DNA from: Bernardetia sp. ABR2-2B
GTDB taxonomy: Bacteria; Bacteroidota; Bacteroidia; Cytophagales; Bernardetiaceae
Direction: 5' to 3'
Length of the DNA: 64,000 bases
Assembly (NCBI RefSeq): GCF_037126435.1
Contig: NZ_CP147020.1
Location: 1,843,293-1,907,292 of the forward strand
The notes below the pieces were generated by a model. The model was not told the DNA's origin. It saw only the letters and a program-made list of their open reading frames with translations, and ran no database searches. The first letter of the stretch is position 1, and each line of letters starts with the position of its first letter. Shown here piece by piece: positions 1 to 64,000 of the stretch. The translations under genes were made by a program, and so were the position numbers.

Positions 1-229
1 AGTCAGAAGATATATATATTAAGTTACATACTACATCTTTTTCTGTCCAAGAATCGAATCCTGATTTATACAGTGCTACTTTAGAATCAAATTTTATTAA
101 ACAATCTGTATAAGATTCTCTTACTTTATCCATGTCTTTTATACTTAAAGAACTATCCTGTGATGGAGAGCAAGAGGAAAAAATTGATAAAATTCCGATT
201 GCTAAAATGTATAAATAGATATACTTCAT
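1..229 (-). CDS. Partial lipoprotein. Only the N-terminal signal peptide and lipobox (LSIFSSC) are in the window; the gene continues beyond the left edge.
   Basis: Reverse-strand ORF starting at ATG (cat at 227-229). Translation begins MKYIYLYILAIGILSIFSSCSPSQD, which has a hydrophobic signal followed by Cys. Confidence 0.45.
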   Translation of the reverse strand, partial: MKYIYLYILAIGILSIFSSCSPSQDSSLSIKDMDKVRESYTDCLIKFDSKVALYKSGFDSWTEKDVVCNLIYISSD

Positions 230-275
230 TGTTTTTTTAGTTTTTTAATATAACTGTAAACGAGGAAAATCTTAA

Positions 276-3200
276 TTAAATCTCTCCCCCATTCATCCAC
301 TCTTCAAAAGCTCTTTCTTTTTGCTTTTTGAGCGTATCGTATTTTGGCAGAAATTCTTCTTCATAATAGACTGGCATATTCAACCTTAAAAATTCCTTTG
401 AGCGTTCGGCATAATTATCCAAACCAGCATCTAAAGATTCTAGAGCATATATTTCATTTGCTCTAGCCGAATAAGGAAAGGTTTCTATAACTTGATAAGC
501 AACATCATAAGCTTTGTCTTTCAAATTATTTCGCTTATAATAAGCAATAGCTTCTTGCAAAATTTCAAAATCAAAAGGAAGTCCTGCGATTGCTTTTTGC
601 ATTGCAATTTTAGAACGAGTTGTATCTCCTAGCTGTTCTGCAGAAAGAGCTGTGTAGAATTGTTTTTTAGACTTTTCGTAAGCACGAACAGGTTGTAGAT
701 TATCCAAAATAGAAGCAGCCGAAAGTAATTTATTATCCTTCCAAAGCAACTCCAAATCAATAAGCTGAAAACGTTGAAGAGTTTGAAAATCTAATTCTTC
801 TGCACTTAATTGTGTAGCAGAGTTTCGCCAAAGTAGCGCACTTTGTAAATCATTATTTTTTAAGTCAAATTCTATTTTATCCAAAACTACTTCCAGTTTT
901 AGATTTTGATTTGTCATTGTTTGCATTTTTTGAGCAAACTCTTTTGTTCCTTCTTCTCCTACCAAATACGGAATTTGATAATGAAAATAACGCCTTTTGG
1001 CATCTTCATCTAAAGAATCAAAATTTATTTTCTGTCCTGCATCTTGCTGTAAAATCAAATACATTTCATTTGCTGTTGCTTGAAAAGGATGCGAAGCAAG
1101 AGTGTCCCAACCTCTCCACATTTGGAGCGCATCTGTTTTGTCCTCTTGATATAGTGCTTGTTCAGAGTGAGTAATAGCTTCATACAAATTATTCAACCCT
1201 CTATTCATCAAATAGGCTTTATTAAAATACAAAGCAGCTTCATCGTATTGCTTGTGTTCCAAAAACCAAAGTCCTAACAAGTGTTTATACTGCGAAGACG
1301 AATTTCCATAAGCTTTATCTAAATATTTTAAAGTAATAAAAGCATTATAAACATCGCCTAATTTGTACTGATTGACAGCCTTTACCAAAAGCATAAAAGG
1401 AATATGTTCTTGATTAGCCAAAACTTGCTCTCTATTTTTGATAAGTTCTACAATCGTACTATCTATTTTTTGATTCGTTTTTTCATCTGCTACTCTTTGA
1501 TTTAGAAGTCCGTAGTGATAGACATAAAGCAAGTCTTCGGTTGTCCAAACAGAGTCTTTAACTAAATCCTCATTAAAATTGATTTCTGTATTTGAATTTA
1601 ATTTTGTTGCTCTTTTATCTAAATCAAAAAAGCGTTTTTGATACAACATTTTATTCGAAAGCGCACCTGTATTTTCTTGTGTCTTGATGCGAAGTTCTAA
1701 AGAATCTAAAGCTGTATAATTATCCGTTAGCGCATTGAGTGTCCACCAGTTTGCATCTAAGGCTGTTTTTGCTTCTTCTGAATCTGCATATTTTTTCACT
1801 TTTTCTAGTTCTCTAGCCACAGAATCATTATTTTTTATTCCAAAACGCTCTATCGAACTAAAGATTAGATTATTTTTTAGTTGTGGATTATTCGGAAACT
1901 CTGCCGAACCTTTCAAAAGTGTATAATAGGATTGATCTTCATTATTTGTACGATTCATCAAATCCGAAACGGCTGTGTAAGTATAAGGCGATGCCGTACG
2001 TTCGGATGCAATTTTGAGAAAAGAATACGCTTCCTGCCAACGATATTGACGCAGTGCAATTCCTGCCATTCCCCAATAGGCTTTATGATTTGTATAAACT
2101 TTATAAATTGCTGATTGATAATTGATTTTGGCAAGTTGATAGGTTTCTTCTACTTTTTTATCTTTCTCTTTTGTCTCTTCCAATGTCAAATTGCTTGTAA
2201 TTCCATTCCCTGTGGCATTTTCATCTACTCCTACTTGATTTAAAGCATCAGCTTCTGATAAAAACACATCACCGATTCCAGTAAGATAACCTGATTGTGC
2301 TTGATTGTAATGAATAAAGTTATGACGATAGGCAAAAATAGTGATGATAATTCCTGCTACGATAGCAGTATAGCTCCAATTTACTTTAAGAGGTTGCCAT
2401 AAAAGAGGGTAGGCTTGAAGACTTTTTTCTAGTAATTCACTAAAATTGATGAAAATATAAATGAAGAAAGCAACAGCAAAACCAATATTTGAATAAATAA
2501 TGATGTCAGAAAAAATATCAATAAGTGGGTCATTATTGGTAGAAATAGCATACATAATCGTAGAACAGGCAATCAATGCCCAACCAATATATAAAAGCAG
2601 ACCCACAGGACGAGCTTCAAAAAACTTTTTATAATGCGCTTCTCTTCCTACAAAACCCCAAATTCCTAACACAGTCATAATGACAAAAATCACAAAAGGA
2701 GGAATATAGATAATCTCCCAAGTAATGCCGTGAATACTGAAAAGATAAGAATAAACCATGTGTAGAAAAAATATTCCACTAACAATTGCAAAGTGTGTTA
2801 GAGTGCTATTTGAGCCATCTGCACCACGAGAAACAAGCCAATACAATGCTCTAGGAATTTCGTGTCCATTAAAAATAACAAATAAAAACGTAAGAACAAT
2901 AGGAACTACAATACCATTATTAGCTAAGAAGAATACAGGATTATTGAGGGTGTTAAGCTCTGAATCTACTAAAAAGCTCATACCAATAGCCACAGCCGAA
3001 ATAACTAAAAAGCGAACAAGCAAAGAACCTTTTGCAAAAAATTGGAATAAAAAAGTAACCACACCAAAACTTAAAAGAACGATAATAAACCATTTTTTCT
3101 CATTCTGCCACTCCATAAGACCTTGAATACCAGCGAGTCCATCAATAGAACAATAGCTCAAAAATATCGCAAAAACAAAAAGCACAATTCCGTACCAATG

Positions 3201-3575
3201 GACACGCAAATAAGTAGAAGCAGTCAGAATCAAAACCCATGCAAAGGCAATGCTAAGAGCAAAAAGATTAGCAGCAGAGTAGTTTAGCTGTAGAAAGGAA
3301 GTTGAAAAAGTTTTGTTGAGCAAATAACCATCTACTTCTGCAATAAAGGGAAAAAAGACATGTTGGAAACTATCAATTTGAAGAGGAACAGTAGTAAGTT
3401 CGCCATTGGAAGTCCATTCGAAGACAGCTTTTTCTCCCAACACAAACGCATACAAATAAGCTCCCAAAGCAGCAAAAAGCACAAAAATAGAAAGCGTACA
3501 CAAAATACGCTCACTTAAAGACCATTTTCTCCAAAAAATTAGGTTTTTCATAATAATGTAGCTGACAGTTTCCAA
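276..3575 (-). CDS. Polytopic integral membrane protein with a long C-terminal TPR-repeat region (DUF2723 / PMT-like fold is a guess).
   Basis: 1099-aa ORF. The N-terminal ~420 aa contain many hydrophobic helices and the C-terminal ~650 aa are repetitive and TPR-like (A/Y/L periodicity). The track start at 3575 is TTG; the ATG giving MKNLIFW at 3551 is the more likely start. Confidence 0.6.
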   Translation of the reverse strand: METVSYIIMKNLIFWRKWSLSERILCTLSIFVLFAALGAYLYAFVLGEKAVFEWTSNGELTTVPLQIDSFQHVFFPFIAEVDGYLLNKTFSTSFLQLNYSAANLFALSIAFAWVLILTASTYLRVHWYGIVLFVFAIFLSYCSIDGLAGIQGLMEWQNEKKWFIIVLLSFGVVTFLFQFFAKGSLLVRFLVISAVAIGMSFLVDSELNTLNNPVFFLANNGIVVPIVLTFLFVIFNGHEIPRALYWLVSRGADGSNSTLTHFAIVSGIFFLHMVYSYLFSIHGITWEIIYIPPFVIFVIMTVLGIWGFVGREAHYKKFFEARPVGLLLYIGWALIACSTIMYAISTNNDPLIDIFSDIIIYSNIGFAVAFFIYIFINFSELLEKSLQAYPLLWQPLKVNWSYTAIVAGIIITIFAYRHNFIHYNQAQSGYLTGIGDVFLSEADALNQVGVDENATGNGITSNLTLEETKEKDKKVEETYQLAKINYQSAIYKVYTNHKAYWGMAGIALRQYRWQEAYSFLKIASERTASPYTYTAVSDLMNRTNNEDQSYYTLLKGSAEFPNNPQLKNNLIFSSIERFGIKNNDSVARELEKVKKYADSEEAKTALDANWWTLNALTDNYTALDSLELRIKTQENTGALSNKMLYQKRFFDLDKRATKLNSNTEINFNEDLVKDSVWTTEDLLYVYHYGLLNQRVADEKTNQKIDSTIVELIKNREQVLANQEHIPFMLLVKAVNQYKLGDVYNAFITLKYLDKAYGNSSSQYKHLLGLWFLEHKQYDEAALYFNKAYLMNRGLNNLYEAITHSEQALYQEDKTDALQMWRGWDTLASHPFQATANEMYLILQQDAGQKINFDSLDEDAKRRYFHYQIPYLVGEEGTKEFAQKMQTMTNQNLKLEVVLDKIEFDLKNNDLQSALLWRNSATQLSAEELDFQTLQRFQLIDLELLWKDNKLLSAASILDNLQPVRAYEKSKKQFYTALSAEQLGDTTRSKIAMQKAIAGLPFDFEILQEAIAYYKRNNLKDKAYDVAYQVIETFPYSARANEIYALESLDAGLDNYAERSKEFLRLNMPVYYEEEFLPKYDTLKKQKERAFEEWMNGGEI

Positions 3576-3625
3576 ACTGTCAGAGAATTCAGGTATATTA
3601 TTACGACAGTTGGAAACTGTCGGCT
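3558..3625. promoter_or_regulatory. Compound palindrome of about 68 bp in the promoter region of the TPR membrane-protein gene. It contains two hairpins, gacagtttCCaaactgtc and gacagttGGAAactgtc, nested in an outer inverted repeat gtagctgac...gtcggctac.
   Basis: Inverted repeats read directly from the sequence. It lies immediately upstream (minus-strand sense) of the 276..3575 gene start. Confidence 0.35.
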
Positions 3626-3682
3626 ACTTTAAATACAAATAACGAATATTATTTTTAAAATTGTCTTACAAATTTAGTCAAT

Positions 3683-4372
3683 TTAATTCTTTATCAATCG
3701 AAGAGCTTCTCTTTTACTCAAATTACTTAATTCTGTTTCATTTTTTTCTACAAAATCAATTACCCAATTTGGATTTGTTCGGCTGTATTCTCTCAAAATC
3801 CAACCAATCGCTTTATTTATAAAAAATTCTTTTGAAGCTGTTTTTGATGAAATGAGAAACGTAATTGTAGAAGTAAGCAAATACGTATCTATATTTTCTT
3901 TGTCTTTGAGTTGGAATAAAATAGCCGAACGCTGCAACCACATATTTTCAGATTCTAGCCATTTTTCGATATAAAAATCTCTTTCTTTTGGAAATAATTT
4001 AAAGTATTGATTAACAAGTTTTGGAGCAATAAAATCTATTGTATCCCACCACGATTTATTCAAAATCATAAACTCAAAAAGCTGAATATCTTCTTTCTCT
4101 AGTTCTTTTTTATATTTAAAGGCTAATTCTTGTGCAAAAAGCTGATAATCTCGCTCTGGTTTTTGCCATAAGGTTTTTATAATTTGAAATGCTTCTGGTT
4201 TTTTTGGCAAGAAATCTTTACTCAAAAAAGGCTTTTGTAATTCTCTTCTTTGAGGTGTTTTGATTCCAAAATACTCAAACTGATTTCGCATGTAGGCTTT
4301 CTGCTCTGCTGCAATTTTTGGATTTGAATTACTTTTAAATTCTGATTGTAGGGTTTTTAGGTAGGTTTGCAT
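3683..4372 (-). CDS. DNA alkylation repair protein (AlkD/AlkC-like HEAT-repeat glycosylase family).
   Basis: 229-aa ORF. The W/K/E-rich helical-repeat composition is typical of the DNA alkylation repair enzyme family, and it sits next to a PolX repair polymerase. Confidence 0.5.
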   Translation of the reverse strand: MQTYLKTLQSEFKSNSNPKIAAEQKAYMRNQFEYFGIKTPQRRELQKPFLSKDFLPKKPEAFQIIKTLWQKPERDYQLFAQELAFKYKKELEKEDIQLFEFMILNKSWWDTIDFIAPKLVNQYFKLFPKERDFYIEKWLESENMWLQRSAILFQLKDKENIDTYLLTSTITFLISSKTASKEFFINKAIGWILREYSRTNPNWVIDFVEKNETELSNLSKREALRLIKN

Positions 4373-4551
4373 TTTGAAATACTGTAACTTATTGGCGAGT
4401 GATTTGGCTTCGCCGAGCTATCGGTTATATGATTTTTATGATTAAATGAAGATAAATACTTTTTTTAAATTCATATATGATTTAATTTTATTTCTGTATT
4501 CTCCTGTAATTATCATAGTAATCATACAAAATCACTCGCTAATTCATTCTC

Positions 4552-6267
4552 TTATTTTGCTTTTATCCAACTCTCAAATTCCTCAACAGAAAGCGTATTT
4601 AATGTTTTTTTCTTCAAAAGCCCTCCTTTTTGTGCTACTTTTACGCCCCAGTTGGTGTCTTTTAAACCTTCAGTAGAATGTGCATCTGGACTAATACAGA
4701 GCCAAACATTTTTCTGCATAGCATAATCAATCCATTTCCAATCCAAATCTAAGCGATGAGGATTTGCATTTATTTCTATGGCTACATTATATTCTGCACA
4801 CGCATCAATGATTTTTTTGTGGTCTATTGGATAGCCTTCTCTTCTCAAAAGTAACCTTCCTGTTGGGTGTCCTAATATTTTTGTGTATGGATTTTGAATG
4901 GCTTTCAGTAGCCTTTCTGTTGCTTTTTTTTCACTCATTCCCAAAACTGAATGCACAGAAGCAATTACCACTTCGAAACCTTTGAGTGTATTTTCATCAT
5001 AATCTAAACTTCCATCATTCAAAATATCAGATTCTATTCCTTTAAAAATACGAAAAGGAGCTAATTTTTTATTGAGTTCTTCTATTTCTTGCCATTGCTG
5101 TTCTACTCTTTCTTTATTAAGTCCGTTTGCATAAAAAGCAGATTGAGAATGGTCAGAAATTACTAAATAAGAATGTCCTAACTTTTGTGCAGCCAAAGCC
5201 ATTTGTTCGACGCTATTTTGTCCGTCGCTGTATGTTGAGTGATTATGAATTGTTCCTTTTAAATCTTCTAATTCTAAAAGGTCGCTTTGATTATTTTCTT
5301 TTGCCCACTTCCATTCGCTATTATTATTTTTATTTCCATTTCTCAATGGTGCAGGAATATAGCTTGTACCTATTTTTTTATAAATATCTTCTTCTGAATC
5401 TGCTTTTTGATACGAATATTCTAGTAATGAAACTTCTTCGTTCAAACCATTTTTTTGTGAATACTCAAGATGAGAAATTGCAGCCGTTTCTCTCAACAGT
5501 TTTCCATAAAAACTTTCTTTTTCTGTAATATGAATTTCTAAATTTAAGTCAATTTCATCAAAATTTCCTTTCCAAAGAAAGGGGGAACTATTTTTTCCAT
5601 CAAAACTAATTCCATCTAAGTTATTCAAAAACTGAAATAACTCTTTGCTTGCGTTTGCTTCTTTCAAAATACTGACAAAAGAAATTGTATCAATAACAGG
5701 TTCGTGCCTTGCTACTTGTCCTGCTGCACTTATTTTTTCTATAAAATCTTGTTTTTCTAAACTTTGAAGAATATAATCAGAATACTTAAAAGCAATATTG
5801 ATGCGCTGTTTTCCTTCTTGCTGCTCTAAAAACTCTATTTGATTAGCGATATTTTCGGCTGTCTTTTTACCAAAACCCTTTGTTTTTTCTAATGAGCCAT
5901 CTTTGGCAGCTTTGTATAAATCCTTTACCGTTTCAATCTCTAATTCTGTCCAAATAACACGAACTTTTTTTGCGCCCATTCCTTTTATATTGAGCATTTC
6001 GAAAACTCCTGTTGGCGTTTGTGCTGTCAGTTCGTCTAATTCTTTAAAACTTCCATTTTCTAACAAAGAAAGTATTTTATCACTCATATTCTGACTAAAA
6101 CCCAGTTCTACAAGCTGTTTTTGAGATAATTCGGCAGCTACTTCATTTAGGTTTTCTAATCGTGTAGCTGTTCCTGTATAAGAACGAACTTTAAAAGGAT
6201 TTTCATTATGAAGTTCTAGTAAAGAACCTGTTAGTTTAAAGGCTTGAGCGAGTTGTTTATTAGTCAT
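4552..6267 (-). CDS. polX: DNA polymerase X family protein with a C-terminal PHP phosphoesterase domain.
   Basis: 571-aa ORF with N-terminal helix-hairpin-helix and pol-beta-like motifs (GFGKKTAENI). The C-terminal PHP domain has His/Asp clusters (HNHSTYSDG, ISDHS, GHP). Confidence 0.75.
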   Translation of the reverse strand: MTNKQLAQAFKLTGSLLELHNENPFKVRSYTGTATRLENLNEVAAELSQKQLVELGFSQNMSDKILSLLENGSFKELDELTAQTPTGVFEMLNIKGMGAKKVRVIWTELEIETVKDLYKAAKDGSLEKTKGFGKKTAENIANQIEFLEQQEGKQRINIAFKYSDYILQSLEKQDFIEKISAAGQVARHEPVIDTISFVSILKEANASKELFQFLNNLDGISFDGKNSSPFLWKGNFDEIDLNLEIHITEKESFYGKLLRETAAISHLEYSQKNGLNEEVSLLEYSYQKADSEEDIYKKIGTSYIPAPLRNGNKNNNSEWKWAKENNQSDLLELEDLKGTIHNHSTYSDGQNSVEQMALAAQKLGHSYLVISDHSQSAFYANGLNKERVEQQWQEIEELNKKLAPFRIFKGIESDILNDGSLDYDENTLKGFEVVIASVHSVLGMSEKKATERLLKAIQNPYTKILGHPTGRLLLRREGYPIDHKKIIDACAEYNVAIEINANPHRLDLDWKWIDYAMQKNVWLCISPDAHSTEGLKDTNWGVKVAQKGGLLKKKTLNTLSVEEFESWIKAK

Positions 6268-6338
6268 TTTATAGAAAAGAGTAAAATAGAATTTCGGTTT
6301 GTCTTTGTTTACAAAGGTACTAAAAACTATAATCTAAA

Positions 6339-6371
6339 CCCTAAGGGACTTCGAAGACCCTTAGGGTTTTT
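6339..6371 (-). terminator. Rho-independent terminator hairpin (ccctaaggg...cccttaggg) followed by a T-run on the minus strand, downstream of the VIT/vWA gene.
   Basis: Perfect 9-bp stem with a 13-nt loop, followed on the minus strand by a T-rich tract. Confidence 0.5.
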
Positions 6372-6387
6372 CAGAAAACTTTGAAAC

Positions 6388-9300
6388 CTACTTTTTCCAT
6401 TCAAATCTACCTATTTCTATCTCATCATCATTTTCTTCCATTCCAGATTCCAATTGAAAGATAATTTCTTTTTGTGTTTGGTTTTTAGAACCATAGTTGA
6501 AATAAATAGTTGCTTTAAGTGTAGATGCTCCTGCTATTTTTTGGGTTCTGTCATCATAAAAATCTACTTTTATAATGTACTCTCCTTTGATAGCTTCCTT
6601 CAAAATATATTCTTCTGAACCATACCCATCTGTCAAGTCTTCAGTCAGTCGTCCTCCGTTTTGAGAAAGGTTATTAGAGTAGTATGTTTTTTCTCCTGTC
6701 GGTTCGATAATCCATAAATCAATATCTGTTTCAAGCGTATTCCAATCCAAAACTACTCGTATATCGACAGGTGTATTTTTGAATAAATTATTTTTTTGCT
6801 CTTCGCTTAGTTCTTTCTCTATTTTTTTATTGACTTTAGATAAATCTAACTTGTCTTTATGTAATGCAATCAGATTATTAAACTCTGTAAGGACTGTAGA
6901 TTTGAAATAAGGAAAAAGGTCTTCTAAGGTATCCCAGTTTTCGTCTTCTTTATCAAAATCCATTATCAAAACTTCATAAAATAAATCTAATGCTTTTTGA
7001 TAATTACCATTTTTTTGATGCGTTAAAGCCAAATCTCTATACGAATGTGGCTCGTTTGGACGGAGTTCTTTTACTTTCTCAAAAAGAAAAATAGCCGTTT
7101 CCATTTTTCCAAGTTCACTATATTTATAGCCTAGCATTTTCAAAAGCTCATAATTTTCTAACTCTAGTTCTACAATATTAGAAAGAATCTGAACTCCTAC
7201 TTCTTCTTCTCCATTCTGAATAAAGTAACTTCCCACACTAAGAAAAAAAGAAGGCGTAGAAGAATAACTTTCTTTGAGGGAAAGATAGGTTTCAAAACGA
7301 TTTTCCTTAGTAGCATTTTTGATAGAATCCATATAGGGTTCATCTGCACTCCATTCTTTTACTACTAATTTTGTAGTTTCTTTCTGTTGAATTTGTAGTG
7401 CTTTTTGAGTAGAATCAGGTAAAACATAGCCTTTTTCAGCAGCTTTTTTTGTAATGACTATGATAACACCATTTGCTCCTTTGCTTCCATACAGAGCCGT
7501 CGCATTTTCATTTTTCAACATACTGACAGATTTTACTTGCTCTGGATTAATCTGACTATAATCACTCTTTTCCATTGGAATTCCATCTACTACATACAAT
7601 GGTTCAGCATTTAGATTAACAGAAGAGTTTCCTCTAATTACTACATTTGAAGAAGAACCTGCGTTTCCATTTATTTGCACACCTGCTGCATTTCCTTGAA
7701 TGGATTGTACAAGTTGCTCTGATTGAATTGTTTGTACAGCATAACCCAAACTCTGGCTTTTTTCCTCAATTGCCATACCAGTAACCACAACGGACTCCAA
7801 AAGCTCCGAACTTTCTGTCATTATTACATCAACAATAGATTGATTACCTACGAGTGCTTCTCTTTTACTAAAACCAACAAATCTAAAAACAAGAATATCC
7901 TTTTCACTACAAACAATAGAATAATTGCCATCAATATCCGTTTGTGTTCTTATCGTTGTTCCTTTTATTTGTACAGTTGCACCAGGTAAAGTTCCTTCTA
8001 TACTAGATATTACTCCTGTTATAGTCTTATTGCGCTCATAGCCTAAAACCTCACTTTGATTAACTGAAACACTCTGATTTTGAGTAGTTTGATTTTCAGT
8101 TTCTTCACCAGAGTTATTTTCTTCTTCTTCAACCTCTTCAATTTCTTGCTGAGTTTCTTCTAAATTTTCAGTTATTGTTTCTGTTGTAGAATTTGTATTA
8201 TTTTCATCAGTTGTTTGTGTTGTTGTTGTGGTAGTTTGATTTGTTTTCTTAGGCTGCTCAGGTAATGAATCTTTTTTGTTTTCTGTCCACCATTCTATTT
8301 TTTCTTCATAGTCTGCAAGAGCTATTTTTATGATTTCCGTTTCTGTACTTGCAATTTTTTGAGTTTTTTGAGCTAATAGTTTTTCATACTCTTCTTTTAG
8401 TTCGGCAGGTGGCGAAATTTCATATTTGACATAATCTTCTATTCTATCCAAAACGATAAGTGAAGTATAGGGAGTAATCAAGCTATAATTTTTAGCTACT
8501 TCTACGATTTTGGTTTTATTTTGTCTTGTGTTTAGAGAAAACTCATCCACTTTTTTATTTGCCCAAATACGCTGAATAGAGGTTGAATTGTAATTTTTAG
8601 GAATTGTTATTTTTCTAGTTTCTAAAACTTGTTTTCCTATTCCAAACTGAATTTCTATTTCTGCATCTTTATCTGCACTTATTTTTCCTGCCAGTGAGAA
8701 AGATTTGTTTTTTTGTAGAGTTTGGGGCGTAATTGGATAGACTTCGCTTAGGATTCTGTTTTTGTATTTTGCGCCCAAAAACTGATAATTTTGAGATAAA
8801 AGTGCTTCTACGGCTTCTTTTTGTGTTTCATAAGAAAGATTGATATAATTCCCTCCTGTTTTTTGAGCTAAAGAATTTAGAAAAGGAGCATCATTTGTTC
8901 CACTAGAAACGATAGTATAAATAGTTTGTAGATTGTCTTTTTTAAGAGGAAAAGCATCATCTGAATAAGAAAGGTTTGAAATTCCGTCCGAAAAAAGAAG
9001 GATTTCATTTTGCTCTAAAGAAGGAAAATCAATGGCTTTTAAATCTGTCCCTCCATCATAAACTATACTTTCTAATTGCCTTTTAATTTTGATGATTTGA
9101 TTTTCAAAATTAGATTCATCTATCAAAAAATCATTCTGACTGACTATTCTATTATTGAACAAAATTAGTTTTAGATTTAAAGAATTATCTGACTTTTTTT
9201 GATTTATTCTTTCTAAATAACTTTCAAGAAGAGCTATTTCTTTTTCTGTTTTTCTCTCCTTACTAGAATGCGAAACATCCCACAAAACAGCAATAGAAGA

Positions 9301-10182
9301 AGGCAAGATTTTGTCTTTCTGAATAACATTTGGAATTAGATTTATATAAAAATAATCGCTTTCTGTATCTTTAGAATTGCTTTTCTCTCTGAAAACTTTT
9401 TCATTTATTTGTGTCGGAATCTCAAAACTAAAAATACCTGTGGCTTCAAAATTTTTCTTATTAGATTTAGCAATATAAGATGTTTCCCACTTTTTGAACT
9501 TGAAATTAGAAAGCTCGTTTTGCTTGACCTTAGGCTTTTCTTCTTGATTAATGACTTTTACATTTAGGTCAAAATTCTTCACTTTTCCGTATTTCAAGTT
9601 TAGTTGGTACAAAGGAGCTTTGCTATCTTGGAGTTCTTCTTCATAGCCTATCAAGATTATTTTTCTTCCCTTAGCAGGAATGGGATACACTCTAGCCTTA
9701 TAATTATTTCCAACTGTCATTTCTAATAAAGCTGGGTCAATTTCTTTTCTAATAACTCCTTCAAATGCTCTTCTTCCAAGTTCTTTTTCTACTACTACAC
9801 CTTCTCTAAGCTTTCCATTTAAATCCATTGCAAACCTAAAAACACGCTGTTTATCTGCAAGTGGAAAGTTAAGTTCTCCTTCCAAAACTCTGTCATTCGG
9901 ATTATAAAAAGTGAGTTTTGTTACTGTTGTGGCTCTGTTTCCTAGTATTTCTACTTCAATATCAACGCTTTCTAATTCAATAAATGCGCTATCATTTTTG
10001 ATTTGTAGAATAGATAATTTTCCTAAATCATCTGTCTTTTGGGCAAAAACTGAAATGAAAAAAGTAAGATAAAAAAATACAGAGAAAAGTGGCTTGTGTA
10101 GATTATGTTTCATCGTAGATAAGTTGTTTTGATTAGATAGTTCTAAATATTTCTTAAAACCCCTACGATAGACTTTAAGCAA
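6388..10182 (-). CDS. Giant secreted multidomain protein. Domain order is an N-terminal VIT domain, a von Willebrand factor A domain, a CarboxypepD_reg-like domain with a TonB-receptor-plug-like segment, TPR repeats, and a C-terminal DUF2135 (YfaP-like) domain.
   Basis: 1264-aa ORF with a signal peptide. VIT-like N-terminus (ELNFPLADKQRVFRF...ARVYPIPAKG). vWA region (IAVLWDVSHS...LFSDGISN). CarbopepD_reg (GVISSIEGTLPGATVQIKGTTIRTQTDIDGNYSI). Plug-like segment (SMLKNENATALYGSKGANGVIIVITKK). An acidic/T-rich linker and a DUF2135-like C-terminus (DIRVVLDWNTLETDIDLWIIEP). Confidence 0.65.
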   Translation of the reverse strand: MLKVYRRGFKKYLELSNQNNLSTMKHNLHKPLFSVFFYLTFFISVFAQKTDDLGKLSILQIKNDSAFIELESVDIEVEILGNRATTVTKLTFYNPNDRVLEGELNFPLADKQRVFRFAMDLNGKLREGVVVEKELGRRAFEGVIRKEIDPALLEMTVGNNYKARVYPIPAKGRKIILIGYEEELQDSKAPLYQLNLKYGKVKNFDLNVKVINQEEKPKVKQNELSNFKFKKWETSYIAKSNKKNFEATGIFSFEIPTQINEKVFREKSNSKDTESDYFYINLIPNVIQKDKILPSSIAVLWDVSHSSKERKTEKEIALLESYLERINQKKSDNSLNLKLILFNNRIVSQNDFLIDESNFENQIIKIKRQLESIVYDGGTDLKAIDFPSLEQNEILLFSDGISNLSYSDDAFPLKKDNLQTIYTIVSSGTNDAPFLNSLAQKTGGNYINLSYETQKEAVEALLSQNYQFLGAKYKNRILSEVYPITPQTLQKNKSFSLAGKISADKDAEIEIQFGIGKQVLETRKITIPKNYNSTSIQRIWANKKVDEFSLNTRQNKTKIVEVAKNYSLITPYTSLIVLDRIEDYVKYEISPPAELKEEYEKLLAQKTQKIASTETEIIKIALADYEEKIEWWTENKKDSLPEQPKKTNQTTTTTTQTTDENNTNSTTETITENLEETQQEIEEVEEEENNSGEETENQTTQNQSVSVNQSEVLGYERNKTITGVISSIEGTLPGATVQIKGTTIRTQTDIDGNYSIVCSEKDILVFRFVGFSKREALVGNQSIVDVIMTESSELLESVVVTGMAIEEKSQSLGYAVQTIQSEQLVQSIQGNAAGVQINGNAGSSSNVVIRGNSSVNLNAEPLYVVDGIPMEKSDYSQINPEQVKSVSMLKNENATALYGSKGANGVIIVITKKAAEKGYVLPDSTQKALQIQQKETTKLVVKEWSADEPYMDSIKNATKENRFETYLSLKESYSSTPSFFLSVGSYFIQNGEEEVGVQILSNIVELELENYELLKMLGYKYSELGKMETAIFLFEKVKELRPNEPHSYRDLALTHQKNGNYQKALDLFYEVLIMDFDKEDENWDTLEDLFPYFKSTVLTEFNNLIALHKDKLDLSKVNKKIEKELSEEQKNNLFKNTPVDIRVVLDWNTLETDIDLWIIEPTGEKTYYSNNLSQNGGRLTEDLTDGYGSEEYILKEAIKGEYIIKVDFYDDRTQKIAGASTLKATIYFNYGSKNQTQKEIIFQLESGMEENDDEIEIGRFEWKK

Positions 10183-10378
10183 AACGTTGCATATAATTGT
10201 TGTTTATCATTTCTAAAAACCTATTAACCGAATCAAAAAGGGTTCGAAATCACATTGGCAAGATTTTTTCCTTATAGTTTTTGATAATTTTGTAATATTC
10301 AATCACTAGATTAAAATTGTTTCAAAATTAATCCTTATACCAAAAATTACCTCATTTACTTATACCATATAGAATTTC

Positions 10379-11239
10379 ATGAAAACTCGTTTTACTTCAA
10401 CTCATATTTTTTCATTTCTACTTTCTGCTTTTGGAATAGCTATCATTATTTTTGGAAGTGGTTTTTTTCCTGCTTCTATCAAAACAGAATACAAAAACGA
10501 ATATGTTTCTTTTGAGAAAATAAATAATTCCTCATCTGTTTATAGATTCTTACTGCCTTCTCATTTGTTCAAAACTACACAAGATACAGCAGGAATGGTC
10601 TTTGTCAGAGGAAGTGTTTTTAATATGGGAAGTACCGTTTTTGAAAATGAAATGCCTATTCACGAAGTAGAGTTAGATGATTTTTATATCGGAAGATATG
10701 AAGTTACAGTAAAACAATATAGAGAATTTTGTGAAGCAACGGGAAGAGATATGCCAAAAGAACCAATGTGGGGCTGGGACGATACGCACCCAGTTGTGGG
10801 CGTAACATGGGATGATGCTAGTCAGTATGCAGAATGGGCAGGAAAGCGTTTGCCAACAGAATCGGAGTGGGAATATGCAGCACGAGGAGGATTAAGCACC
10901 TTAAATTATACATATTCAGGTGCAAATTATGCAGAAGTAGTAGGTTGGTATGAAGGAAATTCGGTAGAAATGGTACAACCTATTGGACTCAAAAGACCCA
11001 ATGAATTAGGTATTTATGATATGTCTGGAAATGTTTGGGAATGGTGTTTTGACCATTATGGACGTTATCGCCAAGGACGCACAAAAAACCCAAAAGGCGT
11101 TCCACAAGGATTAAATCGTTGTATTAGAGGTGGAAGTTGGTTTGGAAACAAAGGAAATTTACGCACAGCAAATCGTTATTATAATCCTCAAGGTTTTGGT
11201 AGTAACTTGATTGGTTTTAGAGTGGCGATGGATAAATAA
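10379..11239 (+). CDS. Formylglycine-generating enzyme (FGE/SUMF1) family protein.
   Basis: 286-aa ORF with an N-terminal TM/signal segment and FGE-sulfatase signatures (RLPTESEWEYAARGG, RGGSWF, GFRVA). Confidence 0.7.
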   Translation: MKTRFTSTHIFSFLLSAFGIAIIIFGSGFFPASIKTEYKNEYVSFEKINNSSSVYRFLLPSHLFKTTQDTAGMVFVRGSVFNMGSTVFENEMPIHEVELDDFYIGRYEVTVKQYREFCEATGRDMPKEPMWGWDDTHPVVGVTWDDASQYAEWAGKRLPTESEWEYAARGGLSTLNYTYSGANYAEVVGWYEGNSVEMVQPIGLKRPNELGIYDMSGNVWEWCFDHYGRYRQGRTKNPKGVPQGLNRCIRGGSWFGNKGNLRTANRYYNPQGFGSNLIGFRVAMDK

Positions 11240-11307
11240 AGGCAGTTATCAGTTGGAAACTATATTTCAATTACTTTAGTATAAAAATGACGTTTTTTAG
11301 TGAGAAA

Positions 11308-11345
11308 AATTCGTAATTCGTAATTTGTAATTCGTAATTCTAAAG
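11308..11345. repeat. Tandem heptamer repeat (GTAATTC)x5 with one variant. A CAGTTA(T/C)CAG element lies just before it at 11255-11270 and in reverse orientation at 11353-11368.
   Basis: Read directly from the sequence: ttcgtaattcgtaatttgtaattcgtaattc. Confidence 0.8.
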
Positions 11346-11348
11346 AAA

Positions 11349-12707
11349 TTAATTGGTAACTGATTTAAGCTCCCAATTGGCAGCATCTGCAAAAATTCCT
11401 CTTTCGGCTTGTTCGAATGCATTTCTTGCTTCGCCATAATTTTTGAGTCTTTTATAGAATAATCCTAGTAGAAAGTAATATTTTGAGCGAGTTTCATTGT
11501 CTAGTTTTGGAAAGTTTTTCAGAGCTTTTTGTACGATTACTATGCCTTCTTTATCTCTAATCGTTTTATAATGAGCCACTGCTTCCAAAAAATAAATCTC
11601 TTGTCTTTTGGGTTCTAATTGCAAACACGAATCAGCAACTTTTATAGCTTCGTTATAGCGTTTTTCATATACAAAAAGACGAGTAAGGTCGTAATAATAA
11701 GCTGCATCGTGAGATTCATGTTCAGAAATTTTTATTTTCTGACGAATATGATCAATGATTTGAGATTTATCATCTTCTTGATGTTCTACTTTATTCAGAA
11801 AAACTTGTGCTGGAGAATAGTCTGGTTTTATAGTAAGGGCTGTTCGTAGATAGCGCAAACTTTTATCAAAATCATACATAAAAAAATAAACATAGCCCAA
11901 ATTATAATAATATGCTGGTGCTGTATTTTCTAATTCTGTCTTGAGTTTTTTATCTTTTATTCTAGCATAATAAGTAGTCATTCCATCAAAATCCTGCAAA
12001 CGAAAAGCACAACTGGTATAAATAAATGCAGCTTTTTGAATAGGATATGCATTCGACTTTGTCTTTTCTAAAATTGTTTTGGTAAGTTTTTGGGCATCTT
12101 CGTATTCTGAATTTTGATACAGAATATTAGCAAGAGAAAGCGCAACAGGAGGAGGAATATTTTCTAACTGTTCATTTTTAAAATACTCATCTGCATAGCT
12201 TACCGTTTCCTTATCAATTTTTTTAGTTTCGTCAGAAAGAATAATAATTCTTCCTAAAATCGTATTTTTTTCTTGTACTTGGGAGGAAGGGACATGTAAA
12301 AGAGCCTTTTTATAATATGAAAAAGCCTGTGGAATAGAATCTGCCTTTTCATATAAAAAGCCTAATCTATAATTGGCTTCAAAATTCGTTTTATCTACCT
12401 TGATAGCTTCTTGATAAAGCCCAACAGCTCTAGGAATATTTTTGAGTTGCTCCATATACAACCCTGTATAATAAAGCAATTCTGTATTTTGAGAATCAGC
12501 GTTTAAAGATGTTTTCAAAAGATTTAGTCCGTCTTGAGGATTTCCATTTTGAGCCATTTCAACAGCTTTAGTATAGACTTCTGGTTGAGCTTGGAGAGCA
12601 TTGAAACCCAAAAGCACAAAAAACAAACTACATGTTAGAGTAATGTTTCTTATAAAAAAAATGTTGTTCTTTGTACTTTTCACAATTTGTAGGTTTAAAT
12701 TCTTCAA
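11349..12707 (-). CDS. Secreted TPR-repeat protein.
   Basis: 452-aa ORF with an N-terminal signal/TM segment followed by multiple TPR-like repeats (Y/A/L periodicity). Confidence 0.55.
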   Translation of the reverse strand: MKNLNLQIVKSTKNNIFFIRNITLTCSLFFVLLGFNALQAQPEVYTKAVEMAQNGNPQDGLNLLKTSLNADSQNTELLYYTGLYMEQLKNIPRAVGLYQEAIKVDKTNFEANYRLGFLYEKADSIPQAFSYYKKALLHVPSSQVQEKNTILGRIIILSDETKKIDKETVSYADEYFKNEQLENIPPPVALSLANILYQNSEYEDAQKLTKTILEKTKSNAYPIQKAAFIYTSCAFRLQDFDGMTTYYARIKDKKLKTELENTAPAYYYNLGYVYFFMYDFDKSLRYLRTALTIKPDYSPAQVFLNKVEHQEDDKSQIIDHIRQKIKISEHESHDAAYYYDLTRLFVYEKRYNEAIKVADSCLQLEPKRQEIYFLEAVAHYKTIRDKEGIVIVQKALKNFPKLDNETRSKYYFLLGLFYKRLKNYGEARNAFEQAERGIFADAANWELKSVTN

Positions 12708-12766
12708 AGATAAATATTCAGATAGGTCTGAAATTTAATTAATCACTTATCATTTATAACTAATAA

Positions 12767-13396
12767 CTATTTTACTTCGAAATCTAACATTTTTTTCTCT
12801 CTTATAAAACCTTCTAGTTTGTCTCCAATATTCACTTTGCCTACTCCTGCTGGAGTTCCTGTAAAGATAATATCACCTATTTTGAGAGTAAAGAACTTAG
12901 AAATATACGCTATTATCTCATCAAAGTTCCAAATCATAAGTTCATTATTTCCTTTTTGGCGAGTTTCTCCATTTACCTCCAAGTGAAAATCAATCGAATT
13001 TATATCTCTAATATCTGAAAGCTCTAACCATTCCGAAATAGGTGCAGAGCCATTAAAACCTTTAGCAATATCCCAAGGAAGACCTTTTTCTTTTGCTTTG
13101 GATTGCAAATCTCTTGCTGTAAAATCTATTCCTAAGCCAATTTTATCATAATACGAAGCTGCAAATTTTTCTTCAATATGCTTTCCTTCTTTACAAATTC
13201 TCAAAAGTAATTCTACTTCATGATGAATATCTTGACTAAAATCTGGATGATAAAAAGGGTCATTGTTTTTCAGAATTGCTGTATCTGGCTTCAAGAAAAT
13301 GACAGGTTCTGTTGGGCGTTCGTTTTTAAGTTCGGCAATATGGTCAGCATAATTTCTGCCAATACAAAGTATTTTCATGTTGTTTTTTTTAGACAT
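12767..13396 (-). CDS. Fumarylacetoacetate hydrolase (FAH) family protein.
   Basis: 209-aa ORF with a conserved FAH C-terminal motif (IFTGTPAGVG) and an acidic metal-binding cluster (EVELLL). Confidence 0.7.
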   Translation of the reverse strand: MSKKNNMKILCIGRNYADHIAELKNERPTEPVIFLKPDTAILKNNDPFYHPDFSQDIHHEVELLLRICKEGKHIEEKFAASYYDKIGLGIDFTARDLQSKAKEKGLPWDIAKGFNGSAPISEWLELSDIRDINSIDFHLEVNGETRQKGNNELMIWNFDEIIAYISKFFTLKIGDIIFTGTPAGVGKVNIGDKLEGFIREKKMLDFEVK

Positions 13397-13704
13397 TATT
13401 TAAATAAATAGGTCAGTCCCAAAGGGCAGACTGTCTATACACAACCAAAAACAAGTAAAATTGACTACAAATGGTTTGCTCTACGAGGCTGACCTATATA
13501 GCAATTATGACAATGTCTAATAATATGTGTAATAACTTTATTCTGACAAAAATACAAAATCAAACTCATTTTTATAAACAACATTTTTGAAAGACAATCT
13601 ACTTTTGATAAAGTTTTGAATTTGATTACGATAATAAATTAAAATTCGTATTTTAGATTAATAAAGAAGATAATAACTTACAAAAACACATTTATAAAGA
13701 ATTT

Positions 13705-15783
13705 ATGGGAGATTTAAACGTAAGAATAGCAGATAATCAGCTTGACCTCAATGAGTTTACACGCTATTTGCTCAAAGATATTCAAGCTCTTGAACTCATG
13801 CTAAAAGAAGATTGCTTCGACGACGAACAAATGCACATCGGAGCAGAACAAGAAATCTGTTTGGTAGATGACCACGGAAAACCCTCTGCAACAGCCTTAG
13901 AAGTATTGGAAGCTTTAGGAAATGATAGCTTTACGACCGAACTAGCTCGTTTTAATGTAGAGTGTAATTTAGAGCCACATCCCTTCAAAGGAAATTGTTT
14001 TTCCAAATTAGAAGCCGAAACGATAAGCTTATTAAAGGCTTTGGAAAAAATTACTACCAAACATGATATAGATTATATTCTGACAGGAATACTTCCAACG
14101 ATTCGAAAATTTGACCTCACAACGGATAATATTACGCCTTTAGATAGATATTATGCCCTCATGAACTCGCTCAAAAAGCTACGAGGAAAGGAGACCTACG
14201 AACTCAAAATTGAAGGAATTGATGAGTTAAATACTTTGCATGATACGGCTTTAGTTGAGGCTTGTAATACTAGTTTTCAAGTTCATTTACAGATAAAACC
14301 AAAAGAATTTGTCTCAAAATACAATGTTGCAATGGCTATTTCTGCTCCTATTTTGGCAGCGGCCTGTAACTCTCCGATGCTTTTTAATAAACGCCTTTGG
14401 AGTGAAACTAGGATTGCACTTTTTCGCCAGTCAGTTGATACACGTATTTCGTCAGAACATTTGCGTGAGCGCAGTCCTCGTGTGATGTTTGGAAACAAAT
14501 GGCTTAAAGGCTCAATTTTGGATTTGTATCGTGAGGATATTATGCGCTTTAGAGTTTTGCTCACTACCGATATTGATGAAGATGCTCTCAAAATGGTACA
14601 GGAAGGCAAAACTCCAAAATTACGTGCCTTGAATGTTCATAATTCGACGGTCTATCGTTGGAATCGTCCATGTTATGGAGTAAGTCCGAATGGAAAACCA
14701 CATTTGAGAATTGAAAATCGTATTCTGCCAGCAGGTCCAACCGTAGTCGATGAAGTCGCAAATGCAGCTCTTTGGATTGGGGCAATGAATGCCTTTGAAG
14801 ATACTTATCCAGACGTAACTGAAATAATGGAATTTGATGATGCTCGTGCAAACTTTATGAATGTTGCTAGACACGGTTTGCGTGTAGATGTAAAATGGGT
14901 AAACGGTAAAAAAATGAGTGTTAAGAATTTACTTTTGAAAGAGATAATTCCGATGGCAAGAAAAGGATTACAGAAAGCAAAAGTTAGCCAAACTGACATT
15001 GATAAATACATGGATATTGTAGAAGCTCGTGTAAAATCCGAACAAACAGGCTCATCTTGGATGCTACAATCCTATTCGAAACTCATAAAAGAAAGCACAA
15101 AGGAAGAAGTAATGACAGCAATTACAGTTGCCATTGCAGACAAACAGAAAAGTAATCAGCCTATTCATACGTGGAAATTAGCCACCATCGATGATATTTC
15201 GGATTGGCAACCGTCAGATTTGTTGGTAGAAGAATTTATGGATACTGACCTTTTTACGGTTACAGAAGATGACGTACCCGAGTTTGCAGCCGATATTATG
15301 GACTGGCAACGTATTCGTTATTTGCCTGTCGAATGTCGTGATGGTGTTTTGGGAGGTTTGGTTTCTTCTCGTCTTTTGCTGCGTTACTTCAAATCTAATT
15401 CTCATCAAACAGAAATAAAAAATAATATCACTACGGTAAAAGATTTGATGATAACCAATGTACATACCGTTTCGCCAGAAACCAATATTCATGAGGCTAT
15501 GGATTTGATGCGCAAACAAAAAGTAGGTTGCCTTCCAGTAGTGGCAAATAATAATTTAGTTGGAATAATTACAGAAGCTAATTTCTTAAATATTACGGCT
15601 AGTCTTCTGAAAAGAATTGCAGAACGAAGAAGAAAACGTAGAGAAAAAAATGAAAAAAACGAGAAAATAAAAAATGCTTCAAAACCTCAAAATATAAGAG
15701 ATAGAGAAATCAAGATTGAGGGAGTAGATTCTTCTCAAAACCGTTTGGAAAATGCAATGGCTAATGGAGAAGAAGAGGAGTAA
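13705..15783 (+). CDS. Glutamate-cysteine ligase family 2 / carboxylate-amine ligase domain fused to a C-terminal CBS domain pair.
   Basis: 692-aa ORF. The N-terminal ~480 aa are GCS2-like (HIGAEQEICLVD, FQVHLQ). The C-terminus has two CBS-like modules (MDTDLFTV...; VHTVSPETNIHEAMDLMRKQKVGCLPVV) and a basic tail. Confidence 0.55.
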   Translation: MGDLNVRIADNQLDLNEFTRYLLKDIQALELMLKEDCFDDEQMHIGAEQEICLVDDHGKPSATALEVLEALGNDSFTTELARFNVECNLEPHPFKGNCFSKLEAETISLLKALEKITTKHDIDYILTGILPTIRKFDLTTDNITPLDRYYALMNSLKKLRGKETYELKIEGIDELNTLHDTALVEACNTSFQVHLQIKPKEFVSKYNVAMAISAPILAAACNSPMLFNKRLWSETRIALFRQSVDTRISSEHLRERSPRVMFGNKWLKGSILDLYREDIMRFRVLLTTDIDEDALKMVQEGKTPKLRALNVHNSTVYRWNRPCYGVSPNGKPHLRIENRILPAGPTVVDEVANAALWIGAMNAFEDTYPDVTEIMEFDDARANFMNVARHGLRVDVKWVNGKKMSVKNLLLKEIIPMARKGLQKAKVSQTDIDKYMDIVEARVKSEQTGSSWMLQSYSKLIKESTKEEVMTAITVAIADKQKSNQPIHTWKLATIDDISDWQPSDLLVEEFMDTDLFTVTEDDVPEFAADIMDWQRIRYLPVECRDGVLGGLVSSRLLLRYFKSNSHQTEIKNNITTVKDLMITNVHTVSPETNIHEAMDLMRKQKVGCLPVVANNNLVGIITEANFLNITASLLKRIAERRRKRREKNEKNEKIKNASKPQNIRDREIKIEGVDSSQNRLENAMANGEEEE

Positions 15784-15867
15784 ATCTTAAAACCTTATTC
15801 TGTCACAAGAAATAAAACAGCTCTTGCTTGGCTTTGCTGAGTGAGAGGTTTTATTATATTTGAGTTT

Positions 15868-15990
15868 TTAGGTCAAGTCTGAAGACTTGTAAAATTGATA
15901 GGTCATAGTCATCGCTGCGCTAAAGACAACGCCCAATACTTAATTTTTTTGTTTGGCTATGGAAGACTACGAACACGGTAGAAATAAAAA
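15868..15990 (+). repeat. R1 interspersed repeat copy (core caagtcTTCAGActtg palindrome followed by gataggtcatagtcatcgctgcgctaaagacaacgcccaa).
   Basis: Matches at least 7 other copies in the window (17400, 32800, 34737, 36225, 45415, 45950, 46700). Confidence 0.8.
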
Positions 15991-16113
15991 TCTAAGAATC
16001 TTCAGCCCCCTATGGTTTACTTTTTCAAAAAATCTTTGAGTGATGAATTAAAAAAAGAAATTTTGGGTTACTTTTAAATAATCCAAAATCTCATTTAGCA
16101 AACTAATATCATT

Positions 16114-16698
16114 ATGTGTTATTCAGTCTATATCGCAACAAATCAAAAGTTAGAAGAGGGAAGTTTCGTACCCAATGAAACAGATATATATTTTTCTAAA
16201 ATTAGTGATGCAGAAGAAGTTCGTCTACGCTCTAAATTTTCTAAAGAGAATATTTATTATGTAGGTTCGGATACAAATTGCTCTTGTGGGTTAGCTTTTG
16301 ATAGTAGTGATTTTGGAAACCCAAAAGAAGATATCAATAAAAAATCGCCTACAAAATTTATTGAGTTTTTACAGAAAGCAACATTAATAGAAAGTGTACA
16401 ATGCTATTGTTGTTGGGAAGGAGATGAAGTGACTGATATTGAAAATTATAAAGACATAAATATTCAGAAAATTTCATTAGAAAAAAATTATTTCAGCTTC
16501 GAAGAAAATGTACGTATTACTTTTATCAAAACCTATGAACCAAAACTAAGAAATGAAATAGTGAAAATTCTGCAAGAAAATGAACAAGGAAGTCTATTAA
16601 AAGCCATAAAGTTTTTGAGAAACCAAACAAAATCAGGCTTAATGGATGCTAGAGTCTATGTAGAATATCTAGCTATTGATTTGAAAAAATCAGAATAG
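16114..16698 (+). CDS. Hypothetical protein (ORFan) bracketed by R1/R2 repeats.
   Basis: 194-aa ORF with no motif I recognise. It sits between an R1 copy and R2 copies. Confidence 0.4.
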   Translation: MCYSVYIATNQKLEEGSFVPNETDIYFSKISDAEEVRLRSKFSKENIYYVGSDTNCSCGLAFDSSDFGNPKEDINKKSPTKFIEFLQKATLIESVQCYCCWEGDEVTDIENYKDINIQKISLEKNYFSFEENVRITFIKTYEPKLRNEIVKILQENEQGSLLKAIKFLRNQTKSGLMDARVYVEYLAIDLKKSE

Positions 16699-16730
16699 AT
16701 TATTTTATCAACCTTAGAGCCCCTGCGTTC

Positions 16731-16950
16731 TTGTTGGTGTTCCCATTTACAAAAACCCATAAAGCCGTTGTTGTGTCTTTAGTTTCGGTTTGCCGTTACG
16801 CTGACCAACAACAGAAACACGCATGAAACTATGGTAAACATTTTTTATATTTAACTTTTTTGTTTCGATAGTAAGTTCATAAATTGTCCGTGTATGTTTA
16901 TTGTTGGTCATCACAACGGCATTGCCGAAGTTAAAGACCAACAAGAACGC
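16731..16950. repeat. Two R2 repeat copies: 16731-16822 in reverse orientation and a degenerate forward copy at 16880-16950. Both contain the hairpin gttgttggtc-N25-gaccaacaac and the motif ccaacaagaacg.
   Basis: Match to copies at 17496, 32925, 33781 and 33955. Confidence 0.8.
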
Positions 16951-16971
16951 AGAGATAACACTTCTAAATAA

Positions 16972-17358
16972 ATGAAATCAATATTTTTGCATCTCATTAT
17001 TGTCATAATACTATTATTTGTAATAGTAGATAATGAACCAATACGTTCTTTTATTTTTGACGTAAAAACAGATAAAGTAGTAGTCATAGATCAAGGACGC
17101 AAATATAAGAGTCAATTTGCTAAAGTATCACATATATATAAAGGAAAAGAATATATAAGAGAAATACATTTAGATACAAATTTTTATAAATTCTATAATA
17201 CTGGAGACAGCATGAAGATATCATACCTAAAAGATAAACCAGATGATGCTATCTATCATAAAGGTCTTCCTATATACTTTCTTGCAGCATTAATACTTGG
17301 TTTAACTATATTTATGTCTACTCTATTTATTAAAATTTATCATTATTTTAAGAAGTAG
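16972..17358 (+). CDS. Small hypothetical membrane protein (ORFan) bracketed by repeats.
   Basis: 128-aa ORF with an N-terminal and a C-terminal hydrophobic helix. Confidence 0.35.
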   Translation: MKSIFLHLIIVIILLFVIVDNEPIRSFIFDVKTDKVVVIDQGRKYKSQFAKVSHIYKGKEYIREIHLDTNFYKFYNTGDSMKISYLKDKPDDAIYHKGLPIYFLAALILGLTIFMSTLFIKIYHYFKK

Positions 17359-17399
17359 CCCTCGTTCGTCGTAGTTTTCCAATAGCCAAACAAAAAAAA

Positions 17400-17590
17400 T
17401 GAATGTTGGGCGTTGTCTTTAGCGAAGCGATGACTACGACCTATCAGTTTGGCAAATCTTAGATTTGCGAGTGTCAGTATTTTTGTAATTACTGCGTTCT
17501 TGTTGGTGTTCCCATTTGCGAAAACCCACAAAGCCGTTGTTGTGTCTTTAGTTTCGGTTTGCCGTTACGCTGACCAACAACAGCGAGTAG
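17400..17590 (-). repeat. Composite R1 (17400-17500) plus R2 (17496-17590) repeat in reverse orientation.
   Basis: Reverse complement matches the R1 consensus (taattacaaaaatact...caaatctaagattt...gataggtcgtagtcatcg) and the R2 hairpin. Confidence 0.8.
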
Positions 17591-17625
17591 GAGGCATTGA
17601 ATAACTAGCTTTTAAAGTTTATAAA

Positions 17626-18519
17626 TTAGTAACGATTCAAATAATTACGAATATCCATTCCCCAGTTGAGTTTTTCACGAAGGGTTTTGAGAAAACTATC
17701 GCCATCTAAGCGCACCATCTTACAGGTATAATTACATCTTCTGACAGCAAGTTGAATATTACTATCTACTTTACGAGAACGAGAATCTAAAGAAACTAAA
17801 AAGTTTTTACTTCTTCCTTCTATCTCAAAAGCAATTACACTTTCTGTCGGAACAATGAGAGGACGAACATTTAAGTTATGAGGACTAACAGGAGAGATAA
17901 TAAAATTATTGGATTGAGGAACAACTACGGGACCTCCGACGCTCAAAGAATAGCCTGTCGAACCAGTAGGCGTAGCGACAATCAGACCATCTGCCCAATA
18001 CGAATTTAGATATTCGCCATCAATATAGGTATGAACCACAATCATTGAAGAAGAATCTCGCTTCATAATTGCAAATTCGTTGAGCGCAATATTTACGCCT
18101 TTAAACAAATCCCTATCAGCTTCCAATTCTAATAAAATACGTTCGTCTAGCGTATAATGACCTGCCATAAGACTTTCCAATGCACTATGAATTTGTTCTT
18201 TTGAAGTTGTCGCTAAGAAACCCAAACGCCCTGTATTTATTCCCAAAATAGGAACATTTTGGTGTTGTACGATGGTTGCAGCCTCCAAAAAAGTACCATC
18301 TCCACCCACACTAAGCATCAAATCTACATTAGAAAGATGATGAGGAGCAGAAAAAGTACCTACAATATTAGGACGAAAATTAATAGAATGAAGTAGCCTA
18401 TCAAAATCCTTTGAAATGATAATCTCTACTCCATAATTTTCTAGTTCTGTAAAGATTTGCTTTATAAAAAAAAGTTTGCTTTCGGCAATGTCTTTACTGT
18501 GTATGGCTACTTTCTTCAA
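17626..18519 (-). CDS. nadK: NAD(+) kinase.
   Basis: 297-aa ORF with the GGDGT motif (SVGGDGTFLEAA) and NE/D-type conserved C-terminal motifs. Confidence 0.8.
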   Translation of the reverse strand: MKKVAIHSKDIAESKLFFIKQIFTELENYGVEIIISKDFDRLLHSINFRPNIVGTFSAPHHLSNVDLMLSVGGDGTFLEAATIVQHQNVPILGINTGRLGFLATTSKEQIHSALESLMAGHYTLDERILLELEADRDLFKGVNIALNEFAIMKRDSSSMIVVHTYIDGEYLNSYWADGLIVATPTGSTGYSLSVGGPVVVPQSNNFIISPVSPHNLNVRPLIVPTESVIAFEIEGRSKNFLVSLDSRSRKVDSNIQLAVRRCNYTCKMVRLDGDSFLKTLREKLNWGMDIRNYLNRY

Positions 18520-18610
18520 AATAAAAAGGAGATTTTAAATTTATTGTTCTTTGAAATAATGAAGTTACCAAATTACTATAAAAAAATCATTATTCGTAAA
18601 TGAATACTAA

Positions 18611-19780
18611 TTAATTTGGTTTTTTGATTTTATCTCCTACTTTAAGTCCCTTCAAAACTTCAATATTTATTCCATCTGAAAGCCCTAAAGTAAGATAGCG
18701 TTTTTCAAAAACATTTTCACTTGTTTGAACTTCTACATAAAAAGCATCAGATTTTTGATTTGAGTCTTTAGTTTCTGTTTTGGTAGAATCTATCTTGTTT
18801 TCTTCTTTTTTATCTGATTTATTGTTTTTTTCTTTGTTTTTATCAGCCGATTGTAACCACGCTTCTTCAATTACAATTACATCATCTTTTCTTTCCAAAA
18901 CAATATCTGCATTAGCACTATAACCAGCACGAACAAATTGATTTTCTTTAAGTTCTACGTCTGCTTTTATCGGAAACTTAATTGCTCCTTCTTCTTCAAT
19001 GCCTTTTGGTGCGATAAAATCTAGTTTCGCATCAAATTTTTCATTGTCGATTGCTCCAATTGTCAAGACCAAATCCATTCCTTTTTTTAATTTTCCTACT
19101 TCTGCCTCATCTACTTTTCCTTCAAAAATCATATCACTCAAATCTGCAATGGTTGCAATCGTTGTTCCTTCATTAAATGTATTACTTTCAATTACGTTTG
19201 CCCCTTCTTTGATAGGAACGTCCAAAATAATTCCACTCGTAGTTGCTTTTACTAATGTTAGTGTGCTAGAAGAACGGCTAGAAGTTCCTTCACGAACAAT
19301 AACCAAACTCTCTGCAGCTGCATTTACCTGATTTTTCGCCAAATCGTAATCGTCTTTTGCAAGCATATATTCACGCTCTGCAATTACGCCATCTTCAAAA
19401 AGCTGCTTTTGTCTTTTCATTTCACGCTCACGCATATCTAAGGTAAGCTTTGCTTGTTCTAAGTTATTCTGAACATTAGTAAGGTTAGTCATATTCGGAA
19501 TTACTTTTATTTTAGCAATTACATCTCCTACTTTTACTGTTTGCCCAGCTTCAAAAAAAATTTTGTCAACAATACCCGAAACGGCAGGTTTTACAGTTAC
19601 TTCTTTCAGAGGAACAATCGAACCTGTTGCAACCGTTTTCTTTATTATAGAATCTTTTCTTGGAGAAACCAATTCTATATCTTCTTGTACGTCTTCTTCT
19701 TGATTAACAAAATAATAAACAACAAAAACTCCCATAGCTATAAGTAAAAGCACAAAGGAAGCGATAAAAATTTTTTTCAT
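18611..19780 (-). CDS. Efflux transporter periplasmic adaptor subunit (HlyD/MacA-like membrane fusion protein).
   Basis: 389-aa ORF with an N-terminal TM anchor, a coiled-coil hairpin region (LEQAKLTLDMREREMKRQKQLFEDGVIAEREY), a biotinyl/lipoyl-like beta domain and a lysine-rich tail. Confidence 0.6.
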   Translation of the reverse strand: MKKIFIASFVLLLIAMGVFVVYYFVNQEEDVQEDIELVSPRKDSIIKKTVATGSIVPLKEVTVKPAVSGIVDKIFFEAGQTVKVGDVIAKIKVIPNMTNLTNVQNNLEQAKLTLDMREREMKRQKQLFEDGVIAEREYMLAKDDYDLAKNQVNAAAESLVIVREGTSSRSSSTLTLVKATTSGIILDVPIKEGANVIESNTFNEGTTIATIADLSDMIFEGKVDEAEVGKLKKGMDLVLTIGAIDNEKFDAKLDFIAPKGIEEEGAIKFPIKADVELKENQFVRAGYSANADIVLERKDDVIVIEEAWLQSADKNKEKNNKSDKKEENKIDSTKTETKDSNQKSDAFYVEVQTSENVFEKRYLTLGLSDGINIEVLKGLKVGDKIKKPN

Positions 19781-20156
19781 AATAATAGTGAGTTAAATTA
19801 AAATCAAGAGTTATAAAATAAGATGTACAGAGAAAAGAAGTTAAAATATAAAATAGGATTTTGAAATGGCTAATTTACACAAAACTTATTCCTATACAAG
19901 ATAAATAGACTACTAAAAGGCGTTAAAAATAAAGATGCTTGTATTAAAAACAATAAAAACGAAACAAACAGAAATAACTTTTCTTGGTTAGACAGAAATT
20001 GAGACAAAACTTTATATCTAAATTAATAATCCCTTATGTTGGCACTATTTTGGCAAATCTTTGTAATATGAGTAGAAGTTATAAATTTATTTTCTATTCA
20101 TAATAAAGATAATGACAAACTATTCTATCAAAAAACGCTGCTAAATTTTTATCACT

Positions 20157-20570
20157 ATGAAATCACTATTTTTTATTTGGGTTACCTTCGGACTTGCTTG
20201 GGGAGTTTTTTCAGCTTCTCCAACACTTGCACAGACAGAAGATGAGGTAATCAGCACAGCCAAAACAGCCATTGGAGCAGCTTCTACGAAAGAATTAGTC
20301 AAACTTTGTCACGATGCTATCGAAATAGGATTAGGCGACCAAAAGGCAACATACAGTCAATCACAAGCCGAATTTGTATTGAAAGATTTTTTTACAAAAA
20401 ACCCAGCCAAACAGTTTGAATATATCCATAAAGGAGCTTCAAAAGAAGGTCTGAAGTATGTGATTGGAAAATATACAGCAACAAACGGAAATACGTTTAG
20501 AGTTTATATTTTGGTAAAATCAACACCAAACGGTTTTAGAATTGACACGCTAGACTTCAGTAGAGAATAA
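20157..20570 (+). CDS. Small secreted protein (DUF4783-like).
   Basis: 137-aa ORF with a signal peptide (MKSLFFIWVTFGLAWGVFSASPTLAQ). Confidence 0.4.
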   Translation: MKSLFFIWVTFGLAWGVFSASPTLAQTEDEVISTAKTAIGAASTKELVKLCHDAIEIGLGDQKATYSQSQAEFVLKDFFTKNPAKQFEYIHKGASKEGLKYVIGKYTATNGNTFRVYILVKSTPNGFRIDTLDFSRE

Positions 20571-20625
20571 AAATAAAAAATCTTTGTCAGAACGCCCCCT
20601 CTCACTTTGAGATTTTAGACTAAAA

Positions 20626-20660
20626 AAGCCTTTTTCGTTTGAAAAAGGCTTTTTTAGTGA
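20626..20660. terminator. Bidirectional rho-independent terminator (aagccttttt cgtttg aaaaaggctt) flanked by T-runs, between convergent genes.
   Basis: 10-bp perfect stem with a 6-nt loop and T tracts on both strands. Confidence 0.55.
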
Positions 20661-20677
20661 TTTTTTTTAATTTAAAA

Positions 20678-21442
20678 TCAGAATTTATAAGAAATTCCTA
20701 GATGCAGATTGATTTGATAAAAACGCATTTGCCAAATTGTATTTTTATTTCCTACTGAATTGGACAAATATTTCAATGAACTTTCTCCAAAAACTCCCCA
20801 ATGATTAGTTAGTTGATAATGACTTTGATGGAAACCTGAAAAGAATGGGATTACTTGTTTGGCACTTGGAAATTGAGCTGTACTTTCATAAATCTCATAA
20901 TTGGTAGTTTCATTTGTAAGTAACAAAAGCCCTGTTTTTACTCCTATTTGATGTTTCCATTTTTTAGATTGGAATAAAGAATAAGAGATTCCTAAATCTA
21001 TTTTAAAATAAGTGCTTTCATAATTTATAGTTTGGGTTTGTAGGCTATCTCTATTTCCATAAATAGGCTGTATAGATACATGATTTGTAGAAATTTTGGT
21101 GGCTATGTAGTTAGTTGGTGTAGAATAATAATTTCCTCCAAATTGATACTTAACTGTATTTTTCCATTTTAAAATACCTATATCAGTATGTAAACTCCAT
21201 TTTTGAGATAAGTTTCTTTCTGCCATAAAACCAAATGTAAGACTCTGACGCTCACTGAGAGTTTGTTTGTCATTAAGCATTCTTACATAATGTTTGTCAA
21301 TTGGATTTGCTGCAAAATGTTTGTAGGTCATTCCAAAACCTGTGTAAGAGGCAATTTTCCATTTTGAAAGCATATTTGATTCTTTGTTCAAACTCTTACT
21401 CCATTGACAAAACTTTAATTTTTTGATCAAATTTAGTTTCAC
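20678..21442 (-). CDS. Outer-membrane beta-barrel-like protein whose 5' end runs into the IS4 element. It is probably N-terminally truncated or disrupted.
   Basis: 254-aa ORF ending GISYKF (aromatic C-terminus typical of OM barrels). The first ~12 codons lie inside the IS left end, and no signal peptide follows the internal Met at 21373. Confidence 0.35.
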   Translation of the reverse strand: MKLNLIKKLKFCQWSKSLNKESNMLSKWKIASYTGFGMTYKHFAANPIDKHYVRMLNDKQTLSERQSLTFGFMAERNLSQKWSLHTDIGILKWKNTVKYQFGGNYYSTPTNYIATKISTNHVSIQPIYGNRDSLQTQTINYESTYFKIDLGISYSLFQSKKWKHQIGVKTGLLLLTNETTNYEIYESTAQFPSAKQVIPFFSGFHQSHYQLTNHWGVFGESSLKYLSNSVGNKNTIWQMRFYQINLHLGISYKF

Positions 21443-22484
21443 TAGTCATTGGATTATTGAGTATTTTTTTAATTTCTATTAATCCATATCTGAAAAAAGA
21501 GTATTCATTATATCCATTTGAACAGACTCTTATTTTTGTTTTTTTATGTTTCCATTCTCCTACTTTGTAACACCAAACAAAGGCAATGGAACACAAAGCA
21601 ATTAATTTAGCTATTTTATTTGGTTCTGTTAATTTTGTATTTTCTAAGTTAAAACCTTGTGATTTTAGTGCTTTAAACAACGTTTCGATTTCCCAACGTT
21701 GTTTATAAATTTCAAAAATATTATCCAATAAAACAGGTGATGCTAAATAAATATATCCTTTTTGTGTTCGACTTACAGATAAATATACCTCTGCTTCATT
21801 GACTACAAATGTTCCATCTAGTTGATAGGTTTCTGAAATCGAAAGCCCTCTACACCATGCTACAATAGACTTTGTTTTCCCTTTTCTAGTAGCTTTAAAG
21901 TTAGATTTTATACGCATTACAAAATCAAATTTTTTTGTAGCTAAATAGAAAAACCATTTTTTACCTATAAACTCTCTATCTGCTACAAGAGCAGTAATAG
22001 ATAAATTAGGAAATTGATTTAAGAAATCTTCTATCAAATCAATTCGTTGTTGAGTAGCTGAATTTCCTGTCCTCGAAAGTACAGACCAACAAAGAGGAAT
22101 AGATACCCCTTTATGAGCTGCTGAGAGAAGCAAAATATTAATATGCTCTTTTCCAACTTTCCAATTCGTTCTATCCAAACACAGTACGATATTTTCCCAT
22201 TGTTCAATGCCTTCTAAGGAAATAATCAAATTAGTAATTGCTTGAAAATCAAGCTCATAATAATTTAAAAAGCGTTCTATACGACGTAAAGAAGAACTGT
22301 ATTCTACATTCCTTTCAAACGCAGTTGCAATTTGAATTAAACCTCCTAGACCTACCTTTATAACAGCTATTACAAAAAGACCTATAAATTGAACTCGGGC
22401 TAAATGAAACCCTTTTAAATGAGAAGATAAAACACTAACTAATTTTGTAACTTTACCACTAGAAGCATACTTTGCTTTCGCCAT
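21396..22484 (-). CDS. IS4-family DDE transposase.
   Basis: 362-aa ORF with the IS4-type C-terminal motif YKQRWEIETLFKALK. Confidence 0.7.
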   Translation of the reverse strand: MAKAKYASSGKVTKLVSVLSSHLKGFHLARVQFIGLFVIAVIKVGLGGLIQIATAFERNVEYSSSLRRIERFLNYYELDFQAITNLIISLEGIEQWENIVLCLDRTNWKVGKEHINILLLSAAHKGVSIPLCWSVLSRTGNSATQQRIDLIEDFLNQFPNLSITALVADREFIGKKWFFYLATKKFDFVMRIKSNFKATRKGKTKSIVAWCRGLSISETYQLDGTFVVNEAEVYLSVSRTQKGYIYLASPVLLDNIFEIYKQRWEIETLFKALKSQGFNLENTKLTEPNKIAKLIALCSIAFVWCYKVGEWKHKKTKIRVCSNGYNEYSFFRYGLIEIKKILNNPMTSETKFDQKIKVLSME

Positions 22485-22551
22485 AATTGAGAAAAATTTT
22501 GTGAGAAACTCAATTATGGCTTTTTTTTATCTAAATTTAAAATCTTTTGTC
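21405..22551 (-). mobile_element. IS4-family insertion sequence (boundaries approximate).
   Basis: Imperfect terminal inverted repeats near 21405 (gacaaaactttaatttt) and 22551 (reverse complement gacaaaagattttaaattt) enclose the transposase gene. Confidence 0.5.
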
Positions 22552-23318
22552 AGAGGACTGAGGTTCAAACTACCTTTTTTATTATCATTTGATACAATTT
22601 TGATAGAGTCTATTTGCATTTCAAAAAATGGGTCTGCATTTGTTTTTATTTCTCCAAGAGACTTTTCTTCTAATACAAATATCATTTTTTTATCTTCTTG
22701 AGTAACGGCAGTTATTTCTGCTTGTGTTTCTTGCAAATTTTCTTGAGTTATATTTACTACCTCGTTATTTTCATCATCACTACTTAAGTCAGTTGTCAAA
22801 CCAATATTTTTACTAACATTTTCTTGTGTAGTTGCTTTTTGAGAAAAGCGAGAAGACTTTGTAATAACTTTAGATGAAGTAGTTTCATTTGATAATGTTT
22901 TTTTTGTATTAGATATAGAATTATTAATCTGATTTTCTGATACATTAGACTTTGTATTTTTATTTATATCAGACTGAATGGTTGAGTTTTCTGTGGCAGA
23001 ATTAGTATCTGATTTTTCTATATCAGAAGTCATGTTTGTTTCTTTTTTTACTGTTTGGTTAGTAGTGTTGCAAGTAAAGTTAGGAGAAGATATATTATTT
23101 TCAGATGAAATAATATATAATCCAATGCCAAGACTTGAAACTAAAATCAAACCTAAAGCTAAAAACCAGTAGAGAAATTTTGGTCTTGAAGATTTATCTA
23201 GTTGCTCAGAAATTTTGTCCCAGCCATCAAGAGGAGGCAGAGATTCCCATTCATTAACTTTGGAAAAGCTGTTTTTCCATTCAGAATCATTTTGAGAGTT
23301 GTGTATATTGTTGTCCAT
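22527..23318 (-). CDS. Putative anti-sigma factor with a single TM helix and an S/T/N-rich extracytoplasmic region.
   Basis: 263-aa ORF immediately downstream of the ECF sigma gene. It has a cytoplasmic N-terminus (W/E-rich) followed by a TM segment (FLYWFLALGLILVSSLGIGLYI) and a low-complexity tail. Its 3' end abuts the IS right end. Confidence 0.5.
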   Translation of the reverse strand: MDNNIHNSQNDSEWKNSFSKVNEWESLPPLDGWDKISEQLDKSSRPKFLYWFLALGLILVSSLGIGLYIISSENNISSPNFTCNTTNQTVKKETNMTSDIEKSDTNSATENSTIQSDINKNTKSNVSENQINNSISNTKKTLSNETTSSKVITKSSRFSQKATTQENVSKNIGLTTDLSSDDENNEVVNITQENLQETQAEITAVTQEDKKMIFVLEEKSLGEIKTNADPFFEMQIDSIKIVSNDNKKGSLNLSPLTKDFKFR

Positions 23319-23333
23319 AAAACAAAAATGTTT

Positions 23334-23882
23334 TTAGCGTATGTATTGAGTGATTTTATAGTTGGTTGCCAATATTTTTCGTAATGCTTGTTTGGCTTTT
23401 GTAAGCTGAGAACGTGAAGTGCTTTCTGAAATACCTAATAATTTGCCAATATCTTCATGCTTGTATCCTTCTATGATATACAAATTAAAAACTACTCGAT
23501 ATCCTTGAGGTAATTCTCTAATCAACTTGATAAGTTCTTCAGCAGAAAGCATATCAAGTGCAGTATCTTTTGTGTCAGACTCATACATAAGTGCTTCATC
23601 AGAGAGATGCCCAAAATGCTTTTTTTGTTTGTGATAAATATCAATAGCTTTATGAACAGCAACTTGTCTTATCCAACCTCCAAGAGCTTCAAATTTTTTG
23701 ACTTGATTGATTTTCTTGAAAATGATTAGAAAAACTTCTTGCAACATGTCTTCTGCTTCTTCTCTGCTCTTAGCATAACGGATACAAGTTGTCATGACCT
23801 TTCCTGCATAAAGCCTGTATAGAGCTTCTTGAGCAGGACGAGAGCCTTTCAAACAACCTGAAAATATTTCTTTCTCTGACAT
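23334..23882 (-). CDS. RNA polymerase ECF-type sigma-70 factor.
   Basis: 182-aa ORF with a region 2 motif (DMLQEVFLIIFKK) and a region 4 HTH (EGYKHEDIGKLLGISESTSRSQLTKAK). Confidence 0.8.
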   Translation of the reverse strand: MSEKEIFSGCLKGSRPAQEALYRLYAGKVMTTCIRYAKSREEAEDMLQEVFLIIFKKINQVKKFEALGGWIRQVAVHKAIDIYHKQKKHFGHLSDEALMYESDTKDTALDMLSAEELIKLIRELPQGYRVVFNLYIIEGYKHEDIGKLLGISESTSRSQLTKAKQALRKILATNYKITQYIR

Positions 23883-23995
23883 AGATAATTTTGGTAGATT
23901 CTTTTTTTGTAGAATATTGTTAGAACATCAAACCTCTACAAACGACAATAACAGCACTACAAAGTAATGCTGTTTTTTTGAACAAATGAAAAAAG

Positions 23996-25111
23996 TTAAT
24001 TGACGACGACTTCAGCCGTATGTTCTTCTCCAGTTATTCGATTCCTCAATGTATAGAAAAAACTAAAAGGCAGAGGAGTATCCGTTGCTACAAAAAATAC
24101 AGGCTTATAGAATGGGTATTGACCTAGAGCGTGAGTTGCTCCAGTAATTCCATTCCAATCTACACTCAATTCCCAATCAAAACTTGAGTAATCACAAATT
24201 GAATCATTTTCTAAGTAAGGAAGGTAATAGTAGGTTTGTCCCACAACAAAATCATTAAAATACAAACTATCTACTTCATAACTAACAGATTCAAATGGAA
24301 CTGTATTAGTGCTATCATTTTCTATGCCTACCACTCTCTCAAAAGGCGAAAAAAATGTAGGTAGGTCTGCTGCTATAAACAAATCATTTTGAAGTGAAGA
24401 AACACACGTTGTATCTGTATTTGCACTAACCTCAAAACTTATTTTACCAACATAAGCAGCACTATTGTTAGAGTCATTAGGTCGTATATAATATAAAAAA
24501 TCTTGTCTGCCTACAAAATTGCTAGGAGGAAAATAGTTTATTTTCGTTGTTCCTTCCTCAAAAAATATTTCTATACCTTCTTGAATAGAATTGCTACCTT
24601 CAATCTCTTCTATATAGATCATTTCAGATTCGGTATTACAAAGAATATCATTACTCATAAAATCCAAACTATAAAGAGCTGTATTTTTTTGAGTATAATA
24701 TATATCTTCTTGAGTTACTACTTCACAAGTAACAGAGTCGGGAGTATATGCAATTTGCAACTTCCCATCTTTTCCATTGAGGCGATATCCAAATTCATCA
24801 GTTTTTGGATTGTTGCTATCATTTGCACGATATAAAAGAAGACCTTCTTCATTAATTTCAACTGTTCCAAAAGAAGGATTAGCTGTTAAAATTACATTAG
24901 TAGCAGTTGATACCTTGAATAAATGTACTAAATCTATGGCGCATAATGCCATGTTTTCAGCTTTAGAAAAACTCACACTACTTTCTGTAAGTTCTTGAAT
25001 TGGCTCAAGGACATCATCTTCTGATGTATCACAAGCTGTAATATAGAATGAGCTGATAAGTAGAGATGCAATTAGAAATAATTGCGAATAACGTTTTCTG
25101 AATGTTTGCAT
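23996..25111 (-). CDS. Hypothetical lipoprotein.
   Basis: 371-aa ORF with a signal peptide plus lipobox (LLISSFYITAC). Confidence 0.4.
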   Translation of the reverse strand: MQTFRKRYSQLFLIASLLISSFYITACDTSEDDVLEPIQELTESSVSFSKAENMALCAIDLVHLFKVSTATNVILTANPSFGTVEINEEGLLLYRANDSNNPKTDEFGYRLNGKDGKLQIAYTPDSVTCEVVTQEDIYYTQKNTALYSLDFMSNDILCNTESEMIYIEEIEGSNSIQEGIEIFFEEGTTKINYFPPSNFVGRQDFLYYIRPNDSNNSAAYVGKISFEVSANTDTTCVSSLQNDLFIAADLPTFFSPFERVVGIENDSTNTVPFESVSYEVDSLYFNDFVVGQTYYYLPYLENDSICDYSSFDWELSVDWNGITGATHALGQYPFYKPVFFVATDTPLPFSFFYTLRNRITGEEHTAEVVVN

Positions 25112-25385
25112 AATTTAAAAAATTAAAAGGTTTAATGTTCTATCTATAAAGAGTGAATCTTCTATAATTATGCTGCTTAATGGCTCATTATTTTTTTAAA
25201 TTATTTTTAATTTTGAATAATTTCAGCTTTAAATTGTTGATTTTTAAGACTTTAGGGTTGTTTTTGGAATTGTATTTTTTTGCAAAAAATAAAATTAAAG
25301 TTATTTTTTATAGCAATTTTGAAAGAGAATATAGACCTTTGTAAAAAATATATCAAAAAGTAAGTGGTAGAAAATCAATAAGAAA

Positions 25386-27095
25386 ATGGCAAAGAAAAAA
25401 TCCAAAGCAAAAATAATTTCGAATAAAGAAACACAACCAGCTTCGAATGTAAATTCAAAAAAAGCAACCCCAAAAAAGCAAATAGAACCTATAAAAGAGG
25501 ATAATAATCTGCTTTTTTCGCCCATTTCTACAAAACTAGCTTTGATTCTGACACTTGTTGCAGCGTGTCTGTATTTTGCTTTTTCTTTTGTTTCCGAAGG
25601 GTTTTATCAGCAAGATGAAGCTGTACACTATGTTTCGATGAAGCGTTTTTGGTTTAATCCAAATAGAATTTTGAGCAACTGGGAAAAACCTGGATTTAAG
25701 CTCGTTTATGCCTTGCCTTCACTTTTGGGTGTTCATTTTGTTACTTTTTTTAATTGTCTTTTGGCTGCTTTTTCTGGATTCTTTGCTTTTAAATTGGCAC
25801 AGAAAATAAACATTAAGATTCCTGCTCTAGCTCTTATTTTCTTGCTTACCCAACCGTTTTGGATTGGTCTTTCTTTTCGTAATTACTCTGAACTTTTAGC
25901 TGCCTTCCTTTTGATTTTGGCTGTCTATCTCAATGAAGACAAAAAATATGCTTTTGCTGCCCTTGCTGCTTCGTACATTGTCTTTATTCGTCAAGAATTT
26001 TATCCATTTTTGGCTCTCTATTTTTTCTTTTTGCTTTATAAAAAACAATGGCTTCCTGCACTTCTGACAGGTGTTTTTCCATTAGTTCACAACTTTTGGG
26101 GGGCAGCTATTACAGGCGATTTTCTGTATTTATTAAATCAAGTTTTGAAGACAAGTAGTGAAATAGGCGACCAATATCCAAGACAAGGTTTCGAACATTA
26201 TTTCTTGATGTCAGCAACTGTTTATGGTGGAATTATTATTACACTTATTGTGGCTTATTTTACGTTGAAAGCATTTCAAAAGAAAATTCCTCACGTTACA
26301 GTTGCTATTTTACCAACACTTTACTTTCTAATGTACTGTGTTTTTAATATTCAGTCTGTTCCTATTGGACCTGCAACGGCTGGAAACTTGCGTTATTTGA
26401 TTATTGTTGCTCCTCTTTTTAGTGTAATGGCTGCTTTAGCTGTTGAGGAATATCGAAGTACAAAAGATGCTTGGAAGGTAATTTATGCACTAATTCCGTT
26501 ATCTATTTTGGTAGGAATTTATATGACATATCCTGATAATCAGATTATGCTTTTGGATGAAAACTATGCAGAAAGAATGGCAAGGGCAGGAAGGGAGTTT
26601 CAAGTAGAACGTTATTTTGCGCCTCTAATTGCTGTTTTGGGAACTATTATTATTCTTATTATTGGTCTTTCATTTTCTCAAGCCAGACTTGCTTTTGCTG
26701 TTTTTGCTGTTTTTATGGCACTCATTACGCTTAAGCCAAAACCACTTTCAGAAGAAGATTCAAATGTGAAGAGTATGGCAAAATGGTATGAAAACTTTAC
26801 TGAAAAATATGGACAAACACCTATTTTGGTAAACCATCAACTTTTTTATTACTATTTAGATGAAACACCTGAAAGTTTTGAGATTACACCAACTTCAATA
26901 GACTCTACGACAGTTGCTAATCTGCCACAAAATGGTCTTATTTTTTGGGATTCTCATTATTCGTATCGTCCAGAACAAAACAAAGCAATGCTTAATTACA
27001 AATATTTCTTAGAAAACCCTCAAAAATTTGATAAAATACAAGAGTTTTGGGCTGCTGATAGAAGTTTTGTAGGATTTGTTTTTCGTAAAAAATAA
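25386..27095 (+). CDS. Polytopic membrane protein, possibly a GT-C fold glycosyltransferase (PMT/ArnT-like).
   Basis: 569-aa ORF with a lysine-rich N-terminal tail and at least 10 predicted TM helices. The family assignment is tentative. Confidence 0.35.
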   Translation: MAKKKSKAKIISNKETQPASNVNSKKATPKKQIEPIKEDNNLLFSPISTKLALILTLVAACLYFAFSFVSEGFYQQDEAVHYVSMKRFWFNPNRILSNWEKPGFKLVYALPSLLGVHFVTFFNCLLAAFSGFFAFKLAQKINIKIPALALIFLLTQPFWIGLSFRNYSELLAAFLLILAVYLNEDKKYAFAALAASYIVFIRQEFYPFLALYFFFLLYKKQWLPALLTGVFPLVHNFWGAAITGDFLYLLNQVLKTSSEIGDQYPRQGFEHYFLMSATVYGGIIITLIVAYFTLKAFQKKIPHVTVAILPTLYFLMYCVFNIQSVPIGPATAGNLRYLIIVAPLFSVMAALAVEEYRSTKDAWKVIYALIPLSILVGIYMTYPDNQIMLLDENYAERMARAGREFQVERYFAPLIAVLGTIIILIIGLSFSQARLAFAVFAVFMALITLKPKPLSEEDSNVKSMAKWYENFTEKYGQTPILVNHQLFYYYLDETPESFEITPTSIDSTTVANLPQNGLIFWDSHYSYRPEQNKAMLNYKYFLENPQKFDKIQEFWAADRSFVGFVFRKK

Positions 27096-27147
27096 TCTAC
27101 TAAAATGACTAATTTTTCTCGTAGTTGCTTTGATAATAAATACAGAT

Positions 27148-27190
27148 TTTCCTCAGAATTGAGTCGTTAAACCTAATTCTGAGGAAAGAT
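27148..27190. terminator. Hairpin terminator (cctcagaatt ...14 nt... aattctgagg) between convergent genes.
   Basis: 10-bp perfect inverted repeat read directly from the sequence. Confidence 0.45.
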
Positions 27191-27292
27191 AATCTAATCG
27201 TTTAGCTGTTATTGGTGTTTTAGTGTAGTAACTATAATCACTCTTGTTTAGTTAGTAGTACGACAAAGGTTACAAAAATGTAACTTGTTATT

Positions 27293-28117
27293 CTACATCA
27301 CATCTACAATTTTTGCATAAACATCATCCCACAAAAATGCTTTCATTTCTCCCGTATGAAGTCTCAAAATAAGCAAATTGTATTTATCAGTATGGTCTCC
27401 AATTCCTAAACGATAACCTGTTGCTCGTGTATGAGGGTGAAATCCAAATTTTTCACAGTTGGGAAGAACTGTCCCAAGAGCTACCGAATTGAAGTCTGGT
27501 CTTCTTGAACTATAAAATAGATTTTCTTTGAGTGTATTTATCAACTCTGGATTATTAAATTTTAATGTTTCTTTGTCATACATGTCCTTTGGGTCAGTAT
27601 TCAATAAATCTTTTATAGCCAAATCTGCACGTCGTTTGCGTTCTTCTCTCGCATTAATTTCTGCAAAAGCCATTGCTATACGCATTTTATTCATAAGATT
27701 ATTTTCACCTTGCAAATCTTCTTCTGTTGCACCATAAGCTGACCTCCAACGAATATTTAGGCGTAAGTGCGCACGTACATCTTTGATGGCTAAAAAACGT
27801 TTTTCTAATTCATCAGGTTCAAAATTACCAACATTTGCAGCAGTTACGGCATAGGGTGCATATTCTCCTTCAAGCTGTGCCAAGCTTTTCGTAGGACGAA
27901 TAAGCTTACGAGTAGAATCTGTTGGTGAAATAGTTGAATCGGCAATTACAATAGCTTCATTCAAGTCTCCAGCATCAATTATTGAATCTTGCTCATAATT
28001 GTCTTCTATAATTACAATTTCTAAATTAGTAGAATCATTTTGAGCAAAAGAATAATTGATAAAGATGCCAAAGGTAAAAAAAAGTAAAAGAGCTGTTTTA
28101 AGTATAAAATTATTCAT
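27293..28117 (-). CDS. Hypothetical secreted protein.
   Basis: 274-aa ORF with a signal peptide (MNNFILKTALLLFFTFGIFINYSFA). A His-rich C-terminal segment (GFHPHTRATGYRLGIGDHTD) may be metal-binding. Confidence 0.35.
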   Translation of the reverse strand: MNNFILKTALLLFFTFGIFINYSFAQNDSTNLEIVIIEDNYEQDSIIDAGDLNEAIVIADSTISPTDSTRKLIRPTKSLAQLEGEYAPYAVTAANVGNFEPDELEKRFLAIKDVRAHLRLNIRWRSAYGATEEDLQGENNLMNKMRIAMAFAEINAREERKRRADLAIKDLLNTDPKDMYDKETLKFNNPELINTLKENLFYSSRRPDFNSVALGTVLPNCEKFGFHPHTRATGYRLGIGDHTDKYNLLILRLHTGEMKAFLWDDVYAKIVDVM

Positions 28118-28571
28118 TTTGATTATTTAGGATAGATTTTTTTTAGAAAAGTTATTCTCTTTAATGGAGTTTCTAAGAATAAATTTGAATACAAAGTTAA
28201 TGGTAATTTTACATCTTAGTATAGATTGAACGTAATAAAGCAAAGTTTTTTAGTGAAAAAAGAATTTGCGAAATTTTATTTTCACTAATTCTACTAAAAT
28301 ATAAATTTACTTTATCAGTTTCAACAATGTAAAGCCAATACCAATTATATTCAATCTTTTATCTCTAAATTAAGACAAAATTAGTGCAGAAAATCTAACT
28401 AATTAGTTAAATTATTATAGAGGTTATTTATACGTGTGTTATTTGGTGTCCTTAGACTAAAATATCAGCAAAGGCTATGAACCATTTTGAGTTTATGAGT
28501 GGATAAATATGCTGTTATTTAATACACAATTTCACTGTATTTTTATTAGCCCAAAATTTAATCAACTCTAG

Positions 28572-29459
28572 CTATCTAAACATACTTTTTCCTATTATAT
28601 TTCTAGGATAAAAATGAGTCAAATACTCTTGAGTTTCGTTGATTAAGGTCTTGATATAATCTGTATTTACTTGTTGGGCATCTTGAGTACGAATTTGCTT
28701 AGTTTCTTCAAATTTATTGGAAAACTCTGTGGTATAATCCAAATCTAACATATCACAAATATCTGTAATCGTTCGTTCTGGAATTTCTCTAAAGTCTTCA
28801 TATCTGAAAAATAACCAGTCTGGATAATTGAGTTGATAATACAGTATAGTCTCTGCAAAGATAAGCCATATTCTTAATGCTTTTTCCCATTCTTTTAGGG
28901 CTTCAAAATTATTTTCTTTTTTTTCTAAATTTATTCGCTCTAAAGCATTTGGGGCATATTTAATGATTTTTGGTGAAAATAAAGTGTCCAAATCTAAGCT
29001 TTCTTTATTTTCTATCCAGTTATACACAAAATGTAAAGGATGTTGAATCAAAACTACTACATCAGTTTTGTAATGCTTATGCAACCATTCTATCAAAAAA
29101 AGACTATTTTTATCATAAATAAGAGGACGAATTTCTTTTTTTGTATCTTTATTAATTTGATACTTATCTATAAATCGCTTATACAATTGCTTAACACTAT
29201 TTCCAAAAGCTCCCTTTGTGTGTTCTTCTTTTGAGTTATAACCAAAACATTCTGCGATAAAAGATTCATACGGATTGTCTTCATCAACAGCAATAAAAGG
29301 ATATTTACTATCAAATGAAAAAATGTCTATTGAATCAGCAGTAGGCGAAAAAAAATGGGGTAAGTAACGCACCGAAGGAAAAACAGATAAAATAGGTGCT
29401 ATCCACTCTTGTTGAGAACAAAAAGCTCCTGTAAATAAAATAGGTTTTTGCGTTTGCAT
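28572..29459 (-). CDS. Hypothetical protein (possibly a sulfotransferase-like fold).
   Basis: 295-aa ORF. The N-terminus PILFTGAFCSQ weakly resembles a PAPS-binding loop. Assignment is low confidence. Confidence 0.3.
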   Translation of the reverse strand: MQTQKPILFTGAFCSQQEWIAPILSVFPSVRYLPHFFSPTADSIDIFSFDSKYPFIAVDEDNPYESFIAECFGYNSKEEHTKGAFGNSVKQLYKRFIDKYQINKDTKKEIRPLIYDKNSLFLIEWLHKHYKTDVVVLIQHPLHFVYNWIENKESLDLDTLFSPKIIKYAPNALERINLEKKENNFEALKEWEKALRIWLIFAETILYYQLNYPDWLFFRYEDFREIPERTITDICDMLDLDYTTEFSNKFEETKQIRTQDAQQVNTDYIKTLINETQEYLTHFYPRNIIGKSMFR

Positions 29460-29771
29460 TAATTTTAGGGACAGATTTAGACAGAAAGTTTGTAGTTAAG
29501 ATTATTTTATAAATTAGTAATAAAATTATTACTATACAAAGAATTCTAAATTTAATAAAAAATAATCGTTTTATTTTTCTGATTTTTTTATTTCTCTATC
29601 AAAAAAACATAAATTAACTCAAATTGAGGAATCTATTTTTTTAAGCAATTCATTTTTAAGGTTTATAAATTTGTGATACTTTTGTAGTATTGATTTTTCT
29701 AAATTACTTTTTTTTGGTGTAATTAGTCATTCATTCATTACTAACTAATCGCTAATAATTAATCACTATTT

Positions 29772-30713
29772 ATGAGTCTGAGTGTCAATCATTTATTAGG
29801 AATAAAAGACCTTACCCAAGCTGATATTTTGCATATTTTTGAAATGGCAGAGCAGTTTAAGGAAGTTATTAATCGTCCTATCAAAAAAGTACCTTCTTTA
29901 CGTGATATTACGATTGCTAATGTTTTTTTTGAAAACTCTACTCGTACTCGTATTTCTTTCGAACTCGCTCAAAAACGTCTTTCTGCTGATGTAGTTAATT
30001 TTTCTGCAAGTAATAGTTCAGTTTCAAAAGGAGAAACACTTCTTGATACAGTTAATAATATTTTGGCAATGAAGGTAGATATGATTGTGATGCGTCATTC
30101 TAGTGCAGGTGCGCCTCATTTTTTATCCAAACATATCAATGCAGCTATCGTAAATGCAGGAGACGGAACACACGAACACCCAACACAAGCACTTTTAGAT
30201 ACTTTTTCGATTAGAGAAAAATTAGGTGAAGTAGCAGGAAAAAAAGTGGCTATTATTGGAGATATTTCGCATTCAAGAGTAGCTCTTTCTAATATTTTTG
30301 CACTTCAAAAACTGGGTGCAGAAGTGATGCTTTGTGGAATGCCTACACTAATTCCAAAGTTTATAAATCAATTAGGAGTAAAGGTAAGTTATAATCTCAG
30401 AGAAGCTTTAGAATGGTGTGATGTTGCAAATGTGTTGCGTATTCAGTTAGAAAGGCAAGATGTAAAAAATATTCCTTCGCTGCGTGAATATTCACTTTAT
30501 TATGGAATAAATAAAGAATTATTGGATTCTCTCAATAAAGAAATTGTAATTATGCACCCTGGACCCATTAATAGAGGAGTAGAAATTGATAGTGATGTAG
30601 CCGATTCTGAACACTCAATTATTCTTAATCAAGTAGAAAATGGTGTTGCTATCCGAATGGCTGTGTTGTATCTTTTGGCTGAGAAAATAAAACCGAAATC
30701 AGTTACCAGTTAG
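29772..30713 (+). CDS. pyrB: Aspartate carbamoyltransferase catalytic subunit.
   Basis: 313-aa ORF with the ATCase motifs STRTR, HPTQ (EHPTQALLD) and HPGP (MHPGPINRG). Confidence 0.85.
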   Translation: MSLSVNHLLGIKDLTQADILHIFEMAEQFKEVINRPIKKVPSLRDITIANVFFENSTRTRISFELAQKRLSADVVNFSASNSSVSKGETLLDTVNNILAMKVDMIVMRHSSAGAPHFLSKHINAAIVNAGDGTHEHPTQALLDTFSIREKLGEVAGKKVAIIGDISHSRVALSNIFALQKLGAEVMLCGMPTLIPKFINQLGVKVSYNLREALEWCDVANVLRIQLERQDVKNIPSLREYSLYYGINKELLDSLNKEIVIMHPGPINRGVEIDSDVADSEHSIILNQVENGVAIRMAVLYLLAEKIKPKSVTS

Positions 30714-30734
30714 CAGTAATCAGTTACCAGTTTT
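30698..30734 (+). repeat. CAGTTACCAGT heptamer-like tandem element (aatcagttaccagttagcagtaatcagttaccagtttt) overlapping the pyrB stop codon.
   Basis: Near-identical 38-bp element at 60441-60479 adjacent to the recR start. Confidence 0.75.
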
Positions 30735-30824
30735 AATAGAATTAAAACCCTGATTAAATTTAAAAAAGCAATGGTAATTCATTTCATAATTTATCACTAA
30801 ACACTTATCATTAATCACTATCTT

Positions 30825-31586
30825 ATGTTAGCATTCATCACAGGCGCAACTTCAGGAATCGGACTTGCCACAGCACACATTTTTGCAGAAAATAATATTG
30901 ACCTTATTCTTTGTGGAAGAAGAACTGAAAGACTCCAAGAGTTAGAAAAAGAATTATCTCAAAAAGTAAAAGTAACGACACTTTCTTTCGATGTTCGTTA
31001 TAGAGAGGAAGTGCAAAAGGCAGTTGATTCTCTCCCAAAAGACTTTCAAAATATAGATATTCTTATCAATAATGCAGGAAATGCACACGGACTTTCTTCT
31101 ATTCAAGAAGGAAGTTTAGATGATTGGGATTTTATGATTGACCTCAACGTAAAAGGACTTTTGTATGTAACAAAGGCACTTTTACCAAAATTATTAAATC
31201 AAACAAGGTCAGAAAAAAACAAAGGTCAAATTATAAATATTGGTTCAATAGCTGGGATAGATTCTTATGCTAATGGAAATGTCTATTGTGCTACAAAATC
31301 AGCTGTTGCGATGCTTAGTGAGACAATGAGAATTGATTTGCTCAAAGAAAATATAAAAGTAAGTGAAGTAAAACCTGGATTAGTAGAGACAGAGTTTTCG
31401 AAAGTTCGTTTCAAAAATGATGAAAATAGAGCTGAAAAAGTATATCAGAATTATACGCCACTTACAGCCGAAGATATTGCCGAGCTTATTTATTTTGTGG
31501 TTTCTCGTCCTGCTCATGTAAATATTGCTGATGTTCTGATTTTGCCAACCGACCAAGCCAAATCTGCTATGGTAAATAAGAAATAA
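30825..31586 (+). CDS. SDR-family short-chain dehydrogenase/reductase.
   Basis: 253-aa ORF with a TGATSGIG cofactor motif, NNAG, and the catalytic YCATK (YxxxK). Confidence 0.8.
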   Translation: MLAFITGATSGIGLATAHIFAENNIDLILCGRRTERLQELEKELSQKVKVTTLSFDVRYREEVQKAVDSLPKDFQNIDILINNAGNAHGLSSIQEGSLDDWDFMIDLNVKGLLYVTKALLPKLLNQTRSEKNKGQIINIGSIAGIDSYANGNVYCATKSAVAMLSETMRIDLLKENIKVSEVKPGLVETEFSKVRFKNDENRAEKVYQNYTPLTAEDIAELIYFVVSRPAHVNIADVLILPTDQAKSAMVNKK

Positions 31587-31609
31587 AATACCACAAAATA
31601 TAAAGAGAA

Positions 31610-32701
31610 TTGACGACTGCACTTCGCAAAATAATACATATAGATATGGACGCTTTTTATGCTTCAGTAGAACAGCGAGATAATCCAGAACTAAGAGGAA
31701 AGCCTATTGCAGTAGGTGGAGATGGAAAACGAGGTGTAGTGGCAGCAGCAAGTTATGAAGCACGAAAATACGGTGTTTATTCGGCAATGTCTTCCAAAAT
31801 TGCTTTGCAGAAATGCCCTCATTTGATTTTTGTACGTCCTCGTTTTGAAGAGTACAAAAAGGTTTCTTTACAGATTAGAGCTATCTTTTCAGAATATACA
31901 GATTTGATAGAACCACTTTCTTTAGACGAAGCCTATTTAGATGTAACACAAAATAAAAAACAGTTTCCTTCTGCTACTTTACTTGCGATGCAGATTAAAG
32001 ATGAGATAAAAGCTAAAACTAATCTAACAGCTTCTGCTGGAGTCTCTTTTAATAAGTTTTTAGCCAAAATTGCTTCTGATATTAATAAACCAGATGGAAT
32101 TTTTACGATTATACCTGCTGATGCTTCAAAATTTATTGATGAGCTTCCTATCAAAAAATTTCATGGTATTGGTAAAGTAACTGCAAAAAAAATGCACCAT
32201 TTGGGTATTTATACAGGAAAGGATTTGAAAAAATGGCAAAAGAATGATTTGATAAAAAACTTTGGTAAAGCAGGAAGGTTTTATTTTCATATTGCTCACG
32301 GACAAGATAATCGCCCTGTAAATCCGAATCGTATCAGAAAATCTATTGGTGCAGAACGGACTTTTTCGGAAGATTTATTTGAGGAAACAGAAATGATAGA
32401 ATCTCTTCAAAAAATTGCTCAAAAATTATCTCCACTACTTTTGAATAAAGATGTAAAAGGCAGAACCCTTACTCTCAAAATAAAATATGCAGATTTTAAT
32501 CAAATTACTCGTAGCCAAACTGTTATTCAAGGCTTACAAACTGAAGAGGATTTAGCGAAAATTTATATTCCCTTGCTCAAAAGTATTTTTCCTCTGCAAA
32601 TAGGAGTTCGATTATTGGGTTTACAAGTTTCTAATTTAAGTAATCAATCAAAAGAAGAGGTAAAGCATAAAATAGGTAGGCAATTGACTTTGGACTTTTG
32701 A
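31610..32701 (+). CDS. dinB: DNA polymerase IV (Y-family translesion polymerase).
   Basis: 363-aa ORF: RKIIHIDMDAFYASVEQRDNPELRGKPIAVGG and SLDEAYLDVT. The track start is a TTG. Confidence 0.85.
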   Translation: MTTALRKIIHIDMDAFYASVEQRDNPELRGKPIAVGGDGKRGVVAAASYEARKYGVYSAMSSKIALQKCPHLIFVRPRFEEYKKVSLQIRAIFSEYTDLIEPLSLDEAYLDVTQNKKQFPSATLLAMQIKDEIKAKTNLTASAGVSFNKFLAKIASDINKPDGIFTIIPADASKFIDELPIKKFHGIGKVTAKKMHHLGIYTGKDLKKWQKNDLIKNFGKAGRFYFHIAHGQDNRPVNPNRIRKSIGAERTFSEDLFEETEMIESLQKIAQKLSPLLLNKDVKGRTLTLKIKYADFNQITRSQTVIQGLQTEEDLAKIYIPLLKSIFPLQIGVRLLGLQVSNLSNQSKEEVKHKIGRQLTLDF

Positions 32702-32799
32702 GTATATTTTAGGAAAATTTGTATGTTTGTTGCTAGTCATTGTATTTTCAGAAATATTCCGTAAATAATAGATGTTGGGAATGTTATACTACCCTATGA

Positions 32800-33075
32800 A
32801 AAACACAAAAAAACTACTTGAACTGCAAATCTAAGATTTGCTAAAATGATAGGTAGTAGTCATCGCTGCGCTAAAGACAACGCCCAACATTCGTTTTTTT
32901 ACCTTTTATTTGGAACACTACGCACATCAGGTTTTTTTTTGGTTTTGTGGGAAGTTAGTAGATTTGTGAGGGTATTGTTTGTTGTTGGTCATCGTAACGG
33001 CAAACCGAAACTAAAGACCAACAACGGCTTCTTTATAATGCTTTGGTTTTTTTGGAAGACCAACAAGAACGCAGA
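32800..33075 (+). repeat. Composite R1 (32800-32935) plus R2 (32925-33075) repeat.
   Basis: R1 core gcaaatctaagatttgctaaaatgataggtagtagtcatcgctgcgctaaagacaacgcccaaca followed by the R2 hairpin gttgttggtcatcgtaacggcaaaccgaaactaaagaccaacaac. Confidence 0.8.
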
Positions 33076-33115
33076 TAAAGAATTAAAGCAACATCATAAT
33101 TACGACAATTAACTT

Positions 33116-33778
33116 ATGGACTCTCTAATAAGATATACAGATTTTCAAAACAAATATTCCGACTATAATGCTTGGAAGCCAAGTAATGCTTTTACTATTC
33201 ATAATACTACTAACAATTGTATTGAGCAGCTATATAAATATGAGATTGTTGAACAAGTTTTCAATGGGGTAGGTCATACAAGGGATAGTATTCTTTATGC
33301 TAAAAAATTACATAAATTTCAAAACGGATTAATACAAGAGTTTTCTAAACAAGAACGAAATAACACCTATATATATGTAATTGAACATAAGAAGAAAAAA
33401 TTGTCAAGAATAAGAAGTTATAAAGGTTTAGTAGATAAAAAGAAAATCGCTCCGAGCAACTATTGTCAGAATGAATTTATGTTAGAACATAACGAAACAA
33501 TAATATCTTTTATAACTTCTTTAATAGGAGAAAATGTTGTTCAATTATTAGAATATTTCTTTGATGATTCGACCTGTTTTGTAATAAAGAGTGATGAAGA
33601 TTATTTAAACGTAGATTTCTTAAACTTAGTGTTATCTACTTTAGATTTAACTGGCAACATTGAATTAGATTATTTAAAATTATTATGTCTATTCTGTAAT
33701 AAAAATGATATTATATATCGAATAGGAGGAAATTCAGGAGAAGATTACTGGAGTCTGCAGAAGTTCATAAAAAAGTAG
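33116..33778 (+). CDS. Hypothetical protein (ORFan) bracketed by R1/R2 repeats.
   Basis: 220-aa ORF with no motif I recognise. Confidence 0.35.
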   Translation: MDSLIRYTDFQNKYSDYNAWKPSNAFTIHNTTNNCIEQLYKYEIVEQVFNGVGHTRDSILYAKKLHKFQNGLIQEFSKQERNNTYIYVIEHKKKKLSRIRSYKGLVDKKKIAPSNYCQNEFMLEHNETIISFITSLIGENVVQLLEYFFDDSTCFVIKSDEDYLNVDFLNLVLSTLDLTGNIELDYLKLLCLFCNKNDIIYRIGGNSGEDYWSLQKFIKK

Positions 33779-33780
33779 AT

Positions 33781-34145
33781 ATACACTGTTGTTGGTCATC
33801 GTAACGGCAAACCGAAACTAAAGACCAACAACGGCTTCTTATCTAATGATTTGGACTTTTTGGAAGACCAACAAGAACGTAACAACGGCTTTTTTTACGT
33901 TTTTAGCAAATCGGAACACCAACAAGAACGTAGAATTTGAATAAAAATCTGTTTTTTTTTGATTTGAGTTTTTTGTTTTTTGTGGGAAGTTATTAGGTTT
34001 GTGGGGTGTGTTTGTTGTTGGTCATCGTAACGGCAAGCCGAAACTAAAGACCAACAACGGCTTCTTTCTAATGATTTGGATTTTTTGGAAGACCAACAAG
34101 AACGTAGACAACGCTTAACTACTACTGTTTTGGAACACTACGCTC
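33781..34145 (+). repeat. Two tandem R2 copies (33781-33925 carries three ccaacaagaacg motifs; 33955-34115) plus an R1-type terminal motif (ggaacactacgctcatcagg).
   Basis: Direct sequence match to the other R2 copies. Confidence 0.8.
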
Positions 34146-34673
34146 ATCAGGGGGAGTTACTCTTAAAATATCCCAATAGTCTCCGTTAAATTCATAGATA
34201 GGTAAATGGACGAAGTTGTACAAAGCTTCTCGTAGCTCTTTAGTTTGTTCCTTCCATAGTTTCTCTGACCTGATAATTCCATTTTTAAATTTTTTCTCAT
34301 CTGTAACTTTTTTAGGATGCCAAGCAGAAAGCCAATATCCTTCCACATCCTTTTGTTCTACATCTTCTAATGTTTCTAACGAAGCCTTTGATATTTTACT
34401 TGCGTATTTCTTATAATACAGAAACATATCATCCACTAATAATAAAATAGAATACATGTAAAATATGGAACCCCAACTATTATCTTCTGCTTTGCTCTCT
34501 AAATAACTAATGAGTTGATCCAACTGAGTTTCTATTTCTTTACTACTGATATATGTAGTATAATAGCTAAGTTTTACTAATATTGGATTTTCAAAAGTTA
34601 TAGGTAACTCTTTTTCTTTAGCTTTCTCGTCGAAAGACAATAGAGTTCTTTTAAATAGTCTATGTTCAAACAT
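34122..34673 (-). CDS. Hypothetical protein (ORFan) between the R2 repeats and the IS element.
   Basis: 183-aa ORF with no motif I recognise. Confidence 0.35.
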   Translation of the reverse strand: MFEHRLFKRTLLSFDEKAKEKELPITFENPILVKLSYYTTYISSKEIETQLDQLISYLESKAEDNSWGSIFYMYSILLLVDDMFLYYKKYASKISKASLETLEDVEQKDVEGYWLSAWHPKKVTDEKKFKNGIIRSEKLWKEQTKELREALYNFVHLPIYEFNGDYWDILRVTPPDERSVPKQ

Positions 34674-34788
34674 TGATATTATTGAATTATGATAGCACCT
34701 TTTTTACCGTTAAAATTGTAATTTATATGTTCACAAATGTTGGGCGTTGTCTGCAACTACGACCTATCAGTCCAGCAAGTCTTAGACC

Positions 34789-36224
34789 TTATCCTGTCCC
34801 ATAAACTTTTCAATTTTGGCTATTGTTTTGTATTGATTTTATTTATTTACTATTCTTACCTTCATTTTATGTTATATCAACCTTTGGAACATTGGAGCGA
34901 ACGAGAATTTATGGATTGTGGTGTTGAAGACTTACGAGAAGCGAAAAGTATTTCGAAGATGGCAGATAAATTATTAGCTACTCCAGAAAACTCTTTCAGT
35001 AGTAGCGTAGGTAATAGTCTACGAAAAGCAGCTTGGCGTATTTTTTCAAAGGAAGAAGTAGATATTAGCTACGGACATTATCGTCAATCTTCTCTTCGTT
35101 GTTCCTCTGAATCTATGGTTTTGGTTCACCAGGATACAACAGATTTGAATTTTGGAGGTCATTTGGCTAGTGAAGGTTTAGGTGACTTAGGAGGTAGTAC
35201 TGGCAAGCCTATTCTAGGTCTTTGTGTTCATAGTGCTTTAGTTACTACGGAAGCAGGTATTCCTTTGGGTTTGATTTCACAAAAGATATGGGCGCCTACA
35301 GTGGGCAGTAAAGAAAAAAAAGTAATTCCTCACCTTCCAATAGAAGAAAAAGAAAGTTATCGTTGGTTAGAGGCTCTACAAGATATTAGCCATCGTTTAA
35401 AAGATGTTTCTAAGGTAATTGTAGTTTCTGATAGAGAGAGTGATTTTTATGAATATATTGATGCTACTCGTGGTAGAAATGTGGAGTTGTTATTTAGAGT
35501 GCATCATTTACGTCGTAGAGTATATGCAAATGGAGAGAAGATAGCTTTAGGGCAAGTTAGTTTTTCATCATTATCAGAGATAGATGTTTTTCTACCTAAG
35601 AGCAAAACTAGAGAAGCTAGAAAAGCTCGTCTTACAATAAGCTAGGGAGATATTATTTGCCCACCTTCGCAAAGGAAAAAGGGATCAGAACATCATTTAT
35701 CTCTTATTATAGCTAAAGAAATGCACCCTCCCAAAGATCAAGAGGCAGTAGAATGGTATCTACTAACCACTCAAAAAATAGTTACCCTTCAACAGGCACT
35801 TCTTTGTATAGAACACTACAAAAAACGTTGGACTATTGAGCGTTGGCATTATGTGCTTAAACAGGGTTTACGAATAGAAAAACTACAGTTTGATACATTT
35901 ACTTCACTATCTAATGCTATCAGCTTACTCTCCATTGTAGCTTGGCAACTTTATTTGCTCAAAAAACTGGCAGAAGACTATGAAGATATTTCTGCTGATC
36001 AAGTATTGACAAAGATACAACTAGAGGTGTTAGGAAAACAAAGTCAGAAAAAAATACGCTACCTTCAAGAGGCTTTGATACGCATCGCTGTGTTAGGTGG
36101 ATTTACACCATCTAAAAAACAACCTCTACCTGGCGAAATGACAATATGGAAAGGGTATAAGATGCTTAGTTTAATAGTTCAAGGCTATAAACTGGCTAAC
36201 CCAAAAAAATATGGGACAGGATAA
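34789..36224 (+). mobile_element. IS4-family insertion sequence with perfect 12-bp terminal inverted repeats (TTATCCTGTCCC / GGGACAGGATAA) and a 9-bp direct target duplication GTCTTAGAC (34779-34787 and 36226-36234). It is inserted into the palindromic core of an R1 repeat.
   Basis: TIRs and TSD read directly from the sequence. Flanking halves at 34737-34788 and 36225-36275 together reconstitute an R1 element. Confidence 0.75.
34869..36224 (+). pseudogene. IS4-family transposase interrupted by a single in-frame TAG at 35643-35645. Both halves are in the same reading frame.
   Basis: ORFs 34737..35645 and 35721..36224 are both in frame 0 with no other stop between them. The C-terminal motif YKKRWTIERWHYVLKQ is typical of IS4. 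The likely start is the ATG at 34869, inside the IS. Confidence 0.65.
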
Positions 36225-36483
36225 GGTCTTAGACTTGCAAGTTAAGTAGGTATTTTTGTAATTACTGCTCTGTCTCGCAAGAAATAAAATGGCTATCACT
36301 CGTTTTTAACGAGTGATTTATATGTATTCGGCTTGTACTTGTAGCCATAATTTTTGTATTTTCTTTTCCGAGTTGTTGTTGTTTAGTTTTGATTTACCGT
36401 TACAGTTACCAAAAAAGACGAAAGTACAATCAAATAGTGAATAACTAGAAATTATTTATTTCAATCACTAAACTACCAAAAAA

Positions 36484-36648
36484 ATGTCACAAATCACTCC
36501 CAAACTAGAAGTTGAGGTAATACAGCTTCTCAAACAAAATAAAATTTTAGAAGCTATAAAGTTAATAGTAACAAATACAGAATTAGGTTTGAAAGATTCA
36601 AAAGAATATGTAGATGAATTGAAAGTTAGGCTAAAAAATAGCAAATAG
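36484..36648 (+). CDS. Small protein (54 aa) resembling the ribosomal L7/L12 C-terminal domain.
   Basis: MSQITPKLEVEVIQLLKQNKILEAIKLIVTNTELGLKDSKEYVDELKVRLKNSK. The segment ELGLKDSKEYV resembles the L7/L12 C-terminal domain GLGLKEAKDLV. The ORF is below the 60-aa cutoff, so the track missed it. Confidence 0.35.
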   Translation: MSQITPKLEVEVIQLLKQNKILEAIKLIVTNTELGLKDSKEYVDELKVRLKNSK

Positions 36649-36649
36649 C

Positions 36650-37225
36650 TTACTTGAAAACTCCTACCAAACGATAATAATCCATCATCGTAATACGGAA
36701 GGTTTCTCGCTCTTTCTTAGTATCTAAAATAGGAATTTCATTAGGAAGCATATAAAATTCGTATTTGTCTAACAGGCTATTATAAAGTTGTGTAGCAAAT
36801 TCGTATTGTGTATCTACGTGTCCTGCAATGTAAAAAAGTGTTCCCTGTGCTTCGGTTTTAGGATTTTTCCAACGGATTTTGAGGGTGTCATTTTTAGATT
36901 CATCAAAATAATCTTCTATGTATTTATTGGGGTCTGTGATAATGTAAGCTTTGTCCTTATCCCACAGATAAACGATTGTCATATTCAGAACAGGCTTCAA
37001 AGTATCTTCACTTGCATCTTCATGAGTATAAATTTCTCTTTTTAGTTTAGGTTCGTCTTTCTTGTTATAATCTAGACTTCTAGTGTTTTTAAAAAATAAA
37101 ACTGAATTTTGTGTAGTCGAATTTTTTGTCTCACTAGCAGAAACTCGTTTGTCTTTATCAGGGTTACAACCTAGAAGAAAAATAGAGCAGAGCGTTATCA
37201 GAGACAGATAAATAATAGATTTCAT
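36650..37225 (-). CDS. Hypothetical lipoprotein.
   Basis: 191-aa ORF with a signal plus lipobox (ITLCSIFLLGCNP). Confidence 0.4.
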   Translation of the reverse strand: MKSIIYLSLITLCSIFLLGCNPDKDKRVSASETKNSTTQNSVLFFKNTRSLDYNKKDEPKLKREIYTHEDASEDTLKPVLNMTIVYLWDKDKAYIITDPNKYIEDYFDESKNDTLKIRWKNPKTEAQGTLFYIAGHVDTQYEFATQLYNSLLDKYEFYMLPNEIPILDTKKERETFRITMMDYYRLVGVFK

Positions 37226-37639
37226 AGAATTTATAAAAAGTGATTGAGTTAAAGTTTGAACTTATAATGTTTTGAAAATGGTATAGGTTTGAGAACAAAC
37301 AAAAAAAATAATTCGAAATTTCTCTCAAAAAAATTCTTTAAATAAAATCAGAATATCGACCTTTGTAAAAAAGTAAGACAGATAGACTAAATAATTATAA
37401 GAAATCTATCGTTAATAAAATAGCTGTCTATCCGTTCCAAAAAAATCAATAAAATAGCTAAATCTCTATAAGAAAGAAAAAATAAAATATTATTTTTGCA
37501 ACCCTTTTGCTTTCACAAGCTATTGATAAGATAATCTTCCAATAAAAAAGCATAATTCAGTCAAAGAAAACATAATTAAAAATACAGGGCTGTTCTTTAC
37601 GCCCTTTTATTCAAAATTAATTGATAAAAACATATTTCT

Positions 37640-38641
37640 ATGTCAAATACGAACTCTAATACAAAAGAACTTTTACACGAACCTTTACTTGCCGAAAATC
37701 CAAATCGTTTCGTACTTTTTCCTATCAAACAGGATGATATTTGGCAGATGTACAAACAAGCAGAAGCTAGTTTTTGGACTGCCGAAGAAATAGACCTTTC
37801 CAATGATATGAAAGATTGGGAAAATATGAGTGACAACGAACGTCATTTTGTAAAACATGTCCTTGCTTTCTTTGCAGCTTCTGATGGAATTGTTAATGAA
37901 AACTTGGTTGTCAATTTTATGAAAGAAGTGCAATCACCAGAAGCTCGTTGTTTTTATGGTTTTCAGGTAATGATGGAAAATATTCACGCTGAAACCTATT
38001 CGCTTCTGATTGATACTTATATTAAAGGGACAAAAGAAAAAGATTATTTATTCAATGCTTTGGATAACTTAGAATGTGTTGCTAAAAAAGGAGAATGGGC
38101 ATTGCGTTGGATTGAAAGCGAAAATTTTGCAGAGCGTTTGATTGCGTTTGCTGCCGTAGAAGGAATATTTTTTAGTGGTTCTTTTTGTTCTATTTTTTGG
38201 CTCAAAAAACGTGGCTTAATGCCAGGACTTTCTTTTTCGAATGAGCTTATTTCTCGTGATGAAGGTTTGCATTGCGATTTTGCTTGTCTTTTGTATAACA
38301 ATTATATCCAAAACAAACTTCCAAAATCACGTATTATCGAAATCATTACAGATGCTGTAAAAATCGAACAAGAATTTGTAACTGATGCAATTCCAGTAAG
38401 TCTTATCGGAATGAATTCTGATTTGATGAATCAATACATTGAGTTTGTGGCTGATAGATTATTAGGTGAACTAAATTGTGAAAAGCAATACAACTCTACA
38501 AATCCATTCCCTTTTATGGAAATGATTAGTCTTCAAGGAAAAACAAATTTCTTTGAAAAGCGTGTTGCAGAATATCAAAAAGCAGGAGTAATGAATAATA
38601 ATGATGATTCTCCTAAGTTCTCTTTAGATGAAGACTTTTAA
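37640..38641 (+). CDS. nrdB: Ribonucleoside-diphosphate reductase subunit beta (class Ia).
   Basis: 333-aa ORF with diiron ligand motifs ([31 protein letters not shown]) and a C-terminal acidic tail. No nrdA is adjacent in this window. Confidence 0.85.
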
Positions 38642-38664
38642 TCAAAGATTATAAGAATAGCACT

Positions 38665-38710
38665 AAAAAAGCCTTTCAAAATTTGTTTTTTGAAAGGCTT
38701 TTTTGATTTT
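38665..38710. terminator. Bidirectional terminator hairpin (aaaagcctttcaaaa atttg ttttgaaaggctttt).
   Basis: 15-bp inverted repeat between convergent nrdB and the HhH gene. The same stem sequence recurs at 40716-40760. Confidence 0.55.
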
Positions 38711-39734
38711 AAAACTCCAAATAAGGAATAAGTTTTGTTAGGTTTTCCTCTTTGATGGCTCTTGATTTTTTAATATCTTCTATATTTTTATAATTTCCGT
38801 GCTGTTTTTTGTACTTTAATAAAATACTTGCTGATTTTCCTTTTATGTATAAATGATTTTTAAGAGTTTGGTAATCTGCTTTGTTTATATTTATTTTTTT
38901 GATGGGAGAAATAATCAAAGCATACTTTTTTAATTCTTCATAAGCTTCTGGGGAAAGAATATAAACGTCTTTTGCCTGTTCTAAAGAATGAAAACCTCCT
39001 ATTCTATTTCTAAAATTCTCTATTTGAAGAGCTGTTTTTTCTCCTATTCCTCTTATTTGCTTTAAGGTCGCTGTATCAGTCGTGTTTATATCAAACTTTT
39101 CTATGACTTTTGGAACATATTTTTTATACTCTTTCTTCTCATACGTGGAAGTATATTTATTCTCTGAATTATCTTTGCCATAGTTCTTATACTTATTTTT
39201 ATCATATTTCTTCTTCTTGTATTTATTTTGAGAAGCATATTTATTTTTATAATAAGCCTTTCTATCTACCGAATCAGGCAAATCTATATAGTCTTTCAAA
39301 CGCTCATACTCTTCTTTTGGAAAACCATTAAAACGTTCTAAATCATTTTTTTGAAGAAAGACATATTTTTTATTGACTGCATTTACTACCCTTTTGGCAA
39401 CCCAAGGCCTTACACCCATTGCTTGCCATTGTGCTATCGATAATTTGTTTGGGTTGAAGAGTGGAATTTCTAACATTGCTAACTTTGTTTCTCTATCCAA
39501 AGGCTGTTGCATCTCCAAAACTGCCAACAAACTATCTGCTTTTTCAACTTGTAATGCTGTCAACTCAGCATCTATTTCATCTATACTTTGTACTCTCTCA
39601 TAAATTATTGCAAGAATAGGAAATACAAAAACTATTGACAAAACAACCATTCCATTTGCTTCTCGCTGAGAAAAATTGCTATTGTTCTTTACTAATTCAG
39701 AAAATTCTGCCCTTATATTTTGGATGAGGTTCAT
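38709..39734 (-). CDS. Membrane-anchored protein with tandem helix-hairpin-helix (ComEA-like) DNA-binding repeats.
   Basis: 341-aa ORF with an N-terminal TM helix and two HhH-like segments (LKQIRGIGEKTALQI; INKADYQTLKNHLYIKGKSASIL). Confidence 0.45.
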   Translation of the reverse strand: MNLIQNIRAEFSELVKNNSNFSQREANGMVVLSIVFVFPILAIIYERVQSIDEIDAELTALQVEKADSLLAVLEMQQPLDRETKLAMLEIPLFNPNKLSIAQWQAMGVRPWVAKRVVNAVNKKYVFLQKNDLERFNGFPKEEYERLKDYIDLPDSVDRKAYYKNKYASQNKYKKKKYDKNKYKNYGKDNSENKYTSTYEKKEYKKYVPKVIEKFDINTTDTATLKQIRGIGEKTALQIENFRNRIGGFHSLEQAKDVYILSPEAYEELKKYALIISPIKKININKADYQTLKNHLYIKGKSASILLKYKKQHGNYKNIEDIKKSRAIKEENLTKLIPYLEF

Positions 39735-39922
39735 TTCTTTATGGTTTTTATTTTTTGAAATATAAGAATTTTTCTTTGAAGTTGTTTAAGATTTGAAGCA
39801 GGAAAACATTTAATAACTTTTGTTGCAGATGATTTTGATGAGCCTTTAGAAGATATTTTAACTAAAAAGTTACCAATTTGGTAACTTTTTTTAGTATATT
39901 GGAGTTTAACTAAAAACGAGGT

Positions 39923-40216
39923 ATGCGAATAATTGCAAAAAGAACACTACGAGAATTTTGGGAAATACATGCTGATTGTGAACAGCAGTTGAAGGCGTGG
40001 TATAGTGAAATTGAAAAAGCAGACTTTCAAACCATAAATCAACTCAAAGAGAATTATCCTAATGCAAGTATTCTCAAAGAAAACAGAATTGTTTTCAATA
40101 TAAAAGGAAATAATTATCGCCTAATTGTAAAATTTAATTTTGAATTTCAAATCGGTTGGATACGATTCATAGGTACACACACCGAATATGACAAAATAAA
40201 TGCAAACGAAATATAA
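39923..40216 (+). CDS. higB: Type II toxin-antitoxin system HigB-family toxin (mRNA interferase).
   Basis: 97-aa ORF MRIIAKRTLREFWEIHADCEQQLKAWYSEI...NYRLIVKFNFEFQIGWIRFIGTHTEYDKI, which is characteristic of HigB/RelE-fold toxins. It is followed immediately by an HTH antitoxin. Confidence 0.7.
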   Translation: MRIIAKRTLREFWEIHADCEQQLKAWYSEIEKADFQTINQLKENYPNASILKENRIVFNIKGNNYRLIVKFNFEFQIGWIRFIGTHTEYDKINANEI

Positions 40217-40217
40217 G

Positions 40218-40577
40218 ATGAATATACAACCAATTACCACAGAAAAAGACTATCAAGAAGCATTAGAAAGGCTAGAATTTATTTTTGATGCAAAAAAAGG
40301 AACTCTAGAGGGAAATGAATTAGAAATTCTATCTATTCTGATAGATAAATATGAAAACGAAAACTTTCCTATCGAAATGCCAAACCCAATAGAGGCTATT
40401 AAATTTAGAATGGAACAAATGGGAATAAGCAATAAAGAACTTGCTGATATCTTGGGTTATAAAAGTAGAGTGAGCGAAATTTTTACTAAAAAAAGAAAAT
40501 TGAGTTTGGCTATGATACGCAAACTTCACACTCATTTGTCTATACCAACAGAAGTTTTGATTAGAGAATATAATTAA
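40218..40577 (+). CDS. higA: HigA-family antitoxin with an HTH (XRE-like) domain.
   Basis: ORF ending LIREYN with an HTH (GISNKELADILGYKSRVSEIFTKKRKLSLAMIRKL). The ATG at 40218 follows the higB stop directly. The track's alternative start at 40200 overlaps higB. Confidence 0.7.
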   Translation: MNIQPITTEKDYQEALERLEFIFDAKKGTLEGNELEILSILIDKYENENFPIEMPNPIEAIKFRMEQMGISNKELADILGYKSRVSEIFTKKRKLSLAMIRKLHTHLSIPTEVLIREYN

Positions 40578-40715
40578 ATGATATTACGCAGAAATAGAAT
40601 TTGAAAAATTTCTCGTACAAACAAACGAAACTCACGATTTTAATCGTGAAAAAAAACAGATACAAAATAGTAGAAACAACAATACAAATATTCGTTTCTA
40701 GGTAAATGAATACAA

Positions 40716-40812
40716 AAAAAAGCCTTTCAAAAAATAAATTTTGAAAGGCTTTTTGATTATATAATGTATTGTTGGTGTCACTTTGCTAAAACACCAACAA
40801 CGGCATTTCAGA
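40716..40812. terminator. Two hairpins (aaagcctttcaaaa...ttttgaaaggcttt at 40716-40760; tgttggtgt...acaccaaca at 40773-40802) between higA and the 3' end of rpoC. The second resembles an R2 fragment (accaacaacggc).
   Basis: Inverted repeats read directly from the sequence. Confidence 0.45.
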
Positions 40813-40813
40813 A

Positions 40814-43800
40814 TTAACCTACTGTTTCAGTAGTTTCTTCTTCGTTTTCTGCTTCTAATGCTTCTAAACGCATTCTGTTTAATTGTGCTTCTGTACGAGT
40901 TGATTTTACATTTTCATCAGATAATGTATCTTCAAGTTTGTCATACGTTTTCTCATCATAAACGATAAGGTCTTCGTACTTACGCAACCCTGTACCTGCA
41001 GGAATAAGGTGTCCTACAATTACATTTTCTTTAAGACCGTTTAAGTCATCAGATTTACCACGTATAGAGGCTTCACTTAATACTTTTGTAGTCTCTTGGA
41101 AAGAAGCTGCTGACATGAAACTCTTCGTACCCAAAGATGCCTGTGTGATACCACGCAGAGTAGGCTTAGAAACTGCTGGTTGTGCTTCACGCACTTTAGC
41201 AATTTTCATATCCTTACGACGCAGACTAGAATTTTCATCTCTAAGCTCACGAGCCGTAATAATCATACCTACTTTTAGTTTGGTAGATTCTCCTACATCA
41301 GTAACGATTTTCTTATCCATAAATGAATCATTTTCTGCACGAACATCAAATTTATCTACAATTTGATTCGGCAGTAATGAAGTATCTCCCGGATCGATAA
41401 TCTCTACTTTCTGCATCATTTGGCGAACGATTACCTCAATATGCTTATCATTGATTTTTACACCCTGTAAGCGATAAACATCTTGAATTTCGTTAGTCAA
41501 ATATTCTTGAACTGCTGTTGGTCCTTTAATAGAAAGAATATCGGCTGGTGTAATTGCACCATCTGAAAGTGGCATACCTGCTTTTACAAAATCTTTCTCC
41601 TGTACGAGAATGTGTTTAGAAAGCTGAACCATATATTTCTTAATGATACCGTCTTTCTTAGATTCTACAAAAATTTCTCTGTTACCACGTTTGATTCCTC
41701 CGTAACTTACAATACCATCAATTTCTGATACTACTGCTGGGTTGGAAGGATTACGTGCTTCAAAAAGTTCTGTTACACGTGGAAGACCACCTGTAATATC
41801 TCTACTCTTCGAAACTGAACGAGGAATTTTCACTAAAATCTGACCTGCTTTTACTTGTTCTCCTTCTTCAATAGAAAGATATGCTCCAGCAGGAACATTA
41901 CTACTTGCAGATTCGCCTTTTGCATTTACGACAGTCAGCGTAGGATTTCGTGTCTTGTCTCTACTTTCAATAATGATTTTCTGACGGTGTCCTGTCTGCT
42001 CATCAGATTCTTCTTTATAAGTAATGCCTTCATCGATTCCTTCAAAATTCACTGTTCCATCATATTGAGAAAGGATAACAGCATTAAAAGGATCAAAGTT
42101 GTATAAAGCATCGTTCTTTTTGACCATCTGACCATCTTTAACAGTCAAGAATGAACCATAAGGAACATTGAGAGAAGCTAATACTTTAGAATTATTATCA
42201 GCATCTACAATTCGTAATTCACCATAACGTGACATAACTGCTTTTGCTTTCTTGCCTTCTTCATCAAGCGTGTCTATTGTCTGAACATCTTCTAAAATAA
42301 CCTTTCCATCTTTCTTAGCCTTAATAATAGGTTCAGCAGAAATGTTAGAAGCCGTACCACCAACGTGGAAAGTACGAAGTGTAAGCTGTGTACCTGGCTC
42401 TCCAATAGATTGAGCAGCAATTACACCAACTGACTCACCTTGCTGTACTAATTTTCCAGAGGCAAGATTTCGTCCATAACACATGGCACAAACACCTACA
42501 CGAGTTTCACAAGTAAGTACAGAACGTATATCTACTGCTTCTACACCTGCTTCTTCGGCACGTTTGGCTGCAACTTCATCTATTAGTTCGCCAGATTCAA
42601 TAAGAACTAGCTCTTCATTTTCTGGATGGAAAACATCTTGCAATGATATTCTACCCAAAATACGGTCAGAAATCGGTTCGATAGTTTCTTCTTGTTCTTT
42701 TAGAGCCGTTACTGTCAGTCCACGTAAAGTTCCACAATCAGTTTCATTTACGATAATATCTTGAGCAACATCTACCAAACGACGAGTAAGATAACCAGCA
42801 TCGGCAGTTTTAAGAGCAGTATCTGCAAGACCTTTCCTAGCACCGTGTGTAGAGATAAAGTATTCCAAAACGTCTAATCCTTCTTTAAAGTTAGAAAGAA
42901 TAGGGTTTTCGATGATTTCTCCTACCGAACCTTGTAAGTTCTTTTGAGGTTTAGCCATCAGACCACGCATACCACCTAATTGACGGATTTGTTCACGAGA
43001 ACCACGTGCGCCAGAGTGCATCATCATATAAATAGAATTAAATCCTTGTTCGTCAGTTTCTAACTGCTCCATCAATTCATCTGTAATTCTACGGTTTACT
43101 TTTGTCCAAATATCAATTACTTGGTTGTAACGTTCGTTATCAGTGATAAGACCCATAAAGTAGTTTTGAGTAATCGCTGCTACTTCGTCTTTAGCTTCTT
43201 GAACTAAACGCTCTTTATTTTCCGGAACTGGAATATTATTGATACCAATAGAAAGACCACCTCGGTAAGCTTGGTCGAAACCTAAAAATTTAATCTCATC
43301 TAAGAATTCGGCAGTACGAGCCATACCGACTTGCTTAACAATTTTAGAGATTACTTTTGTAAGTGTCTTTTTACTTAAAAGCTCATCAATATAACCAGCT
43401 TCTTCAGGAACACATTTATTAAATAAAACACGTCCTGCAACTGTTTCAATAGTTTTGTATTCTAATTCGCCAGTTTCTTCATTCAATACTTTTGTACGAA
43501 CGAAAATATAAGCGTGTTTAGAAATAGATTTATGATTGAGAGCCATGACTACTTCCTCTTCCGAGTAGAATCTCATGCCTTCTCCTTCAATTTTCAATTC
43601 TGGAATACTTCTTCTTCCTTTTGTCAAGAAATAAAGACCCAAAACCATATCCTGTGAAGGTACAGTAATCGGGCTTCCACTTGCAGGAGAAAGAATATTA
43701 TGAGAAGCAAGCATTAATAGAGAGGCTTCCAAAACAGCTTCTTGTCCTAGAGGGACGTGAACAGCCATTTGGTCACCATCAAAATCGGCGTTGAATGCCG

Positions 43801-45214
43801 TACAAACTAATGGGTGCAACTGAATTGCTTTTCCTTCAATAAGTTTTGGTTGGAAGGCTTGAATACCCAAACGGTGCAAAGTAGGCGCACGGTTGAGCAG
43901 AACAGGATGTCCTTTCAATACATTTTCCAAAATATCCCAAATTACTGGGTCTTTTCTATCAACAATTTTCTTCGCTGATTTTACAGTCTTGACGATACCA
44001 CGCTCAATAAGTTTGCGAATTACAAATGGCTTAAATAGCTCGGCAGCCATATTTTTAGGAAGACCACACTCATGAAGTTTGAGTTCTGGACCTACCACGA
44101 TTACCGAACGACCCGAGTAATCAACACGCTTACCCAAAAGGTTTTGACGGAAACGTCCTTGTTTACCTTTGAGCATATCTGAAAGTGATTTTAAGGCACG
44201 ATTACCATCACCACGAACAGCATTTACTTTACGAGAGTTATCGAAAAGAGAATCAACAGCTTCTTGAAGCATACGTTTTTCATTACGTAAAATTACTTCA
44301 GGAGCTTTAATATCTATAAGTCTTTTTAGACGGTTGTTACGAATAATAACACGACGGTATAAATCATTCAAATCCGAAGTTGCGAAACGTCCACCATCAA
44401 GGGGAACTAAAGGACGCAATTCTGGTGGAATGACAGGAACCATTTTGATAACCATCCAAGATGGCTCATTCGGAACATTTCTAGATTTGGCATCACGGAA
44501 TGCTTCCACTACACGCAAACGTTTCAAGGCTTCTGCCTTACGTTGTTGTGAAGTTTCGTTCATTGCTGCTGCACGTAAATCATACGAAAGCTGATCTAAA
44601 TCTAATCTAATTGGGTCAAGAAGCATAACAATTGCTTCTGCTCCCATTCTTGCTATGAATTTTGTAGGGTCAGAGTCATCTTTTTGCTGTTCTTCACGAG
44701 GTAATTTGTCCATAATGTCCAAATACTCGTCTTCTGTCAAAAAGTCTAAACGCTGCAATCCTTCATCTTCCATAGAACCAGGCTGTACTACGGCATAACG
44801 CTCGTAATAAATAATCTGGTCTAATTTTTTGGTTGGCAAACCGAGCAAATAACCTATTTTATTAGGCAATGAACGGAAATACCATATATGCGCCACAGGA
44901 ACAACAAGTTGAATGTGTCCCATGCGCTCACGACGGACTTTCTTTTCCGTTACTTCTACGCCACAACGGTCGCAGATGATTCCTTTATAGCGAATACGCT
45001 TGTACTTACCACAATGACACTCCCAATCTTTTACAGGTCCGAAGATACGCTCACAGAAAAGACCTCCCATTTCGGGTTTGTAGGTACGATAATTTATCGT
45101 TTCTGGTTGAGTAACTTCTCCGAACGAACTATTAAGAATAGATTCTGGAGATGCCAAGCTGATAGTGATTCGCTTGAAATCGTTTTTTAACTTTCTGTTC
45201 TTTTGGAACGACAT
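40814..45214 (-). CDS. rpoC: DNA-directed RNA polymerase subunit beta prime.
   Basis: 1466-aa ORF with a canonical N-terminus ([36 protein letters not shown]) and the NADFDGDQM catalytic motif. Confidence 0.95.
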
Positions 45215-45414
45215 GGGCGATGCAGTTTTGATTTTGGAGTAACAATCTACAAAGTTAGGAAAAAAAATTGAAAATTCCTTTTTTTATATGAAATATTTTT
45301 GTAGGTAATAGATTTTTGTTTTACGGTACAAGATTGAGTAAAAGGCAGATTTTTATTTTCAAGTAAATACAAAATATTTACTTAGTTGTTGGGCTTAGTT
45401 TGTAACTAAGAACT

Positions 45415-45586
45415 ATCAATTATATATCTTCAAATTTATGTGGTCAAGTAATTACAAAAATACTTACTTGACTTGCAAATCTAAGATTTAGCTACGCTGA
45501 CTTAAAAGTTGCTGAAATGATAGGTCGTAGTCATAAACAACGCTTAGCAATTTTTCTCTAGTTTTTTTGAACACTACGTCCATCTG
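45415..45586 (+). repeat. R1 repeat copy (full length, ~150 bp).
   Basis: About 88% identical to the copy at 45950-46106. It contains taattacaaaaatact, the aaatctaagattt palindrome, gataggtcgtagtcat and ggaacactacg. Confidence 0.85.
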
Positions 45587-45663
45587 GGAGGCTTAAAAAC
45601 TAGACAAAAAAAATGTCTGACGCATGACACGCCAAACATTAAACAAATGATAAATTTTATTTT

Positions 45664-45826
45664 AGTAAGCTAGTAGATTGAAGTCCAAATCTAAGTCTTC
45701 GGCATACTCTTCGCCACTTTCGCCTCCGATAATTTTGCTAGAATCTTGAATTTTCATTTTCTCAAATTTCTTAATTTCAACTTTCTCACTTTTTACAGAA
45801 GTAAAAAAACTTTTTAACTTTTTCAT
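45664..45826 (-). CDS. Small ORF (54 aa) with an acidic C-terminus, flanked by direct R1 repeats.
   Basis: MKKLKSFFTSVKSEKVEIKKFEKMKIQDSSKIIGGESGEEYAEDLDLDFNLLAY. Not in the ORF track (below 60 aa). Confidence 0.3.
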
Positions 45827-45949
45827 AAATTCAAATTTTAATTAGTAATAAAAATCAAATATACTCAAAATCAGTCACTTAACAAGTGAAAGATTACTTT
45901 AATATTTTCATGATATTCCTTTTCAAAAGATTTATTTATAATAATATCA

Positions 45950-46106
45950 GTTATATAAACCTTCAAATTTATGTTGTCAAGTAATTACAAAACTACCTAC
46001 TTGACCTGTAAATCTAAGATTAGCTACGCTGACTTAAAAGTTGCTGAAATGATAAATCATAGTCATAGACAACGCTTAACTGATAATTTTTGGGAACACT
46101 AATAGG
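45950..46106 (+). repeat. R1 repeat copy, a direct repeat of 45415-45586.
   Basis: Sequence alignment by eye, about 88% identity. Confidence 0.85.
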
Positions 46107-46115
46107 AATGGAGTA

Positions 46116-46547
46116 TTATTTAAAAAAAGGGTTAGCAGTTATAGCAAAATAACTTGCTGTTATAGAAGGTAATTCATTTCCTGCATAAGAATAAACGCTA
46201 CCATATACCCATATAAGTATATCAGATTCTGAATTATCACTATTATAAACAGCAACTATCCATTTATTAGAAGAAATATTTTTCATTTTTAAATACCCTC
46301 CTTTCTTTTTTGTGTAAACTTCACCCACATATAAAAGTAATCCCATAAGATTACTGTATGTACTTTCTTTAGAAATTTCATTGCCAATTAAAAAATTGTC
46401 AATATAGTAAAGACTTTCTTCGCTATAATCCATTTTCTCACTAGACAGTCCTATATTTTTTATTGTATGCTTGATTAAATCATTTTTATGCTCTAGTAGT
46501 TTGCTACCATAAACATTTATATCTGCTAAAACATGTGAGTTTCTCAT
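46116..46547 (-). CDS. Hypothetical protein (ORFan).
   Basis: 143-aa ORF with no motif I recognise. Confidence 0.35.
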   Translation of the reverse strand: MRNSHVLADINVYGSKLLEHKNDLIKHTIKNIGLSSEKMDYSEESLYYIDNFLIGNEISKESTYSNLMGLLLYVGEVYTKKKGGYLKMKNISSNKWIVAVYNSDNSESDILIWVYGSVYSYAGNELPSITASYFAITANPFFK

Positions 46548-46699
46548 TTCCTTTGTGGTTTTACAATTAAAAATAAGAAATATAACAAAAAATAAAAAAT
46601 TTCTTTATAAACATTGAAATAGAGTATTTTAGTATTTATTGAACTGAAAAATCAAGTAAAGTAGGTTCAAAATTAGAGTTTGTTTTTGCATCTATTTTA

Positions 46700-46760
46700 A
46701 TCACAACTATTGGACGTTGTCTTTAGCGCAGCGAACGACCTATCAATTTTACAAGTCTTC
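46700..46760 (-). repeat. R1 repeat fragment in reverse orientation (ttggacgttgtctttagcgcagcgaacgacctatcaa...caagtcttcagacttaaac).
   Basis: The reverse complement matches the R1 core including the caagtcttcagacttg palindrome. Confidence 0.75.
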
Positions 46761-46838
46761 AGACTTAAACTAAAAACTCAAATATATTAAATAGGCAGTG
46801 TTTTCATATTCTTTTGGCGAAATGCTACAATAAAAAAA

Positions 46839-49781
46839 CTAAAACCTAGTTACAAATTCAATTATAGTTTCTAAAATCTGTTTTCCTTCATTCAATTCTA
46901 CTTTGTTTTTTCTCAAAAATTTTAAAGTAATTCCGAAAAGTGAAGCTTGATTCACTTCAAACTCTTTTACTTTATCAAAATCTAGTTCTGTTTCTGAATG
47001 TAGAAAAGTGGTTTTGTCGTACCAGATTTTACTTTCCTTCTCAAACCAAATTTTAACTATTTTTTTAGTCTTTACTTTTTTGGTTTCTTCTTCAAAAAGT
47101 TCTACAACTTCAAATTCAATTTTGCTTTTAGATTCCTTCAAAAACTTCTGTAACAAAAACTCTCCTTTGTTGGCAAAATGATGGAAATCTTTATAAATAG
47201 GAACTCTAGGAACTTCATGTTTTAGCTCTTCTTTATATTTATGTTTGAATATATCACGCTGCCAAACAGCAAAAATATAACCCAAGATAAGCTCATTTGT
47301 CATATTCTCTTCTGTCGGAACTACAAAATTTTCAGCTTCTTCTTTTTCTAGCTTTTGCCAATAATTTTCTATAAAATCAATCGCATTTTCTCCACTTCTA
47401 AAATATTTTTTCAATACTTCAAAGCTTTCTTTATTTCGTGCAGCTTTATTTTCTAACCTTTCAAAAGTTCGTTTTGCATTCTTAAAAACCTTTATGATTT
47501 GCTCAAACTGTATGTAAGTATTCGTTTCTGGCTGGTGCAGATTTTCTAGTAGTTCTTTAGTCATCTTGAACTCATCTTTATCTACGATATTTGACAAAGC
47601 TCTCAACTCAAAAGCCAGTTCTTGATTCACTTGCAAAAACTCAAAATCAGATAAATCAAAAAGAAAACTCAAAGATTGTTCTACTTTTTCGATTCTTTTT
47701 TCAAATGCTGCTGCATATCCTCTTCGAAACTTAGAGAGTATATTCTTTGAGAAGTTTATTCTTTTTCTTGTTTTATTTCCTTCAACTTTATCATAAATAT
47801 AAAAAGGAAAAATATAAGCATTTGGTAAAATTTCATTTAAAAAACTAGGAGGAACAGGCTTATTAGTTGCCCAAATTTCGCCTCCATTTGACGTATTTGT
47901 CCAAAAAACCAAGATATTTTCGCCTTGTTTTCGATTTGGAAAAATTTTATCTAAGTCGTAAAACTCTTCAAAAACTGATTTTTCATAATACCAAAAACCA
48001 TTTTTAAAAACAGAAACCTGCGTTTCGATTAAATTTTTCTCATTAAATTCTAATGGTTTATTTACTATTTTTTGATTTATTTTTCCTTCAACTTTTCCCT
48101 CAATTATTTTTATAGTATCCTTTTCAAAAAGTGTATTTGCTGCTAGTTTGGAGACTAAAACGTTTTTCTTTTTTTCTAACTTATCCTTAACTTTTTCTTC
48201 TGACTTTTCAATTTGTTGATTATAATTTTGAAGAAATATTTTTACTTTGTTTTTCAAATTATTTTTAGAATAATTATCTGAATTTGGTTCAATGAAATTT
48301 TCTATTTTTTGTGTTGGAACGGCTCTAAAATAGGTTTTAAAAATAGCATTTTTATTTCCTTTTAAATTATCAGAACCAGCAGCAGGGATAAGTTTGTGAT
48401 ACTCTGACAAAACTGGTTTCGGTTTCCATGTATTTTGAATAAAATGATTTGAAAAATTGACAACATCTTTATTTAGATTCGAATAAAAAACTCCTTTTTC
48501 TAATGCTGTATTTTTATGAAAAATAATTGCTAAACCTTTCTCATTTTTTTCTTGATTTTCATAAATTTCAATTCTCTCAAACCACTCTTGCAACAAACGA
48601 CGAAAAGAAGACAATGATTTTTTTTCTAGTATATTTTTCTGATTTTCATTTAATAAAACTATCAAAACTCCATTCTCTGAAAGTGATTTAAAGTTATTTT
48701 GAATAGAATTGAAAAGCTGCTTTTCTGTCTTATTTAAGGATTGAAAAAGCAAATTTACTTTTGTAGAAATAAGATTATGTTTATCAACATCTAAAACAAT
48801 TAAATCATAATTTGATTCAGAGTTTATTTTATTTACTGATTCAGAATTTTTAGAAAGTCCAAAAATTCCCACTTGTGAAATTATTTTTTTGGCTGCAAAA
48901 GCAAACTGTGAAGTTTCATTTTGAGTAGAAAAAACCAAAAGCAAATCGGCAAAACTTTCAAATGTTCCGAAAAGATTTTTTTTCTTAAATTCTTGATTTT
49001 CAGTATTTAACTCTAATGATTTCAAGATTGTAGTATCATTCATCCAAATCTTTTTGTTTTTAGATTTGATTTCATTTATTTTTTGTTGAATAATGGGAAT
49101 AAAATCCAAACTAAAGCTATCATTTTGCTTCAAAAACTTATTCAAAATTCCATATAACAGACCTTCACTTTCCTTTATTTTATACTTTTGAGAAAAATCG
49201 TTTACGAACTTTTCTATTTCAAAATAAGACGAAGGAATTTCGTTTTTGTGGGAGTTGTTTAAAAACAAACGTAATGATTTAAGAATTTCATTTCTCTGAA
49301 AAAACGACTTTTTAAAATTACTTTGTTCATACATTGTTTGCCAAAACTCAAAAATAGCAATCCATTCAGAAAGTAAATAAATTGAATGTCCACCTTCTTC
49401 CAAAAGCTGAATAATAGGTTGTAACTCTTCTTTTTGAGCTACTGAAAAACCCTTTCGAAACTGATGTTGAATTTCTTTTTTTCTTCTTATAAAATCTGCT
49501 TTAGCTTGTTCTGAAAGTAGTTTTTCTTTTTGACAAAATTCTTTTTGTAGGTTATTTAGTTCTTCTAAAAACTGTATTACAGCCTCATTAAGTTGCTTAT
49601 AATCAGCGATTAAAATAGACTTTTCTTGAATCGAAGTAATTTTTAATTTATCCTTTTCTACTTCTATTTTTGCCCAAATTACTTCGTTTTCATCCCAAAG
49701 TTGAAACTGCAGAGCCGAAAACTGCACTAGTTTTAGTGCAGGAAAATATTTTTTAAAAAAAGATAAAAGAGAAATCTCCAT
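46839..49781 (-). CDS. Large lysine-rich hypothetical protein (980 aa) of unknown function. It is not rpoB.
   Basis: Long uninterrupted ORF with no catalytic motif I recognise. A possible weak Rossmann-like stretch (QVGIFGLS...YDLIVLDVD...GVLIVLLNE) is not convincing. Confidence 0.45.
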   Translation of the reverse strand: MEISLLSFFKKYFPALKLVQFSALQFQLWDENEVIWAKIEVEKDKLKITSIQEKSILIADYKQLNEAVIQFLEELNNLQKEFCQKEKLLSEQAKADFIRRKKEIQHQFRKGFSVAQKEELQPIIQLLEEGGHSIYLLSEWIAIFEFWQTMYEQSNFKKSFFQRNEILKSLRLFLNNSHKNEIPSSYFEIEKFVNDFSQKYKIKESEGLLYGILNKFLKQNDSFSLDFIPIIQQKINEIKSKNKKIWMNDTTILKSLELNTENQEFKKKNLFGTFESFADLLLVFSTQNETSQFAFAAKKIISQVGIFGLSKNSESVNKINSESNYDLIVLDVDKHNLISTKVNLLFQSLNKTEKQLFNSIQNNFKSLSENGVLIVLLNENQKNILEKKSLSSFRRLLQEWFERIEIYENQEKNEKGLAIIFHKNTALEKGVFYSNLNKDVVNFSNHFIQNTWKPKPVLSEYHKLIPAAGSDNLKGNKNAIFKTYFRAVPTQKIENFIEPNSDNYSKNNLKNKVKIFLQNYNQQIEKSEEKVKDKLEKKKNVLVSKLAANTLFEKDTIKIIEGKVEGKINQKIVNKPLEFNEKNLIETQVSVFKNGFWYYEKSVFEEFYDLDKIFPNRKQGENILVFWTNTSNGGEIWATNKPVPPSFLNEILPNAYIFPFYIYDKVEGNKTRKRINFSKNILSKFRRGYAAAFEKRIEKVEQSLSFLFDLSDFEFLQVNQELAFELRALSNIVDKDEFKMTKELLENLHQPETNTYIQFEQIIKVFKNAKRTFERLENKAARNKESFEVLKKYFRSGENAIDFIENYWQKLEKEEAENFVVPTEENMTNELILGYIFAVWQRDIFKHKYKEELKHEVPRVPIYKDFHHFANKGEFLLQKFLKESKSKIEFEVVELFEEETKKVKTKKIVKIWFEKESKIWYDKTTFLHSETELDFDKVKEFEVNQASLFGITLKFLRKNKVELNEGKQILETIIEFVTRF

Positions 49782-49998
49782 TGTTAAAGATATAATTTTT
49801 CAGAATTACTATTGAAGCTTCGAAAATATTTGATTTGTTAAATCTTAAAACAAAAATACGTTTTTTTTCTTATTACTGTCTATTTGTCAGTCGTCTAAAC
49901 AACGGCTTTATTTTAGCAAAAATTTTTGTAAGTTAAGCTAAACTGCTAATAAAATACTGAAATAATTCACTTATACATTATACAAAAACCATTTTTAT

Positions 49999-50694
49999 AT
50001 GTTTGACCCAAAGAAGTTTCACAATACCGAATTTTATAAACACGCTCACAAACATCAAGGCGTTCCTACTACGACATTAGAAGGATATGCAAAACAAAGC
50101 ATCACAAACTTTACTCCTTATATTATCGAAGAGCGTCAGCTTAATGTTGCTCAAATGGATGTTTTTTCTCGTTTGATGATGGACAGAATTATCTTTTTGG
50201 GAGTTCCTATTGACGACCAAGTTGCAAATATCGTAACGGCTCAACTTCTATTTTTAGAATCTGCTGACCACGAAAAAGATGTTTTGATGTACTTAAATAG
50301 CCCTGGTGGTTCTGTGTATGCAGGTTTAGGTATTTATGACACAATGCAATATATTCGTCCTGATGTAGCTACACTTTGTACTGGTTTGGCTGCTTCTATG
50401 GGTGCAGTTTTATTGACGGCTGGAGAAAAAGGCAAACGTACAGCACTTCCTCACGCTCGTGTAATGATTCACCAACCATTAGGAGGTATTCAAGGACAGG
50501 CATCTGATATTGAGATTACAGCAAAACAAATTTTGATAGTTAAGAAAGAATTAACACAAATTTTGGCTGACCAGTCTGGACAAGATTACGAAACAGTTGA
50601 AAGAGATTGCGACCGTGATTATTGGATGATTGCACCAGAAGCAAAAGAATACGGCTTGATTGATGAAGTTTTAGAGCGCAAGAAACAAGACTAA
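49999..50694 (+). CDS. clpP: ATP-dependent Clp protease proteolytic subunit.
   Basis: 231-aa ORF with the catalytic Ser region ([15 protein letters not shown]) and the His motif (MIHQPLGG). Confidence 0.9.
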
Positions 50695-50868
50695 TCTTTA
50701 ATTATAATTAAAAGATTTAAAAGGCATTATATTCTATTTTTAGAGTATAGTGCTTTTTTGCTTTACAAGAATTTTATTTAGACTGTTTTTTAAACAAAAC
50801 TCTCCAAAAATTAGTAGTATTTTTAAAAAGCAAAACACTAAAAAATATTCAGAAACATACTTTTAATT

Positions 50869-52191
50869 ATGCAAACTACAAAAGAAAATCCTACCATTAC
50901 TTCTGCCGTTATTGATATCTCCACCAACAACAACTATTATAAAAATCTACATTCAAAATTCAAAAAAACTAGAGAGCGTACTCTCTCACTTTGTCAAGAT
51001 TTGCAGCCAGAGGACTTTGTTGTGCAGCCAATAGCAGATGTAAGTCCTACAAAATGGCATTTAGCACATACAACGTGGTTTTTCGAAACTTTTTTACTTA
51101 TTCCTTATCTTAAGGATTATAAAGTTTTTCAAGAGGAATACAATTATTTATTCAATAGTTATTACGAAACAGTTGGAAAAAGAGTGCTGAGAACTGATAG
51201 AGGAAACCTTACTCGCCCAACCACAAAGGAAATTTATGAATATAGAAAGTATGTAGATAATTCCCTTTCATTATTTTTTGACGAATTACAAAAAGGTAGT
51301 TTTGATAATGAAATAGAAGCCGAAATAAAAAAACGTCTTTTCATCGGTCTGAATCACGAAGAGCAGCATCAAGAATTATTGGTAACTGATATAAAATACG
51401 TTTTGGGAAATAATCCACTTTTCCCTGCTGTGAAAATGCCGATTAATGATTTTACTGTATTTGTAGGGAAAAGGCATGCCTTTTCCTCAAGTTTTGAAGT
51501 AAAAGAAGAGAATAATGAAGATTTTATAAAAATAAAAGAAGGAATTTATCAAATTGGTTTTCAATCAGATGATAAATCAGAGTTTTATTTTGATAATGAA
51601 AAAGGCGTTCATCGCACTTTTATAGAAGAATTTGAAATTTCTAAGAATTTAGTAACCAATAGAGAATATTTAGAATTTATAGAAGCTGGAGGTTATCAAA
51701 ACTTCAATTTTTGGCTTGCCGAAGGTTGGGATTTCGTAAAAGAAAACAATTTAAAAGCTCCTCTATATTGGTTTAAGGAAGAAAAAGAAAATAATACAAC
51801 ATGGTTTTATTATGACTTCAATCAGTCAGAAAATGGCTTACAAAAACTAGATTTAGATGCGCCTTTGTGTCATGTCAGTTTTTATGAAGCTGAAGCCTAC
51901 GCACAGTTTAGAAATATGCGTCTTCCAACAGAACAAGAATGGGAAGTGGCAAATGAGTTTTTTGAGTGGGGCAAACGCTGGGAGTGGACACGCTCTGCCT
52001 ACCAACCCTATCCAAACTTTGAAAAAGATGAAGGAGCTTTGGGAGAATATAACGGAAAGTTTATGATAAATCAGCTTGTTTTGCGTGGAAGCTCAGAAGC
52101 AACTGCACCAAATCATTCAAGACCAACCTATCGCAACTTCTTTCACGCTGACAAACGTTGGCAATACACAGGAATACGTTTGGTAAAGTAA
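50869..52191 (+). CDS. egtB: EgtB-like sulfoxide synthase (DinB_2 domain plus FGE-sulfatase domain), ergothioneine-type.
   Basis: 440-aa ORF with an iron-binding HX3HXE motif (GLNHEEQHQELL) and a DinB-like WHLAHTTWFFE. The C-terminal FGE fold has RLPTEQEWE and WEWTRSAY. No egtD is adjacent. Confidence 0.6.
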   Translation: MQTTKENPTITSAVIDISTNNNYYKNLHSKFKKTRERTLSLCQDLQPEDFVVQPIADVSPTKWHLAHTTWFFETFLLIPYLKDYKVFQEEYNYLFNSYYETVGKRVLRTDRGNLTRPTTKEIYEYRKYVDNSLSLFFDELQKGSFDNEIEAEIKKRLFIGLNHEEQHQELLVTDIKYVLGNNPLFPAVKMPINDFTVFVGKRHAFSSSFEVKEENNEDFIKIKEGIYQIGFQSDDKSEFYFDNEKGVHRTFIEEFEISKNLVTNREYLEFIEAGGYQNFNFWLAEGWDFVKENNLKAPLYWFKEEKENNTTWFYYDFNQSENGLQKLDLDAPLCHVSFYEAEAYAQFRNMRLPTEQEWEVANEFFEWGKRWEWTRSAYQPYPNFEKDEGALGEYNGKFMINQLVLRGSSEATAPNHSRPTYRNFFHADKRWQYTGIRLVK

Positions 52192-52841
52192 TTATTTTCA
52201 AAAATTATCAAAAAACAAAAAAAACTACTTTCATAATCGTTTTATCTAAGCTAAATTTGTAGATTGTATCATTAATTGTTTAAGCTTTTTAAAACAAGAT
52301 TTTTACTTTAATTAAAATTTTAAAAAAAGTTGTTTAAAAAGTATTTGACAAATACTCAACTGCTTATTCATTTTGATATATTTTTCTCTAAAAAAAAGAG
52401 AAATAATCTTGACCGTACAACTACGATAAATCATTTTTATTTTTTCATAAAATAGGGTTTGCAAACTCTATCTTATGAAAAAGACATTGCATAAATTATC
52501 TTCATAGATTTTATCAAAAAATAAAAATGACTTTTTCCATATATAGCAAAATAAAACAATTCTGAATTTTAATCTAATCAATTGATTTACAGAAACTTAT
52601 ACATAAAATTAATTTAAAGTTTTTACTATACATAAAAATAAAAACTAATTTTGAGCATTTTAAACCCTAGTGTTTTCAAAATCCTTAGGGTTTCGAACCA
52701 TTTTGCGTGTGTAACAAAGATTATTTATTCTTTTTAGAGAAATGAATCTGTTTTTTTGTGATTTTTTTATAAAAAAACAGGTTAGAAGCGAATAAATGTA
52801 AATTATTAATTATGAGTGGTTTTAAATTCTAATTTAAAACA

Positions 52842-52900
52842 TTCGTAATTCGTAATTGAAAATTAGCTATGCTGATTATTTCATAATTCGTAATTATTCC
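52842..52900. repeat. Heptamer tandem motif attcgtaattcgtaattga (52842-52860) plus a partial copy taattcgtaatt (52884-52895), upstream of rny.
   Basis: The same 19-mer occurs at 58201-58219 and 63615-63633. Confidence 0.8.
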
Positions 52901-52931
52901 TTATTCATTCAATCTAAAGAAAATATATATA

Positions 52932-54533
52932 ATGTATCTTGAAATCACAATTACGGCTATTGTAGCTCTGATTGTAGGGATTTTGATAGGTCGATTTTTG
53001 CTTGTCAAGGTTCTTAATAGTCTAAAAGAAAAAGCTGAAAACGAAGCCAAATCAATCCTGCAAACAGCAAAGGCAGATGCTGCAAACCTTTTGAAAGAAA
53101 AAGAATTGTCTGCCAAAGACCATTTTCTGAAACTTCAAGCAGAACACCAAAGAGAAGTAAATAAAAGACAAAAAAATATCTCTTCTCAAGAATCTAAACT
53201 CAAAAAACAAGAACAACGTTTCCAACAAATCGAACTCAAACTAAAAGAAAAAGAGGTTTCATTAAGCAAAGAACAAGAGCTTTTAAATAAAGAAATCAAT
53301 AAGCACCAACAGCGAAAAGATGATTTGTATAAAAAAATGGAAGCTGTTGAGCTAAAAATGGAAGAAGCAAAGCGAATTGAGAAAGAAAAAGTTGTTCTAT
53401 TAGAGAAAGTATCAGGTCTTTCTGCCGAAGAAGCCAAAAATCAACTTATAGAATCATTAGAAAAAGAAGCGCACACACTAGCCACAGCTAAAATTCGCCA
53501 AATAATGAGTGATGCCGAACTTACAGCTACAAAAGATGCCAAACGCTTAGTTCTTTCAACTATCCAAAGAACGGCAACCGAACACGCCATCGAAAACTGT
53601 GTATCTGTTTTCCACTTGGAAAGCGATGATATAAAAGGAAAAATTATTGGTAGAGAAGGGCGTAATATTAGAGCTTTAGAAGCTGCAACAGGTGTCGAAA
53701 TTATTGTTGATGACACTCCAGAAGCCATTACTATTTCTGGTTTTGACCCTGTACGTAGAGAAATTGCTCGTCTTTCTTTGCACCGTTTGGTAGCAGATGG
53801 AAGAGTTCACCCTGCAAGAATTGAAGAAGTGGTTGCCAAAACGACAGAACAATTAGAAGAACAAATTATAGAATTAGGAGAAAGAGCTGTCATAGAATTG
53901 GGAATACATGGACTTCATTTAGAACTTATAAAATTAGTCGGAAAGATGCGTTTTCGTTCTTCTTATGGTCAAAATTTATTACAACACTCCAAAGAAGTTA
54001 CTCGTCTTTGTGCCACTATGGCAACAGAAATGGGCTTAAATGTAAAACTTGCCAAACGTGCAGGACTTCTTCACGATATTGGAAAAGTTTGTACTGAAGA
54101 CCCAGACAAACCACATGCTATATTGGGAATGGAACTCGCTAAACGCTATGGCGAACATCCAGAAGTCTGTAATGCAATCGGAGCGCACCACGACGAAATC
54201 GAAATGACTTCTATGCTTTCGCCTGTTATTCAAGCCTGTGATGCCATTTCGGGTTCAAGACCAGGGGCAAGGCGTGAAACAATGGAATCCTATATCAAGC
54301 GTTTACAAGATTTGGAAAGTTTGGCAACTTCATATGATGGTGTAAATAAATGTTATGCTATTCAAGCAGGACGAGAACTTCGTGTCATTGTAGATTCTGA
54401 AAATGTCATGGATGATAAAGCTGACGAGATTGCATTTAAAATATCACAGCAAATCCAGACTGAAATGCAGTACCCAGGGCAAGTAAAAGTTACAGTTATT
54501 CGTGAAAAACGAGCTGTACATTATGCTAAATAA
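52932..54533 (+). CDS. rny: Ribonuclease Y.
   Basis: 533-aa ORF with an N-terminal TM helix, a coiled coil, a KH domain ([15 protein letters not shown]) and an HD domain (LLHDIGK; GAHHDE). Confidence 0.9.
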
Positions 54534-54618
54534 ATTTAGAATTCAGAGGTCAGAGTTTAGAATTAAATACAAATTATGGTAGGTCAAAGGCTTACATTTG
54601 ATTATTTAACAATAAAAT

Positions 54619-56604
54619 ATGAATTTCAAATTTATAGATTTATTTGCTGGAATTGGTGGTTTTCATTTGGCTATGCACAGACTTGGAGGAGAATGTGTTT
54701 TTGCTTCTGAACTAGATGATTTTGCACGTCTTACGTATCAAGAAAATTATCAAAAAATATCTCCTAAGTTATTTGAAGATGATTTATTTAATAAGGATAT
54801 TCGAACAGTTAGTCCAAAAGATTTACCTGATTTTGATGTTCTTTGTGCTGGTTTTCCGTGTCAGCCATTTAGTCAAGCAGGATATAAAAGAGGTTTTGCA
54901 GATAATCATAATTCAGAGAGAGGAAATTTATTTTTTAATATTGCTGAAATTTTGGAAGCAAAAAAGCCAAAAGCATTTTTCTTGGAAAACGTTCGTGGTT
55001 TGGTTACGCATGATAAAGGCAAAACTTTTAAAATCATTCGAAATATTATTGAAAATGAGTTAGGATATTCTTTTTATTATAAAGTCGTTCATGCATCTGA
55101 TTATGGTTTGCCACAACTAAGACCGAGAGTTTTTATAGTGGGTTTTAGAGATGAAAGTTTTATGAGTAGCTTTAATTTTCCTTCTCCTATTCCTTTAAAG
55201 TTTACGATGAGCGATGTTTGGGGGGGAGAATGTAGCCGAGAAATTGGTTTTACTATTCGGGTCGGTGGACGTGGTTCGGCTATTACTGACCGTAGAAATT
55301 GGGATAATTATTTGGTTGATGGACAGACAAAACGCTTGTCTTATATAGAAGCCAAAAAAATGCAGGGTTTTCCAGATGATTTTGAGTTTCCTGTTAGCAA
55401 AACACAAGCTATAAAACAGTTGGGAAATAGTGTGGCTGTGGATGCCGTTGAAGCTGTTGCAAAAAGTTTATTACAACACTTACAAACACTTGAAAATAAT
55501 CAAATTACACAAAACTCTAACTCTGACGAAATGGCAATCAAACCTACTAAAAATAAAGGAGAATGGACTGAGTTACTACTTTTTATAAAATTGCTATTAG
55601 ATAAAAAATTATATCTATCTGACAAAAACCTCAATACCACAAGCAGTTATTTTAAAATAAATAAAGTAACAACACACAATTTAGATTTGGAGTTTCTCTT
55701 ATCAAACTCTTCTACAATTATATCAAAAAATAAATTCGACAAGACAGAAAAACAAATCAGTATTTCTAAAATAATTACTCCTTCTATCATTCAATCTTTT
55801 GTTGAAAAAATAAAAAAGGAAAAAGGCACATTCGAAATTCCATCATTTAATATTATTCAAGATGAATTGGGTTTTAATGTTGTAAAAGGTGGAAATAGCA
55901 ATCAAAAAGCTGATATTTTATTAGATATTGAAAACGAAATTATACAAAAAGAAAACGAAGGCTTTGGAATAAAATCATATTTAGGAAGCAAACCAACGCT
56001 ATTAAATGCGTCTGGAAATACAAATTTTATATTCAAGGTAAATGGTATAGAAAAAGGCAATAAAACTATTATTGATGAGGTAAATCAAATAAATACAAGA
56101 ACAAAACTAAAGGATAGAATCAATAAAATAGAAGAGCTAGGTGGAAACTTTGAATATTTGGGAGCAGAAAGAGATACAATGGATTTTAACCTTAAAATGA
56201 TAGATAGTCAGATGCCAAAACTGATAGGAGAAATTCTACTTTGTTTTTATAAAGAACGAGTTTCTTCCATCGAAAAAATCACCAAGAGAATCATAGGAAA
56301 GGAGAAGGACGAAGAAATTTTACTAAAAAACAAAATCAAAAATCTATTGGTAAGTATCCTTTTAGGTTTCTTTGCAGGAACAAAATGGGATGGTGCATTT
56401 CAATCTAATGGAACAATCGTAATGAAAAATAATGGCGACTGTGTAGGTTTCCATATTGTAGAAATGGAGAATCTGAAAAATTATTTATTTGAAAATATTA
56501 AATTAGATATGCCTTCTACAACTAGACACCGTTTTGGACAACTTTATTCTGAAAAAAATGGAGAGTTATTTTTTAAATTAAATTTACAGTTACGTTTTAG
56601 TTGA
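54619..56604 (+). CDS. DNA (cytosine-5)-methyltransferase (aa 1 to ~290) fused to an uncharacterised ~370-aa C-terminal domain.
   Basis: C5-MTase motif I FIDLFAGIGGF, motif IV GFPCQPFSQAG, motif VI ENVRGL and motif X QLGNSVAV. The C-terminal half (from ~LQTLENNQ) has no MTase motifs. It has D/E/K clusters (ADILLDIENEIIQK) compatible with a PD-(D/E)xK nuclease, but this is not verified. Confidence 0.75.
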   Translation: MNFKFIDLFAGIGGFHLAMHRLGGECVFASELDDFARLTYQENYQKISPKLFEDDLFNKDIRTVSPKDLPDFDVLCAGFPCQPFSQAGYKRGFADNHNSERGNLFFNIAEILEAKKPKAFFLENVRGLVTHDKGKTFKIIRNIIENELGYSFYYKVVHASDYGLPQLRPRVFIVGFRDESFMSSFNFPSPIPLKFTMSDVWGGECSREIGFTIRVGGRGSAITDRRNWDNYLVDGQTKRLSYIEAKKMQGFPDDFEFPVSKTQAIKQLGNSVAVDAVEAVAKSLLQHLQTLENNQITQNSNSDEMAIKPTKNKGEWTELLLFIKLLLDKKLYLSDKNLNTTSSYFKINKVTTHNLDLEFLLSNSSTIISKNKFDKTEKQISISKIITPSIIQSFVEKIKKEKGTFEIPSFNIIQDELGFNVVKGGNSNQKADILLDIENEIIQKENEGFGIKSYLGSKPTLLNASGNTNFIFKVNGIEKGNKTIIDEVNQINTRTKLKDRINKIEELGGNFEYLGAERDTMDFNLKMIDSQMPKLIGEILLCFYKERVSSIEKITKRIIGKEKDEEILLKNKIKNLLVSILLGFFAGTKWDGAFQSNGTIVMKNNGDCVGFHIVEMENLKNYLFENIKLDMPSTTRHRFGQLYSEKNGELFFKLNLQLRFS

Positions 56605-56684
56605 TATTTGAAATTTCTGATTGAATTACCGTAATTCGTATTTACTTCTAAATTCTACCTTCTAAACTTTAAATTTGTTTATTT

Positions 56685-57332
56685 ATGCTTCTCGCCCCTT
56701 CTGTTCTCGCTTCTGATTTTGCCAACCTCCAAAGTGAGGTCGAAATGCTAAATAAAAGTCAAGCTGATTGGCTTCATATCGATATTATGGATGGAGTTTT
56801 TGTTCCTAATATTTCATTTGGCATTCCTGTTTTTGAGGCTATTTCAAAACACGCAAAAAAACATTTAGATGTTCATTTAATGATTGTCAATCCTGAAAAA
56901 TATGTTGATAATTTTGCTCGTGCAGGTGCAAATACTATTTCTGTGCATATTGAAGCCTGTCAGCATCTACATAGAAACCTTCAGCAAATCCGTAATCTAG
57001 GCTGTAAGGCAGGAATTGCAGTAAATCCTCATACTTCTATTTCTCAATTGGAAAATGTAATCGAAGAAACAGATTTAGTATGTTTGATGTCAGTTAATCC
57101 AGGATTTGGAGGACAAAAATTTATCGAACAGACCTATAAAAAAGTAAGTCAGTTAAAAGAATTAATACTAAAAACAGGCTCAAAAGCTCTTATCGAAATT
57201 GATGGAGGTGTAAATGCAGGAAATGCTAAAAAATTAGTAGATGCAGGAGCTGATGTATTAGTAGCTGGTAATTTTGTCTTTTCTTCGCCCAATCCAACAG
57301 AAACAATTAGTAGAATAAAGTCATTAGTTTAA
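56685..57332 (+). CDS. rpe: Ribulose-phosphate 3-epimerase.
   Basis: 215-aa ORF: APSVLASDFANL, HIDIMDG, VHLMI, MSVNPGFGGQ and IEIDGG. Confidence 0.85.
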   Translation: MLLAPSVLASDFANLQSEVEMLNKSQADWLHIDIMDGVFVPNISFGIPVFEAISKHAKKHLDVHLMIVNPEKYVDNFARAGANTISVHIEACQHLHRNLQQIRNLGCKAGIAVNPHTSISQLENVIEETDLVCLMSVNPGFGGQKFIEQTYKKVSQLKELILKTGSKALIEIDGGVNAGNAKKLVDAGADVLVAGNFVFSSPNPTETISRIKSLV

Positions 57333-57600
57333 AATAAAACTAGAAGTATGAAGTTAGATTTCAGAAGTAATACAAAATGATTTATTCGAAAAACTCTAAT
57401 AAATACAATAATTTTGATTATTTTTAATCGAAAGTGAAATTTTTATGCTCTTCTCTCAACTAACTTTAAAAAGGTTCTGAAAACGTTTGTAGCATTTCTT
57501 TCGTTGGTATTGAGATTGAATCAAATCAATTTATTACTTATTTAAACTTCTTCTGACATTGTTGGTGTTCTTACCATACATCATTTTAAAATAAAAAACT

Positions 57601-58005
57601 ATGCTCTTCGATAGATTAAAAAATATTATTCGCTCTACTACTAATGATTTATTAGAAAAAAATGGACTTTCTGATGATGAATATATGAAAGCCATAGAAG
57701 ACGAATACGAAAAAGAATTTGGCTCTCTAGGAAATAATGATTCTACAAGTTATTCTTCCGAATTTGATACAGAATATGAGTTTACTGCGCCAAAAGCAAA
57801 CCCAAAAGAAAGAATTTATTATCATACCTTAGGGCTTGAGCAAGGTGCTTCTTTTGAGCAAGTAAAGACTGCCTATAAAAAACTAATGAAAGCCTACCAC
57901 CCAGACCGTCATCAGGCAGACCCCAAAAAACAGCATTGGGCAGTAGAGCAATCTCAAAAAGTAAATGAAGCATACTCTTACTTAGAGAAAAAATTTGGAA
58001 AATAG
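57601..58005 (+). CDS. Small J-domain (DnaJ-like) protein.
   Basis: 134-aa ORF. The C-terminal J domain has YYHTLGLEQGASFEQVKTAYKKLMKAYHPDRH with the HPD tripeptide. Confidence 0.6.
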   Translation: MLFDRLKNIIRSTTNDLLEKNGLSDDEYMKAIEDEYEKEFGSLGNNDSTSYSSEFDTEYEFTAPKANPKERIYYHTLGLEQGASFEQVKTAYKKLMKAYHPDRHQADPKKQHWAVEQSQKVNEAYSYLEKKFGK

Positions 58006-58196
58006 AGCTAGTCAGATTCTTAGGTTTTAAGAAAAATCAAAAACTATTGCTAATCGTATAACGTTTGCAAAAGTATAAGACCTTTTTTATAAATTTATTG
58101 AATAGAATCAAGCAAAACAAAGTAGGTCAATCTCCTATTCCAAATTATTGGAATTGTAATTTTATTGATATAAATAAATGTATCATAATCGTAACT

Positions 58197-58219
58197 TTTA
58201 ATTCGTAATTCGTAATTGA
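58197..58219 (+). repeat. Heptamer motif tttaattcgtaattcgtaattga, 9 bp upstream of the pspA-like ATG.
   Basis: Identical 23-mer at 63611-63633. Confidence 0.8.
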
Positions 58220-58227
58220 CTTATTAT

Positions 58228-59139
58228 ATGTGGATATTTTTTAAACGCCTTTTCAGAATTGGAAAAACTAAAGCACACGCCAAACTTGATAAAGTAGAAG
58301 ACCCTGTTGCGCTTACCGAACAGTCCATTAAAGATTTGAAACAAGACCTTGCAGAGAGCATGAAAAGTCTTGCAGAAATGAAAGCGTTAGCAATCCGTAC
58401 TAAAAGAGATGTTCAACAAGCACACCGAGCAGCTGGTCAGTACGAACAGAGAGCAATGCAATTTATTGCAAAAGCCGAAAAAGGTGATATTAGCATGGAC
58501 GAAGCCGACCGATATGCACTAAAAGCTCTCGCCCAAAAAGACCAAATCTTGAGAGTTTCCTCTGCCAATGAGCAAAATTTACGTGCTTATGAAAACATGA
58601 TTCGCAAGTTAGAGCTTGATATTCAAAAAATTCGTACACAAATAAATACATGGGAAGGCGAACTCAAAACGCTTAAAGTACGCTCACGTCTTTCTGAAAC
58701 AAGTCGTCGTTTGAATGAACGTATGTCTTCTATTAGCAATAATAGTATGAATAATATGTTGGAAGATATGAAGAGCAAAGTAGAAGAACAAGAAGCTCTT
58801 GCTCAATCCTATGAAGACGTAGCTAATTTGAATGATAGTGTTGATGATGAAGTAGAAAAAGTATTGGGTAAAAATGCAGCAGCATTACCAGACTTACCTA
58901 CTCCACAAGATGCTTTGGCTCAACTAAAAGCAAAAATGAAAGCACTTCCAAAAACAACAGAAGAGTTGATAGAAGAAGCCGAAGATGACTTTAAGAAAAT
59001 AGGTTCTTACTCTGAAGAGGAGGAAAATAAATTAAATCAAGCAGAAAAAAAGAAAAATATTACCTTTGGTAAGGTAGAAAAAAGCACACCACCAAAACGT
59101 CCTCGTTTGCGTATCAGAAAAGAAGGTTTTGATGATTAA
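58228..59139 (+). CDS. pspA: PspA/IM30 (phage-shock protein A / Vipp1) family protein.
   Basis: Coiled-coil protein whose N-terminus MWIFFKRLFRIGKTKAHAKLDKVEDPVALTEQSIKDLKQDL matches the PspA N-terminus. The track start at 58216 is TTG; the ATG is at 58228. Confidence 0.65.
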   Translation: MWIFFKRLFRIGKTKAHAKLDKVEDPVALTEQSIKDLKQDLAESMKSLAEMKALAIRTKRDVQQAHRAAGQYEQRAMQFIAKAEKGDISMDEADRYALKALAQKDQILRVSSANEQNLRAYENMIRKLELDIQKIRTQINTWEGELKTLKVRSRLSETSRRLNERMSSISNNSMNNMLEDMKSKVEEQEALAQSYEDVANLNDSVDDEVEKVLGKNAAALPDLPTPQDALAQLKAKMKALPKTTEELIEEAEDDFKKIGSYSEEEENKLNQAEKKKNITFGKVEKSTPPKRPRLRIRKEGFDD

Positions 59140-59305
59140 AAACATAACTATTCAAATATTTAAAAGATTAGTTTATCGTTTGAAACGACTGCAATTATTT
59201 GATTAGATAAATAATTCTTTGTAAATTGATTTTTTTACAATAGTATTTTTATTGTAATTTTTATAAAAAAACTATTACTTAAAAACTATCCAAAACTACT
59301 TTATT

Positions 59306-59818
59306 ATGAAAAAATTATTTTTATTACGTCATGCGCAGACAGAAGGATACAGTCTTTCAAACCCAGACTCAAAACGAAAACTAACTGAAAGAGGAGTTCA
59401 AGATGCAATGAAACTAGGACAACTTCTTTACGAAGAAAATATTGAAATAGATAGTATTGTTAGTAGCGTAGCCATTAGGGCGCAAACTACGGCTCGTCTG
59501 ATTGCTAATGGAGTAAAATATCTTCCTTCAAACATTCAGATAGAAGAAGACCTGTATCAATGTTCAGAAGTAGATTTGTTACGTTTTATTAGTCAAATTG
59601 ATGATAATTCTATTAATAATTTACTTTTAGTCAATCATAATCCTGCTGTTTCTGCACTTATTTATCTATTGGCAGAAAAAGATTATGGATTTCTTAGCCC
59701 TTGTAGTCTAGTTATTTTTTCTTTTGATGTAGAAAATTGGACAGAAATAACAAAAGGAAGTGGAACAGTAGAAACGATACGCATTCCTGAAACAAGCTTT
59801 GAAGAAAGTATGATATAA
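59306..59818 (+). CDS. Histidine phosphatase superfamily protein (SixA-like).
   Basis: 170-aa ORF with an N-terminal LLRHAQTE (RHG-type catalytic motif). Confidence 0.55.
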   Translation: MKKLFLLRHAQTEGYSLSNPDSKRKLTERGVQDAMKLGQLLYEENIEIDSIVSSVAIRAQTTARLIANGVKYLPSNIQIEEDLYQCSEVDLLRFISQIDDNSINNLLLVNHNPAVSALIYLLAEKDYGFLSPCSLVIFSFDVENWTEITKGSGTVETIRIPETSFEESMI

Positions 59819-59839
59819 TACAAAAATTAGGAAAAAATT

Positions 59840-60439
59840 TTAATCAAACATAATTCGTTTGGCAATACTTCTTCCCAATGTAATTTCATCTGTATATTCA
59901 AGTTCACTTCCAATCGGAACTCCACGAGCAATCCCGCTCACTTTTACCCCTTGTTTTCTTAGTTTTTTCGTGAGATAAAAAGCCGTTGTATCCCCTTCCA
60001 TAGTTGCATTGAGAGCCAAAATTACCTCTTTTACCCCATTTTGAGTTCTTTCTAAAAGAGAATCTATATTCAAATCTGATGGACTAATTCCTTCAATAGG
60101 AGAAATGACACCTCCCAAAACGTGATACAATCCATTATATTGTGCTGTATTTTCGATAGCTAACAAGTCTGGCACTTCTTCCACTACACAAATCAAACTC
60201 TCATCTCTCTTCGGACTCTTACAAATACTACAGATATCTGTATCTGAAATAGTATGACATTTTTTGCAATAAACTGTTTTTTCTCTAAGCGCAATCAAAG
60301 ATTTTGTAAGTTCTTCTACGTCTTGAATTTCTTGTCCTAGAAGATGCAAAGCCAAACGCAAAGCCGATTTTTTACCAATACCGGGCAAACGAGAAATTTC
60401 ATTTACAGCATCTTCTACTAATTTGGAGGGATAATTCAT
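59840..60439 (-). CDS. recR: Recombination protein RecR.
   Basis: 199-aa ORF with an HhH (LPGIGKKSALRLALHL), a C4 zinc finger (CKKCHTISDTDICSICK), and Toprim/Walker-like motifs. Confidence 0.9.
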   Translation of the reverse strand: MNYPSKLVEDAVNEISRLPGIGKKSALRLALHLLGQEIQDVEELTKSLIALREKTVYCKKCHTISDTDICSICKSPKRDESLICVVEEVPDLLAIENTAQYNGLYHVLGGVISPIEGISPSDLNIDSLLERTQNGVKEVILALNATMEGDTTAFYLTKKLRKQGVKVSGIARGVPIGSELEYTDEITLGRSIAKRIMFD

Positions 60440-60440
60440 T

Positions 60441-60479
60441 TTAATCAGTTACCAGTAAATAGTTACCAGTAATCAGTTT
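60441..60479 (+). repeat. CAGTTACCAGT element (taatcagttaccagtaaatagttaccagtaatcagtttt) abutting the recR start codon.
   Basis: Near-identical to 30698-30734. Confidence 0.75.
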
Positions 60480-60661
60480 TGACTAATTTGGTAGCTATAA
60501 AATTAAATTATTTAAGGACAAATAAGGCTTACAAAAATACAAAAAAAAAGATAGAGTTGAAATCTATCTGTAGCCAATCATTTAGAATCTAAAAAGTAGA
60601 TTGCGAAAAGCCTCCTACATTTACTTGTAAGAGGCATATCAAAAATCTCTAAAAGTAGTTA

Positions 60662-61516
60662 TTATGGTAAAGTAATAACTCTAGTTTGATTTCCTGCTCT
60701 GAGTGTTGCTTCTTTATCACAAGCACCATTTCCATAATCTAAAGTTACTGTTGGAATATCTTGACTAGTAAACTGTATTTCTATTATTCCACTAACAGGA
60801 TAAATAATTTGTTGTGCTAGACAAACCGACTTTTTGGTAAGAGGAGTTTGGATAGTAGAAGTAAATGTAACTCCATTAGCTGTTACACCATTTGAAGTTC
60901 CTGTAATCATAAAAACATCATCTGTATAATCTGATAAAGAATCAAAACCTTCTGTCCACGTATAAAGTCTTTCAAAGGCAAGTTGAATATCTCTGTCTGG
61001 AAAACTAATCGTTCCATTTTCTAGTTGTAAATTATATTGCCACTGACCAACAGTATTTCTAGAAAAACCAGCTGTACGAAGCGTTCCGTTGAGACCATAA
61101 TCATTAACTTTATAGTTTTCGAAGGTAATAGTCAAATCATCTCTTGTCATTCTGTCTCTATCTCTATAATTGACAATTATTTTACCACTACGAGTACGTC
61201 CGTCTTGTCCTACGCAACTCGTTCCAAAATCAATCATCACTATTTTGGTCTCTTGGAAGTGTGTAATAACAGCACAACCTTCTGTACGCCCAGAGCGAGA
61301 ACCATCTACTTCCCCGTCTAAGCCATCAAGAGCTGTATTATAGGCATCGTAGAATTGTATTTCAGCAGTTTCAGTATCTTTTGAAGTTTCGAAGGCTGTT
61401 TGTGTTTCATCATCAACTACATCAGTTTCTTCTTCTTGACAAGCTGTAAGGCTAATCATCGAAACAGTAATCAAAATTGAAAAAAAATGAAGTAATTTGC
61501 TTTTTGTAAAGTCCAT
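60662..61516 (-). CDS. Hypothetical lipoprotein.
   Basis: 284-aa ORF with a signal plus lipobox (ISLTACQEEE). Confidence 0.4.
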   Translation of the reverse strand: MDFTKSKLLHFFSILITVSMISLTACQEEETDVVDDETQTAFETSKDTETAEIQFYDAYNTALDGLDGEVDGSRSGRTEGCAVITHFQETKIVMIDFGTSCVGQDGRTRSGKIIVNYRDRDRMTRDDLTITFENYKVNDYGLNGTLRTAGFSRNTVGQWQYNLQLENGTISFPDRDIQLAFERLYTWTEGFDSLSDYTDDVFMITGTSNGVTANGVTFTSTIQTPLTKKSVCLAQQIIYPVSGIIEIQFTSQDIPTVTLDYGNGACDKEATLRAGNQTRVITLP

Positions 61517-61563
61517 AATTGAATAAATTTAAAGGTAAATGAATAAAAAATTTGTTGGAGAAA

Positions 61564-62421
61564 TTAAGTCAAAATAGGTGCTAGTTTTTTACCAAAACGT
61601 TTTTCTTGTATTCTATCAAACTCCATAACATAATTAGGGTTTTCGGTTTTCATTATTCTATCCCAAAACCTAAAATAAAGTCCATAGTTTCCTCTGAATT
61701 TTTCGTGATGAAGATTGTGATAAACAGAAGTATTCATAACTTCAAAAAGCCACGAGTTTCTAAACCATTTTGGCGTAATTTCGAACCCTAAATGTCCATA
61801 TACACTAAACCAAAATGCAATGAAAGTAACAGCCAAAATAGCCAAAGGATGAGCAGGTACAATAAAAATCGTTATTGGAATAATGATAGCTTCAAGAATA
61901 GCTTCCAAAAAATGAAAAGAATAAGCTGCCCAAGGCGACGGATTAATAGATTGGTGATGAATACGGTGAATACGCTTAAATAATTTGGGAGAATGAATGG
62001 TTTTATGCATCCAGTAAAAGTAAGTATCTTGAATAGCAAGAATCAACAAAACGCTTACAGGAAGCCACCACAACGGAAAATCAGAAGTATTTGTATAAAT
62101 CTGTGAATAGCTTCCCAACGGAGAATAAATAAAACCAAAACCAATTATTCCGAAGATAAGTGTGGAGAAAACAGAGTGTTTTATTTCTCTCAAAAAATCT
62201 TTCTTTTTAGCAAGATGAGATTGAATTTTGTTATTCAAAAATTGATTATAAAATAATTTATAGACAATCAAAAACGCAACTCCTGCAAAAACAAAATATC
62301 GAATCAAATTACTAATAAGAGGTAAATAAGGCGAAAAATGAAAAGAGTAATTTTCCATAGTGGTATTTGTTTTAGAATTTGTAAAATTATCCAAATAGTT
62401 CAAAACCAAAATGTAATTCAT
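61564..62421 (-). CDS. Sterol desaturase / fatty acid hydroxylase family membrane protein.
   Basis: 285-aa ORF with histidine-box motifs (HKTIHSPKLFKRIHRIHHQS; HNLHHE) and TM helices. Confidence 0.7.
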   Translation of the reverse strand: MNYILVLNYLDNFTNSKTNTTMENYSFHFSPYLPLISNLIRYFVFAGVAFLIVYKLFYNQFLNNKIQSHLAKKKDFLREIKHSVFSTLIFGIIGFGFIYSPLGSYSQIYTNTSDFPLWWLPVSVLLILAIQDTYFYWMHKTIHSPKLFKRIHRIHHQSINPSPWAAYSFHFLEAILEAIIIPITIFIVPAHPLAILAVTFIAFWFSVYGHLGFEITPKWFRNSWLFEVMNTSVYHNLHHEKFRGNYGLYFRFWDRIMKTENPNYVMEFDRIQEKRFGKKLAPILT

Positions 62422-62507
62422 TGATTGTGAAGTATTTTATTTATACAAATATACTATACAAACTACCTGTTAGAGATTAACAAAAGATAAGTAATGAAAA
62501 AACGTAC

Positions 62508-63110
62508 TTATTTTTTTTGTGCTTTTGTGGCAATTCTTTTTCTGATTCTTGAAAGTGAAACAGGTGTCATTCCTAAAATAGTTGCAATGTATTTATCGGG
62601 AAGACGATTGACAATATTGGGCTTTGCTTTCACAAATTCGATATACCGTTCTTCTGGCGAATAAAGTGTAAATGATTCTATTCTTTCAAAGACTTCTTGT
62701 AAAATATTCAATAAAAAATGCCTTCTCCCTTGTTCTAATTTTGGATTTTTTTCTAAAATTCGTTGTGCCACATCATAATCTATTACTAGAAGTTCCGTTT
62801 TTTCTATGGCTTGATAATAAAAACGAGCAGGACGATTATAAAGAATAACATCATAAGAAGTAATAAATTGGTCTTCCCAGCGCACCAAAGTAGTGATTTC
62901 ATCTCCTTTTTCATTGACCATAAAACAACGGATTAGCCCCTTTCTTATATACGCTAATTGTCTCTTTTGTTCTCCTTCTTTTATAAAATACTCTGAAATA
63001 TCAAGTTTTTTAAGGCTTGTATTTGCAAAAACTTCTTTTAAGTCTTGAAGTTCTAAACCTTTAAAGATTCCAAAATAATGATTTAGTTTTTCTAAGTCTA
63101 TCATATCCAA
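62508..63110 (-). CDS. Crp/Fnr-family transcriptional regulator.
   Basis: 200-aa ORF with an N-terminal cNMP-binding-like beta-roll and a C-terminal HTH (DKYIATILGMTPVSLSRIRKR). Confidence 0.7.
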   Translation of the reverse strand: MDMIDLEKLNHYFGIFKGLELQDLKEVFANTSLKKLDISEYFIKEGEQKRQLAYIRKGLIRCFMVNEKGDEITTLVRWEDQFITSYDVILYNRPARFYYQAIEKTELLVIDYDVAQRILEKNPKLEQGRRHFLLNILQEVFERIESFTLYSPEERYIEFVKAKPNIVNRLPDKYIATILGMTPVSLSRIRKRIATKAQKK

Positions 63111-63152
63111 TAAGTATTTAAAAACTACTGAAAACGTTTTTTAAAGAACAAA

Positions 63153-63479
63153 TTACAAAATCTCTACCCAAATATTTTTATCACACACAGCCTTGCGAAG
63201 TGGCTTTAGCTCATTGAAAGTTCCTGTTGTAATCGTCGAATGTCCTTTTGTATTGGCTTCTGTTACAACATCAAAAGCATCTCCAGAGGAAAGTTTACAT
63301 ACATTTATAATCGTTTTGATAATATAGTCTAATTCATTTTTTTTATCTTTAAAAAGTACCAACTCACGTTCTAGGGAAGCATCTAATTGCTCTTCTGAAT
63401 CAGAAAGAGTTTCAATTAATGTTTCTGTAAGTTGTTTTCTTTGAGGAATTAATTTTTGGTTGGCGTATATAGTTTGCAT
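63153..63479 (-). CDS. clpS: ATP-dependent Clp protease adaptor ClpS-like protein.
   Basis: 108-aa ORF. The core LVLFKDKKNELDYIIKTIINVC...TEANTKGHSTITTGTFNE fits the ClpS fold pattern. Confidence 0.55.
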   Translation of the reverse strand: MQTIYANQKLIPQRKQLTETLIETLSDSEEQLDASLERELVLFKDKKNELDYIIKTIINVCKLSSGDAFDVVTEANTKGHSTITTGTFNELKPLRKAVCDKNIWVEIL

Positions 63480-63610
63480 AATTATATTTTATTTTGATTC
63501 TGTATATTGATAAATATTCTATTTATAAATAATGTTTGAGATAGAATAAAGTTTAAGCTATTTTTGTGAGAGTTCTATAAAATGGAATATATTATTTCGT
63601 GATTTTTAAT

Positions 63611-63633
63611 TTTTAATTCGTAATTCGTAATTG
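63611..63633 (+). repeat. Heptamer motif tttaattcgtaattcgtaattga ending 3 bp before the GT2 start codon.
   Basis: Identical to 58197-58219. Confidence 0.8.
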
Positions 63634-63636
63634 AGT

Positions 63637-64000
63637 ATGTTAAGTGTCGTAATGCCTGTTTTTAATGGAGAAAAATTTCTCAAAATGGCTATTGAAAGTA
63701 TTTTGAATCAAACTTATACGGATTTTGAGTTAGTCATTATTAACGATGGCTCAACTGATAAGAGCGCAGAAATAATCAATTCCTATCAAGATAAGCGCAT
63801 TCATTTTTTAGAAAATGATGGTAACAAAGGTATTTTTTATACAAGAAATAGGCTTTTTGAAGAAGCTCAAGGAAAGTATATTGCTATTTTGGATTGTGAT
63901 GATTATGCAGAACCAACACGATTAGAAAAACAAGTTCATTTTTTAGATAAAAATAATGAGTTTGGTTTGGTAGGCTCTTGGATTACCCTTATTGATGATG
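63637..64000 (+). CDS. Glycosyltransferase family 2 protein (partial; continues beyond the window).
   Basis: MLSVVMPVFNGEKFLKMAIESILNQTYTDFELVIINDGSTD...ILDCDD. This has the GT2 N-terminal DxD-type fold signature. Confidence 0.7.
   Translation, partial: MLSVVMPVFNGEKFLKMAIESILNQTYTDFELVIINDGSTDKSAEIINSYQDKRIHFLENDGNKGIFYTRNRLFEEAQGKYIAILDCDDYAEPTRLEKQVHFLDKNNEFGLVGSWITLIDD

What the first reader, a model, noticed from the sequence alone, without database searches (positions are those of the whole stretch)
52842..52900. Conserved (GTAATTC)n heptamer motif attcgtaattcgtaattga placed 3 to 72 bp upstream of start codons of three unrelated genes
The 19-mer attcgtaattcgtaattga occurs at 52842 (72 bp before the rny ATG), at 58201 (9 bp before the pspA-like ATG) and at 63615 (3 bp before the GT2 ATG). 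The last two share an identical 23-mer. All are in the same orientation as the downstream gene. A five-unit version sits at 11308-11345 between convergent genes, and a partial one is at 56629. Its position immediately abutting start codons is too close for a promoter, so it may be a 5'-UTR or translation-initiation element, a regulator-binding site, or a hypermutable tract.
Basis: seen in the sequence. Interest (0 to 1): 0.5.

Follow-up and report, generated by a model that had tools for sequence, protein, structure and literature searches.

The report
Heptamer repeat arrays before start codons
The 19-mer is the intact core of (TAATTCG)n, a 7-base tandem repeat that this bacterial genus (Bernardetia) places in sense orientation just before start codons and that gains or loses whole units between species; it is a new sequence family of a repeat class described once (TAACTGA repeats) whose function is still unknown.

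Summary
ATTCGTAATTCGTAATTGA occurs exactly three times (52841, 58201, 63616; none expected by chance), ending 72, 8 and 2 nt before the rny, pspA and GT2 start codons. A 4.7-unit array lies at 11306-11344.

The window comes from Bernardetia sp. ABR2-2B (Cytophagales, 32% GC). In 276 kb from about ten Bernardetia genomes, TAATTCG is the commonest perfect heptamer repeat: 12 arrays, against 4 for TAACTGA. It is absent from 1.5 Mb of 80 other Cytophagales and Sphingobacteriales genomes.

- **Placement:** nine unrelated genes carry it in sense orientation, mostly 2-40 nt before the ATG. A second class lies antisense, directly after stop codons.
- **Variability:** orthologous arrays differ by whole units (n = 1, 4, 6), decay, change unit type or are absent.
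- **Structure:** the arrays do not fold, do not resemble a Shine-Dalgarno site, carry TAA in all three frames and contain no start codon.

This matches the TAACTGA heptamer direct repeats of MacGregor (2015), reported in Beggiatoaceae, cyanobacteria and Flexibacter (= Bernardetia) litoralis, but with a different unit.

Best reading: a slippage-prone heptamer array in 5' leaders, probably acting on Shine-Dalgarno-independent translation. That function is inferred, not shown. It is a new member of a known kind, of moderate interest.

The parts
52839..52859 (+). (TAATTCG)n array, 5' half, in the rny leader. It contains the exact 19-mer and ends 72 nt before ATG 52932.
   Evidence: The orthologous arrays in L081, L553 and L555 are contiguous. 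The array is absent in L086/L087.
52860..52885 (+). A roughly 24-26 nt non-repeat insert (AAAATTAGCTATGCTGATTATTTCA) that splits the rny array.
   Evidence: Absent from the orthologous arrays of L081 and L555. A near-identical segment lies inside the pspA-leader array of another genome (L554), with a variant in L553.
52877..52898 (+). 3' half of the rny-leader array (ATAATTCGTAATTATT), ending 33 nt before the ATG. It overlaps the last bases of the insert.
56629..56675 (+). Vestigial TAATTCG array (CCGTAATTCGTATTTA) followed by TTCTAAA/TTCTACC-type heptamers, in the leader of rpe (ATG 56685).
   Evidence: Orthologues L081 and L555 have full TAATTCG arrays here. L082, L086, L553 and L554 have TTCTAAC-type heptamers.
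58186..58219 (+). pspA-leader array: TAAT-CG, TAACTTT, TAATTCG, TAATTCG, TAATTGA. Decayed units come first, then perfect units. It ends 8 nt before ATG 58228.
   Evidence: The closest relative, L081, has one unit fewer. Array position and state differ in L082, L086, L553 and L554, and no array is visible within about 240 nt upstream in L555.
63596..63634 (+). GT2-leader array: TCGTGAT, TTTTAAT, TTTTAAT, TCGTAAT, TCGTAAT, TGA. It ends 2 nt before ATG 63637.
   Evidence: A shorter, decayed array abuts the orthologous ATG in L086/L087.
63534..63566 (+). Promoter-like motif TTTG-N20-TATTTTTG (Bacteroidetes -33/-7 type) upstream of the GT2 array. It places the array in the 5' UTR (inference).
   Evidence: The motif and the 28 nt before it are identical in L086. 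The distance from the motif to the ATG is 70 nt in the window and 57 nt in L086.
11306..11344 (+). Array AAA(ATTCGTA)4ATTCTAAA between convergent genes. It lies 4 nt beyond the stop of the TPR gene 11349..12707(-), antisense to it, and 66 nt after the stop of the FGE-sulfatase-like gene 10379..11239(+).
   Evidence: The same flanks hold n = 1 in L556 and n = 6 in L558. L557 has a 2-unit version overlapping the TPR stop. L559 has TAACTGA-type units instead.
60440..60478 (-). Sister family: TAACTGA-type heptamers (ACTGGTA/ACTGATT units), in sense orientation, ending 3 nt before the recR start (gene 59840..60439, minus strand).
   Evidence: Such an array abuts the recR ATG in all seven genomes compared.
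11243..11257 (+). Sister family: (CAGTTAT)~2, which is TAACTGA in reverse orientation, directly after the stop of gene 10379..11239.
   Evidence: The copy number at this orthologous site is about 2.5 (L556), 4 (L558) and 13 (L557). L559 has (AGTTGGG)9 there instead.

Best explanation
**What it is (shown).** The 19-mer is the best-preserved part of short tandem arrays of the heptanucleotide TAATTCG (GTAATTC is the same repeat in another register).
- These arrays are the commonest heptamer-repeat family in the Bernardetia DNA sampled.
- They lie outside coding sequence in two stereotyped placements. The first is in sense orientation, ending mostly 2-40 nt before start codons of unrelated genes. 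The second is in antisense orientation, directly after or overlapping stop codons.
- They change by whole 7-nt units between species. Older units decay at the edges, and arrays are gained, lost or replaced by other TAA-containing heptamers (TAACTGA, TAACTTC) at the same gene.
- This behaviour fits replication slippage or unequal exchange in a simple-sequence repeat.

**Where it acts (inferred).** The arrays before start codons are transcribed as part of the 5' leader.

**How it most likely works (inferred, untested).** Bacteroidota do not use Shine-Dalgarno pairing. In that setting the sense-strand RNA (UAAUUCG)n would be an A/U-rich, unstructured stretch with no start codon and a stop in every frame, placed directly in front of the AUG.
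- Such a stretch would keep the initiation region single-stranded.
- It could offer a repeated landing site for a single-strand RNA-binding protein, such as ribosomal protein S1 or a cold-shock-type OB-fold protein (one per heptamer).
- Unit number and spacing would then tune translation of the downstream gene.

This is the idea MacGregor proposed for TAACTGA repeats.

**My probabilities.**
- It is a heptamer simple-sequence-repeat family of that class: about 0.9.
- It lies in the 5' leader: about 0.7.
- It has a real effect on translation: about 0.35-0.4.
For: **Real and non-random**
- Three exact 19-mers where none is expected.
- Period 7 is the only enriched tandem period among periods 5-12.
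- Autocorrelation at 7 and 14 nt is raised in the 49 nt before starts and after stops of 219 genes, but not in coding sequence.

**Family and lineage**
- The source is Bernardetia sp. ABR2-2B, by 100% identical proteins.
- Perfect arrays of two or more units: 12 TAATTCG and 4 TAACTGA in 276 kb of Bernardetia. All other units occur once.
- TAATTCG arrays: none in 1.53 Mb from 80 other Cytophagales and Sphingobacteriales genomes.

**Position**
- For nine independent genes the array is in sense orientation.
- In seven of those nine it lies in the last 7% of the spacer before the ATG (binomial P = 2.6e-7).
- No array of at least 17 nt was found in reverse orientation within 80 nt of a start (9 of 9, P = 0.004).
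- The start codons are credible from their conserved N-termini (PspA MWIFFKRL, GT2 MLSVVMPVFNGEKFL, Dcd MILSDK).

**Orientation follows the gene, not the chromosome strand**
- The minus-strand gene recR carries a sense-oriented TAACTGA-type array in all seven genomes.
- Opposite orientations occur within about 100 nt of each other in the L555 rny-rpe spacer.

**Slippage and turnover**
- n = 1, 4 and 6 between identical flanks.
- pspA has one unit fewer in the nearest relative.
- The rny array is absent in L086/L087, although both flanks are conserved.

**Leader location**
- A conserved TTTG-N20-TATTTTTG motif lies upstream of the GT2 array.
- -7-like boxes lie far upstream of the rny array.

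**RNA properties**
- No stable fold: z = +0.2, -0.7, -1.5, +1.0 and +1.5 against shuffles.
- No Rfam hit in the window.
- The sense strand contains TAA in all three frames, and neither strand contains ATG, GTG or TTG.
- B. litoralis uses Shine-Dalgarno sites at 0.1% of genes (PMC10783764).

**The unit is not arbitrary**
- Three composition-matched scrambled units gave 17, 34 and 53 contigs.
- Arrays occur in contigs of 30-67% GC.

**Precedent**
- TAACTGA repeats have the same placement, including in F. litoralis (PMC4679880).
- Deleting heptamer repeats in Nostoc changed reporter expression (bioRxiv 10.1101/2022.06.06.494920).
Against: - There is no expression, transcription-start or binding data for any Bernardetia array, so function is pure inference.
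- Presence is not strictly conserved. rny lacks the array in L086/L087, and pspA lacks it in L555.
- In pspA the array sits on different sides of a conserved leader block in different species. This looks like frequent gain and loss rather than a constrained site.
- The spacing to the ATG is not fixed (2 to about 70 nt).
- The antisense-after-stop class is not explained by a translation-initiation role.
- Outside Bernardetia the same unit shows no forward bias: 21 forward vs 16 reverse in metagenome contigs, and 29 vs 45 in viral contigs. There it often forms inverted pairs that fold into long hairpins. The unit therefore has no single universal role.
- The sample covers only two chromosomal neighbourhoods (about 276 kb). 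Eight of the nine forward cases come from the pspA neighbourhood, and all eight are on the strand that pspA is on.
- No canonical -7 box was found upstream of the pspA array.
Confidence: 0.55

Rival explanations
1. Functionless by-product of slippage. Heptamer arrays arise and spread because the replication machinery of this lineage slips in 7-nt steps. They persist only where they do no harm, in untranslated spacers. The orientation bias exists because the TAA-containing, start-codon-free strand is the harmless one next to a start codon.
For: - Copy number changes by whole units, and arrays decay, are lost or are replaced between species.
- The distance to the ATG varies.
- Arrays occur at different positions in the same leader.
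- Many different heptamer units occur in array-rich contigs.
- Heptanucleotides are the commonest long simple-sequence-repeat class in prokaryotes and have been attributed to polymerase slippage (Mrazek 2007, as summarised in PMC4679880).
Against: - Random seeding would give random units. Yet one unit makes up 12 of the 37 perfect arrays, and a second makes up 4.
- The same two units far outnumber scrambled controls in viral contigs.
- They also occur as AT-rich arrays in contigs of 55-67% GC.
- Seven of nine arrays lie in the last 7% of the spacer. Tolerance alone predicts a spread across the spacer.
- Heptamer arrays persist before recR, rpe and pspA across species whose surrounding spacers no longer align.
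Confidence: 0.3
2. DNA-level operator. The tandem heptads would be binding sites for a transcription factor or nucleoid protein that controls a regulon, as ToxR and H-NS act at the TTTTGAT heptads of the Vibrio cholerae ctxAB promoter.
For: - The same motif lies in front of many unrelated genes.
- AT-rich heptad repeats are known protein-binding sites whose copy number affects promoter activity (bioRxiv 10.1101/2021.05.14.444153).
- In some metagenome contigs the array lies just upstream of a TAnnTTTG -7 box (L113, L116, L126).
Against: - In Bernardetia the arrays end 2-11 nt from the ATG in six of nine genes.
- In GT2 the array lies downstream of the conserved promoter-like motif, so it is not in an activator position.
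- The strict sense orientation, and the class next to stop codons, fit a transcript-level feature better.
- No repeat-binding regulator has been identified.
Confidence: 0.1
3. Phase-variation (contingency) switch. Rapid gain or loss of units within a population would turn the downstream gene on and off.
For: Unit number differs between species. Repeats between promoter and start codon control uspA2 in Moraxella (cited in PMC4679880).
Against: - The arrays are short (2-3 perfect units).
- The genes served are housekeeping genes (rny, rpe, dcd, pspA, recR), not surface or virulence genes.
- Near-identical genomes (L086 vs L087) and four B. litoralis assemblies have identical arrays.
Confidence: 0.03
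4. Footprint of a small mobile element. The identical 24-mer at two loci would reflect copy-and-paste of a mini-element rather than local slippage.
For: - An identical 24-mer lies before both pspA and GT2.
- A roughly 24-nt segment, AATTAGCTAYGCTGATTATTTCA, is found inside arrays at unrelated loci in different genomes.
- The arrays cluster within 11 kb of the window.
Against: - The arrays have no terminal inverted repeats, target duplications or stable fold.
- Orthologous loci differ by exact unit numbers between conserved flanks.
- The ancestral-looking form TTTTAATTCGTAATTG at both loci, in relatives, differs from the window by one unit. Parallel expansion is therefore enough to explain the identical 24-mer.
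Confidence: 0.05

Closest known systems
TAACTGA heptamer direct repeats (MacGregor 2015, Front Microbiol 6:1397, PMC4679880)
   Same: - Tandem 7-nt direct repeats of 2-6 units, intergenic, in 'forward' orientation.
- They end a few nt before start codons of functionally unrelated genes that lack Shine-Dalgarno sites.
- Occasional sets lie in reverse orientation right after a stop codon.
- Relatives differ by indels in 7-nt steps.
- The known hosts include Flexibacter (= Bernardetia) litoralis DSM 6794, with 12 of 14 sets forward and 1-43 nt from a start.
- TAACTGA-type arrays also occur in this window, for example in the recR leader at 60440-60478.
   Different: - The unit is TAATTCG, which matches TAACTGA at 4 of 7 positions.
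- In the Bernardetia DNA sampled it is about three times commoner than TAACTGA.
- It was not found in the searchable literature.
- That paper reported related heptamers as rare in the Beggiatoaceae genome and did not describe this family.
Heptanucleotide long simple-sequence repeats, including cyanobacterial STRR sequences (Mrazek 2007 as cited in PMC4679880; STRR from my own knowledge of Mazel et al. 1990)
   Same: - Head-to-tail 7-nt units, mostly intergenic.
- Many loci per genome and several unit families per genome.
- Copy number changes in unit steps.
- Slippage is the proposed origin.
   Different: - The unit sequences differ (STRR: CCCCAGT, TTGGTCA, CAACAGT).
- The host phylum differs.
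- Those classes are not defined by sense orientation next to start codons.
Nostoc PCC 7120 heptamer repeats near recF and recO (bioRxiv 10.1101/2022.06.06.494920)
   Same: Contiguous heptamers close to, or overlapping, start codons or promoters of many genes. Deleting them altered reporter output. A binding partner is postulated but not identified.
   Different: The units differ (TTTTGAA and others), and the host is a cyanobacterium that does use Shine-Dalgarno sites. The effects reported were mainly on promoter activity.
TTTTGAT heptad repeats of the Vibrio cholerae ctxAB promoter (bioRxiv 10.1101/2021.05.14.444153)
   Same: AT-rich tandem heptads whose copy number varies between strains and affects expression.
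   Different: They lie upstream of the core promoter, act on DNA through ToxR/ToxT/H-NS, and occur at a single locus. They are not a genome-wide family abutting start codons.
Repeat tracts in 5' UTRs of phase-variable genes (Moraxella uspA2 AGAT repeats, cited in PMC4679880; Haemophilus hmw 7-bp repeats from my own knowledge)
   Same: Tandem repeats between promoter and start codon, with expression depending on unit number.
   Different: Those are long, fast-changing tracts at a few surface-protein genes of pathogens. Here the arrays are short and serve housekeeping genes. No variation was seen between near-identical genomes.

Membership tests
Heptamer direct repeats upstream of start codons (TAACTGA class, PMC4679880) | Tandem direct repeats of a 7-nt unit, about 2-6 copies per set | tested here: met
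   arrays of 2.0-6.7 perfect units, with decayed units at the edges
Heptamer direct repeats upstream of start codons (TAACTGA class, PMC4679880) | Intergenic, with most sets ending within a few to a few tens of nt of a start codon | tested here: met
   nine genes, with distances of 2, 2, 4, 7, 8, 10, 11, 32 and 122 nt. Seven of nine lie in the last 7% of the spacer (P = 2.6e-7).
Heptamer direct repeats upstream of start codons (TAACTGA class, PMC4679880) | [quoted passage not shown] | tested here: met
   9 of 9 arrays of at least 17 nt within about 120 nt of a start are forward. Only two or three weak reverse matches (15-16 nt) were found. The sample is small and drawn from two neighbourhoods.
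Heptamer direct repeats upstream of start codons (TAACTGA class, PMC4679880) | Unit sequence TAACTGA | tested here: not met
   The unit is TAATTCG. This makes it a sister family, not a member in the strict sequence sense. True TAACTGA-type arrays co-occur in the same genomes.
Heptamer direct repeats upstream of start codons (TAACTGA class, PMC4679880) | Downstream genes functionally unrelated and no Shine-Dalgarno site in the repeat | tested here: met
   The genes are rny, rpe, pspA, GT2, dcd and a GAF-domain protein, among others. The unit contains no GGAG. B. litoralis uses Shine-Dalgarno sites at 0.1% of genes.
Heptamer direct repeats upstream of start codons (TAACTGA class, PMC4679880) | Bound by a post-transcriptional regulator (hypothesised by the authors, never shown) | not testable with these tools
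   Needs RNA pull-down and reporter assays
Long simple-sequence repeat / VNTR | Copy number differs by whole units between relatives, with conserved flanks | tested here: met
   AAA(ATTCGTA)nATTCTAAA with n = 1 (L556), 4 (window) and 6 (L558). In the same spacer (CAGTTAT)n has n of about 2, 2.5, 4 and 13.
Long simple-sequence repeat / VNTR | Arrays longer or more frequent than composition predicts | tested here: met
   0-1.2 expected, 4-13 observed; only period 7 is enriched
Cyanobacterial STRR | STRR unit sequences and a heterocystous-cyanobacterial host | tested here: not met
   The unit is TAATTCG and the host is Bernardetia, Bacteroidota
Phase-variation contingency locus | Repeat number varies between very close strains or within a population | tested here: inconclusive
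   L086 and L087 are identical, as are four B. litoralis assemblies. The latter may be the same strain, and the arrays compared are decayed ones.
Phase-variation contingency locus | Controls surface, virulence or restriction-modification genes | tested here: not met
   The genes served are housekeeping genes
Heptad operator upstream of a promoter (ctxAB type) | Repeats lie upstream of the core promoter | tested here: not met
   The arrays abut the ATG. The GT2 array is downstream of the conserved TTTG-N20-TATTTTTG motif. The promoter assignment is by motif only.
Structured RNA element / MITE / REP | Stable, conserved secondary structure or terminal inverted repeats | tested here: not met
   z-scores from +1.5 to -1.5; no Rfam family.

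The most novel reading that the evidence does not exclude
TAATTCG and TAACTGA arrays would be a shared cis-acting code read by a dedicated single-strand nucleic-acid-binding protein, one OB-fold per heptamer. For a subset of genes this protein would replace Shine-Dalgarno recognition, with sense arrays before starts and complementary arrays after stops. The code would have spread horizontally among Bacteroidota, cyanobacteria, giant sulfur bacteria and their phages, where the same units are reused as long hairpin arms.
Probability: 0.12. Interest if true: 0.8.

Novelty: new member of a known kind. Interest (0 to 1): 0.45.

Why it matters
Heptamer repeats placed directly before start codons have been known since 2015, but nobody knows what they do. 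The original hosts, the giant sulfur bacteria, cannot be cultured.

This work shows that a cultured, free-living genus (Bernardetia; B. litoralis DSM 6794 is a type strain) carries a commoner family of the same class. The arrays sit in front of ordinary housekeeping genes, with clear orientation and position rules and natural alleles of 1, 4 and 6 units.

That makes the open question directly testable with reporters, 5'-end mapping and RNA pull-downs. The test would be done in a phylum whose Shine-Dalgarno-independent translation initiation is itself only partly understood.

If the arrays turn out to be neutral, they are still a clean natural example of 7-nt slippage and of how selection filters where such repeats may sit.

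Tried and rejected
- **Source-genome look-ups.** Exact-protein look-ups of window proteins (pspA, rny) found nothing on record. The source genome could not be fetched, so no whole-genome scan was possible.
- **Genome-collection scan.** It returned only relatives at about 60% identity. They served as a negative control but not for synteny.
- **Known RNA families.** Rfam gave no hit in the window.
- **Stable RNA structure in the leaders.** None was found.
- **Pairing between arrays.** Pairing between the after-stop and before-start arrays is modest in the one case tested (L555, z = -1.7).
- **Canonical Bacteroidetes -7 box upstream of the pspA array.** None was found in the window.
- **Array as promoter of a leaderless mRNA.** Rejected: the array-proximal octamers fit TAnnTTTG poorly (by inspection of the sequence).
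- **Forward bias as a universal property of the unit.** Rejected: metagenome and viral contigs show none.
- **A protein that co-occurs with arrays in array-rich viral contigs.**
  - The contigs are mostly unrelated to each other.
  - The only protein shared by three contigs is DUF3164, which I recognise as Mu-like phage-associated. It offers no link to repeat binding.
- **Replication-strand bias as the cause of the orientation.** Unlikely, because both orientations occur within about 100 nt and minus-strand recR carries a sense array. It is not formally excluded with two neighbourhoods only.

Full report
**1. Observation**

The exact 19-mer ATTCGTAATTCGTAATTGA occurs at 52841-52859, 58201-58219 and 63616-63634, all on the + strand. 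None was expected in 100 dinucleotide-preserving shuffles. The 9-mer TTCGTAATT occurs 13 times against 1.2 expected, 12 of them on the + strand.

The copies end 72, 8 and 2 nt before the start codons of rny (52932), pspA (58228) and a family-2 glycosyltransferase (63637). The last two share an identical 24-mer. A 4.7-unit array lies at 11306-11344 between convergent genes, and a vestige lies at 56629-56644. The finding is confirmed, apart from one-base coordinate offsets.

**2. Source and setting**

PspA, PolX and a hypothetical protein of the window are 100% identical to proteins of Bernardetia sp. ABR2-2B. This is a 32% GC member of the Cytophagales.

I fetched syntenic loci from other Bernardetia genomes:
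- L081 and L556: strain OM2101.
- L082: B. litoralis DSM 6794.
- L086: Wsw4-3y2.
- L087 and L557: MNP-M8.
- L553-L555, L558 and L559: metagenome-assembled genomes.

With the window this gives 276 kb with called genes.

**3. Anatomy**

Read in the register TAATTCG, each site is a short tandem array. Perfect units lie in the centre and decayed units at the edges. The pspA leader, for example, reads TAAT-CG, TAACTTT, TAATTCG, TAATTCG, TAATTGA.

Period 7 is the only enriched tandem period among periods 5-12, in the window and in the other Bernardetia loci. Autocorrelation at 7 and 14 nt is raised in the 49 nt before starts and after stops of 219 genes, but not in coding sequence.

Several unit families coexist, and most contain TAA: TAATTCG, TAACTGA, TAACTTC and TAATCAC. 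Among perfect arrays of two or more units, TAATTCG is the commonest (12), TAACTGA is second (4), and all other units are singletons. Neither is a general Cytophagales trait. In 1.53 Mb from 80 other genomes there are no TAATTCG arrays and one TAACTGA array.

**4. Comparative behaviour**

Orthologous arrays differ by whole units.
- The spacer between the convergent genes reads AAA(ATTCGTA)nATTCTAAA with n = 1 (L556), 4 (window) and 6 (L558).
- At its other end, (CAGTTAT)n has n of about 2, 2.5, 4 and 13, and is replaced by (AGTTGGG)9 in L559.
- The pspA array has one unit fewer in the closest relative.
- The rny array is contiguous in L081 and L555, split by a roughly 24-nt insert in the window, and absent in L086/L087 although both flanks are conserved.
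- The GT2 array is shorter in L086/L087 but still abuts the ATG.
- In the pspA leader the array lies on different sides of a conserved block in different species, and no array is visible within about 240 nt upstream in L555.

Arrays therefore turn over quickly on the species scale. Near-identical genomes, however, show no differences.

**5. Position and orientation**

Using called genes, arrays of at least 17 nt lie in sense orientation upstream of nine independent genes:
- rny, rpe, pspA and GT2;
- three further B. litoralis genes, including dcd;
- a GAF-domain gene in L555;
- a minus-strand gene in L557.

Seven of the nine arrays lie within the last 7% of their spacer (binomial P = 2.6e-7). 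No strong reverse array lies within 80 nt of a start (9 of 9, P = 0.004). The start codons are credible from their conserved N-termini.

A second placement emerged: antisense orientation directly after or overlapping stop codons. It occurs at the TPR gene in four genomes, at a 1090-aa protein in three genomes, and at rny in L555.

The orientation follows the gene rather than the chromosome strand. Minus-strand recR carries a sense TAACTGA-type array abutting its ATG in all seven genomes. Opposite orientations also occur about 50 nt apart in one spacer.

Caveat: only two neighbourhoods were sampled.

**6. Wider distribution**

The 17-mer ATTCGTAATTCGTAATT hit more than 120 metagenome contigs of 30-67% GC. 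It also hit more than 120 IMG/VR contigs.
- The host contigs carry many other heptamer units.
- Outside Bernardetia there is no forward bias.
- In several phage-like contigs the arrays form inverted pairs that fold into long hairpins between ORFs (z = -7.8 and -5.1).

The unit is therefore favoured well beyond this genus, but its use differs.

**7. What it is and how it may work**

Shown:
- it is a heptanucleotide simple-sequence-repeat family;
- it changes in 7-nt steps;
- it has strong rules of placement and orientation in this genus.

Inferred: the arrays before start codons are in 5' leaders. A conserved TTTG-N20-TATTTTTG motif lies upstream of the GT2 array, with the distance to the ATG differing between species.

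The RNA has these properties:
- it is unstructured;
- it matches no Rfam family;
- it does not resemble a Shine-Dalgarno site;
- it has TAA in every frame on the sense strand and no ATG, GTG or TTG on either strand.

B. litoralis essentially lacks Shine-Dalgarno usage (PMC10783764).

The most likely mechanism is that of MacGregor's hypothesis. The array would be an open, repeated landing platform for a single-strand RNA-binding protein (S1 or Csp-like) or for the ribosome itself. Unit number and spacing would modulate initiation.

I rate this at about 0.35-0.4. The chief rival, tolerated slippage debris filtered by selection, I rate at about 0.3. A DNA-level operator (about 0.1), mobile-element footprints (about 0.05) and phase variation (about 0.03) are less likely, for the reasons given under the rivals.

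**8. Comparison with what is known**

The closest match is the TAACTGA heptamer direct repeats of Beggiatoaceae, cyanobacteria and five Bacteroidetes, including Flexibacter (= Bernardetia) litoralis. There, 12 of 14 sets are forward and 1-43 nt from a start, and one set is reversed after a stop (PMC4679880).

Every structural criterion of that class is met except the unit sequence. The broader class is heptanucleotide long simple-sequence repeats and cyanobacterial STRR. Experimental hints exist only for Nostoc heptamers, ctxAB heptads and Moraxella 5'-UTR repeats. No paper in the searchable library contains the (GTAATTC)2 string in any register.

**9. Verdict**

The feature is real. It is a new sequence family of a known but functionally unexplained kind, and it appears to be the dominant family in a culturable genus. 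Its interest is moderate: it does not overturn anything, but it gives a tractable system for an open question.

Noticed in passing
window 57559-57582 (leader of the DnaJ-domain gene, ATG 57601); alignment A1: A conserved 10-bp hairpin (GTTGYYNGTG, 4-nt loop, CNNRRCRAC) lies about 20 nt before the start codon in seven Bernardetia genomes. Three of its base pairs are kept through compensatory changes. Similar 'GCCGTTGTTGGTG...CACCAACAAC' hairpins precede other genes (L086 genes 16132-18222 and 18290-18625).
   Followed up: partly
window 16699-16971, 17359-17625, 32702-33115, 33779-34121, 40770-40810: Dispersed intergenic repeat family built around 'ttgttggtcatcgtaacggcaaaccgaaactaaagaccaacaacggc'. 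It looks like REP or MITE hairpins and occurs several times per spacer.
   Followed up: no
window about 15900, 17400, 32850, 45560, 46720; also 45430-45500 and 45960-46030: Two further dispersed repeat families: 'gataggtcgtagtcatcgctgcgctaaagacaacgcccaa' and 'caagtaattacaaaaatacttacttgacttgcaaatctaagatttagctacgctgac'. The genome is unusually rich in short intergenic repeats.
   Followed up: no
window 52860-52885; L554 about 9915-9940; L553 about 9918-9940: A roughly 24-nt segment, AATTAGCTAYGCTGATTATTTCA, lies inside TAATTCG arrays at unrelated genes in different genomes (rny here, pspA in L554). It is absent from the orthologous rny arrays of L081 and L555. Its core, TAGCTACGCTGA, also occurs in another window repeat at 45489 and 46021. 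It may be a very small mobile insert that targets heptamer arrays.
   Followed up: partly
window 60440-60478(-), 30697-30732, 11243-11257; L557 4921-5010: TAACTGA-type heptamer arrays occur in the same genomes. One abuts the recR start in all seven genomes compared. The one after the FGE-sulfatase-like gene's stop ranges from about 2 to 13 units between species.
   Followed up: yes
window 52192-52931: rny has a 740-nt upstream spacer with conserved -7-like boxes (TAAATTTG at 52252, TAATTTTG at 52646) and a conserved hairpin (aaaccctag...cttagggttt, about 52690-52720). This could be a long regulatory leader or a small RNA. It has no Rfam match.
   Followed up: partly
window 54619-56604: A DNA methylase / HpaII-type endonuclease fusion gene lies between rny and rpe in some Bernardetia genomes (window, L081, L087, L553) but not in others (L086, L555). 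It is a variable restriction-modification insertion.
   Followed up: no
window 21396-22484(-) and 22527-23318(-): A DDE-family transposase gene lies next to a 263-aa protein with no homologue at E<=1e-60 outside this strain. This is probably an insertion sequence or a strain-specific islet.
   Followed up: no
L217 6388-8792, L269 6485-8307, L270 3661-9101 (IMG/VR contigs): Phage-like contigs of 41-55% GC carry up to about ten (TAATTCG)n arrays. Most are inverted pairs that form 20-28-bp AT-rich hairpins in the gaps between ORFs (z = -5 to -8). L270, L218 and L236 encode DUF3164 proteins, a family I associate with Mu-like phages. The hairpins could be terminators or protein-binding sites.
   Followed up: partly
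L091 (JRYD01012620.1, 65% GC), L105, L112, L133: Metagenome contigs of 61-67% GC carry several AT-rich (TAATTCG)n arrays alongside other heptamer arrays (GATACGA, CGTGATT, GTAAGAA). The organisms were not identified. AT-rich arrays in GC-rich genomes argue against an origin from local base composition.
   Followed up: no
L095 about 100-180, L160 about 3990-4040, L155 22-90: In some metagenome contigs the array begins directly after a tRNA-like 3' end (ggttcaaatcccc...), or lies just upstream of a tRNA gene.
   Followed up: no
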